Of a stretch of DNA of 64,000 bases, positions 1 through 64,000 are shown piece after piece. The DNA is from Lingula anatina. Taxonomy: Eukaryota; Animalia; Brachiopoda. The notes beneath the pieces are model-generated. The model was not told where the DNA came from. It did no database searches and worked only from the letters and a program-made list of their open reading frames with translations. Position numbers and translations under genes: made by a program. The stretch lies in the NCBI GenBank assembly GCA_051362555.1, contig CM120641.1, forward strand, positions 29,518,401 through 29,582,400, written 5' to 3'. Numbering within the stretch: the stretch's first letter is position 1; each line of letters starts with the position of its first letter.

Positions 1-1063
1 ACTTTACAAATTGGCAAATATGTCAGGACGTCTGCCCTAGGGTATACTGGCCAACATGACAACCCAACATTAAACAAATAAATTACCTAGCGATCACTTT
101 TTTTATCACCTGTTAATATCAACGGCTTTTATATTTTTCCTTTTTTCTTGTGTCAGGATTTCTATTTCATGTGCTATATTGCGCATTTTTAATATATGAT
201 CTATTTTACAGTTATGTGCACTCGATAATATTAAAATGTGCAATATTGTGCGACACAGCGCAAAACACAAAAGAAAACAACTCTGAACATAAGTAAACAC
301 AGGAATCGGTCACTTGCAAGAAAATAGGTTGATATAAAATATATTGCTAGGTTATTTATATAAACAATAAAAAACCATGAAGATGTAAAATATCAGCATT
401 TATTTTTCTCATTGCAATGTATAAACATAGGCAACTCAAAGTTTTAATTGTCAGTTTAAGACCTTTGTGTTTTGAGGTGAGATAACAATCAGTATGGGGC
501 AAAACTTTATCCCTGAATAAGATTTTATCACGAAAATTGGCAAAGTTGACCATGAGTGTATAGGCTACTATCCTTAGCCGTCATTTTTGTTTAAATGACT
601 GTGTTATGGAGTTACGAGTCCCTAATTACCGTTTTAGGGACTCGTTTAGGGGGGGGCAGGGAGGAATTTTCATGGGACAGGGGGTTGCCTGGGGTAATTG
701 TCCTGATGCCATCAGACGGCTTATCATAAGATAAAGAGTTACAAATACACAGCACAAGTTAACAGTGACATGACATCAATCATAATTATCATCATGATAA
801 ATGAAGCTGCAATGAATTACCTAGACTAGGGTCTGTGTATATCATAATTTCACACTGCAGCACTGACTGACTGCCCTCTGACTCTAGCATCTCAGTTAAT
901 TAATAAAAAAAAAGCAGATATGTTCCTGTCTTTCTTATAGCACAAACAAATTAGAAAGATTGCAATGAGGCAAATGATTGGTTAATATCCAACATTGACA
1001 GTATCATCATGATTCATATCAAATCAATGTGCATGTTTGTTATATTCCACAGAAACAGATGAG

Positions 1064-4000
1064 ATGGATGAAGTGGTGCCTCAGAGTTCAGGGAACATGG
1101 GGGCATCATCAGCTGACCCTGAATTGGGGGACTCTCAAGAAACAACCACCAGCTCAGTCCCAGTCTTGAAAGAGTTTGAACCTCTCAATCACATGTTGAA
1201 TATGATTCCCAGCAAAGCACAACGGGGTCTAAAGGTGTATCCTATTGATTTAACATGCCTAGATGCTTCAAAGAGTTTCATTGCCTTGGGATCAAATCTG
1301 GGAATTCTGTTTCTTTATAACAGAGAGAAACAGTCATTACAAAGGCTAACATGTGATGTAAGCATTTTACTGATGAACCTTTTTTCTTAAGTACTGCATT
1401 TATTCTTAAGTGACTGTCTACTTTGCATAAGCAGATGTCTTTCATTTTTGTATCACAATCACTAGATAATCTTAAGCAGTATGGCTATGTCCCATTGGTC
1501 TCACTGGATATATCATAATAAATGTAGAAAGCTTCATTCAAAATATACAGCTTTATATTCAGGCATAACTGAAATGCTTGGTTTTCAATTTCTTCATAAT
1601 GTAACGTGTGTATTTTGTAATTATTTCTTTGCTATTCAGGTTTTAGCTGTATATCAACCACTTTATACTTCTTTAATAAGTGTTGTTTCTTTTTTATATA
1701 AGTCAAAAAGTGAAGTAATGAGCTGTGTGAAGATGCAGGAGGGCCTGGAGTTCCAGATTGCACTGGGAACCCACTCTGGATTACTGTGTGTCTTCATCTT
1801 GCCTTCCATTCTACCTGGCAGAAACAAACAGGTATGACATACTGAGGTCAGCCAAGTATATTTTCTGCTTTAAACCAAATAGCTTTTTTTTCATCAATCA
1901 ATGATGGATTGCCAAAAATGTCAAGGGCATTTCATTTCCTTTAAGCATTGTAAATTGAAAATATGTCCGAGTTATACTTGATGGTGTAATATCTCAATAG
2001 CTTGTTTGAAAAAAAGACAATAATTGATGACTTGCTTGCAATTTCATTTTATAGCTATTGAAATTCACAATACCTGGTTTGCACAAGAGTCGCGTGACTT
2101 GCCTTGAATGGAGTACAAATGGAATGAAACTTTACAGTGGAGATGAACAAGGAAACATTGTTTGCACAAAAGTTGATATTGAAAAGGTAAAGTGAGAGGT
2201 GTATGTTTGTGTTTAGTGTGTATTAGCTTTAAATTTAAAGAGGGTATAGAACCAAAAATTTTTTTCATCATTGACAATATGTTACATTCGTGGAAAGTCA
2301 ATTTTAAACTCATTTGATGAAGCATGTGGTAAAGCCTTTTTTTAATGACAATTAACAATAGTATAGTCTTATTGCATTTTTAGGGACAGTGTGCATCAGA
2401 TATTATTTTAAAAGAGAGCCACAAAATTGTTCAGCTGGACTATGCTCACAAAACCCTGTTGGTATCAAGTAGAATGAGAACAATTTTATGTCACACGGAA
2501 AACAACAATTCTGTGTCTCAAGTTGGACAAAAGGACAGGAAATGGTAGGAACTTACAGGCATAAAAAAATCAACCAATTAGTGTTGTAATGATTAAAGGG
2601 ATAATAACTCTTTGTTTCGGCCAAAAAATGAATTTGCCTGGAGTAAACAACAATTTTCCCATACTTACCAATGGTTAATGAATCCATTTTTACATTAAAA
2701 ATTAGTCCCTGGTTTTTTTCTAAAAAGTTTGGTTTTTTGTTAAAATCTCTTAAGAGATTTTAACAGAGTATAGCCATCAATGGAGGTTACGTGGTCTAAA
2801 GACAAGCTCAGATATCATAATAATAGCTATAACTGCCGTTTTTGTGGTAAAACAGAATATATTATTTTTCTATAAGTTATTCACAATGTTTTTATTGTGA
2901 AATATAGATCTCATACGAGGAGTTATTATCCCTTTAAAATAATTCTGCAGTGATTTTGAAGTATCTCAATCCAATTTTGTCATATACGTATAAAAAAATC
3001 TTTGTAGCATGGATAAATACATTTTGATATTCATGCATAAAATTTAAAATGTTACAAAGTTTTATGTCTTAAAGCATTCATTCAGGTCAAAAATAATGCG
3101 TATGGTTCAAGCCAGTTCATTTCATATTAACATTTTTCCTCAGTGGAAAGAAATACAATCTGAAATAGAAATCCAGCTTTATTTTCTTAAAACTGACTGG
3201 AGAACGCCAAGCAAAATTTGCCAATCTGTTGTATAAGTATAGGAATATATGATTTATGCATATGATCATAATATTTCAGCCTTGGTAACTTTGGAGCCTG
3301 TTTTGTTGCTGGTCTTGGACAGAAGGACTCTTATCTCTATGCTGCTAGACCTGGACTGAGGCTGTGGAAAGCAGGTCTTGATGGGGAGGTCAAAGCCACA
3401 TTTATTCTGAAAGATATACTCAATAATTCTAGCTGTCCTTCCATAGAATTGTTAGACACCCTGTCTCCAATCAAGACTGTTGTCAGTCCCTCAGACAGAC
3501 AGTTTGGGCCTGTGGTTGTGTATGACAAGAAGCACATAATGACTTGGAATGAGAGCTCAATGTATGTCTTGGACCCTGAGGTGAACGCAGTGGTTGCTGT
3601 CAGCAATAGAGTGGGAGTCCTGAAAAGCATTGTGACTTGTGATGATGAGATTTTTGTGTTGCGTATGGGCTCAGACAGAAATGTGATTAGAATTGCTCAA
3701 AAACCTGAGGAACTGAATATTCCCAAAGGTGTGTATTTGTTAAATGGAATTTGTTTACCACTTATTTAATTTGCTCATTATTTTCTTTTCTGTAAAATGC
3801 ATTGCAATTTGCAATTGCAAAGAAGTGTGTCACATGTTTTATTTGTATATGATGATGAGTGAATCTTATTAGTCATCCAGTAAAATAAGAATGTGAATAA
3901 CTCTGATTAGCAACTGTTGTGGTCTCAACCTGAAATCTTCTACTAGGAAAATGACCTGGATGGGCTGGTCACCTGATCTATTGTCACACTGCTAGGAATA

Positions 4001-7000
4001 TAATCTTTCTTTTCTTGTTTTTCAGAGCACACAAGATTATCAGTCTTGGATTTTTACAAAGGTGAGGCCTTTGAAATATCATTTGTTTCATTTCTTTGAA
4101 TTAGATCCCATTCAGATAGAGTCAGACACTTCATATTAGTCCTGTCAGTCAAATTCTGCTGGGGATTCTTGCTAAGTGCAGTCAGTGACGAGCCTTCTCG
4201 AGCAGCTAGGGGGTAAGTAATTATAACTAGCTGTTGAATCGACTGCACTTAGAACAAGCTCCTGCAGAGTTGGACTGACCCAGCTATTATGATATGTCTA
4301 TCTGAATGCACACTTAGTTTATATATTTAAGATTTATTTTCATTTGCTGTGCATTCAAGCTGAATAGTGCATGTTGTATCTGTACTTATATTGTAAGATA
4401 ATAATTGCTACGATTAAATTACTTATTACTTAAAAGTATTTTCAATTTGTTTTGTAAATTGAGTCTTTGATTTTCAGAGGACACAATGTTATCACAATTG
4501 GAATTTACACCCCCACCATCTCCAGTCTATGGTGCTTCTCTAGCAGCAAATGCTACAGAACGGAAGAAAAGTTCACCATCTCCACTACATATGTTATTTG
4601 GAAAGATAAAACACAAGGAAGAAAAACCCACAACAGTGGAAGATGTACGATCTAAGAGAAAGTCCCCATTTGGGTTCAATAAAAGTGGAGCTGGCACTAT
4701 TCAGGTTACAGACAATGCTGATGTTAAATTTAAACCTCTGACTCTGTCTGATAATTTGGGTGCTTCAGACTCTCTGAAAACTAACTTGATGGCCCCCCAG
4801 GCTGTGAAACGCCCCATTCCAGAATTAGGTGTGGATGTGAGGGAGATTGTATCCTCTACTTCAGAACTGCCACCTGTTGTCAAGCTGGACTCCTCTGAGG
4901 TACTGAAGATTGATTTGACTGCTGAGATGGGCTCAGATTTCAGTACCACGAAAAGTGAAAGTCTTGGATCTAAAATGGGCACAGGGAACAGTGTGTTTAA
5001 AGCAACTAAGGATAAAGCTCCAACACAACAGACACCATTGGACAGGTACTCTAAAATTGGAGGAGAGAAGTTTGATGACATAGTATTCCAACCAAAGATG
5101 AAAAAGAAACCAAAAAAGAAAACGCAGAAGGCCAGTAAAGATAACCAGGATTTGAACAGTTTAAGTGCTGATTCTAGCAGTTCAGCTTCAGTTAGTAAGG
5201 ACAAGGGAAGTCAACAAGCGCCACAAGTAGTGCAGGATCATCAACCACCTCCAGACCCAAATTTGTTACAAGATATAAAGAACATAGTCAGACCAGAGAT
5301 GATGGCAAAGGCAGTGAAACCGGACATTACTTCTGACTTGCATGGCTCTAGAAGTGAAGCAGGTGGTATGCACATTTTTGTTGTCAGATATGTGATTGGT
5401 CTCAGGCTAGCTTTCTTTGTCTTAGATAGTTTTTTATTTCTTTTAATGTACAGACACAGTGTGCAAAACTCTGCATTTTTTTTTTTTTTTTGTAAACTTT
5501 TCATTTTTTAAATATTGGCATTTTCAATATGTGACTGAAATCCCATGGAACTGAAACCCTGTGCTTTTTATATAATATAAATGTTTTCTGAGTGTTACCT
5601 GTAGCATGTGATTAAAAATTGGTGGTGATTAAGCTGTTAAACACTATTTAATATTGTATCAAAATTGACAAAAACTGTATAGTGCACTAGCATAAATATA
5701 TCTGCTTTGTGTCTGTACATTTAACAGCTTTGCTGCCTTGTTTTGGTTTAGAAAATGTTAAAGAGCTTTTTCCAGTTTATCACTGTTTTTAAAATTAAGA
5801 TAATACCTGACTGGAAAAAACAGCTGCAGCAATTGAACTATGTTAAGCGCTTATCATCAGTGCCGGAACATTTCACCTACCTGGTAATTAATAAGTCTAA
5901 TTTTGAATTTTAATGAAACTAATTTTGACACATTTAAATTCCATGTGTTATGGCAGGTATTACATCAAACACAGACAAATTGTCTCCTGAATTCAAACCA
6001 ACCCTGAAGGGTGAGAAACAACCAGAGAATCCAACAACAAAGCTCAAGGATAAAGGGGAGGCATCAGACAATCAAGATCACACAAACAAGGCTACATTTA
6101 CTTCATCACTCATTCCTGATGTAGCTGTCATGTCAGGTGGGGAGTTAGCCTGTCACAAGTTGAATGATTTAGTATTGGAGAAACAAAATTTACAAAGATC
6201 AGACCAAAGTGCACCGAAAGATGAGAAAAGAGAAACAAAACTGGAAGGTTCCAGTGCATATTCCAGTAAGACAACAGAAACTCTTGAATTCAATAGGGAG
6301 ATAAAGACTGAATTTCATATCACACAGCCAAGCCAAAACAAAAGTGAAACCAGCACCAAAGGCAGCCTTGAGGATACAAATACACCATTTAAACCCAAAG
6401 CTGCTCAAGTTACATCTCCAGAGACGCCTTCTGAAGACATATACAGTAGTTTCCTTATGGAAACTGAGGGGGGCAGAGGACCACCAATATATAAAACTTC
6501 AGATGCCTCCATGGATGACTTATACAAGGGGTATGCAGAAGATTCCCCTGAAAAAGAAGCAAGTTGCCAAGCTAGTGGTCTTCAGGTTGGGGCCTCTGCA
6601 GCTGCAAAACCTCCAGAATCAAGCCTGTCCAGCCAGGAATCATTTGAGGGACAGATATTAGACATGGTCTGGTCAAATGTCTCTGAGAGCTGGACAGAAT
6701 GCACGCTTCAGGGAAACCTCCAGGATTTGACCGTTTCCTCCAAGCATGTCTGGTATGTGGACAGAAGTGATCGCATCTTTTGGGCTCCTATCAATGAGCA
6801 TGGCCTGCCATGGAAGCAGCTGGATGTGAAGGCAAATCAGCTGGCTGTGTCTCCCAATGGTCTTATAGTGTGGAGGCTGTTCAATGGTGTTGTCTTTGCT
6901 GGGACTAAAATATCAACTAAAAACCCAGGTGGGCAGAAGTGGGTGGAGGCCCTCAGAGATGTAACTCGCATATCAGTGGATGATACTTCAGCTTGGTAAT

Positions 7001-8595
7001 TTGGCTCTTTATTTAGTATATTCATTCACAAAACATGCAAGTAGTAGTGTTCTACAGACCATGGTACTGATGGTACTTATTAATAGTAAATAAGAGGTAA
7101 AATGAACAGACAGCAAGGGTACTGATGTGTGGCCCTCTGGATTGTGATACAGGAAACTAGTTTGATGATCAGCTGTTTGTTCTGTACTATATTTTCAGTG
7201 CAGTGGCTACTTTTTAAAAGTGATTTCCATTTATCTTGAAGTATTTACTTTGAAGTAATTAAAAAGAATTGATATGCACAAAGATACTTGTATCATATTA
7301 TGTATTTATTTTAGACATCTGTGAGTGACAGCAATGGCTTTTTGTTTTGGTTTGCAGGTATATAAAGAACAGTGGAGATGTCATGATGCAGAAAAGTCTC
7401 ACAAAAGACCGACCTTGTTTCAAGTCCTTTTCTGTAACACCAAATATGAAACTTATTGATATTCAATGCTACAAGGGAGTTGTCTGGGCTATTGATGAGA
7501 ATCACCATCTGGTGGTCCGAACTGGTATTAAACCTAATGCCCCCACAGGGAGTGGATGGAAGCTGGTAGAAAGGTGAAATTTTGTATAACGAAATATTTT
7601 TAGCCAGTGATGTCTACATTCTGTGCTGTCCAAGTCTGCAAAGAAAGTGTTCTTTGAAGTTGATTTTATAAGGCCGAAAGAAAAATTACTATATATATAT
7701 ATATATATACTCCACACATATAGAACATATAACTCAAGAATAAATTCAAAAATATGATGTGTAGTACAGTCTGATGCAGATGACTATAAATATCATATGC
7801 AGCACAGAAAATACGTGTGCTGAGAATGTTATGTGTTGTACATTTCTGTCTTTTGACAGTGCCTTGAGCTTAAGTGTGACCAGCATTTCTCTGGGGGACC
7901 AGGATAGAGGGTGGCTGATGGATACAAGTGGAAAAATATGGTTTTGTTCTGGAGTGTCTCCACAGAAGCCAGAAGGAGAAGGAACATGGTGGCAGGTGGG
8001 CATTGAATCTTAAACAACATAGATGGAAAATGTCAGGTGGTCTGGGATTTAAAAATATGAAGTTCATCCCAACTAATCTGGTGTATCGTGTGGAAGAAAA
8101 CACCAAAGGAATTATTGTGTTCCAGATATGAAAAAATGAGGTAATAATTAAATTATTAATTTAAAACTGAAATTGTAAATTTATTTCAATAGAGACTTAT
8201 GATACAATTATCTTGTTTTTTTATTTTTTCATTTTGTTACGTTCATATTGAAGGTCATGTTTAGTGAATACCTAGTCCAGGATCCAACAGCCATGGATAC
8301 ATTTAAAAACATTGCGGAAGTTTTGGACCCCCAGAACCTGAGCAAGGTGACAAGTGCAATCCTGGGCCACCAGGGAGGCTGTGTTGCAGCTGGAGAGATG
8401 GGATTGTTTGTTGGTCCGGAGAACAAGGCTGCGCTACAAGTGTGTCGAGGAAATATTATAGGTCATTGCAAGTTTTTAAATAATTTATCATTCAGAATCA
8501 AAAATGGCAAGACAGATAAAGCGTGTGAAGCTGAATAGGTTGTAGTTTCATATCATCTCTTTTAGTTTTAAATCCTAAGTTTTGATTTTATTTAC

Positions 8596-8638
<43 letters not shown>

Positions 8639-11217
8639 TTTTTTTTTTTTTTTTTTTGTAATTGCTATATGTACAATTTTATTTCAAATTGGGTTCGTCA
8701 TAGAAATAAACTCACTTTTATAACTTCTTTCATTAATTTTTTTTAGGACATGACTGGTTTCAAGCAAATCCCATTGGCATGGCATCTTCCACCAGATGGA
8801 GTTTAGTGTCTGCCACAGTGGCCAATGGTCCAGCAGGTTTGTATAGTTTGTAAATAATGCTGCAAATGGGGAGGATGTCTTATATTATGTTGTAAGATTT
8901 TTTGTTATAAGCTGACTGTGAAGTTGATCAGATTAAAATCAAACGAGTTATGAGTTGAAAATATTAATTGCTGAATTGATGCAACATGAAGGCTGTCATG
9001 TTTGCTTTTCTGCTGTTACACATTTTATACATTTTACATTTCTCATTTCATATATTTCACATATTTCATGTTCCTGTTTCAATGTTAAAAATTGCCTATC
9101 TTTAAAGGTCTGGTATGGGCCAGTCAACCAAATGGAGAACTGTTTTGTTTCACCCTGGATTCCCGTCAGTTTAGCTGTGTGAGTGTTCCTATGGGTTGTT
9201 TGTTCACATGCCTGAGTACCACCACCGATGCAGTGTGGGGTTTGACTGCAGGGGGAACAGTGTACATACGGTCTGGAATAGGACCACACTGTCCACAGGG
9301 GGCTAGTTGGGTCCAGCTAGACCTTGACCAGCTAGGTAAGTTATTCAAGGCCAGACAAAAAAAAAGGATGAACAAGTAGGAAATTTTATCATCTGTTTGA
9401 TATGACATTTTTTATATGATGAACAGGATGTAGAATTCCTGTTGGCCGTCAAATTCCATTGTTTGCTTAGTTTTCAAAGCTGCTGAAATCAGTGTTTTTA
9501 AGTTGCTGTTCATGTTGGGGATGCATGATATTCTTTTTACTTGTTCCAACTCTATTTGTCAGTTTAAGATGGCAGAGATACTGCTTTTTGCTTTGTTGGT
9601 GCGGAATCAACTATACTCTACTCCTTGGTAATTTATTACATACTTTATATACATATGTCTACATTTGAAAAATTTTATGATAATGTATTATACACATATA
9701 TACTTAATTTATATCTACACTAATGTTATTGATGAGGTATCACATAATATCCTTCAAAGGTGATTCCAAACTAGTTAGTGTGTCGTGTGGCACAGAAAAT
9801 GTGTGGGCAGTGGACGATAAGGGCGCTGTATTCTTAAGGATCGGGACAAAAGCACCATCGTCTCATTATCTCAACCCAGCTTGGGTCCAAGTTGATGGGC
9901 TAGCAACTGCTGGTGCCATATTTACCCAAGTGGCAACAGGACCAGAAGACTGGATGGTAAGTAGAGTTTTTTTCCATACTTTAGCTATCATTTAGATATT
10001 CTTATTTTAAAGTCTTAGAGAATTGTGCAAATCTTGATAAAATTTATGAGAATTCAGCTGGTAAAGGTTTTGGTTAATGTGCTTTGTTGTCCTTTGCCCA
10101 GATTTTGACGGAGCTCAAAACATAGTAGCTTTCAAAATGTGTTGCTCCTTTGTTTATCAAGCCGTTAACATCTGAAAGCAAGGGGGGTTTTAAGAAGATA
10201 CCTAGAATTGGTCTTTACAATAAACAGTCATATTCATATTTTAATACTATGTGGAATTATATTACATAAGCTGTATAATTGGTAAATTTTCAATTTTGTG
10301 AATTTTTATTGATTAGGTATGGGCCATTGATAATAAGAAGTGTGTATATGTAAGGGCTGCTGTAACATATGAAATGCCCATTGGTACTCACTGGATCCCA
10401 GTGGCAGGTAAGCTGTGTAAAATATCTTGACTGTGACATGAAAGGGGGTAACACTGAAAAGGCAAGTTATGGCAAATCATTTTGGACAGCTTGGTTTTAA
10501 ATGTTTTTTTTTTTATTTGTTAAAAGATAAGTATATTCTGGCCTGTTATTTAGTCTAAAGATAAGTGTATTCCAGCCTGTAATTAAGTCTAATGGTAAGA
10601 TGGTAAATGATGGACAAGAGGGGAGTAATGACAAAGTATAATTGTTTCGTAGTACAACCTTCGTTTTTTCACTTGAATTATCAAATGTTCTGTAATGTCC
10701 AGGTACCCAGGCTCAGCAGTTGAGTGTGAGCAGCACCACTGTCTGGGCACTGAACCCACAGAGAGAGATTCTCTGTAGATATGGCATCAGCCAGCAAAAC
10801 CCAGTGGGTGATTACTGGAAAAAAATACCCGGAAATTACCAGAATATTTCAGGTAACCAATTTGGATTTGTTTAATTGCTGGTCTAGTAAATTACATTTT
10901 GTTGATTTTCATTTTTTTATTTTGACTACAAGAAAGTATGTAACATATTTCAGTACTTGTACACAATTGTTTTGTAGTTGGTACTTAAAAGTCAATATGA
11001 AATGTCAAACTAGAGAAGGAAAAGATATGCAGCAATATGTTCATTTTTTTCCCCAACAGCTTCTGCCAATAACCAGTTGTGGGGTATAACAAAAGATGGT
11101 GGACTCTTTGAACATAAAAGCAAGTATCTGAAAAGGAGGGAATTTGTTGAGGAAAGCCTTTCAAAAATTGGTAGAAGCACGAGTGCTAACAGTGATGGTG
11201 ATTGGGAACTATTGTAA
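1064..11217 (+). CDS. TECPR2: Tectonin beta-propeller repeat-containing protein 2 (N-terminal HPS5-like WD40 region, low-complexity middle, TECPR repeats, C-terminal LIR); ~1521 aa, 16 coding exons plus a possible micro-exon
   Basis: GT-AG exons that splice in frame: 1064-1357, 1703-1831, 2055-2186, 2384-2544, 3280-3728, (4026-4061), 4478-5365, 5957-6995, 7358-7573, 7860-7995, 8254-8461, 8747-8836, 9108-9335, 9760-9956, 10317-10407, 10703-10852, 11060-11217. Motifs: LKEFEPL, LYAARPGLRLWKA, a poly-Lys patch (KKKPKKK), repeated VWA/VWG...R.GI....P.G..W tectonin units, and a terminal DGDWELL* LIR resembling human WEVI. Confidence 0.93.
2597..2933. mobile_element. MITE with TTAA target duplication and AGGGATAATAACTC TIR (Kolobok-like), copy 1
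   Basis: ttaa|AGGGATAATAACTC ... GAGTTATTATCCCT|ttaa; the internal sequence recurs at 18156-18506 and, reversed, at 30510-30810. Confidence 0.85.
5445..5742 (+). mobile_element. Short internally deleted Helentron/HINE-like element
   Basis: Begins atgtacagacaca and ends gtgtctgtacatttaacagctttgctgccttgtt, the same termini as the long element at 20293-22081. Confidence 0.7.
8590..8657. repeat. (TTTA)n microsatellite plus poly-T
   Basis: Directly visible. Confidence 0.9.
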
Positions 11218-13599
11218 AACAAGGCATTTTTCATACCATGCATTTATTTGTAATACCCAGTAGATGTAGATTAAATACCGGGGCATGTTGATAATGTTTG
11301 ATATTGTTGCATTGCAACTTTGGCATTGATTTATGGAAATACACAAATTTTAAGGAAAATTCGGAAAATTCTAAGTTGGAAGATTAATCAAAAAGAAAAT
11401 TATGCAAAGGTATTCTTTAGAACTTGGTGTACTCTTAGCTCTTTACAGTTAAAACATTACTAAGTATATATGCTGACATTTTTTTTTCCATTGACAATTA
11501 AAACATTACTTAGTATATATGCTGACATTCTTTTTTTTTCCATTGACAATTGTTCAGAAAAAAATGGAAAATGCTTCATGATATTCACTTATGGGTTCAG
11601 TTCAGCAAAATGTGATAATTTGTGGACTCGCCATGATCACTCTAGTATGTACATTTTTTTGCAAAGTTATTGCTTTTTATACTTTCCTTATTTATTTATA
11701 TTTATTTCTGCTGACTCAATCATTAAATGAGTAAAAAATCACTTGAAACAAATTTCATGGACTTATGTTTTTTAAATTCCTTAACTGATGAAATGCATTT
11801 GATTGCATGGTGGGTATTTTCATCAGCATTTATCTCAAGTTTTTTCTACATTATTCTTGCATGCTTTCCTTTTTGTGATTTTTTTTTAGAACTGAGTTTT
11901 ACACATTGCAAATTGATGAAAATTCATTGTGTACAGCTGAACCATTCTGCTGAGAGTTCAAATATAAGATATTAGGAAAGGTGCATGCTAGTCAAATCAG
12001 GTGAAGTTGAAAGTGATTAGTTACCCATTGATAGGTACACTGGTGAATTTAAGATGGGTTTGTAAATGAAGATTACTTTGATTATGATTAATAATTTATT
12101 TAGTTTCATATACAAATGTATTTTTTTAATTAGTAAGAAGGTGCAATTTTTTTCTTTTTTAAGTGCAATGTAAGTAAAACAAGGGAATGTTTTACATTAA
12201 GAATGTTCTTCCCACTTGATTCATTTTGTCAAATTCAACAGTGATTTGAGTGCTATTTCTTGCTTGGCTTTTTTTCTAGTAGTACATTGTACACATTGCT
12301 GAGTGAACAGAATTTTGTTTAATCAAATTTGTGAATATATAAATACACATGTATATTCTTTTTTTTTTTTTTTTTTTTTTTTTTCGACACTGGTATATTA
12401 ACATATTTGGGGGATGTAGAGAAATGTGTACTTGCTCAGTATCAGAAATGTGATGTCAAATTCATTTGAAAGGGAGCTGAAAAGAAAGGTGAGGGCATGC
12501 TGCCCCCCTTCTCTCACCCTTGTTTCACCTTTGTAACAATCTGTCTAATGCACAATTGTATAAGGCCAGCTTAAAGCAAAATACTGGTTAATGAAAAGAA
12601 ATGCTTCGTTGAATCGAAATTCATTGTGTATTAAGTGTTGTATGTAATAGGAGGTAAAGGTTCCATTGTAGGCAATTTGTAGCTCAAAATAATGTTTTTA
12701 TGCACACATAAGAAATACAATGGGTGTATTATTCATTAAAGATGCCATATTTGCTAATTCTGTCATAATTGTCTTCCATGTGCTATTGCAAAGTTGTGGT
12801 ATGCTTGCTCAAATAAGCAGTCAATACTGTTACTTACATGATATGTTTAAGGGCCTTTCGGCAGAATTTGTTATTTATTTTCTCTGTTGCTGTTGCTTTT
12901 GAATTGCCAGAAGGTAAATTTCATTGCAAACTTACCAAGTTAGGCACATTTTGTTGCAAGTTCTATGTTGAAGGAGAACATGGTATTTTTATGGACAGAC
13001 ATTTTGTGTCTGGACATACATACATCACCTACCTGTCACCACCTTCCACATTGAATTTCCTGGAATTTTAACTTGAGAAAATTATAAAAGGCAAACCATA
13101 CTTTTTATTATTCTCAAATTTATAGGAATGATTCATAGAACTTAAATTATACATGAAGCAAGATTTCCTGTAACACATCTAAATCACTAGTTTCTTATGA
13201 CTCAAATAAATGCCACATGCCAAATGATAAAAAAATAAAAAATAAAAAAACTGCACATTCAAATTTCTCACCGTAAAATTTGCCTATTTATCAGTCCCCA
13301 CAGTTTGTAAAAGTCCACTAAATGACATAATAATGTTTGATGCAATAGCATAATAATTTATGTGAGGGTTGGCAAAAATGACCAAGGGTTATATATAGCA
13401 CAAACAGGAAGCAGAAAATGTGTTTATTATCATGGTGGGGGAGCATGAAACGATACCCATTGGTGTTTCTTTAAATATTGCTATTTGAAACGGTTACTAT
13501 AAATGGTGGCATTTGGTCAGGTTTAGTGGCAATTATTTGACATGCTAACTGCCTTCAATTCTAATGAGCCTTATTGGATAATATTTGGAGTTACAAACT

Positions 13600-13870
13600 T
13601 CATTTATTTTGTGAGTTTGAATTCCCATGGGCATAAAGCCCTGTGCTACAGTCATTTTTTGAATATCCAGAGTAACAGATATACATTATAAAAATTGATG
13701 ATCATGTTATAAAGCATTATGAAATATTGCATCAAAACTGACATGAAACACTGTCCTTATGTTCTTAAATGGTTTGTTCAATATATTTAAACTAAATGTT
13801 TTTATGGCACTGCTTTTATTACTTTTGTAAATTACAAGTCTGTCCATTTAACAGCTTTGCTGCCTTGTTT
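13600..13870 (+). mobile_element. 3' fragment of the HINE-like family
   Basis: cccatgggcataaagccc...tattgcatcaaaa...gtctgtccatttaacagctttgctgccttgtt matches the family's internal blocks and 3' terminus. Left boundary uncertain. Confidence 0.65.
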
Positions 13871-14320
13871 CACATTTTTATTAGTTATCATAATTCTATT
13901 TGGGTAAGATAAGAAATCGTAGTTTTTCAGTAAATATCAATAAGTACATTAAGTACAATTGTTAACATTTTTTTCTAATAGTCATTTGAGGTTTTAGATT
14001 ATACATGCATGAGAGCACAACTTTCAGTATCATTTCACATTCTGGTGATAATTTAAGTTTTGCATGAAATAAATGGAGAGGTGGACTCATTGTATTATTT
14101 GTATTTATTCTGACCAGAACAGTGCATACAAATGCAACTAAGCCTTGAGATTTTAAACCGAAGGTTAGCACAGCTTTTTGGCAAAAAAGACCTTTTTTAA
14201 AAAAGAAAGAGAAAAAAATCATACTTAAGTTGAGAACTAGAGGTACAAAGGGTTATTTATTAACTAATATGTGAACATAACAGTATAGTGAAAAAAGTTT
14301 TTCCAAAGATGGATATTTCC

Positions 14321-15466
14321 TTATGGTTTGCTGGCTGCTCTAAGCTTTGCTGATCTTGACCGAGGATTAAAGGACACTTCCATTTCTGATGGACTGATAG
14401 GCCCATCAATATTTTTCCATCTTTTTTGAGTTAAATGCTTAATTTCTTCCGCATCAAACTCCAGAGGATTCTTCTTAGCCCAGTCTCTGGTACTTTTGTG
14501 CCTCTCTTCATCAACAGCAATTCCTTTGAAATGGAGTTTTACCAGACGATCTTCCAAAGAGTGAAAAGTAATGACTGCACAATGTCCCATTGGCTTCAAA
14601 TAGTACTGTGCTACTTCTAAGCCATTGTATAGCTCATTCAGTTCATCATTCACAAATATTCGTAAAGCCTGAAAAGTCTTTGTTGCCACATGGGCATGTC
14701 TATCTAACTTGTCTAAATTGTGTTTTGGAAAGACGGTGTCTATAATGTCTGCTAACTGTTTGGTTGTTTCTATTTTACCCATAATTTGTCGAGCCTCAAT
14801 TATGGATGTTGCAATCTTCTCAGCAAGTTTTTCCTCCCCATATCTGCTTATTATTTTCTTTAAGTCTTTAAACTCTAAGTAGTTAACTGCATCAGCAGCA
14901 GTGACTGGATCTTGGGCATTCATTCTCATGTCCAGAGGACCATCGTGGGACAAAGAAAACCCTCTGTTAGCTGTATCGAACTGCATAGATGATGCCCCTA
15001 CATCAAATATGAACCCATCTATGCTATTTTCCTTCACACCCAAGTCTCTAAACAGTGCAGGAAGGTCAGTAAACTTGCCGTGCAGAGGTGTTATATCATA
15101 TGGACCTTCTTCTGACATCTCCTTAGCCATTTCATATGCCACAAGGTCTCTGTCTAGTGCAAATATTTTGGCACGAGGAGCCTTCTTCAAAATTTCTTTT
15201 GTATGTCCACCTGCTCCAAATGTCATATCCACATAAATATTGCCATTCACAGGATTTAATCTCTCAATAACTTCCTTTGTCATAACTGGAATGTGAGTGG
15301 ATTTTACAGCTCCAACAATACCTTCCTCTGTGGTATCGGTAGATGTGCAATACATTTTTTTAAGTGCAGACATCCTTACAAATGCATTACAGTATTGGTT
15401 CATGCAAGGTCTTCTCAAAGTTTGCAGAAATATCCCCCAAGCAATAGATTGCTGTGCACCAATCAT
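14321..15466 (-). CDS. METTL15: Mitochondrial 12S rRNA m4C methyltransferase (RsmH/MraW family), 381 aa, single coding exon
   Basis: HIPVM, DMTFGAGGH, ALDRD, DVGASSMQFD..RGFS..DGPLDMRM, TKTFQALRIFVNDEL, ITFHSLEDRLVK, NPRSRSAKLR. An N-terminal extension looks like a mitochondrial presequence. Acceptor at ~15534 and donor at ~16768 imply a 5' UTR intron. Confidence 0.96.
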   Translation of the reverse strand: MIGAQQSIAWGIFLQTLRRPCMNQYCNAFVRMSALKKMYCTSTDTTEEGIVGAVKSTHIPVMTKEVIERLNPVNGNIYVDMTFGAGGHTKEILKKAPRAKIFALDRDLVAYEMAKEMSEEGPYDITPLHGKFTDLPALFRDLGVKENSIDGFIFDVGASSMQFDTANRGFSLSHDGPLDMRMNAQDPVTAADAVNYLEFKDLKKIISRYGEEKLAEKIATSIIEARQIMGKIETTKQLADIIDTVFPKHNLDKLDRHAHVATKTFQALRIFVNDELNELYNGLEVAQYYLKPMGHCAVITFHSLEDRLVKLHFKGIAVDEERHKSTRDWAKKNPLEFDAEEIKHLTQKRWKNIDGPISPSEMEVSFNPRSRSAKLRAASKP

Positions 15467-16319
15467 TTTGATCTCTGTAGACGTTATTCAATATACTTTA
15501 TGACGGAAAATTACTTCAGCTTCTGCAGAAGCCCTATAAATTTAAAAAGCAAAAGAAAATAATGAAATATGTAAATAATTTTGAAAAAGTTACCTCAAAC
15601 TAATATAACCTGCCATTGTATACATTTTGTAGCACTGCCACAGTAAACAACTCCATATGTCTAAATCATTAAAGGATTTTACAGCTTGAACAATACAACA
15701 AGCAAGGAATAGAACCTAGACAAACATGTAACTACAAAAGGAAATAAAAATATCTTTTCCATGTTGCCATTTTAACACTAAAGTCCCCAGTAACAAGCAA
15801 ATATATGTATATAATAATACGGTTAAAGCCTTTAAGGTGAAGGCATGTGATGTCAAAATAGGTATGTCTTGTGATTAAAACATGAATGAAAGCAGCAAAA
15901 CAACTTGAGTTTGGTCAGCAAAGCTTTTTCAAAACATTTATATAAAATAAGTAAATCTGGACAAGGCAATATCCACATGTAACATATTAGTAAATTTCAC
16001 TCAGATTTGTGATACAAAACTTCAAATAATTTATTGTTGTCAATTCTGAAAATAATTTGAACTAAGGTCAATTTCATTTGACATTTATGCACACCTGAGA
16101 CATGCATGTTTTGGAGGGGAATGTACTGGGGGCACAGAGCCTCAGAGGGTAAAATATTTAAGTACATCCCCGCACCATTATTCCCCCACAACGTTACTCA
16201 ACACTGGTAAAAATGCACTTAACATTAATCAATTATTTACAAAAATTACTGTAAATACTGTTTCTGGAAAAACTTCTATCAATCATTCAAATATCAATAA
16301 GTGGGAGTTACGATGCGGG

Positions 16320-16495
16320 TGGTTATTACCTCAAAAAGTTATGGACCGATTTTGATGAAATTTTCAGGAACTGTCAGAAGTGGGCTAGGGAAGAGATGAT
16401 TAGTTTTTGGTGGTGATCCGGATCAATTACCAATCAATAATCAATAATAATAAAATAATGCTGCCTTGGCGGAGATCTGTGCTCTCGGAGAAGTG
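16320..16495 (+). mobile_element. Fragment of a second HINE/Helitron-like non-autonomous family
   Basis: aaaaagttatggaccgattttgatgaaattttcagg...ggtggtgatccggatc...ccttggcggagatctgtgctct resembles a widespread HINE-type core and 3' end; recognised from memory only. Confidence 0.5.
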
Positions 16496-16768
16496 TAGTT
16501 ATCATTATTTTGCTAGGGGGAGTAAATATGCAGGAAAATAATGATGCGGGGGTCTTAAAGTAGAGATGATCCCGCACAGATTACTATTAGATTACTATGT
16601 CTCGCTTAAATCGATGTTTGTAGTACATATAATACATTAAAAAAGTGCCCAATAGATATTTAAGATACACAAACATTGCGTTTGAAACAAAATTTAGTAT
16701 ATTATTTTCGATTTTAAATAGAGAAGATTTCAAAACATTGAAACAACTGGATTTGTGCTTTTACTCAC

Positions 16769-17045
16769 CTTGGGCACTTCATGTGCGCATCCATGTTGAA
16801 AAGACCCGGATAAGACGTAAAATCCTTGCGCCATCGTTCGTAAGTGGAAAATATATAATATAACAAATATCAGTCACATATGCTTCATTGTATGTGGTCA
16901 TTATATCTTGAAGTAAAATCTTTTTTAATGCAGAATTGCAAATTTAAAGCTTACTTGCATGTTAGACATGTTGTAGGGGACCTTTTTTTTTTTAGCACAT
17001 TGGTCTCCAATCGTGATACAGTTGGAATGGTTGACATGGAGTAAG
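16769..17045. promoter_or_regulatory. Probable bidirectional promoter region with first non-coding exons of METTL15 (-) and BTBD9 (+)
   Basis: Minus-strand donor (ttactcac|ct, 16768) and plus-strand donor (AAG|GTAAC, 17046) diverge ~280 bp apart in a locally CpG-richer stretch. Confidence 0.6.
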
Positions 17046-17743
17046 GTAACGTTTACTGTAATCGAAGTGCTCAGTCTCCTTGCTTTTCGTGATTCATTTT
17101 GTGGGGTTTATGTTGATATAGTACGTAATCAGTATTTTAGTATTATTTTTGAAATCACTTAGATCGTGAGGTTATACAGACTGCGTAATTTCGTCGAGGG
17201 TAGGCAGTCACGATGCAGAAGCGAGCGTTGTCAAATGTCATGCTGGCTGTTGACACATTTTTCCGGTGAATGTGTTATCAGCACTGTTCACTAAAATTTT
17301 CTCGACTGATGGTGCCAACTTTTTGAACTCTGAAAAACAATTTTCATGTTACTACTCGGATCTAATGAAAATTTATGTCACCCTAGTTCTGTAACCTGTA
17401 CCCAGTGTACAGTAGGTGTACCAGTTCTGCCAAAATACAGTTAGTTGTTACCATGAAGTACCTCTTTGATAGATCTATATGTGCATGCACATTAGTTTTC
17501 AGTTTTCTTCCTGTCACAAGACAATAAATATATAATAGAGATTCATATGCGTATATTTCAAATATGACCAATGTCTACTTGTATGAGATCTGCTTGAAAA
17601 AAAAAGGTCATTCACGTCTTTGAAATGATTTCATGCTAACTTGATATTATCCATGTTCATATTTTATTCTTGCAGTAAAAAGGTGTAAATGGGGATACTT
17701 CTACTTGAAGCAGTGCTTAAAAAACACTGTGAAATCCACCAAG

Positions 17744-19962
17744 ATGTGTGACCATCGGTTGCTTCGCTCTGGGTCAGCAGGAGAGATTGACCATGTACAG
17801 CATCTGTCTGACAACATTGGAGCACTGTTTGAGAATGCAGATTATCACGATGTTACCATCATTGTGGAACAGCAACATTTTAGTGCACATAAGGTCATCT
17901 TGGCTGCAAGATCAGAATACTTCAGGTAAGTTGTTATCTTTCTGTGTGTTGTGAATCACATAAGACAAAGTAACCTATTATAGTATTTCCTGTCATTTAT
18001 CAGATTAATTAATATGTAATATTTTACTACACTAGTATGTGAACACTTGAGATTAATTTTAAAACAATCATTGATGTTTCATGTTTATTGATAATCTTTC
18101 TTAAATCTTCTATGATTTTACTAAGTTAAAGAAAATAATGGATTCTGTATGTTAAAGGGATAACGGCTGATCTTTTTGGCCAAAAAATGAATTTTCCTGG
18201 AGTAAATGACAATTTTCCCATACTTACTAATGTTTAATGAATCCATTCCAATATTCAAAGTTAGTCCATGTTTGTTTTTTTTTTGTTTTTTTTCTTAAAA
18301 AGTTTGGTTTTTTTGTAATATTCTCTTAATAGATTATTACAGAGTGTAGTAAGCTATGGAGGTCACATGATGTGATGGCAAGCACAAATTCCAGAATAAT
18401 TGCCTTAACTGTCGTTTTAGTGGTAAAAAAGAATTTATATTTCTATCAGTTGTTTACAATGGTTTTATTGTGAAATATGGATATCATACGTACAGTTGTT
18501 ATCCCTTTAAACTAAAGATGGTAAATTTGCAGGACTTCAGAATTTATCCTGTTAATAAAAATTAACAGTCGCTAAAACCATAAATATTAATCAAAACCTA
18601 CTTTTTTCCAGGGCCCTATTGTTTGGTGGAATGAGAGAAAGTAGCTGCAAAGAAATAGAACTGAAGGACACCAGTGCCACAGCTTTTCGGCATTTACTCA
18701 AATACATATACACTGGCAGAGTTAATCTGGGTGAAATGACGGTGAGTAAAATACCAGTTCGTAAAATGGAAGGAAAATGGAAAATTACATACATATTGAA
18801 ATTACAAGGAGTATTTCAATTATATGAGCCCTTTGAAAATAAAAGTAGCATATGAGATATGATTTTTTTTTTTTTTTATATAAATGAGCATGTGCGCAAT
18901 AACTAGCATGGAATACACAAACATCCTAATTGATTCAAATCTAAGCCTTTTAGCTGACATAAGGTTTTCTCACATGAGTAAATGCAACACGACGAGGTTT
19001 TTTAATAACCTTCAAGGGCAATGTTTATTATCATCATAGCAAATGTTTGACATGAGTAATAATACATATTTTTCATCCAGCACTTAAATGAACAAGGCAA
19101 TATTCTACTTCAGGAGGATGTGGTGTTGGATGTACTGGGACTTGCTCACCAGTATGGATTTGTGGAGATGGAAAAGGCAATATCGGAGTACTTAAAGGCT
19201 GTATTAAACACCAAGAATGTGTGCCTGATCTATGACATTGCCAGCATGTACAGCTTGCGAACTTTATCAGACACTTGCTTTCATTACATGGACAGAAATG
19301 CCCAGGACATCATCAACAGTGAAGCCTTTCTTTGTTTATCTGAGGTCAGGAAATGCAGCTTTTTTTTCACCTGTCCCGAATTTTAAAACTGATATTTACT
19401 CGTTCCATATCTATTGAAGTTTTGAACTTGGAACAATTTAAGTTGAACACCAGTTCAGTTAAAACTGTGCCATTTGGCATTTGATAGTAGTTTTAAGTGA
19501 ATGCTTAAATATTAAATGTCAGTGTTATGTTGATATCATTTTAAATATAATGTGGTTATTTGATATTTATGTGTAATTTTATATATACTAAATACATGAT
19601 ATTTTATGGTGTTTTTTATGTTGTTTCAGAGTGCACTATGCGAGATGCTCGCCAGGGACTCATTCTGTGCCCCAGAGGTGGAGATTTTCAATGCAGTTTG
19701 TCTTTGGTATGAAAAGAACCCCAACTGTGATATAGCCAAAATAATGAAAAACATAAGATTGACCTTGATGTCACTGCAAGACCTGTTGAATAAGGTCAGG
19801 CCTAAAGAGTTAGTTTCTGCTGATGCCATTCTAGATGCCATAAAGTTTAAGACAGAAAAAAGGGACATGGAGCTTCACTATAGGGGATTTCTCAGTAAGT
19901 CCTTTTTCAACTTGCGTTGAAAATATTATTCATATTTTCAGTTGTGTGGAAACAACGTGATA

Positions 19963-20036
<74 letters not shown>

Positions 20037-23000
20037 TAAATTAAAGGGTATTATATTTTCAATGAGAAAATTTTCCAAACATGGTATATATTTTTAAAAA
20101 CTTTTCTCATAGTAACCAAGTACAGTAGTCAAATGAGTTTTCTTTTCAGTTTAATGATCTATCATTTGTAATGTATTATGCTTAAGATTATGTTGATCTG
20201 TGGTGATGATAGTATGTGACTGGAAAATCTGATGCCCTTCTTATAGTTAAATGTATACATCTTAGCCAACAGAACAAGTCAACAATTTTGATTTTTTATG
20301 TACAGACACAGATGTGTCTGTACATATTGCTATCACCTGCGTCTGTCGTCGCCGTCGCCGATCATGTCGCCGTCGCCGTGCACTTTCAGCATTAACAACA
20401 TAAGTGGAAGACAGTTTTACTTTTTGGCTTTATATTTACAGAGCTGACTAATATTCATAAAACGCAGGTCAAGTTCGAAAATCAGCATGATCGGGCCATT
20501 ATTGTAGAATTTATGCTGTTTTTTCACTTTTTAGCATATATGCAACACTGTTAACACATTTCAAGGAAAACCGATAGGCCTGTTGTCATGAAACTCACAG
20601 GAGTAATCAGTCTTACTAAAACGCAGATCAAGTTCGAAAATCGGCATGATCGGGCCACTATTTTAGTATTTATGCTGTTTTTTACACTTTTCAGCATATA
20701 TGCAACACTGTTAACACATTTCAAGGAAAACCGATAGGCCTGTTGTCATGAAACTCACAGGAGTAATCAGTCTTACTAAAACGCAGATCAAGTTCGAAAA
20801 TCGGCATGATCGGGCCACTATTTTAGTATTTATGCTGTTTTTTCACATTTCCTCACATTCAGTTTTTAGGCATGTTAACAGTCTCATTATTTAACTAATA
20901 AGATACGTGAAAGTGTTTGTTTGACATTTCCTGCATCTTTACAACATTGTTAGTTGATTTTGTAAAAATGATGGTAACATGTTATTGTGTATTGTGTTAT
21001 AAAGTTTAAAAAATGGAAATAAACTCATATCATTGCAGTTTGTCAGATTCAATCATTCACTATGTTCAGAATCTCAGAATGGAAGAAATTGGACATTTAA
21101 CACTGCTCTATTGATATTTTTCTCATCTCATCAATTTTCTTAGTTGATCATATAAAAATGGCAGTAAACTGTTAATTTTATTTTATGTTAAAAATTGTTA
21201 AAAATGGGGAAAAAAACATTTCAGAACAGTGCTGTCTTGTTTATATTTTGGCATTTTCAAGTTGTGACTTTGAAGTTCCATGGGCCTGAAGACCTTTGCT
21301 AGTCACATTTTCTGAATATCCATGATACTAATATTTTATTATTAAAAATTGATGGTCATTATGCTGTTAAACATTATGTAATATTGCATCAAAATTTGAA
21401 AAAACCTATTTTGGGCACTGCTCCCATGATTACCTTTTAAGAAAAACCATGTCACTTACTGTTCTCAAACTTACAGGAAAGAAACATGGGACTAAAATAC
21501 AGCTTCAGTAGGCAATGCAATCTGCCAGTTAAACAGTTTTTTTGTGAAAATTTAATTTTTCACATATTGGCATTTTCAAGGTGTGACTTTGAAGTTCCAC
21601 AGGCTTGAAGACCCAGGCTAGTCACATTTTCTGAAAATCCATGATACATATATTTTGTTATTAAAAATTGATTGTCATTATGCTGTTAACCATTATGTTA
21701 TATTGCATCAAAATAGAAGAAAACACAATTTTGGGATCTGCTGCCATGATGACCATTATGGGAAAACCATGTTACTAATGATTGCCAAACTTTCAAAAAA
21801 GAAATACAGGACTAAAATGCAGCCTGAGTTGGAAAAGCAGTCTAATTGACTTCTTTTTCTGGAAGTTTTACATTTTCAAAGTGTGAACTTGAACTCCCAT
21901 GGGCCTGAAGCCTTATGCTTGTTTCACATTTTACTTAAATTGGTATTACCTGTTGAGCATAATTAAAATTTGATGTTGAATTTGCAGTTTAACATAATGT
22001 ACTTTTGCATCAGAATTGACAGTAGCCTATTTTGTTATTTCCTGCTTTTTGTCTGTACATTTGACAGCTTTGCTGCCTTGTTTAAAACCAGAATTAATTA
22101 TCTTTTAAAGCTGGTATTGATTATATAAGCTAGAATGAGCCTAGAAAATCCGTTGTTTTACCCATAGGTGTTTTTATCTTATAGCCCTCAATGAGAACAT
22201 TGCCACAATGAGGCATGGAGCCAAGTTGGTCCGAGGTGAGATGAAAGCTGCCCTGTTGGATGGGGACACATTGAACTATGATCTGGACAGAGGGTTCTCC
22301 AGACATCCCATAGATGACACCAATGGTGAACTGGTAGTAGAGTTAGCTCAACCTTCCATCATTAACACAGCAAGACTGCTACTGTGGGACAGAGACATGA
22401 GGTGAGGTGATGAAGATAATGAGTTTATTATAGATTGTAGATCTTATAGTTGAAGTGACATCTTACATTGTTGCCTGGTTTTCAAGGTGATTTTCATTGG
22501 GATTTTTTATTTTAAAAGTTCTGATTGCATAAGAAAGGTGAAAATGTAAGGCAGTTAAAATATTGCTGGTATTATGCATATATTTAACATTGTTACAGAG
22601 ATAACGAGAAATTCTGATATATTTCTGGAATACAATTTAACTGGTACTCTCCACCAACAACTTGACATTGTTTGAAACTTGAAGTGATTGTTTTGTTTTA
22701 TTCTTCCAGGTCTTACTCTTACTACATAGATGTATCTATGGATGACAAGGACTGGGTGAGAGTGGTGGACCACACCAAATATTTATGCAGGTCATGGCAG
22801 AATTTGCACTTTCCGGCAAGGGTTGTAAGGTAATTGCCTTTTTAAGGGATTACGACAGTTACCTCACAGAATCATTATTTTAATGCAATTCATTTCTTTA
22901 GTGGTCAAATGGTCATAACGTAGCCACTGGTCACCCTGAGCTTCAGAGATAACTTGACACTAACCTCTTCACTATTAACCTATCTTCATCGTGTCAAGTT

Positions 23001-25314
23001 ACCTCTGACCACATTCGATTGCCTCCGCCGCCTGCCAATCAAATTTAAAGCCCGCACTCAATGACTCATTGAACGATCTAGCCAATGAACGCGAACGAGT
23101 CAAAAGCGCGCTTTGTTCAAATCCGGACCAATCAAAGATAAGGCTGAATATCAGGGACTTGCCGTAACCTGTGGGCAGCACGCAAAATACATCATCCCTC
23201 AGTAGATAATTATGCAGGGCATCAAACTGCTCTGGTTTCAATTCCGATATACTCCATGCTTTCTTTGTGTACGGTTATGCACTCGGAACTACTCGGATGT
23301 CTCCGCACTCGACAATAACTATGTTGTTAGTATGGAGCTTGCGGAATCAGCCGAGGATTGCCGATTGACGGTCAACCAATCAGCGTTTTCACCAAACTTT
23401 GGTGAAAAATTTTGAAACATGGATTCGATTGGCTTATATAAACTAGGTCAAACTATTTTCGTCAGAGGTAACTTGACACGATGAAGATAGGCTATAGTGA
23501 AGAGGTAAGTGTCAAGTTATCTCTGAAGCTCAGGGTGCCACTGGTACACTAGTGTAATAATGTTCTGTTTATAAATATGACATGAGAAGAATGTTTTTTC
23601 AGTTTCCTGTATTCATTTGCAGGTTTCTCAAGATTGGTGGAACTCACAACACAGTAAACAGGGTTTTTCATGCAGTCGCATTTGAATGTCTGTACAGCAC
23701 AAAACCATTTAGGCTGGAAAGAGGTTTGCTAGGTGAGTACAACATCAAACTATTGACATGCCTTTGACATTAATAGCAGTAACACTTGGTATTGTTTTTA
23801 AAATTCTATTGATTGAGTAATTTAGTACAAGACTGATATTTCATTTTTGAAGGTCATGATTCTTTTTCATCTTAAATATTTAGAGAAGCAAGGTTATTGC
23901 AAAAAATATGGCTTTGGTTAAAATGGTGTGTATTTACAGAGGACATTCACAAAGCCCTTTGAATATTACATAAAAACAAAAACTCTCTTTTTCAGTCCCT
24001 TCTGAAAATGTGGCTACCATTGAAGCCAGTGCCTGTGTGATTGAGGGGGTGAGCAGGAGCCGCAATGCTCTGATCAATGGCGACACCAAGAACTATGACT
24101 GGGACTCGGGGTACACCTGTCACCAGCTTGGGAGTGGTGCAATAGTGGTGCAGCTAGCACAGCCATATATCATAGGGTCTATGAGGTAACTTGGCAATAC
24201 CTGTTTGGCATTCATGGCTCATTTACTTGAAGGAACTTTTTAGATTGATGAAAATTATATTGAATTATATGAAAATAATACTCATCTAGGTAAAATCTTG
24301 TTACTATCTTATAATATTCATTATCATAAAAATGTTATACATTTATAGACATTGGCCGAGGACAGTATGCTGTTATGCAGACCTCAGAAAAGTGATTATA
24401 ACATCGGCAGATTATTCAAAGTTCCAGATAGGATAATACCTTAAATATCTTGAGCATACTCATGGTATTTGGATTTTTTTTTTTCAGAATGTTGCTATGG
24501 GATTGCGATGACCGTAGTTATAGTTACAAGATAGAAGTATCCACTGACCAACAGACTTGGCATACAGTGGCAGACAAAACAAGGGAAAACTGCAAGTAAG
24601 TATATGTGAATATTGGCAGTGTCTACCTTAATATGTTACTCACATACAGACCAAAATACAACTGTTGAGATAAGAAGCCATACAATACTTATAGCATATT
24701 AAGAGATATTTTATTTCTTTCAGGTCATGGCAGACCATAGTTTTTCCACCAAGGCCAGTCACATTTGTCAAGATAGTTGGAGTTCAGAATACAGCAAATG
24801 AGGTATGTAGACAAGATTTGAAAGTCTTATGCCATCATATTAAATTAAATTCAAAAGACCTGGGTTAAGATTTTATTGAATTTAAATAGAAAATTTGTGA
24901 TCAATATACTTAAGTGTTATTCTGGTTTTGGTTTGGGTTTAAAAGAAATATTATAATAAATAATAGTGATGTGTATTGAGATATCTGTGCTATAATCAGG
25001 CTGTGATAAAATAATTTTGTCCAATATGAGTATTTTATGAGGTATTGGTTTTTATATGCAGACAATTCTCCTGTATTCAATATGTTACAGAGACTCATGT
25101 TGCTTTTTTCTTGTAGGTTTTTCATTGTGTTCATTTCGAGTGTCCTTGTGACTCCTTGTCTGTGGCTCGCTATGCCCGGGGTGTGGATGAACCAACCCCC
25201 CGCACCACCTCAACTCCTGAGGGAGCAGCAGCTGGTTCCTCTGCTATGCCGCAGACACCACAGATGCCCCTACCACCCATGACAGAGCAGTCCAGTAATC
25301 CTGACATGACGTAA
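17744..25314 (+). CDS. BTBD9: BTB/POZ domain-containing protein 9 (BTB, BACK, two discoidin-like F5/8C domains); ~609 aa, 11 coding exons
   Basis: In-frame exons 17744-17925, 18612-18741, 19114-19344, 19630-19894, 22185-22401, 22710-22829, 23623-23732, 23996-24185, 24488-24595, 24724-24802, 25117-25314. Motifs: EIDHVQHLS, AHKVILAARSEYFRALLFGG, RDSFCAPEVEIF, ALLDGDTLNYDLDRGFSRHPI, YDWDSGYTCHQLGSG, VFHCVHFECP. Confidence 0.96.
18156..18506. mobile_element. TTAA-flanked MITE, copy 2 (diverged)
   Basis: ttaa|AGGGATAAC...GTTATCCCT|ttaa; the interior aligns by eye to 2597-2933. Confidence 0.8.
19965..20035. repeat. (GT)n microsatellite
   Basis: About 35 GT units, directly visible. Confidence 0.97.
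20293..22081 (+). mobile_element. Helentron-associated interspersed element (HINE/DINE-1-like) with ~160-bp internal tandem repeats
   Basis: 5' hairpin tgtacagacacagatgtgtctgtaca, a (gtc/gcc)n microsatellite, ~160-bp tandem cores (agcatata at 20533 and 20693), 3' subterminal gtctgtacat plus cagctttgctg mini-palindrome, T-rich flanks with no evident TSD. Confidence 0.8.
22932..23537. mobile_element. Non-autonomous TIR DNA transposon (~78-bp TIR, 8-bp TSD) carrying a RecQ helicase fragment; AcademH-like
   Basis: ccactggt|CACCCTGAGCTTCAGAGATAACTTGACAC ... GTGTCAAGTTATCTCTGAAGCTCAGGGTG|ccactggt; the inner minus-strand frame reads KPEQFDALHNYLLRDDVFCVLPTGYGKSLIF. Confidence 0.85.
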
Positions 25315-27034
25315 CAGCATGAAAGACTTGGATAACTACAGGCTTGTATCTAACACAACCTGTGTTCAACAAAAAACAGACATCAATGCAAGTTTAAAGG
25401 GGTGGTGCACTAAAATTAAAGCAGCAATGAGATTGCTGTGAAGACTGAACTCCATGTCAATTATGATTTTTCACGTTGGCAGTGTTACTTGACATTTATT
25501 GGAAATGTTTTGCAGAGTTGATTAGGTTACTTAATCATGGGTCCCAAGCATTAACTATTTATGTTAATTTAATGAAAAGGTTCAAACAGAATTAGAATAA
25601 TACTTGTTTTTTTTTTTATGTTTACACAAAATTGATACATATATATGATTGCTTAAAGGAGTATCATTTGCTTCTGGAATCACTGTAGTATAAGTATTGG
25701 GTAACTGGTATATTCTTCCTTAACGCAATTTTATCTGTTGCCAAAAATCACAAGTGTTATCACTACATCCCTATAACAATTCGCACGTTAAGGCTTAGGG
25801 CAAATTGTAGGTTATTTGTAGGTTAAGCCTTGGATAAACTGTACAGTGGAGTGAGCAACAGTCTTTATATTTGCTGTTATTACAATATATTTGCTACTGA
25901 GTAGCTGTAAAATACATTCGACTTGTACTAAAACTCACTGCTCAATCACATAACTTCTCTCAGATAAATATTATATTCTGATGCAAGATGCTTAAAATAG
26001 AAACATTTGAGTACCTGTTAAACTATTTTAAATAGCGTTGGCAATTTTCTTGTCAAGAATCTTTAACCCACATGAAAAAAAAAAAAACAGTATTATGTAA
26101 GAACTGGGAAGATATTAACTGTAAAGATTGTTACTCAGAGCAGATTTCATAATGTTCATCTGCATGGTTGTGCTTCCACTAAACTTGCCATTCCACTGTT
26201 GCGAGGAACAATTCCTTCTTCTGAAGTAGGACTTTAGTATATGAATATTCATACAAACTTTTTTCAAAGTGATAATGCTTACTTCCTGCTGTGGAAAGTG
26301 CTAAATTTTCATGAGGTAAACATATTCAGTAAGCAGCTTGTTTGATAGAGTACTTTTTTATGTATACTGTAAGGCAAAGATATTTTTATTATTTTGTTGA
26401 TATTGGTAAATTCAGAATTAACATAACTTTGCAATTTGCTCTACTTTCAGTCATTTGAATTCACAAGTGCACTCTTTATTATACCAAAGAAAATGCAATT
26501 TTTTTTTCTTTGTTTTAGATTAATTATTCTTATACATGTATGGTCATAACGATTTGAAATTAACTTTAAAACATTAAACATTGAAATTAGGGGAAATGTT
26601 TTGATTCAATAAATGTGAAATGTTATTTAAAACAGAAAAAATGTTTTGTCTTATAAAATTTGGGTCTGGCTTAAATTAAAGTTCCAATTAAATTTCTGTA
26701 TACAGGCACTATTGTCAGTCTTAGTAATCCTGGGACCTTTGCTGAAGTTTTCCTGCCACAACATCAGAAGGAGGCGAACTTTCCCAACACTCTTCACACA
26801 ATGCAAGAAGCTACAAGAGAGAAACCATTTTCACATCAGTTATGTATCACATTAATCTATACTTTTTCAGATCCATTGCATTAGACATGATTTTACTCTT
26901 AATCACAATTTCACATAACACAGTTTGTTGATCATTATTTAATATTGGAGTCCGTCCAACATACACGTAACCTCACCTTATACTTGACTAATTATAATGA
27001 TTATTTTTTTTCTTTTACCTAGATTCAGAATTTC

Positions 27035-30000
27035 TTATACCTGTGTTCCATATATTCCAAGTTGCCCTGTACTTTTCATGGCATGCAGGTGTTGTGTTGG
27101 TATGGCAGGTTTGGCTGGGAAAAATTTAGCATAGTTTTTGGAAAGATTGCCACTCGCTAGTAGTTCCATGTTTTTCTTTCCCACAGGTCTTTTTAAGTTC
27201 TTCAATTTTAGTTTGCGGTTTGCAGATTTGGTTTCATCCCAGCAAAAAGTGACACTTCTGTTCAGTTTTTGTCTGTTTCCTAAGTGGGGTTTAGGGTCGT
27301 TTTTATACCCACCAGTACTTTCTTGGCCAGGTAAATATATGGTTTCCAATGTGTCACTCTCATAACCTTCTTCCAGATTGGTGAGGCCAGTTTTGACTGA
27401 AGTGTTCGAGGATTTCATTTTCTGTATAATTAAATTGGCATCAGATATTAGTGAACTAACAGATTCAGTGTCAGAGTCTCTCAGCTGGGTCACTTTGGGT
27501 GGTTTAACATTGCATTCCTGAGTGTTTATAACTCTGTCCACTGGTGACCACTGCGGTGCCTTATTATTGGACACCAGGTGGCCAGATACCTTATGCTGAT
27601 GTGGTAAGGCAAAATCTTCATAGGTGTCATCCCAACAAAAATCTGTCTCATCATCTTTGATGTTATCCTGGCCTAAACTGTTCAGTTGAGGAAGACTCCT
27701 TTGCTTCCTGAGATATTCCTCTGTGAGGGGAGATTTTGGTGGAATAAGTCTCTTCTCTGACAAAGACGACTTTCCATCTGTATCTATTTTGAGTGAAAGT
27801 GCCTGATGTTTTCCTGGTCTGTTACCTGGTAATGGTTTACTGCTGGCATAGTTCGATTTGGACAAAGATGAAAGTTTACTGTACACAGGTTGCTCAGTAT
27901 TAACTCCCTTGAGATGCACTGGTAAGTCGTACCTCTCGACAATGGGATCTGCTAAAGACTTGCTACCAGTCTGAGTTGTATTTTGCATTTCAGCATCTGG
28001 ATTGTCGAATTTGTCATCAGAATCATTGAGGATGATATTGTGTTTCAAAGACTGGACATCAGATATCCTGACATACAGGTCTTCTCTGCTTGTGTAGAAA
28101 CTGTCTGATGGACTTAAAGGCAGATAGGGACTCTCTTGATATCTGCTTGAAGTGGATTTTGAGCGAGAGTGTGGGGATTCCCTTGAACACCATGGTTGTG
28201 ACTTAACATCAGAATTCTCCAAGGTATGAATGTTGTGATTTGATTTTGAACCATTGTGTTTTTTGTATTGGGAGAGCGATGCAGATTTAGATGCAGAGGG
28301 AATCTTTTTCATTTCATAGCAATTCACTGAGGAGAGGTCACTGTTGGTCAAGCCAAACTGACCAGTGTCGATGTTTCTGCCCCCATGAAGTGACTGCTGA
28401 CTACCAAACACACTGTCAGAATCTGTTGCCATGCTATGCCTTTGAGAAAAAGGACTGGGTATGGTGCTGTGACCATAACTGATGCCAGAGTCAGTACTAA
28501 CCACAGAATATCTGTTCTTAGGGACATTACCGTTTTCAGCACTGCTGGAGCTCAATTTTACATTTGGTCTGACAGTTTTGTGACGGGCTTTCTGTTTCTG
28601 GATGAATCCACTTAAAATTGAGTGACTTTCCCCCATACTTCTCAGCGGTTGAGTGTATATTCCTTTTCTTGTTCTAGGTTCATTTTTGAAGTACATCCCA
28701 GGACGTGTTCCCAGTGGTAGTCCCTCTGGTCTCAGCACCACACCACTGTCTTGGCTGCACGTGCTCTCTTGAGAGGTAGAGGAGTTTCTCTTTTCTGCAC
28801 TGTCATCTGGAGTTGTTGCTGCATTTGTGGAGATAGATGAAATCTGACTGCTGTATAAATGTGGATTAGTACTCCTTATGCCTTTCCCATTTTGTATTTC
28901 AGCAGTATCAAACCCTGATGTAGTGAGACTGGTCTGCTTCTTTTCAAATTGAGGCTGACAATCCTTTTTTGATCTGGGCTGGTGCTGTCCAGTTGCACAT
29001 GCAGTATGGACTTCTGCATTTGTGAACGAGGTAAATTTAGATTTGATGGGCAGGTTTTCATTCTGGAGATTTGTATGTAGCTGAGTTGGAATAAAGGCAC
29101 TTGCAGCTTCTGGGGCTTCCTGTAGCCGTGGTAACAAGGGAAGCTTTCTTTTAGTTCTGATTCCATGTCCAGAGGTTCTTGATGATTTTGGCTCAACATA
29201 ATTGGGATCTCTGGCAGTGGAGAGCTGGGTTGTCATCTGACTGTCTCTGGACTGTATGCTATCGACACTAGCAATGGACAAAGTATCATAACAAAGCTTG
29301 TAGCTACTTTGAAAATGTTCTTTGGGTAATGTCTGTTGATTGCCTTCCATGTTTTTATTGTAATTTGTTGCCAGCTGATTATATTTTGTTGCATCTTCAT
29401 CGATGCTGTACAAATTTTGGACCTTTTCTTTTTTGTGTGACGGAACCTCTGGTAAAGTTCTTTTCCTTGTCCTGCCAATTCTACTTTTTGAGTGAGAACC
29501 TGGATCTAACGTGGACGTAACAATATCTGGAAGTTTCTTGGTCCTATTTTTAGAAAGTGGTTTGTTCTTTTGATTGCTTTTGGTTACTCCAGTGGCTGAG
29601 TGAGTGACTGAGGGTGTTTGATGATTTAATACACCCAGCATTTCAAATATGATCAACCCCAAAGCTTTCATGTCTGCTTTGAATGGATTAGAATCCATTT
29701 CTCTAATTGCCTTTTTGTAAAATTTTGGCGTTTTCATAACTGTTGCATTTTCAAAGTCTCCAATAATTGCCTGAAGGGACTTGGTCTGAAAAAAACAAAA
29801 AAAAATGTGTTAACCATAAATTTGGCTGCTTGAACAGTGGTCAGGACCTTCATTTGTGGACAAGAAATTCATTAATCACTGGGCCCAAAGTAAAGATTAT
29901 GGTCCTTAGGTATGGACAACATATCCATTAAAATAACAGCAGTTTTACAGTGTGGCATCCCTTTGGAATTCTGCCAGACACAGTCTCCACAGTGGCAGTT

Positions 30001-33000
30001 CAGTTGATTTATTAACTTAAGCCATGTGATAAATGATTGCGGGAGTGGAGTTGTCTCAATTAAAGCAACCATCTTTCACACCACCCTTCAACCTTGTTTC
30101 TTTCAAGTGGCATGTTTTAAATGCAAGTCCTTTCCTCCCAGTCAAATTTATTACTGCTGGGTAGCCAATTTGACAATGGAGTGTTCCTCCTATTAAATAA
30201 GCTGCCCAGTGATACCTGTGCCTTCGGGCTGGAGGCACTAAACGTGGTCATCAACCTAGCTGGAATGCATACAATATGTCTTCCCTTACTTTAATATACA
30301 TATTTGGCATAGTGACTTTGGTCACAAAGGCTATTGTGTACTCCAAATTAAAGGTACTATATAAGTCAATGTCTACAGTGGTCTCTGGACTCATTCTTAC
30401 TATTATTCTTTAAAATGCTGACAAAGGTTTAAAATATTGAGATTTTTAGTAACATAAAAATGCCTAAAATGTCTAAGGTAACATTTAAATGCGTCGTTTA
30501 AACCTTTAAGTGATAATAACTCTTCGTATGAGATCTATATTTCACAATAAAAACATTGTGAATAACTCGTAGAAATATAACATATTCTGTTTTACCACAA
30601 AAACAGCAGTTATAGCTATTATTCTGATATCTGAGCTTGTCTTTAGACCACGTGACCTCCATTGATGGCTATACCAAGCTTTTTAGAAAAAAAAACAGGG
30701 ACTAAATTTGAATGTAAAAATAGATTCATTAACCATTGGTAAGTATGGGAAAATTGTTGTCTACTCCAGGAAAATTCATTTTTTGGCCAAAGCGAAGAGT
30801 TATTATCCCTTTAAGCTATCACTGTAAAGATAATCAATTGTACTAATAGGAAATCTTATTTTAGTTAAGCTTTAAAATTGAGAAGCTGATGTACAAACTG
30901 TGAATCTTTTAATTTTAATTGATATTATCCTGTGGTTGGTGGATCCATTATGAGGTTATCCCACACACTGACCACACACTTAGACTAAGATATTGCAATT
31001 TTACAGCCCGCTAAGCCAAACTGATGTTATTTGAATTGTGATACACTAGCTACACATGACAAAGGTGAAGAGAGTGTTTTTATTGCACACCAGTAAAACA
31101 CTTCTTTGATTTGAGTATGTCTCGGGTATGTTGGTTGAGTATCAGTATTGCATAATACTGAAAACAAAATGTTTCACCATTGTTATTGTATTGCAGAAGG
31201 AAAGTATTGATTGTTTACCCATAACAGTTTTCTTACATTTAATGCGTTATCATGTAAGTAATGAAAGGCAGTCAGATGGAGAAGCAATGTTTGGTGTTTC
31301 AAGTACTCAGTTAAGGATGTGTTATAATCTACGGAAGTATGTGCACAAAGTTCGGGCACTTAAGCCACAGAAAAGCTGGTCCTGTTCTTTTCTTAACCTA
31401 AAACCACTTGTGGCTAACTGCATGTCCTGTACCTGTAGATGTGCCAACCTCTTGGTATATTAGCTTCTGACACCAAAAAATTTCTTTTCAGACTTCAAAA
31501 ATATTAATTGTAATCTAGTCGCGCTAAATATATATACTTCATTTTAAAACATTGATGAATATTTGATTGAAAATTCATAATATAATTTTCCGTCTAACAC
31601 AAAGGCAGTTTCTACATATTTTAGCATGCTGACAGTATTTTAGGGGGTTGGGGTGAACATGAGATTGAATGTTTCTAGGACATGGTCAGTGTAATTACTA
31701 ATCTCATTCAAATTAAGGTAAGAGGATTATTCTGCACTGTTAGGGCATTTTGCTTAGGTCAAATCACATAATTGCTGTTCATAGCTATTTAACTGGGTGT
31801 TAAGTACTGAGATAAACAGGTGGCTGGTGTCCCCATTACTGTCATTATCAGGTAATCCTTTAATTTCCCAACCAGGCATTATTGCTTAATATAAAACTAA
31901 ACTTGATCTGGAGTGCAGGTAAAATTGAGAATGTCTCCCTATGAAATTGTTTTAATTGGTTCAATGGCATGTTGCACGTTGAAAGCATGGTATTAATTTT
32001 CTTAATGCATTACAAAAATAATAATAAGGTATTAAAACTTTTTTGCCAAATATTGTCAGTTGTATTAAATTAAAACATACTGTGACAAATGTTTAGCAAC
32101 TCCTGCAAACGGAAAGGTTATTGTCAGGGAACAAAACACTACCCCCCACCTGCAGCCACAAATTGTATCTATTCAGTTACAGGATGACACAGACGCTATT
32201 CAAACTGAGAAATGAAAACAGCGCCCTGCGCTTAAAATGCACTCTGTTTTGCCTTAATAGCTATAGATATAAATTGAGGAAATGAAGAAGTTAAAATGAA
32301 TGTGTATGCACCTGTAGTGATCCCTGGACAAATATGGTCTTGGTGGTCAAGTTATTATGGACAATGCCCAGCTCATGCAGGTGTGCTAAGCCTCTGCTTA
32401 TATCTGCTGTCAAGTTATGCAGCACCACCTCTGTCACAGCATGGCCATGGTGCTGCAAAAAGTCATACAGTCTGGCAAAGCGGTAGTAAGGTTGGCAGAT
32501 TATTCTGAATAAAAAAAAGGGAAAAACTGGCTACATAATTTATACAATAAACATTTAACTGCATCTGAAAGAAAACTTTTTTAAAAGTGAGTAAGAATGA
32601 CAGATATGTAATGAATATTCCAAAGCTGTGATTGTTAAACTTCTTTTATAAGCTCTTATTTATTTTAAAATACCTTAATAAACCCTCCATTAATTAAATG
32701 CCTTATCATTGTATTATTATCAATTTTTATACCAACCTAGACTCCTTTTGCATCCAGTTGTAATCCACACTCTCAGTGTCACTTGGGAAGTGGAAATGAT
32801 TAGCCCTCCACAGACATGGTGCAAGATTCTCATGCTCTGACAGGGCAAGTCTGTCATACACTGCCTTCTCAGTGGTCCACTTGTCTCTCAAATGTGGAGG
32901 ATAGAGCTTCACTGTCCCTTGTTCTACCAGACCTTCATCTCCCTGAAGCCATTTTACTTTAAATTTCGAGGGCCCATTCTGTTATGATGAAGAAAAATGA

Positions 33001-35169
33001 TGAAAACATCTTAAATCATTTGGCAACCATGTGGACTTTTGTTCTGTGTTCAAACTAATAAAAAATTAAGAACTTAAGGGCAGATAACATGGACACAATT
33101 GTTCATGAGAGTGGATTTTGGTTACTTTTACTTCAATGTGCAATCTTAACTTTGTATTTTTGATTCGTTCAAACCAAAACTTGTTACAGACCCTTTTTAA
33201 ATACAGCTTTGGGCAAATTCATTACCATCTCTTGCCATTACATTGCATGTGCTTGCTGTCAAACTGAATAATGTTTTTTTAATGAGAAAGTTTGAATCCC
33301 TCCCTCCCCTCCCCCAAAAAAAAAAAAATTGCTCCATAATTTTTCGAAAATTTTTCCCCTATAACCCATAAAAATATTTTAAAACCAAACAGAATAGGTT
33401 GTTGAAGTACGTGTTACCTATAAAGACACTTTTACTTAACCTTTCAGAAAAGAATGTGTTTAAAAAAAGCTTATTTTTTTAAAATTCTGGTTTCTTTTAA
33501 TGGTCCCTCATAAATGTCTTTGCATTTAATTGTGACTCTAGTTGTGAAGAAGCTGCTAGGAACAGATTAGTTTTCTGCTTTGAAAATCGAGATCTGAATG
33601 CTCCTTTTGACACTGGGGGCTTCAGGTTATTGGTCGTCAAAACAAACTCTTGATTTCAATTTGTCACATCACTTGACGCACCTTCAAGTCGTGCTGACAC
33701 AATTTACATTTCCCAAAATTCATTCCCCAACAAACAATGAGTAACAATAATTCTTTACCTTTTTGTTATGCTTGATATCCTTGTTTATTTTGCAATTTTA
33801 AACCCGGGGATTAAATTTTGGTGGTTAAAATAGATCAGTTACGTATTTGTTACAAAAAAAGTTTCATTTACACATTTTTATTGTTGTTTTTGGTACTTCT
33901 AATATTTACATAGGAATCTGATATTAAATTAAAGGTAGTTATTTTTGCACAGCAAAATAAATCTATCCAAGAGGGTGGTCAGAAAATACTTACTGCAAGG
34001 AATTTAAACTCAGAGTTAAACATTTGTTATAATTGCTTTGATATTATTATACAGATGTTTCAGTAAACCAACTTCTTTCAAGAATTTCTAAAACGATATG
34101 ATATGACTGCACCTGTTAAGAAAAATCTGTACTAATTTTATGAAGTTTATATTTCTCCTTCTTATTTTTACATGATCCAAATAAAGCAGTAAAACCTGAT
34201 TTGATTTTCATTTCATTCAAGGTGCATACTTTAATTTAATGTAATTGTAGAATAAACATAAATATTTACATATTTCAAATTTATTTAGCTTACAATTGTG
34301 CCCTTTGATACTAGAATCTCGGTTGTAGGTTGCGGGCCTTTTGTAGTTTGTTACCTTTCACAGATTGCCAGGCAAGGGAGTGAGGAATCTAACCAATGCA
34401 ATGAGCAACTTGTGTCATCTGTAAGGCATACTAACACCCTTCATTAGGTATAATATTTACATATAGCCAGAGGGGAGATATGCAAACCCAATCGAATGAA
34501 TATTTTACACCTCACTGAATGGGCAGTTAAACTATTTTCAAATAATTTTTCCACAAAGAATTGCCCTGTCTCACATTTCATTATGACCTCTGTGTGCTTT
34601 ATACATTGAGCTTTTGTGACTATGAGCTAGCTTGAAAGCAAACGTGAAAGATTTTGCGAAGCCTGGTTGGCTATCTTGCCGGTTACTGAAGGTACTAACA
34701 CTTGCACCAAAAGAGTGAGTTATCTCCTGCATATGAAAATCAATCATTTGTAAGTGTCAGGGAAAATTGTTTATTTTTCCATCAGTTATACTCTTGGTAG
34801 CTTAAGCATGAACTATGGGATAATGATCTTAAGTGATCACCATGATTTCTTCAATTGGGATTGCTGACCTCAAGTAATGTCTAAGGTCAAAGTTGCAAGT
34901 TTAGCCTTGGTGCATTCAAATAATGTTCACTCAGTGCATTGTGCTACAGCTAGACAATTGAGTGCACTTTATAGTCATGTCTTTCAAAATTAATATTCAG
35001 ACATCCCTTTTCATTCAAATAATCATTAAATGTGACAGAAATATCTGCGGTAACATATTTAAATTCTTAAAGTAATACTGTAAAAAATTATGCCACAATC
35101 ATATTATGTGAAATGATGGCCAAATGCACATGCGTGTATTTGAGGATTTAGGATTTTGCTAAAGGAGCT

Positions 35170-35205
<36 letters not shown>

Positions 35206-37292
35206 GGGTTTACTTTGGTTTTGCTCAACTTAATTGAAGTCTCAGGTTATACTAGTAAACCCCTTTTTGCTTTAAGGACATGAAATAAATGTCAAACACA
35301 AAGAGAAGAGTCTGTAACGATGAACAGCAAAGTTATTGTCACCCTTTTTATGGAATTAGGTATACATTTCAATGGAGAAACATTTTTCAAAACGTACAAA
35401 TTGTTAGAATTTCTTAAGCATTTTTTTATGGTCATTTTATGCTCTGTTTGCACAGACTGAAAGAAGAGCATTATTATCAATCTATTTTTAAAATTTAGAC
35501 ATATTTTTCAGAATGAATAGGTGACAAGTTTTGAGGTGACAGTTGAATAAAAAGGTTTATGGGTGATAAATACTAGCATTATGTATCATGTTTTCATTTG
35601 GTTTGCATGTGTGACTAGAATTTAGCTGTTTGTTTTGACATACTTTTTTCTATTTTATGAAACAACTTCATAATTATTTATCTATTCATTCAGTTATTTA
35701 TTGTATTTCCTAATTTATATACTCATTCATTAATTTTTTGTGCATATTCAGTTTTCCAAAATGGCATATTGGATTATTATTGTTAACATATGATCGAGAT
35801 TGTTTTATCCCTATTAATCAAAAGATATTAATTATTACCACATAAAAGCACTGTTATTAACTGAGATCTTTTGATGTGACTGTATGGCAGAGGTAGTTTG
35901 CATGAGCTATATGGAGCAGAAAAATTAAATCTGTCAGACATAACAGTAACACTACTAAATTTCACAAATACTATATTACTTCAAAGGGGAGCACGCCCAC
36001 AAAGCCATCAACTATGGTCTGATCAATATTTTGATATGATCTTGAAGTTGGGGTGAAGTTACAGCTGGTGCATTTTAATGTGGCCTTACCATATTCACAT
36101 ATAACTAGTAACTAGCATTAATCCTTTCCATGTTACAGGTGTAAAACTAAGTGTCTGATATGGACTATGGGCAACAACTATCAATAGCATTAATCAACAT
36201 CCACTTAATGGAATATTTCACATCAAGGATCTAATTCTTTAAAAATGAAAAATATTTGAAGAAATGTTGTATAAATTATCGACAGTTCATCTCTGATTTT
36301 ACACAAAATAACACAAATACAAAAGTATGCATTCTGTCACAAAAATCATCCAACCTCACCTTCTTGTTTATTGACAAAACTTGCATGTCTTCTAGTTCAA
36401 AGGGTGCATCCTCCTGTCTCTGTGTCACACGTCCACAGCAACACTTCATACTAGACAAACTGGCACACGGATGTAAGACTGTTGTAAGACTAACACACAA
36501 TCCAAAAATGCACAGCTCTTGGGCATCATTAATGTTGTAATCCCCGATGAAGGATAAAGTAAGCACTGTTAAAATAATTGTCCAACATATCAAGTTGGCT
36601 GCAACTGGTAAGAGAACTTTGACTGCCATCTCTTTATTGGAAGGAACAGTCCTGAGCTTTGCAACATTGTATTTTTGTACCCTGTTGTTTTTAATTGTCA
36701 GTTTTGCTATTGCTGCTATAGCAAAACAGAGCCCTGTAAAGATGCTGATCCAACTTATGGACAGCACTATCACTGCATATTCCCAGCCCTTTTCATGGGG
36801 TAACTGTAGTGGACTGCATGGTATGGCAGTGGCATCATAAGAACTTTCAAAATAAGGTAAACCCATGTAAGGCAGTGCAGTCACAGTGGCAGAGAAAATG
36901 GTAATTGTTACTATAATGATGCAGTAATTATATATGTGCATTTTTTCATTCTCTGAAGATGGGGGAATGAAAAGAAGAGAGGTACTTGTTGGCACCAGCC
37001 ATATGATAATTTGTGCTGAAAATGTTCCCAAGAATCCAGCAATTCTACATAGATGTTTTTCTTCATCTGACAGATATCCTCTGAGCACATGAAGAATGAA
37101 GGATGTTCCCAGCAGCACATAGCAGCTAAATGTGAGGACAAAAATGAGATGATACAGCAGAGGGTGTCTTTTGAGTTTACAGTATATTCTGCTGCAGATA
37201 AGACTGAATAAAAACACTGCATTCAAACTCAAACCAAGCACAGCAATCCCTGTAGAAATGTGGGAGAATGTATCCACAGTAACAAGGATCAT
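27035..37292 (-). CDS. Predicted ~1372-aa fusion protein: LGR-like 7TM domain, TGF-beta-receptor-like pseudokinase, ~850-aa disordered tail, PDZ-binding C-terminus
   Basis: Minus-strand exons 37292-36360, 32978-32737, 32504-32312 and 29785-27035 have canonical GT-AG sites and matching phases (0,2,0). Exon 1 has seven hydrophobic segments. Kinase-like motifs: VKLYP..RDKWTTEKAVY..SEHENL, RGLAHLHELGIVHNNL, IIGDFE, DMKALGLIIFEM. Ends GTQV*. Confidence 0.8.
30510..30810. mobile_element. TTAA-flanked MITE, copy 3 (opposite orientation to copy 1)
   Basis: Reverse complement of 2597-2933 with a small internal deletion; right end GAGTTATTATCCCT|ttaa. Confidence 0.82.
35173..35200. repeat. (CA)n microsatellite
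   Basis: Directly visible. Confidence 0.9.
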
Positions 37293-38789
37293 TTTGATAG
37301 ATGAACTGTCAGAATATAACACTTGGCAGGTTACAACTTTATCTTGTTCAGGATGTCAACCTATTCTACTTAGTACTTGTGGATCCTTTTTTTTTTCTTG
37401 ACAAAACTGATATGAATACTTCATCTGTTTCATGCTCATTGGATACATACGCCTTGCTGTGTGGTGACTGGAATAAAGAAAAAAAATGAATACCAAAAAC
37501 TTTTGAACATATCAAAATTTTTTATAAGTAAACTGGATTTCAACCTTTAAATCATTTAAAATGCAACTTAAAGTATCATTTTTAAATGCAACTTAAAAAT
37601 GATACTTTAAAATGTACACATCATTTTCTTTAAAATCCTCCTTATATCATTCTCTAGGTCTAGCAAACACAATATGATGTTATCTTGGAGAGTCATTTAC
37701 CCATGTTTTAAAAGATGACACTTCCTTGTCTTGACCCCACCTAGCTTCAGTTCAGTGACACTGATAAGGTTTGTAAGTTAGTTCATTTTTGCCTCCTTTA
37801 TGTATCCTTTAAGCCCACTGAGAGGAAAGTAATCCAAACTTTGAGATCATAAAGTAATCTGGATTACTAGCTGTGCCTCCTCCCTGATCCCCATACTAAA
37901 GTAGGTATCAGGGAGAAGAAGACATTCACGATGGAGGAAAAAGGAGCTGCAACGCCATTATATTTCATTTCCAGGTGCACAGAAATAGAGAATTGCATGT
38001 CTGTTCCATTTAGGTAAGCGCAGGTCTCTTCACAATGTTAAAGGCAATGTGCATTTGATTCTTTTTTCTTTTCATTTGTGATAAAATATACAACAGACTG
38101 TATCAGGCATATCAAGTATCATTTACATTCAAAAACATTATTAATTTTTTCCCGTTTTTTCCTAATTGTAATATAATCACTTAAAAAAGTATAACCAATG
38201 TTTTATTGTTATTGTGCGTTTTCTGTCACAAAACATCACATGAAATGCTTTTGGACAAAGCCACTAGTTTAAGTGAATGGCATTTCCACTTATAACAACA
38301 CGAAGATTGCTATGCAATCGCTCACAGCAGCAGCTAGACATTGTTCCACAAAATTTACTATACTGAATTATCTTGTAATTGACTACAAAAATTGCCCCTC
38401 AATTTCCTCTGGTGATGCCCAACACTTAAAATTGATGATGATTTTCATGTCAGACCACATTGAGGAAATCCATTACATTGTCTCAATACATTTGGACCAA
38501 CTCTGGGTTAAATTTCAAGGTTTTGTTGAAGCCTCTATTAGATGTAATTTTGTTTGGCTTGTGCCACGCAGTACCATGCACCAATCTTAGAAATTGTGAT
38601 GCAATAGCCCACTTATAGCATTTGAGTATAATTTAAGAGTAAAAGGAAAGGGATAAATGCAAGTCAAATTATTGCATACTTTAAAATAATATTTTTATAT
38701 TATTAAAATAATGGAACCCAAATAACTTCAGCGTAACTTGGACACAAGTTAATTTAAAGAAGTTCTCAGAGCAAATGTATTACAATTAA

Positions 38790-39138
38790 AAGTACACTCC
38801 ATGAGATTTACCCACCAAAAAAGATTTTCCCAAGAAAATAAGCCATTTTCTTGTACTCATGAACCATATTTAACTACCCCTTTCTGCACTGGGATTTGAC
38901 CTTTGATAAAAATAATAAAGGTTGATTTTAGCTTAAAATGACTGACCAGTTATTATAACATCCACCATTTTCCTATAAGCTCCAATATGGAAATATCAAC
39001 ATAATTATAGTATGCTTCAGGAAAAAAACTATTTTAAGGAGTTAAATCATTTTTAAGGTGTATATAAGGTTTTATAGGAAATTGTGGATGGCAAAAAAAA
39101 CTATACATTTTGGGGATTTTCAAACACGGAGTGTACCT
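38790..39138. mobile_element. Second TTAA-flanked MITE family (Kolobok-like)
   Basis: ttaa|AAGTACACTCC ... GGAGTGTACCT|ttaa: an 11-bp TIR with one mismatch. Confidence 0.65.
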
Positions 39139-40111
39139 TTAAACTAATGTGGACCACAAAATTTTGTTTCGTTTAGTGTTGAAGAAATACCTGAATCATT
39201 TTAATACAGTATATACCATTCAAAAGTATTTGTTATTTTTGTTAGATTGTAGGTCTTGTTATATTTTTCTAATATTGATAATGTAAAACCTGGGCCTGCA
39301 TGTCTTTCCACTTAACAAATTTCCTAAAGATAAATTAGAATCCTAAAACTGCCTTTTTTTGCTTGTCTCACCCTATATACCCATGCATATATATAGAGAG
39401 AGAATCTCCACCATTCTCCATCCTTTATCTAAGAGAGGCTTAAGCAAAGCAAGCATCTAGAGTGCAACGTTTTAGCAATATACCAAGGGTGGCTTTTATT
39501 TGAATAGTAGGAAAAATCATGCACTTTAATGTTAAAACACTTTAATTTACGTTTTTTATCTATTAGATTTATATATGTATGCATTAACAAGTGTGCTACA
39601 TATAAAAAACTAAATAGTAAGTGCTAGTGTTAGTCTTTGAGCAACGCGTGCGCCACTGCTAAGCGGGAGGGAAGGTGGTTGAACGTGCGCGAACATAACC
39701 CAGCTTACAAGATTAGCGATAAAGTTGCACAAATGATAAAGAACTTAACCCATGGTTTAGTGTGTTTCTCTTTTCGTAAGAGCAATTCATTAAAAAGTAC
39801 AGGTGTGCACGACCAGCTTGTCTGTTGCGAAAGTTTTCAATGTTGCTTCATTGGAAAAAAAGGATCTACCACAGAGGCTCAGGATAGCCCAGTGTTAAAT
39901 AAATACAATTTATAAGAAGAAGTTCTACTAAGAACTAATATACTTAACGCGGTGTCATTTTTCTATCTATTAAGATTGACAACCCCAACGACATGCAAAC
40001 GGTACTTAACCTCCTCACGATATATAGCGTCACATTTTAAAGCAACTCATTCATGTACTAACCATATAACGTAGACTGCGACGAAAAGAACTCTCCTATT
40101 GTTTTACTCAC

Positions 40112-40270
40112 CTTTCTTTGCCTTTGCTAGTTCTTATACATTCCTCGTCGTGAATCTATCTGACAAAATGGTAGAGCAATAGTGTCTGTTGTAACACTCT
40201 CCAGTTTGTGTTGATATATATAGTATGCTTGGCTATTTATTACGGTTCTCGCATACAATCGACACTCAGA
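40112..40270 (-). other. Probable non-coding first exon of the 7TM-pseudokinase gene
   Basis: Strong minus-strand donor AAG|GTGAGT at 40111 in a CpG-richer patch; a matching acceptor precedes 37467. Upper boundary is a guess. Confidence 0.45.
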
Positions 40271-42260
40271 ACAATACGGCTCAGCTAGCTCAGGTGGGGA
40301 GATACCAGTAACGACACCTATTTGGAGAAGTGGAAATTTTCAGATAACAGTTCGAACAGGAACATTTTAATTGTGGTTGTCAATCTCGGAGTGTAGAAAT
40401 CCAGAATGCTCCAATTACAAGTTTTAACCTAAATCTTTAAGTTAAAGACTCTCTTCTTGATTTTTCTGTTTTGGGGCATTGTACTTAGGCCCCCTTTACA
40501 CTGGACGGCGTCCTTTCTGCGTCCCCTAGTACGGCCCCGTTTGAGAGTGAAAAAATTACTTTACGTGCCGACAACTGGCCGATCATTGAGCATCTATTTT
40601 GCAACGAAAGCGATGCTTGAGCTCTGCTTCTAATGCATCCAGCATAGCTTTGTATTTTGCTTTCTTGAGATCGGCATAGAGTATTTCTTACTAGCTTGCT
40701 AACTCATTTGCTTTGTGGTTCCCTACATTTATTTCTCTACTTATATATCTTCACATAAACGGTGACTAAGTAGCCTACTGCGTTTCCATCCAGGTGGGTT
40801 AATGAAATGGTCATTTTAATTTAATTACACTTCTAAACTGAGAGCTAAATGGCTTCTAGATTGTCCTGATACAGATTGATAGCTTAACCGATTAAATGAG
40901 GTGAGTCATATAGTTTATAATTTCAAGGTAGAGAACCATTTCAAAAAACATGAAGTTGAGGTACTCCATTTGACTCGACTATAATAAATAAAATAAAACA
41001 AAATGCATCTATGACACATAAAATTATATATAATCCTTATGAATTTTTTGAAATTAAATTGAATGGAATTGATAAGTTTTGTAGCTGCTAATCCAATAAA
41101 ATGTTTGGAAAACTGAAAATTCATTTACGATTAAATATGATACGATAATAAACTACTCATTTCCTTTTGCATTTCGACTTTTTCTTTGAATGGTATGTAC
41201 GTGTTTTCATGTGCCCATTTAATGCTTTTATATTTTTTGTTTTGGGAGTTGTCAAGAATTTCATGGTTGATTCCATGGTTGTATTTGTCCCGTATCATTG
41301 TGGTCATCGCACAAGATGTTTTGTGGTTCACAAATTTCCACCAGAATTAGTTCTAATGCGAATACCCTATGCAGAATAATGATAGTTTGTGTAGTTACAT
41401 GGCACTGTTTTTGGACCTAAAATTATGGTTAACCGAAGAACAACAGAAACATCCTAGCATTCTTTTAAGCCAAATGCAGCCGACCCAATGTAAAGAAGGG
41501 GTTATATGTTTTGATTTTTTAATACGAGACAAAGATGGCACGGGATGTTATTTTAGTCTCAAAATACCTGGCATATACATATTTACGCAAACCATAGCGG
41601 CATGGTAAATACCCTTTCAAGACATCCTATCCGTGTTTTCCCCCCCAAATCGGATTTTCCTCGGAAAAAATCTCCTGCGCACGAATATTTGCTGGATCCG
41701 TGCCTGTGCTCGGGTTCGACGTTTTGTACAATTTCTAATTATATAAATTACTGGCCAGTCAAATTAAACACGATATTGAAATCGATATGAGGTACTTTTA
41801 ATTAATTTGAGGGGTTTTATCGTTTTTTAGACATGGCCACGGGCATTGTGAAGTGGCGGGGGGGGGGGGGGGTCGGACATACGTGCACTTGTGCGTCAAA
41901 TTTTTGAATTGAACAAACTTTTCGATCCGTCAAAAATGATGACAATGTTTTACTTTTTTGATGATGGCGCTTCCATTTTTAAGGGTTTCAACATGTATGT
42001 CATTATTTCTTTGATGTACTTAACTGTTTGAGTAACCCTTTCAACGTTATATATAAAATGGAAAAATATAATTCTGATAAAAAAGACATAAATCCATTAA
42101 TTGCTCATCATTTTTTCTGATCAAACTTGTAATAGTAGACATGCCCTTGCACAATTCACTTATCGCAAGTGATTTTTCATAACATAGTGTATATTTGCAG
42201 CTGAATAAGTTTGATCAAAGCAACATAATATTAACTATGCTGAAAAGTGTACTTAATCAT

Positions 42261-45200
42261 TCATCTTCTTTTCTTTGTAGTTTTCAATCCGACATATTTG
42301 TCGGTATAACTGTGTTTAACGACGTCAGCAAGTACCACGACAGAATGAAAACGAAACCAAATCACCAAAGGAAACGTCAAAGTAGAGAGTATCGCCCAAG
42401 CAGTGAATGAATAAAAGTTTTGCTGCAATGTGTTTGGATCAGCACTTCGTAAAGCAAAAGTGTCAAGAGCCCACAAGCAAAAATTGATAAACTGAAGAAA
42501 AATTAGCCCTTGCCTTCCTGGTTTTTCAATCGCGTGTTCCCGTGTAATGGAGCGACGCGGCAAAGCGAAAGCCACAAGGAATACAGTCTGCATGGTTGTA
42601 CTAATGATATCGATACAAATCGAAACCATGACCAAGGTCCTGAGACTGTCGTTTTCTGTATCCCCAAAAATACCAGCTATAAATGTGAGAATGGTATATC
42701 CTAGTACGCCCATATATGACACACCCATTAAAGCCTTGTCGAGCATCTTGAATTGATGTCGGTTCTCCTCTGCGAACATCCTGCGCTCTCTGCGGTGTCT
42801 TGCTTCTTTAAGAAAAGTATTCTTCTTCGACAAAGGGCTCATTTTGATGTACGTAAAAATCGATGTCACAATGCTCAAAATATTGAATAAAAAATCTGCT
42901 ACGAACAAAGTTACAGTGGAATGCCAACGGTGCAATTCAAACAACCCATTATTACTGTGTTTTTCCTGACCGGCATTGTGCAAGAACATCATAATGACCA
43001 CCAACATAAAGCATAACAGAAGAAAGCCCAAGTATGTCCCAAAGTGATAAGTGAAATAACCGTTGTGGTGCCGGTTACCGACTTCAACTCTACCAAGAAA
43101 ATCAGTTTTTGGTGTGCCAACGTGGTTTTCATCCTTTTCTTCACTGGCATCAATGTTTCCGTCCTCTATATACGTAGTCCTACGCATCTGGACTTTCTCC
43201 CCAACCTTTGTCCAAATGATATACACCATGGAGGCGGAGAGGAGGCTGTGTTCTATCACGCAAGGGAAAAGGTAAGGTGAGAAAGTATTCTGTATCCCGT
43301 CGCTACACTTGTAACTCGGAGTGAGAGTGTGACCAGTTGTTGAATAGCTACTGTCTGAAATATTGTAATAAAACATGGAAAATTCAAAATGACATAGTCT
43401 ACAGCTAACTTTACTTTTTCTAACTTTACTTTACAAAATATGTGATTTAGCCCTAGACCTCTACCAAAAGGGAGAAAAACTGATCTGAGTTCTTAAAAAG
43501 TGCAATAAAAGTCCAAAACTTGGGTAGGGGTGGGAGATAAGAATAATCAAATCCCCCTCTTTAAAATAATATCAGGCTTTAATTTATAACACCAATAATA
43601 AAGGCCGAGGATCCCTATGTGTCGACATTTTGTTGGATTGATCAATATATGAAAACCATTTCAGTACCATAAACTTATATCAGTATCTGCACCAGAGCGA
43701 CCCTCATGTTACTCATATTAACTTCGTCGAAAATTACCATACGTTTTGCGTGCTGCCGACTTTAAAGTCGTGACCGTGGCTAGTAAATTTTTCAGACGTA
43801 CAAGACTATTTCCATCATATGGAGGTCTTACAACTTTAATTTAATATGAACGATAACTCGCAAAATATTGGAATTTTTAATTTTTCACTACTCAATCACT
43901 GATATTTTCACTATAAGATTGACGATGGATTTGGCAGAGTTTATTATTATTACTATAACTTTAAAACGCGACGAGAAACCTTTCAAAGTTAATCGTATGT
44001 ATGAAAATGAATATTAACGGGTTATAATGTAGGTCTTTATGTACTTTGGACCACATCGTTTGCAGCAAAATGGTGAGATGCAGTAGTTGTGCCCTGTGGC
44101 AGCTGTGCGTCGTGCTCTTCATGGCCTGCAATCTCCTCTCTCGCCTCTTCCACTAGTGTGCTGAGCCACACAGAGAGATTGATACCAAAAAGCAACATCA
44201 TGCCAAACTTCGACAAGACTTGGATCCAAAAGTACTTGTTGATGCGAATCTGAAATGGTTAAATTTTGAACCTACATTTTTATAGAATGGTGAATTTGAC
44301 TGTCAAAAGCTGGTTCAAAGGAAAGGGGGCACAAATACATATACATACACTGTGGTATGTAGTGCAAACTCATAAAAAAACTATTTAGTTTCGCAAAAAA
44401 ATGAATGAATTAATAAATGATTTAAATAGAAATGGAAAACGTTGTAAATGTTACCTTGGCGTATATGAAAAACAGGTAAACCTGTAAAGCTGTGAATGTT
44501 ATTTGAGCGATGGAATTCATGAGAATAGTGGTTTCCAAGCAATTGGCCGCCACATCGTTTTCGTATACTTTCCAGTTTATATATTGCACTATACGGACGG
44601 CATCGTATATGATAGTTCCCGTGCCAAACACTGAAATATTATCACACGATATGTATTATCAACTGATATACTGTAGTTCGAGTAAAACTTAAATAGCGTG
44701 GTAAGCCTTATTTAAGCAAATAAATAAATAAATAAATAAATGAAAAAATAGAGTTACAAGTAACGTTGAACGAGAGACTAAAATTTTAAACTTTGAACTT
44801 TAATACGGGTTGATAGACCGTAAATTTATGAACGGTTTTAGATATACATCGTACATGTAGTGTACCTCGGTGAGGGGGAGAGAATTTCCAAGAACATTTA
44901 CTTTCGATATAAAAAGTTTAATGCGTTTATTATAGTTTACGATCGAATCGAGAAAAGTCAACATAAATTGTATGTAGACGCACCAAAAAGGGTTTGCAAA
45001 GTGTCCATTGACATACTATACTAACCAGCAACTCCCAGCTTCTGAAAATTTATGCCGTTCGATTTCTCTTCCTTGTAGGTGTAATCGTTGGTCAGTTTGT
45101 CCTTGGCACCCAGTATCAATACAGTCAGTATCCACGCGATTCCCAGACAGAAGAGGACAGTCAGATAATTCTGTGGAGCAAAAGACGAAAATGCCGACGA

Positions 45201-46362
45201 TGATACATTTTTATTTCATTGTTATAATAAATCGATCATTTAGTAATAAAGAGGTGTATAGCCTTAAAATAATGCCTACTGCACAAGACTGCCCTAAAAG
45301 GCTAAGGAGCAAAGTCAAACATTTTTTACAATAACAACGCTACGTGTACATTTTATTCTATATTAGCCTACTAGTGGAAAATTATTGATGAAAGTTTGTG
45401 TACGGTTCATAATCAAATACGTAACCCTAATAAAAAGAATATAAAACTGTACATCTATTATATAGGCCCTATATGCATGCTAGTTACACATGTAAGAATA
45501 TAAAATATTACCTGAATAACAGCCTCTTCCAGATGTGACTTTTCAAGAACACTGGCAGTTGCCAACGAAAGTGTTATGATTCCAAGGAATCCAGTTATCA
45601 TAAAACTTATTAGCTTTAAGTTTTTAGGATTCGCACTGGAAACATGGAAATATTTACGTTTTTAAGCCAATGGACAATCTACAGTACTGTTACTTTGCCA
45701 ACCTAACAACTTAACAACTTGAAATAATTTTGTATTTTATAGCTTGAAATAATTTTGTATCTTAGACCCCATTCCCATACATAGATCGATCTAGCAGGAT
45801 CGACCCATCTCCGAGGGAATTCTTGCTGAATTATTCAGATTAAGCGGCTCTGATGTCTGGCACACTTTCTGATGCTGTTAAGGTGTAATTAGCTATCGCT
45901 TAGCAGCTTCAGTAGTCTAAGCCGCTTAATCTAAATGCAATTCAGCGAGAATCCCCTCGGAGATGGGTCGATCCTGGGAGATCGATCTGGGTATGCGGAT
46001 GGGGTCTTATAGCTGATTGTATGTGAAATTAACGGAATTTGCTAGTGTAATTGAGGTATTCAGCCCATACGAATAGATATGAAAGCGAAGATTTACAGAA
46101 GTAACAGTGAAAAGATTCAAAGGAAATTTCCAAACGTGTACCATTCCTTTAGATCTAAACCGATAACTCGTAATGTTCGCCACTTCATTGGTCCCCTTCT
46201 TAGTACCACTTCAGCGTCCATGGTTCCATTGTCCACGTCGCCTGGCCTGTGGTCCTCAATAATGGCAACATGGTGAACTGGCCTCTGTTCCTTAACAGCA
46301 GTATCGCCTGACTCATTCATGTGTACATCGAATTCGACCCTGTTTTCATGAGAACTGGTCAT
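42261..46362 (-). CDS. OTOP: Otopetrin-family proton channel, ~654 aa, 6 exons
   Basis: In-frame exons 46362-46142, 45635-45512, 45170-45026, 44630-44455, 44249-44045, 43354-42261. Motifs: G...FGTGTIIY, FTALQVYLFF, FGMM...INLSVW..LVEE, SPYLFPCVIEHSL, KPGRQ...FL...NFCLW, QQNFY...AW....L.PL.IWFRFHS. Confidence 0.93.
45763..46009. mobile_element. Near-palindromic foldback MITE in otopetrin intron 1
   Basis: agaccccattcccatacatagatcgatctagcaggatcgacccatctccgaggg...ccctcggagatgggtcgatcctgggagatcgatctgggtatgcggatggggtct; arms ~85 bp. Confidence 0.8.
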
Positions 46363-48096
46363 CTTAATTCAAAACGCGTTCGAGATATACGCGTATGGAG
46401 GTTTTCTGTTAGTAGCTCACAAAAAGATATGAATTTGTGGTGTTCGCATTCGATCGCATAGTAATGTGTCCCCATATCATATCTGTGTTATCGAGTTATC
46501 TGTTAAATAGGATGCACATTTATTTAATGGAATTTGGTTTCCCGTGACAATGGCCATATATCTCTGAATACGATACATCACGCTGAAACATCTAATCGAA
46601 CTTGCTTGTCTCTAATATGTTGAAAACAGTACAGCCGACAGTAGCGGGTTTGGGGGGAGGGGGGGGTCAAGGGGTCCTGACCCCCCCCCCTTCGATTTCT
46701 GAAAGAAATCACACCAATGATCCCCTCTTGAGATTAGAATTTTGAATAGCTGAACCATAGCTCTAAACCGTACCAAATGGCACTGTTCGCCCTCTAAAAT
46801 ACTAAAACATTTGGAGCCCTACGCCAAGTTGGGGGGGGGGGGGGGTCGGCTTCGCATACGCGCCCCCTTCATATAATCCTGGATACGCCCCTGCTTATTT
46901 TAGTTGAATGGATATTCACATAGTAAGTGGGGACAGAAAAATTCTGAAAAGTAAGTTTATGTATTTCAAAGACCCCTTTCCCCCGCCTAAAGGTGAAAAA
47001 TAACTTGCTTGTCTTCATTTTTGCATTTTAGCTGCAGAGTCAATCAAATCCATATAGGTCCAACGACAACAACATCAAATTCAGAAAATTTTAAACATGT
47101 TTCATTGTCTTTTCTAATATACACATCACAGAAGGGACTTTAGGCTTGTAACTGCCACATTTCACCGCATTGCAGTGCGTCAGGGGAGTGCGTTGCAGAC
47201 GACATGCTGTAGGCCCCTATTTGCAAGAATTTTAAAACATTTAATTTAAATTAGGGAGGGAAATCATTTTGTGAGTTTAATGAAATTTAATACAGTAATA
47301 TGATTGATTTGTCATTTTCTCGTTTAAATCAGTAAAGTAGAAAGTGTAGCAGGCAATAGACCCAACCCATCTCCCCTTAAAACCCGTTCCGTGAAAATTT
47401 AACCTATGTTCTCCGCCAGAGCGTATAATAGGCCTACTGTGTGCACTCTGAATATTGACACGGTCTATTTGAACAAAGAAATACACACTATCTCTTTGAT
47501 TTGAATGACAAGACGTGACTAGAACCCCCCCCCCCCCCCACCACTTCATCCACCCCACCCTGCTCCTTGCTCCTTCAACACTATCGTTTGCTGATTCTTA
47601 GCCCGCGATTCTCGACAGCCAAACAGTTAACGCGGTCTGCAACATTTCAGGGAGAGACAGAAGAAATCTAATTTCTGCTATGATGTCTGCAAAGTTTTAA
47701 TTCGCAAAACTGGATAAGTTGACAAGTTATTCGCTTTTTAAAATATTTCAATAAACTCTGCTTTTAAGTGGTTCCAAGAGTTCCAAATATTTTGATGGCA
47801 TCTTGATAATTTTGTCTCGCGTGTTTCCCCAAAAAACCGTCCACACACAAAAAAATCGATAATCGTATGGGAATTTTATACAGCCAATCGGCGATATCTA
47901 CTAGTAACAATTTTATGACTTGGGCGTGAAAACGTGATTCACCTTTGTGCTATTAGAGTCATTTATATTGATATGATTAATAAACAGTGCGTGTCGATTT
48001 CCAACGTTTTGTTTAGCGTAATGTGGCATTGCTTTCGAAGGATAATGGGAAATGTGTACAGAACTCAAAACAAAGTAAAAAAATGCATTTTTGACT

Positions 48097-48327
48097 TAGG
48101 GTGCATGCCCAGAGATTTAGATCGATCCAGAGATTTAGATTTAGATCGACCTAACTCCATGGGGGTTCACGCTAAATTGCAGTCAGCCGAGCGCGCACCA
48201 TAGTTAATTGCCCCCTTACAGCTTTTAGTAGGCGGGACAGACGCTTAAGCCGGTTAAGCTGACCGTAATCTAGTGAGACTCCCCACAGGGATAGATCGAT
48301 CTAAAATCTATGGGAATGGGGTCTTAT
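48097..48327. mobile_element. Related foldback MITE (diverged)
   Basis: Right end gatcgatctaaaatctatgggaatggggtctta matches the 45763 family terminus; left arm cccagagatttagatcgatc is complementary. Confidence 0.6.
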
Positions 48328-49607
48328 ATGCAAATTAGATTTCCTTGAATAATAAACTGGTCGCAATTGATGTTCAGATCTGTAATGACACCGCGAACGA
48401 AGTTGTCAGCGGAAGAACAAACAGACATAAGTATTTTAGGAGTTTTTAAAGGGATACAAAAAAATGGAATCAGCGTTTTTTAGAAGTGGATTCAAATGTT
48501 TTTTAATAAAGATTTTTTAATTAAGATTTAATATGTGAACGCACAAAACTGTAAATGATTTGACCTTGCACTATTAAAAGCTATTGAATAAAATGCAAAG
48601 TGAACTAAAGAAAAATGTCTGTTTTCCTTATAATTACATGTTCATTTACAAATGAATGAAATTCAGCTAAACATGTGCTTGCACTGGCCAAGACCCCAGC
48701 CAACTATATGACATAATTTTCACCCGCAACTAGGATTCAATATTTAGAGTATTGCGCCCTAGCCCGAAACAAACTCTCTCAATTCAAGACTTCAAATAAA
48801 AGAGCTTTTTGAAATCAAATACTTCATTATCTTTGAGTAACCCGCTCCTCTCCCTTTCTACTTCTACCATTCAAACAAACCGCTTTCGACACTCACACCC
48901 AAATGAAACTCAATATAGAGGTGCGTTTCAAATGCTAAGGTGCCAAAAAAATAAAATTGAATGAATTCAAAGTTGTATTCAATTTTTTAAAAACATACAT
49001 GTATATGTGTATAAAAAAAAAATCCACGACAGTCTCAATTTGAATTCAAATTTTGATTTTTATCATGTTTTTTACATTACGCAAAGAGCCCTAAATAGTA
49101 ACGTATGATAGTTTGACATTTCTGATATAATATTTGGAGCACGAGGGGAAAAATAATTTATTTAATGCTTATTTTACTGTCGGTAGAGTGTATTTTCCCC
49201 GTTTACATCTTCTTTTACATCCGTAAGAAACAACAGTTTACATAATTAAAGATATGTCCTGCTACTCACAGAGATGATCAGAAATAGTAGCTTTACACAT
49301 TTTGTGTACAGTATTCTGTATATTAGGGCTATGTAAAAGGTGTGTTTGTAAAAAAAAAAACCTCAGATGTCCTCAAAGAAATTTATCGTTTTGGAGTTCT
49401 TGTTCTATTTCACTTTTTAAAATTAAACGCATCAGTAATAATTATACAGTCTAAACGTACCATCTCTTTTTCAAACTAAATATTAAAGCGAGGAAGGGTG
49501 TGTCTGTTATTGGATTTCTGTCATTCGATCTTCTTTTGCGGAGTATATGTATTTTTCAATATTTATGCAAACTACATGTGAATTACCACAATAGAAAAAT
49601 ATATAAT

Positions 49608-49992
49608 CAGGGGCGGTTCCAGGATTATTTGAAAGGGAGGGGGGGAGTCCGGAACGACAGGCCTCGGATGCGAAGCCGACCATCGCCCCCTTGGTGTGGG
49701 GTTCGGGGCCTACTCGAGGGCCCCGAAAAATTTTTGGTGTTTTGGAGAGCAAATTGAGCGATCGAGCAAGATCAGGCCTACCCGACTACCAGACTCGGCA
49801 CCAAATGATGCTGAATTCACCGGTAGATCGGACCACACTACTCGTTTTGCTTTAGTACGGTTTAGAACTATAATTTAGCTAGTCAAAATTCTAATTTCAA
49901 GAGGGGAATATTGGTGTAATAAATTTTTCAGAAACCAAAAGCGGGGTCAGGACCCCCTGACCCCCCCCCCCCCCCCCCCCTCTAAATCAGCA
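49608..49992. mobile_element. GC-rich short element of the CAGGGGCGG... type; relatives at ~46640-46893 and 52635-52792
   Basis: Shared ggggtcaggaccccctgacccccc motif and cagggg(c/t)gg...ccgc(c/t)cctg-type ends; GC-rich against the background. Confidence 0.5.
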
Positions 49993-50636
49993 ACTAAAAC
50001 TATCACAGGATAGATGATGATTGAGTAAAATCGCGATGGCGATCGGGACCTGTCCTAGGATGCTGATCGAAGTCTGTATATGTACCTACAAGTTGGAGAG
50101 ATGAAGATCAGCCTTTGTCCTAGGACAGTCGCTATCAATCAATTTGGATTCCTCAGCTGGTAAATATTAAAGAATGAATATCATATTTCACATAAAAGGA
50201 ATTTTTACAGTTTTTTTTTATTAAAGAAAGCAAGGTATGTTATTCTTTCAAATTCAAAAAATGTTCAGCTAAAAAAAGGAGTAAATCAACGAAAAAACGG
50301 GAGTATCTTAAAAACTCCCTTAAGGCCACTAGTAGTAAACGGACCAAAGGCATAGAAACAATGCTCAAACCCACAAAATAAGTAAAACACCACAGGGAAT
50401 AATATTTTTCTCCAACTTTATAACTAAATAAGTTTATTTCATTTCATTTTAATACAAAAAAGAAAAAAGTTTATAATTAAAACAAATGTAATTCTAAATT
50501 TCAAAGCCTTGCTGTATTTAAGAGGATGTTTTTTTTTTTCCAATTTGGTCATTTTAGAGACAAAGAGAGAAACAACGAAGGGACGTAAAGGGATAACCTC
50601 TACCTTGGGAGAACCCCCCTTCCCCCCCAAAATGGC

Positions 50637-53600
50637 TTTTTATGTACAGACACAGATGTGTCTGTACATATAGCCATCACCTGCGTCTGTCGTCGTCGCC
50701 GTGCACTTTGACCACCGATAACATGATAAGTGAAAAACCGTTTTACCTTTTGGCTTGAAACTTACAGAACTGATGAGCTTTCATAATATGCAGGTCAAGT
50801 TCGAAAATCAGCATGATATGGCCATCTATATGGAAGTTATGCTGTTTTTTCACTTTTTTCAGCATATATGCAACACCGATAACACGATAAGTGAAAAAAC
50901 GTTTTACCTTTGGGCTTGAAACTTATGGAACTAATGAATATACATAATACGCAGGTCAAGTTCGAAAATCAGCATGATCGGGCCATTTTTATGGAAGTTA
51001 TGCTCTTTTTTCATTTTTTTAAGCATATATGCAACACTGATAACACGATAAGTGAAAAACCGTTTTACCTTTTGGCTTGAAACTTACAGAACTGATGACT
51101 ATTCATAATACACAGGTCAAGTTGAAAATCAGCGTGATTGGACCAATTTTATGGAAGTTATGCTGTTTTTTTTTCACTTTTTTTAGCATGTATGCAATAC
51201 CGATAACGCATTTCAAGGAAAATCAATTGGCCAATTGTCTTGAAATTTACAGGGGTGATCAGTCTTACTGAAATACAGATGGAGTTCGAAAATAAGCTCC
51301 ATTGGTTCAGTTCTGGTGAAGTTATGCCTTTTTTGTATATAAGTGTTTTTTCCTTTGATTTAATTCTTAGGCATGTTAACAATCTCATCTGTGAACTAAT
51401 TAGATATGTAAAGGTGTTCTTTTGACATTTTCTGCATCTTAACAATATTGTTAGTTAATTATATAAAAAAGATGGTAAACCTGTTATTGTGTAATAAAGT
51501 GTCAAAAAATGGAAATAATAATAAACTCATATCTTTACAGTTTGTCAGATTCAATCATTCACCATGTTCAGAATCTCAGAATGGAGAAAACTGGACATTT
51601 AAAATTGTTCTATTGATATTTTTCCTATGTCAACAATTTTCTCAGTTGTTCATTTAAAAATGACAGTAAATTGATTACTTTGTTATATGAAAAAAAGGTG
51701 TTGAAAATGGAAGAAAATCAATTCAATACAGTTATCTCTTGTATACAGGTACATTTTGGCATTTTGAAAGTGTGACTCTGAACTTCCATGGCCTTGAAGA
51801 CCTTTCCATGTCACATTTTCTGTATATCCATGATACTTTTATTTTATTATTAAAAATTGATGGTCATTATGTTATATTGCATAAAAGTTGAAGAAAACCC
51901 TATTTTGGAAATGGCTGCCGGAATGACCATTAAGGAAAAACCATGTTACTTATGATACTCAAACTTACTGAAAAGTTTTGTAAGACTGACGTGCAGTTTG
52001 TGTTGGAAAATCAGAGTGATTGTTTTCTGTTCTGGAAGCAATGCAGCTCTATAGAGTGCTATATTGGGCTACTGTTTATGGATGGTGGTAATTGTCCCTT
52101 GGGGTAGTCACAAGCTAAATTCAGAGCTATAAAATCATTTGCCTAATTAATTTCCAAGTGCCCATTAAATAAGATTACATAAAACACACGTTGAGATTTC
52201 CCAGTAAAGTCCCATAGGTAAAGCTCTCTTAACTGTGTCACAAAATTAGGAATCTGTGATAATTATGCAGGTAAATGTTGTTTAATATTGCAAATAAGTT
52301 AACAAAAGAAAAAAAAATTGAATAACAGTGCCTTATTATCCTCAAACACATTGGGGTTATTCATATCATGTTATTACAGCAAGATTAAAAGTTTGAATAG
52401 CAGCTTTAATGGGATATTTTTGTTGTGTTTTCTTTTTAATTTATTTTTCAAACACTGGCATTTTCAGCTCCCATCCACCTGAAGCTCTTCACATTCTCTG
52501 TATTTCCACATAAACAGTTGCATTGGTTTTTATGTCTTTAAACATTATGTAATAATATTTTATGCATTGTCATCATTATTCAAATATTGGGATTTTCATT
52601 ATGTGAATTTGGTCCTGAAACTGTAATCTTATTGCAGGGGTGGATTGAGGCCGTCTTCTGGGTCTTTCAGATTTTAAAGTTCATATTGATGGGTATCTGT
52701 TTTTTTTCTGTTGGAAGACCATCAAAAATGTAGGATGGATCAACAAAGATAATTTGGAATACTGTCAGAAAATATCTCTGGATCCGCTCCTGTTATTGAC
52801 GCTGTCACCTGTTGTGCATGATTAAAATTCAGTGTTGATTGACAGTGCTATTGTAGGCATGATTTATTATTGCATCAAAATTAACAAAATGAACCATTTT
52901 CTGCATTTTCTCAGCATATATGCAGCACTGATAACACGATAAGTGGAAAACCATTTTACCTTTTGGCTTGAAACTTACAGAACTGATGAACATTCATAAT
53001 ACACAGGTCAAGTTCGAAAATTGGCTTGATTGGACTATTTTTACAAATTTAAAGTTATGCTGTTTTTTTCCATTATTCAGCATATATGCAACACTGATAA
53101 CACATTTTAAGGAAAACCAATCAGCCTTTTGTCTTGAAACTTACAGGAGAGATCAGTCTGACTAATATACAGATCAAGTTTGAAAATAAGCTTGATCAGT
53201 TAAGTTTTGATGAAGTTATTAGCCTTTTTGCATATAGGTGGCTTTTCTTCAGATTTAATTCTTAGGCATGTTAACAGTCTCAATATGGAACAAATTATAT
53301 ATGTAAAAGTGTTGTTTTGACATTTTCTGCTTCTTAAAAATATTGTTAGTTGATTATATAAAAATGACAGTACACCTTTTATTGTGCATTGTGTAATAAA
53401 GTATCAAAAATGGAAGGGAACTCATATCATTGAAGTTCGTCAGATTCAATCATTCACTAAGTTAAGAATCTCAGAATGGAGCAAGTTGGACATTTAAATT
53501 TGTTCTATTGATATTTTTCCTTTGACAACATATTTTAATTGATCATATAAAAATGACAGTAAATCGATTATTTTTTTTCATGTAAAAAAGGTATTGAAAA

Positions 53601-54745
53601 TGGAAATAAACTATTTTTAATACAGTTTCTCTTGTTTAGATTTTGGGATTTTCAAAGTGTTTCTGAACTCTATGGGCTAGACACATTTTGTGAATATCCA
53701 TGATAGTTTTATTTTATCATTAAAAAACTGATGGTTATTATGCTGTTAAGCATTATGTAATATTGCATCAAAATTGAACAAAACCCTATTTTAGGCACTG
53801 CCTCCTTAGTGACCGTGAAAGGAAAACCATGTCACTTGCTCTTTTTACACTTAAAGGAAAGAAACATAGGACTGAAATACAGCTCCAGTTGGAAAATCTG
53901 TCTCATTAGTTAATTTTCTGGAAGTTATAGAGGTTTTTTGTGAAAATTTTTATCTTTCACATACTGGAATTTTCAATGTGGGACTTAGAGCTCCCTTGGG
54001 CATGAAGCCCAGTGGTAATCACCTTTTTTTAATGTCCATGTTTTTAATAGTAGATATTTAAAAATTGGTGGTACTTAAACAGTTAATCATTATGTAATGT
54101 TGCATCAAAATTGACAAAAAACCTCTTTTGTACACTGCCACCATTAACGTTATAGAAAGAAAACTGTTACTTTCTAATTTTTCAACTAGTCTTACAAGAA
54201 TGATTCTTAGGATTGACATACAGCTCATATTAGAAAACCAGCTCTATTAGATTATCACTTTTATTAAATTTATGCATTTTTTGTGAAATTTTCATTTTTC
54301 TCATTTTGGCACTTTCTAAGTATAAACTTGAACTCTGATGGGCCTGAAGCCTTATGCTTTTACTTTCGTCGGTGTTACCTGTTGTGCATAATTTTAAAAC
54401 ATTTGATGTTGACTGTGCAGTTAAACATAATGTATTATTGTATCAGAATTGATAGTCTCCTATTTTGTGCATTATTGTTTTGTGCATTTCTTAAGGGTGT
54501 GACTTATGGGCCTGAAGACCTTTGAGAGGGTCAGTCTGTAAATTTCCCTTGGGTCTCACTAGGCTAAGTTATAAAGTTATAAAGTCATTTGCCTAATTAA
54601 TAGGCCATTAAATGAGATTACATAAAGCACACTTGTTGATATTTCCCTGTAAACTCCCAAAGGTTAAGCTCTCTGCTGGATTAATAATAAGGAAGCAGTG
54701 ATAATTATGCAGGTAAATTTTGTTTTATATTGCAAATAAGTTTTT
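50637..54745 (+). mobile_element. Long composite copy of the HINE-like family lacking its 3' terminus
   Basis: Same 5' hairpin (tgtacagacacagatgtgtctgtaca) and ~161-bp cores as 20293-22081, with the internal block duplicated (50.7-52.0 kb and 52.9-54.5 kb). The gtctgtacat...gctgccttg end expected near 54480 is absent. Confidence 0.78.
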
Positions 54746-54836
54746 AATATATATAATTATAATTATAATAGTTTTTAATATATTTAATTATAATAATATG
54801 CCCCCAACAGCCATTATAATAAAAATGATAATATGA

Positions 54837-57800
54837 TCACATCCTGCTATCCTCAAGCTTCCAAACGAACAGTTCTACGACAACGAGCTAGAAGCCTGTG
54901 CTGACCGACTTGCCAGGGAGTCCCTCTGCAACTGGGAAGGTTTACCAAAAATGGGGTGTCCCTTTGTATTCCATGGAGTGGTTGGGGAGGACATGAGGGA
55001 GGAAAGGAGTCCATCATTCTTCAATCCAGAAGAAGCAACTATTGTGTTGGGATATGTGGAGAAGCTACTGGAGGCCAGAGGCATCCGAGTCTTGCAGAAT
55101 GAAATTGGAATTATTTCCCCCTACAGAAAACAAGTGAGGGAAATATGACAGAGCTTATTCCATGATGAATACAGGCAACCCCTCCCCAGTCCCTCTCCCT
55201 TTTCAAGTTACTAACAACAGTTTGCAATATCAAATCGGGCTTCACGCCAAATGCCAATTAATTGAAGCTGCCTAGTAAAACTTTGCAAATTTGTTTACAA
55301 TTATTAACTGGGCCTTTTTGCTGAGTTAGGGCAATAGATTCTAAGAATGTGGCGTACATGTAGCTCTAAAGAGCCAGTAGTCAACATTCTTTAAAGGTCC
55401 AACATTCCATTTACTTTAAAGTACAGCCACAATACATCGAGTTAATAGTATGTTATAGATATGGTACTGTTAGGCTTATGAAAAGTCCTACTTTAACTAC
55501 AGAAGTGTACATGTGATAAAGTATAAAGAAAAATTTAAAAAATTAAAATTAAAATTGTGGTGAATTTGCTCACTCCCATCTCACATGGCAAATTCAATTA
55601 CTAATCCACCTGAGCTTGGTTATAATGTAATGTACTAACAATATGCAGCCTGTTCAGAGTTATGGCTAACTACTAGTAAAATAAGATAAAGATAAAGTAA
55701 ATGCTGAATGTAACGGATGAGTATTAAATCAGGCGCGTAGCCAGGGGGGGGTTCGGGGGTTTTAAAGAACTGCCACTTTTGCTGGGAAAAGGTCCACTGT
55801 GGGTAAAATTTGATCTAGGTACATGAAGTTTTATGGAAAAAGGTCCACTTTTTCAGAAAAAGAACCCCCCTTTTGAAATTGCTGGTTACGGGCCTGTAAA
55901 TGCACAGACATCCCTTTTTATTCTCTCCACAGGTTCAAAAACTGAGGCAACTGCTGTTCAAGAAAAACTTTCGGGACATAAAGGTGGGCAGTGTGGAGGA
56001 ATTTCAGGGTCAGGAGAGACGGGTCATCATGGTGTCCACCGTGAGGAGTAACCCCGATTACCTGGCTCTGGACGCAGAGTTCAAGCTGGGCTTTTTAAAG
56101 AACCCAAAGGTCAGTCATTTGTACACTTATGCATGTGGACACACAAACTGGGGTAGAGTTAACACTGCCCAATTAAGCCAAATGCTAAAACTGACTTCAA
56201 TTGGCTAAACAAAATAGGGTTGATTTGACTTATTTTAGTCAAATTTAAACCATTTTGGAGAAAAAAGTGATGAAAAAGTAGTAATTTGGCTTTAGAAAAA
56301 ATTGCTAGTGCCACCTCAGCATATGGTAATAACTTGATTTTTTTCAGTGGGGGGAAAATCGTGAATTTTACAGATGCGGTATTTTTTAGCCCATTAATTT
56401 TTTAAATTTTGATACTCCTACCCAATTCCTATTGGATGGTCACAGCAGAATAAAAAAGTAAGCTACTCTATAGTTCTAATCTGTGCAGTAAGAGTACCAC
56501 TAATACTATATACTTTATGTGTTTATAAAGGTATACATTTGAAAGTTTGATAATTTTTGCCCATTGAAAAGATAGTGTCATTACCATGATTGTGCCGTGG
56601 CATGTGTACATGCGTGAACACATAATTCATAAGACTTTGTACATGTGGATGTGCACACACATATTTTGAAATGTAAGGTTATTTAAACAGCTATAGTCCA
56701 TACTATTTTCATCACCATTTCTTTCCACTATGGCACTGCAGAGACTATGCCATGTGATGCGGAATTCACAGAAGAGATATGAACAGTTAGTCTCAGACTA
56801 TACTGTCTTCAGTGTTCACCCGCACATACAGTTACATGTGGGATTAATTTTTTTTTCAGAGGTTTAATGTGTCGATCACAAGAGCAAAGGCCCTATTGAT
56901 TGTTGTAGGGAATCCGTTTCTTCTTTCGCAAGATGAACATTGGAACAGGTGAAGTGAATTATTTTAATTTATTTGATCAGTAAGCAAAAAAAGTTCAATC
57001 AAATTATAAGACTTTTTCAAACCAAACACAAATCAGCCATGTTAGGTTCAAATTTTTTTTCCTTTATTTAATCTTTATTTAATTTCATTGTTTCTAAGAA
57101 CTCTTGTTCAGACAGACAGACAAACCAACAAAAAAAGAAATGTTAAGGATTTAATAAAGTTCATAAATTAAATTTTTAATGTTTGTTCAGACAGACTGAC
57201 AAAAAAAAAACAGAGGATAGAAAGATTAAAAAGAGAAAGCTATCATGTTTTAGTTCAGACAGACTGTTAAATGAAAAAAAAAAAATAGAAAAAAAAGGAA
57301 AGTTAAAAAACATGTAAATTAAACTCCAAACTGACAGACAAAATAGTGTCTACTAGGCAATTCTTTTTTTTATTGTGAATGAAAGTCCATACAGAAGGAC
57401 AAAAGAAAGTAGGCAATTCTTTCTTTATTTTCAACTTCTCTTTGGTGTAGTTTCCTTAAGTACTGCCTCGAGAAAAAAAGCGTACACAGGATGTGATTAC
57501 GATGACCCTACTGATCAGCTCGACGATGTCGTAGAGAGGTTTGCTGCAGTGAATATTAAGCAGTCAGGTACGAGCAGGATTTATTGCAATCAATTTCTCT
57601 GTTGAATATTTTATTTTCTCAGATTATTGGCTATAAATAATCTAAATCATTAGGACTGAAAAGTCAGAATTTCAAATAAATTGCATGCACATGTACTATC
57701 TACTAGCTGTCATCTTGCATTTTCATTACTTAAAGTCCATTTTCAAGAGCAACTATTTTCTTCTTGTCTGTCATGTTATTCAGACGTACGACAAGTAATG

Positions 57801-57951
57801 TGTCCAAGATTTATTGATTATTATTATTATTATTATTATTATTATTGCACCATTTAAACTTTTTTGGGAATATATTATTTTTCAAGATGTAACCATGGAT
57901 GTCAGCCAGGTTCAGTTGCAAGAGGACCCCGAGTGGAGAGGAGAGGCCTAA
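54837..57951 (+). pseudogene. MOV10: 3' portion of a MOV10-like UPF1-family SF1 RNA helicase (5'-truncated, with a frameshift as assembled)
   Basis: Exons 54837-55133, 55933-56109, 56860-56948, 57451-57567, 57887-57951 encode SHPAILKLPNEQFYDNEL, SPSFFNPEE, IGIISPYRKQV, KVGSVEEFQGQE, ..STVRS, [27 protein letters not shown], YTGC and EDPEWRGEA*. No upstream helicase exons are visible. Family call is strong; pseudogene status is less certain. Confidence 0.75.
55730..55896. mobile_element. Small MITE in MOV10 intron
   Basis: taaat|CAGGCGCGTAGCCAG ... CTGGTTACGGGCCTG|taaat: a 15-bp TIR with 2 mismatches and an apparent 5-bp TSD. Confidence 0.7.
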
Positions 57952-60900
57952 TTTTAACTCTGTATTCTCAACTGTATTCTCAACTCAGATTCTTCTGTGA
58001 TCAAGAGGAAATGCAAGATCTTTTACTAGGGGACCCTGAATTTGAAAATCAAAATATTATGATGAATAAGACATGGAGGCTAGAGAAACTGATATAATAT
58101 AATATTGTTGACCACGATATAAAGCTGCCTCATGTATATTAAACTATGACATCTACCTGTAAACGCAGACTTATCAAACCTTGCAAGTTCATCTTTTTTT
58201 CTGGAGAATGGTACACTCAAGTGACATGACGTTTATTATGAAACAATTGAGGATATTACTTACCTAAGCCATATTTTAAGGTGCTTGAAACTGTGGACAT
58301 TTTTTGTCACTTGATTTTAGAGAGATTTTGATAGATATCATGTAGTCAGATTAGGTACAACTCTGTTAAAGAACTTGTGAATCACTAATTGTATGAAAAT
58401 AATCAAAATTGGGGTTTGAATAATGCTTCAATAATTGTCTTAATCATTTTGACTTGAGCCTATTTTATCTGTGAATATCAAATTTTAATATTTTTAATAA
58501 CATTTTATCAGTGTATTTCAGATATGCTTTATGAAAAAGTTTTAAATTGACAGGAGTATTTTTATAATAAGTCAGTTTTAGAAATCAAATTGATTCTATT
58601 CTAGTGAAAATGTAAAATTCCAGAGTATATTTTTAACCAATATTTTCTGTAATGTATCATACAGTGTGACTGTGTTTGTTCTCACCCTATGGGGAGGCAG
58701 AGCCTTCAAACTAACTATTCCTTGCACTTGCTTTACTAAATGTTTGAAGCTGGTTTGTAGTCTAAAATCTGAGCCTATAAAGACTTAGCTGGCTAAGTTG
58801 CACTTCACAGTTGTAAGAATCTTACAGATAGCCTAGGCCAGAAATAACTGATAAGTTGCAATGACTCACTGTAAAAAAGGTTGGTAGATTGCATGAATCT
58901 ATATTTGTGGTCTAAATTTTGTCTTTTATGCATATGTTTAATGAGAATAGCATCCAAAGGTTAAGGTTGGGCTTTCACTACACCAATCCCCTATTCCCCA
59001 AGAAAAGGTGCAAGAAAAGTTCTGATTTAATCAAAACTAGAGTATTGTTCGCTCATTAACCAAGTTATCAATTTTGCCTCATTTTTTCCAGTCTTTTTAC
59101 TTTCTTTTCACTTTCCTTTGATTTACATTTTGATTGTCTTGGCAAGTCTTTTACTTGCAGTGGTGTCAGTAGCCCATTTATGTATATTCTACTCATCAAC
59201 TGTGGACCAATCATTCTTAAAAAATTGTAGTTGTAAGACAATATTGCAAAGTTGACTTTGTATAGTTGGCTATCCAGATTTAGCAGTCTAAGCTTAATTT
59301 TTTTGTGAAACGGTTCCCTTTTTTCAATGAGCCAGTATACAGTACCTAATCAGTATTGAATTTACATATTTTATCTTTATCAGCACAATAAGAATCTTAC
59401 CATCTACTTTGAATTTTCATTGTTATTAACATTTTAGAATTGTTATGGAATTAAGCTAATTATGTTATCAGTAAGAACAAGATGTTATTATAATGATACA
59501 TTTATGTACTCTGTAGATGCCAGTGCACTACTAAATTATGAGGAGAAATTTTTAATATTTTTTGGGATGGAGGAAACACAATTAATGAGGTTTTGGGGAT
59601 TATCTTAATTTTGTGCAAAATTGGGCAACAGACAATGGTTATTTATGTACTGAAAATATATCAATAAAGCAAAAAAGAATGATAGTGCTAAGCTTTGTGG
59701 TGGAACCAAAATTTTAAGAAACAGATTTTGTGGGATTGCAAAATATCGTGTGTATCACGTCTATAGACCTAGCAGTATAAAAAGCCTTATAATTATTGCA
59801 AGTAGTTTCTTCTTAGTAATTTGGACATTTAAGGTAAATTGAGGACAACACCGCTTCACTAAGAAATGACGTAAAGTCACAAACTACAACGAAGATGGAC
59901 TGTGAATTATACAAAAGTAATGTCTGATCGGAGAGTGGGGGTGCATTCGAAACACATGACCTATTGTCACTCTTACGTAGTTTTTTTTTAATTACACATA
60001 CACCATAATAATAACTTTAGCTAGAAGACACATTTTGTACGCCTAGTTCTAAGGACATAAGCCTACGGATGTATCCAATATATATTAGATGGGGTTGGGG
60101 TTTTTTACCCCTCCTAAAATAAATTTTAAAACTCGGTCAGAACTTATAATTTGATATTAAATAACTTAATTATAAATTTATAATTGTATATATATGCATT
60201 TAAAAAAGTCATCAAATCACGTTCCAAGACCTAAATATTTTCGTAATGTACGCCTTATGACACTTGATAACGTTCACGTGATTCAGATGAAGACAAAATG
60301 TGTCAAAAATATCTGAAATCGATATTGGGAAAGGGTTTAAGGGAATGATGTAAGGCACATGAGTAAACTGTGGTCACGTTTTTTATGTAATTATGCAAAC
60401 ATTTTCCGACTCATGCATGCCTCGATGTATGGGAAGTTTAAATATTTTAAATATCGAAGGCTTTAAAAATATCCTATGTGGATAATATTTACACGTTTTT
60501 AATACTAACAAAAATTAGACTGCTTTAAATAGGTATTACGACATGCACGTTTATTTTTGACTCATTTTGTCTTCAACTTCGGTTGAATTTTTCACAGTAA
60601 TGAATGTTTGCTAATTGCTTTCTAAGAGAATGCAGTTTTTGCCGTTTAAAAAATTTGACTTTTCCCTGTCACCATTTCGTCTAGCTAATCGTGGATGTAA
60701 CTGAATTATAGATTCTATCAATGGCTAAAATATTACAAAAAACATCAAACAACTGAAAATAATGACCCGCGACAAAAGACGCCCCGAAAAGTTTCTTTTT
60801 TCAATTTTTAAAAACCGGGCGACACCTCGAAGGTGGCCGCATTATTGCGTTATTAAAAAAATTCTAGTTATTTTCGGAGACGTTTAAACGTCAGATTTAG

Positions 60901-61098
60901 TTGCTAGGCTGATGTAAGTAAAGTTTCACTTGGACAAACAATTCTTACGTTTAGTAATATAAAAAAAGATAAATGGTCCTACACATATACTTGCATTATC
61001 TTTATAAAAAATCTTTTTCTGTTTCTGCTCAACTCATAACTCATGTTACTGGTGTGGGAGTACTGATAACCCGACGCCATGAAGGGAGACGTCAGTTG

Positions 61099-61310
61099 TT
61101 AATTATTACCTAAATCAGTAGACGTTTTGAATATAGACATATACATTCACTCGTTTCTTCTGCCTTGCATTAGTAATATGATCCACTGCTGCTATCTTCC
61201 AGGCTATTAATTATTACCTAAATCAGTAGACGTTTTGAATATAGACATATACATTCACTCGTTTCTTCTGCCTGGCATAAGTAATATGATCCACTGCTTC
61301 TATCTTCCAG
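61099..61310. repeat. Tandem duplication, 2 x ~108 bp
   Basis: ttaattattacctaaatcagtagacg...ctatcttccag occurs at 61099 and 61207, nearly identical. Confidence 0.92.
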
Positions 61311-61869
61311 TTTTGTAAATCAATATAATTTGTTTTTTCATTTTTCAGAATAACAAGTCAGCTGATTACAAAATGTGTTTCAGAGTACTTGGGTGACTGA
61401 ACACGCTAAGTCCAGTGTACTTCCAATTGTCTCTCTACAATTCACTACAATCAGAACAACCATACTCCCTCAGGCTGCCTCAAAAATGCAGTCACCCTAC
61501 GCCAAATTACATTATCCACATTTTGGATCAGTGTTCAAATACACGCACACTAAAGTAGCCTGCGAGAAGTTCACAGCTACCAGCTTAACGGACATCGTAC
61601 CTATAAAAATTTTAGGGAGAAGGTATGTTGCTCAGAAATTTTCATCAAATTTGCCTGCACATTTCACAGACATTGCTTAGAACTTATTACTCTTATTATA
61701 AACAAACTGACAGGCAGAATAATCAAAATATAAAATATAAAAGAAAATGTATATGTTGATAAGATATTATTACCAACTTTGCGCATCACTATCAAAGGCC
61801 ATCCCCTTTGAACAAGTTGACCATTGGTGACAACAAGAACGCCATCATGTGACTATACGTCAACAAAGG

Positions 61870-61904
61870 TATAAAAGCGCAAAATTTTAAAAGTGCGTTC
61901 ACTC
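61870..61904 (+). promoter_or_regulatory. TATA box plus initiator
   Basis: TATAAAAG at 61870 and TTCACTC with A at 61901 (TATA at -31), followed by a CpG-rich leader. Confidence 0.6.
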
Positions 61905-62236
61905 AACAGCGGACAGATCTAGAGCAACAGGACGGATGCCATGTGCTGCGCCCTGTATCAAGCACAAAGGACACGGGAGTCGACTCCCATTTCTCCGAAT
62001 CTTCTACTCATCCTACGTCAACGCATCGCTCTTCGACATATTGTTCCCTGCACACGCAGACGTCTAGACGGTGGATTCGGCGTTTCTCTTAGCTGGCCAG
62101 CTAAAATCTTCGCTTCTCCCCACGAGGAATCGTCGCTCGGTCATCTTCGCAGGATACTTCACCTTTTTGCTGTCGTGGGCTGGAGTCGTAGTGTCATTGC
62201 ATATTCCCATGCTTTCCAGGTTTGTTTTTATTACAG

Positions 62237-63167
62237 GTCCAGGAAGCAGACTGCAAACTGGTGGGCGCCACCTGTGGGACTTCGGCTACACTCCTTAAGG
62301 TATGTAATCTTTTTTCTTTTTGGAAGGGGAGTTTGAGAAATGAAAGAAATCTAATCTCGTTTTTATTTCTGTTTACAGGACATAGAAGATGATGGGTGCC
62401 ACCTGTGGGACTTTGACTACACTCCTTAAGGTATGTAATCTTTTTTTCTTTTTGGAAGGGAAGTTTGAGAAATGAAAGAAATCTAATCTCGTTTTTATTT
62501 CTGTTTACAGGGCATAGAAGATGATGGGCGCCACCTGTGGGACTTCGACTACACTCCTTAAGGTATGTAATCTTTTTTTCTTTTTGGAAGGGAAGTTTGA
62601 GAAATGAAAGAAATCTAATCTCGTTTTTATTTCTGTTTACAGGGCATAGAAGATGATGGGCGCCACCTGTGGGACTTCGACTACACTCCTTAAGGTATGT
62701 AATCTTTTTTCTTTTTGGAAGGGGGGTTTGAGAAATGAAAGAAATCTAATCTCGTATTTATTTCTGTTTACAGGACATAGAAGATGATGGGCGCCACCTG
62801 TGGGACTTCGACTACACTCCTTAAGGTATGTAATCTTTTTTTCTTTTTGGAAGGGGAGTTTGAGAAATGAAAGAAATCTAATCTCGTTTTTATTTTTGTT
62901 TACAGGACATAGAAGATGATGGGCGCCACCTGTGGGACTTCAACTACACTCCTTAAGGTATGTAATCTTTTTTCTTTTTGGAAGGGGAGTTTGAGAAATG
63001 AAAGAAATCTAATCTCGTTTTTAATTCTGTTTACAGGACATAGAAGATGATGGGCGCCACCTGTGGGACTTCGACTACACTCCTTAAGGTATGTAATATT
63101 TTTTCTTTTTGGAAGGGAAGTTTGAGAAATGAAATAAATCTAATCTCGTTTTTATTTCTGTTTACAG
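62237..63167 (+). repeat. Seven tandem 131-132-bp units, each a 52-nt exon-like block plus a 79-80-nt GT-AG intron-like block
   Basis: Donors AAG|GTATGT at 62300, 62431, 62563, 62695, 62826, 62958, 63089; branch-like CTAAT; pyrimidine tract; TTTACAG acceptor. Confidence 0.93.
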
Positions 63168-63228
63168 GACACAACTGCAAGGAGACACCCCACATCTACA
63201 CTTAAGCTACTTCGACCATCCCTTGGAG

Positions 63229-63941
63229 CCAGCGAGTCCTGCCATGGTCTCTCTACGAGGTGGCTTCATTGGGGAAGCGTCCAGCGAGTCCTGCCATGGT
63301 CTGTCTACGAGGTGGCAGCACAGGGGAAGCGTCCAGCGAGTCCTGCCATGGTCTGTCTACGAGGTGGCGGCACAGGGGAAGCGTCCAGCGAGTCCTGCCA
63401 TGGTCTGTCTACGAGGTGGCTGCACTGGGGAAGCGTCCAGCGAGTCTTGTCATATGGTGTTTCAATGAAATGGAAACCACTTAAAGGTAAGCCTGACTGC
63501 AGAGTGCTGACATAGTATGAAAAGTCATTCATTCATTTTTCTTTCTGTTGACAGAACACAACTGCAAGGAGACGTCCCACATCTACACTTAAGCTACTTT
63601 GACCATTCCTTGGTGCCAGCGAGTCCTGCCATGGTCTGTCTCTTTGATGTGGCTGCACTGGGGAAGCGTCCAGCGAGTCCTGTCATGGCCTGTCTACGAG
63701 GTGGCTGCATTAAGGAAGCGTCCGGCGAGTCGTGCCAAGGTCTATCTGCGAGGTGGCTGCACTGGGGAAGCGTCCAGCGAGTCCTGCCATGGTCTATCTG
63801 CGAGGTGGCTGCACTGGGGAAGCGTCCAGCGAGTCCTGCCATGGTCCGTCTACGAGGTGGCTGCACTGGGGAAGCGTCCAGCGAGTCCTGCCATGGTCTA
63901 TCTACGAGGTGGCTGCACTAGGAAGCGTCCAGCGAGTCCTG
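63229..63941 (+). repeat. 52-bp GC-rich minisatellite in two blocks (~4 and ~6 units) inside duplicated exon-like segments
   Basis: Unit ccagcgagtcctgccatggtctgtctacgaggtggctgcactggggaagcgt starts at 63229, 63281, 63333, 63385, 63437 and again from 63616. Confidence 0.93.
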
Positions 63942-64000
63942 TCCAACGTTTCATGGCAACTGCAAGGAGAAGAGGGCCACGTGCACACTTCCGATACATC

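Follow-up and report, generated by a model that had tools for sequence, protein, structure and literature searches.

We wanted to know whether one stretch of Lingula anatina DNA (the window, 64,000 nucleotides) encodes a single receptor in which a seven-helix membrane domain (7TM) is joined to a kinase-like domain, and what such a protein might do in an animal. The first-pass annotation had proposed one minus-strand gene of four exons and about 1372 aa. The four exons were confirmed with their splice sites, phases and frame: exons 1 to 3 and exon 4 (29785-27041) join into a stop-free frame, introns 2 and 3 are 232 and 2526 nt long, and introns 1 to 3 are all GT..AG. All the motifs quoted earlier were found, as were the seven hydrophobic segments, which span aa 11-279. 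The length was wrong, a fifth exon having been missed. Exon 4 read on to the stop at 27035 gives 1372 aa, while a donor at 27040 (CAG, then GTATAA) and a 230-nt intron lead to exon 5 (LLALCEECW...QDY, then stop) and to a five-exon gene encoding a 1400-aa protein (Table 1). The RefSeq model XP_013386959.1 (P0001, L. anatina, 1401 aa) has identical joins, although 60 alignment columns differ. Exon 5 is present in this model, is homologous to the conserved C-terminal block of the family, and, in the predicted model, completes the kinase fold with its final helices. The end GTQV, described earlier as a PDZ-ligand tail, is therefore read-through of intron 4, and we rejected it as the main end; an isoform retaining intron 4 may exist, the RNA bins being too coarse here. 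A C-terminal S/T-x-L/V/I is found in 14/18 family rows with a full C-terminus, while the Lingula five-exon protein ends SQDY, without a class I PDZ ligand (S/T-x-hydrophobic). Two AATAAA signals lie in the 3' UTR, at 26480 and 26390.

Table 1. Features of the 7TM-pseudokinase gene, in window positions
Feature	Position	Strand	Remark
Transcribed 5' region	37293..38100, upper limit approximate	-	RNA depth in bins up to ~38013-38347
Exon 1, aa 1-311	36360..37292	-	LGR-type 7TM, KCCCG, first kinase strand
7TM without ectodomain	37262-36456	-	exon 1
KCCCG	36446-36432	-	exon 1
ELEDMQVLS, first strand of kinase N-lobe	36398-36372	-	exon 1
Intron 1, 3381 nt, phase 0	32979..36359	-	GTGAGG..ACAG
Exon 2, aa 312-392	32737..32978	-	kinase N-lobe, includes HENL
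Beta-3 Lys (VKLY)	32912-32901	-	exon 2
Alpha-C Glu (WTTE)	32879-32868	-	exon 2
Exon 3, aa 392-456	32312..32504	-	hinge, alpha-D/E; Pfam PF07714 E 1e-7
Degenerate catalytic loop HNNLTTKT	32359-32348	-	exon 3
Exon 4 first part, aa 457-512	29618..29785	-	short segment without APE
DFE replacing DFG	29761-29750	-	exon 4
Alpha-F	29674-29636	-	exon 4
Exon 4 insertion, ~839 aa, aa 513-1351	27101..29617	-	predicted disordered, pLDDT <50 throughout
Exon 4 end, aa 1352-1371	27041..27100	-	alpha-G-like helix; kinase fold resumes
Intron 4, 230 nt	26811..27040	-	GTATAA..GTAG; read-through into its start yields the GTQV artefact
Exon 5, aa 1372-1400 + stop	26721..26810	-	alpha-H + alpha-I; ends SQDY
3' UTR	26385..26720	-	RNA depth in bin 26300-26740

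For the transcripts, raw 2026 RNA runs were used, and a joint was listed only when supported by at least 3 reads from 2 starts. All exons were covered. Depth was 1.6-4.1 in bin 36344-36677 (3/4 runs) and 0 in all four runs in the adjacent bin 36010-36343, which holds the stop reached by reading through into intron 1 (36276). A 7TM transcript ending at this stop, set out in the first-pass annotation as part of a finding that would speak against a fusion, was not seen in the RNA. The rest of intron 1 had zero or near-zero depth, except for bin 33004-33337. Eight reads crossed the joint of exons 2 and 3; with the threshold above, the intron-1 joint (depth 0-4) and the joints of introns 3 and 4 were absent from the lists of both mappings. 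A transcribed repeat at 30504-30815 swamped the joint table of the first RNA mapping.

The 7TM is, judged by sequence comparison, a type-C LGR (RXFP1/GRL101) derivative that has no ectodomain. The family profile matched RXFP1 best in the PDB (E 1e-14), then TSHR (7e-14). With the type-C LGRs RXFP1/RXFP2 (C1) and GRL101 (C2) the family has in common the 7TM lineage and the disulfide pair, Cys3.25 and the ECL2 Cys being found in 13/15 family rows, Lingula among them; P4.59 is found in 14/15. Contrarily to these receptors, it has no LRR/LDLa, DRY, Y5.58 or NPxxY, and carries a split pseudokinase after TM7. In the alignment, R3.50, Y5.58 and N7.49 occur in none of the 15 family rows and in all 11 LGR rows, whereas P6.50 and Y7.53 are retained in four deuterostome-type rows. 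No weight was given to D2.50 (0/15), since molluscan rows carry an Asp three columns off. In Lingula, an Asp is missing from TM2 and the D/E-R pair from TM3, GWEY stands at the entry of TM5, and TM7 reads HPCAS. About 8 residues precede TM1 in Lingula (4-23 in the 14 N-terminally complete rows), and Pfam found no LRR/LDLa ectodomain in the Lingula protein or its orthologues. An LRR ectodomain encoded upstream was considered and rejected: an in-frame TGA (37358-37356) lies 22 codons before the ATG, and the ORF scan showed no LRR/LDLa exon before the otopetrin gene. In a 7TM tree, which left out the cluster near-copies P0112-P0133 and rows of fewer than 225 profile columns and has long branches at P0001, P0006, P0010 and P0019, the family was split from 29 LGR rows by a branch with support of 99; this tree and the kinase tree below are quick IQ-TREE runs with SH-aLRT support alone. 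When aa 1-514 were folded from the single sequence, the pLDDT was as low as 37.7, leaving the Lingula 7TM with no confident model. The LGR/GRL101 origin of the 7TM had escaped the earlier annotation.

By its residues, the kinase-like domain is a pseudokinase. Among 19 family rows, the Lys (18/19), the Glu (19/19) and the Asp of DFG (15/19) are conserved, but the Asp of HRD is kept in one row and the Glu of APE in none. The catalytic-base position is occupied by N, R, H, S or L in 18/19 rows, and the catalytic loop has lost its Lys in 19/19 and its Asn in 16/19. Gly-rich loop, APE and substrate-binding loop are all absent. Within the C-lobe, after alpha-F, lies the insertion of ~839 aa, rich in Ser, Lys, Thr and Pro, in which no Pfam family was found. 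The AF2 model of the Lingula copy P0002 (range 12..1119) matches whole kinase domains (Z ~23, rmsd ~3.3, ~250 residues), and this predicted structure has a complete bilobed kinase fold. About 230 N-terminal and the last ~50 residues are predicted to make one kinase domain, from whose C-lobe a loop of ~840 residues would protrude. The first strand of the fold in the model is aa 299-307, and the structural alignments begin at aa 293-299, on TGFBR1/ACVR1 residues 197-207. As exon 1 encodes this strand, a kinase-only transcript starting in intron 1 would miss it. The long "tail" had not been recognized earlier as an insertion inside the C-lobe.

The kinase-like part had been called TGF-β-receptor-like, and this was partly borne out. 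Ranked by structure among 48,161 representatives, TGFBR1 came first (Z 22.9) and ACVR2 third, with TNNI3K at 22.4, and all 50 matches listed in a second-look structural search were TGF-β-receptor-family kinases. Sequence profiles ranked others at the top (LIMK1, TYK2, RAF, TNNI3K and LRRK2), with no TGF-β receptor among the best 60 of 753 matches. Since TNNI3K ties within 1 Z and the profiles disagree, the data allow no closer assignment than to the TKL group, with a probable relation to TGF-β receptors. TGFBR1, ACVR1, TGFBR2, ACVR2 and TNNI3K, the top structural matches (Z 22-23), have the beta-3 Lys and the alpha-C Glu in common with the family. Unlike these TGF-β-type receptors, the family has no catalytic Asp, Gly-rich loop or APE, carries the ~840-residue C-lobe insertion, and has seven helices instead of one; no Pfam domain for a GS motif or an activin-receptor ectodomain was found. 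The closest intact kinase found, P0050, is single-pass with a Frizzled-like ectodomain. Among its Atlas neighbours, 13/30 matches were TGF-β-receptor clusters (two type-I sets and AMHR2), and its 10 PDB matches (E up to 1e-10) included no TGF-β receptor. An Atlas search with the kinase part returned generic kinase clusters only.

Besides P0001, 12 matches extend without a break over the 7TM and the kinase-like domain (E 6e-34 to 2e-15). With family members named from 20 of 109 search matches, the fusion was found in seven phyla, covering brachiopod, molluscs, annelid, bryozoan, hemichordate, amphioxus and echinoderms. The identical joins in RefSeq and the fused relatives in six other phyla support a single gene fusing 7TM to pseudokinase, and the same architecture was recovered across lophotrochozoans and invertebrate deuterostomes. 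The lower search matches were GRL101-like proteins, and only 2 proteins came out of a word-index search based on the family alignment. In cnidarians (sea anemone, corals) we found a full LGR followed by a kinase-like tail ending D-T-x-L (3/3), with every G-protein switch retained in the alignment. These cnidarian LGR-kinases fall among ordinary LGRs in the 7TM tree, not beside the bilaterian family, and in the kinase tree, whose outgroups are search matches and not reference kinases, the branch uniting cnidarian and bilaterian kinases reached only SH-aLRT 90. For these reasons, one origin of both fusions is likely but not more than that.

The first-pass annotation knew of no characterised animal example of a GPCR-kinase fusion. 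In PMC12716839, GPCR-TKL/K and GPCR-TK proteins are described in choanoflagellates and sponges and GPCR-TKL bigrams in oomycetes and amoebozoans; these fusions are called functionally uncharacterised and are said to be repeated, independent and confined to protists, choanoflagellates and sponges. Animal cases are nevertheless in print, namely the sponge GPCR-TKs and members of the present family from sea urchins: a 2023 survey of transmembrane kinases (PMC10463195) mentions sea-urchin "GPCR-TMKs" in one sentence and places them in the TK clade. Two proteins of its alignment, XP_030855453.1 and XP_041469348.1, are near-identical to the Diadema member over TM3-TM4, and thus belong to the same family. 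In the part of that paper that was available, the listed S. purpuratus protein has 545 aa, the first alignment blocks set 7TM sequence against kinase domains, and neither a pseudokinase, nor an LGR origin, a split fold or the family range is described. Beyond that sentence, the portions of the literature searched, which covered no subscription papers, held no description of the family. These proteins resemble our family in that a domain of kinase fold stands C-terminal to the 7TM; our family differs from GPCR-TK and GPCR-TKL in its LGR-type 7TM, its dead split kinase and its bilaterian-wide range.

We favour, at a probability of roughly 55%, a 1400-residue protein with a 7TM of the LGR/GRL101 lineage and a loop-split pseudokinase, acting as a G-protein-independent membrane scaffold receptor. 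In the JH2 domain of JAKs and the kinase-homology domain of receptor guanylyl cyclases, His-x-Asn replaces HRD, as in Lingula, and these domains provide a works-like model for a nucleotide-binding switch; the family chain differs from both in having no downstream active kinase or cyclase domain. The pseudokinase may still bind nucleotide, as three conserved residues suggest despite the absent Gly-rich loop, and would switch conformation and give partners a surface to dock on. The long loop could recruit partners, and the PDZ-type end, kept in most orthologues and lost in Lingula, could position the receptor. Input may come either from a partner receptor or from a small ligand bound within the core of the seven helices. 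As to its history, a kinase domain of the TKL group, probably related to TGF-β receptors, may have been acquired by a type-C LGR before cnidarians and bilaterians diverged; from the bilaterian copy, ectodomain and G-protein switches would later have disappeared, and the loop would have been added to it.

This scaffold reading has to be weighed against others. That gene predictors merged two adjacent genes, one with a 7TM in a single exon and the other for a cytoplasmic pseudokinase, is a reading we reject as hardly credible. It could draw on the intron-1 joint missing from the RNA lists, on twenty short 7TM-only relatives among the search matches and on P0002, which begins at the end of TM7. 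However, RNA depth falls to zero over the read-through stop, the first kinase strand lies in exon 1, and the fusion is found in gene models of seven phyla and, in Logan records, as a single ORF within contigs 4-7 kb long. Moreover, many of the short relatives stop just past the first kinase strand, often with a Val and an unrelated tail (judged by eye), which is what intron read-through would give. Low or atypical phosphotransfer, which would make the protein a true 7TM receptor kinase, is very unlikely: the Lys, Glu and DFG Asp are conserved over bilaterian distances, but the catalytic base and the catalytic-loop residues are replaced as counted above, and neither APE nor a substrate-binding loop is left.

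Coupling to G proteins or arrestin, with the pseudokinase regulating the receptor tail from within the same chain, would suit the seven helices with their disulfide pair and P4.59, the four deuterostome-type rows and the intact switches of the cnidarian proteins; we consider it improbable, as R3.50, Y5.58 and N7.49 are missing from every family row, Lingula has further lesions in TM2, TM3 and TM7, and the hormone-binding ectodomain is gone. A co-receptor or decoy in TGF-β/BMP complexes, whose pseudokinase would pair with an active type I or II kinase and tune Smad while the 7TM serves as sensor or anchor, is about equally so. The structural rankings and the Atlas neighbours of P0050 speak for it; the TNNI3K tie, the sequence profiles, the PDB matches of P0050 and the missing GS motif and activin-receptor ectodomain speak against it, and common ancestry is no proof of partnership today. 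A broader version is scarcely less doubtful: an overlooked class of cnidarian-bilaterian age combining a relaxin-receptor-type 7TM with a TGF-β-receptor-family pseudokinase, which in bilaterians would neither bind hormone nor couple to G proteins and would modulate TGF-β/BMP complexes through a two-piece kinase fold.

A 7TM-pseudokinase family conserved in seven phyla of bilaterians, for which the sea anemone and corals may hold an intact precursor, offers a series in which to follow how a GPCR that has acquired an effector of its own loses its G-protein switches. If the predicted model holds, the kinase fold also appears to accept a C-lobe loop of several hundred residues. The family is open to experiment in sea urchin, amphioxus, Biomphalaria and Nematostella. 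In the databases, its members are hidden behind labels such as "uncharacterized", "RXFP2" or "LRRK2".

We found that the gene lies on the minus strand as four exons with GT..AG introns and consistent phases, as the first-pass annotation had described, and every motif it quoted was recovered. Its C-terminal end had to be revised: a donor at 27040 in exon 4 leads to a fifth exon (26810-26721) that contributes 29 residues and gives a protein of 1400 aa, and the 1372-aa product ending in GTQV arises from read-through into the 230-nt intron 4. When exon 1 was used as a query, it retrieved RefSeq XP_013386959.1 (Lingula anatina, 1401 aa, labelled 'uncharacterized'), which has identical five-exon joins and differs from the window gene in 60 alignment columns. 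A second Lingula RefSeq model, XP_013385304.2, is 97% identical and has its first residue at the end of TM7; it is either allelic or duplicated, or the model is truncated.

For transcription, six raw RNA runs carrying the same species label were mapped onto the window, with a joint threshold of 3 reads from 2 starts. RNA depth was low and coincided with the exon bins and the two UTRs. Exons 2 and 3 were joined in 4 reads of run X8 and 4 of run X9, and at this threshold and low depth no intron-1 joint was listed in the mapped runs. Bin 36344-36677 had a depth of 1.6-4.1 in three of four runs, and bin 36010-36343, which contains the read-through stop, had a depth of 0 in all four. The remainder of intron 1 was empty or nearly so, except for bin 33004-33337, whose signal we read as a low-complexity match. 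Therefore, transcripts of the 7TM exon ending at the read-through stop (36276), the case against a fusion raised beforehand, were not seen. With bins of this size, an isoform retaining intron 4 may still exist.

The fusion family is real and conserved. A phmmer search with residues 1-514 of XP_013386959.1 gave 109 matches at E <= 0.001, 12 of which, the query itself not counted, span the 7TM and the kinase as one stretch. Names were checked for 20 matches and 16 were family members; named members come from Argopecten, Pinctada, Solemya, Patella, Biomphalaria, Plakobranchus, Argonauta, Owenia and Watersipora on the mollusc, annelid and bryozoan side, and further from Saccoglossus, Branchiostoma, Antedon and Diadema, so that with Lingula included the matches checked by name cover seven phyla. 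The order 7TM, kinase part and C-terminal block is common to 18 of 19 rows, as scored with three profiles built from these very proteins; the remaining row, the Solemya model, is without the last block. Several Logan records carry the fusion as a single ORF on contigs of 4-7 kb, presumably transcript assemblies. Twenty short 7TM-only relatives cluster with the family in the 7TM tree, and many such relatives, judged by eye, stop just past the first kinase strand, as expected if that same intron were read through. We hold the fused architecture itself to be very probably true.

The 7TM domain shows seven hydrophobic segments across aa 11-279. Because Pfam barely detects it (7tm_1, E 0.087), annotation overlooks the fusion. 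In the PDB, the family profile matched RXFP1 (E 1e-14) and TSHR, and lower-ranked search matches were LDLa-LRR receptors of the GRL101 type. There is no ectodomain: the reading frame is closed by a stop 22 codons upstream of the ATG, and orthologues have 4-23 residues ahead of TM1, with Saccoglossus, outside that set, having about 70. R3.50, Y5.58 and N7.49 were found in none of the 15 family rows versus 11/11 rows of leucine-rich-repeat GPCRs (LGRs), and the disulfide cysteines were kept in 13/15 family rows; the numbering and functions of these residues are well established for class A receptors.

In the kinase part, the beta-3 Lys (18/19 rows), the alpha-C Glu (19/19) and the DFG Asp (15/19, plus one row gapped in the alignment that reads DFE elsewhere) are retained. 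The HRD Asp is present in a single row of 19, the catalytic-loop Asn in three, and the catalytic-loop Lys and APE Glu in none; Lingula reads HNNLTTKT and DFE. AlphaFold2 was run on XP_013385304.2, the copy without the 7TM, with a 21-row alignment. The model was confident at residues 14-231 and for C-terminal helices near 1071-1117, with confidence below 50 at residues 232-1070. Since structural alignment to whole kinase domains covered model range 12..1119, with about 250 residues aligned at a Z of about 23 and an rmsd of about 3.3, the model indicates that the last 50 residues complete the C-lobe, that the long region is an insertion within the kinase domain and that exon 1 encodes the first kinase strand.

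The earlier assignment to TGF-β-receptor-like kinases is plausible. Among 48,161 representatives, structural scores were 22.9 for TGFBR1, 22.4 for TNNI3K, 22.2 for ACVR2, 21.8 for a rice RLK and 21.6 for JAK1, the first three being a tie. Foldseek ranked SYK first and TGF-β receptors from rank 10 with similar E-values; in a second look at its 1000 best chains, 50/50 of the entries listed were TGF-β-receptor-family kinases. No TGF-β receptor was among the best 60 of 753 sequence-profile matches. The nearest intact kinases found were P0050 and P0077, two single-pass receptors that may be related to the donor kinase. Neighbours of P0050 in the Atlas include TGF-β-receptor clusters, and a PDB search with P0050 gave no TGF-β receptor among its matches. 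Both proteins have intact HRD, DFG and APE, an N-lobe signature common with the family and an insertion after alpha-F; the P0050 ectodomain weakly matches Frizzled.

Three cnidarian proteins, P0034 of Nematostella and two from corals, are complete LDLa-LRR-7TM receptors. They carry the family's kinase-like N-lobe signature and have kept the GPCR switches; their C-lobe is shorter, and they end in D-T-x-L. In the kinase tree, the cnidarian proteins and P0033, an LGR-type receptor, group with the family (SH-aLRT 90), adjoining P0050/P0077 (91). In the 7TM tree, the cnidarian proteins lie among ordinary LGRs, and the family forms one side of a 99-supported branch. A history in which the fusion arose once, long ago, and bilaterians then lost the ectodomain and the switches would fit both trees without being proven by them. 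The PDZ-ligand tail proposed for the window gene belongs to the family, in which 14/18 rows end in S/T-x-L/V/I, but not to Lingula, which ends in SQDY, nor to Watersipora. Kinase-like tails in shortened or eroded form occur on the LGR-type receptors P0033, P0071, P0073 and P0074, two of which have a complete LDLa-LRR ectodomain; this suggests that the domain is hidden in more GRL101-type receptors.

The window gene is a GPCR-kinase fusion, a kind that PMC12716839 describes from choanoflagellates, sponges, oomycetes and amoebozoans, stating that no such protein has been characterised. GPCR-type kinases of sea urchins and cats receive one sentence in the available text of PMC10463195; its two sea-urchin accessions (XP_030855453.1, XP_041469348.1) belong to the family by sequence, and in the alignment blocks examined their 7TM is placed opposite kinase domains. 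The accessible portions of PMC4079206 and PMC8286064, which treat type-C LGRs and GRL101, contain no mention of a kinase-like tail on them. Our literature search found no description of this 7TM-pseudokinase family, which is apparently undescribed as such, though glimpsed once in print.

What remains conserved is the membrane-embedded 7TM core, the nucleotide-site triad, the two-piece fold, the long variable loop and, in most rows, a PDZ-type end; the hormone-binding ectodomain, the G-protein switches and the catalytic base are gone. We infer, with a probability of about 0.55, a scaffold receptor whose pseudokinase would relay the state of the 7TM or of a partner receptor to bound proteins. 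A co-receptor for TGF-β/BMP, towards which the TGFBR1 score points and the profile search does not, is unlikely, and just as unlikely is residual G-protein or arrestin coupling, set beside kept disulfides and lost switches. Atypical catalysis, with the triad present and the base missing, is improbable. A merging of two genes, with the unlisted intron-1 joint on one side and the single-ORF records on the other, is hardly credible.

Other features of the window
Feature	Position	Strand	Basis
MraW/METTL15-type methyltransferase, single long ORF	14324-15487	-	PF01795 E 9e-89
312-bp element in intron 3, terminal inverted repeats of 23 nt	30504-30815		sequence
Short multi-copy stretch	38878-39085		many RNA reads, flanks unlike
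Short multi-copy stretch	40482-40620		many RNA reads, flanks unlike
Otopetrin gene, upstream of fusion gene	42264-46368	-	last exon PF03189 E 1e-48
Tandem-repeated, GC-richer sequence at window end	62000-64000

The element inside intron 3 looks like a MITE and is covered by thousands of RNA reads originating from other copies. RefSeq P0003 (LOC106156311) corresponds to the first exons only of the otopetrin gene.
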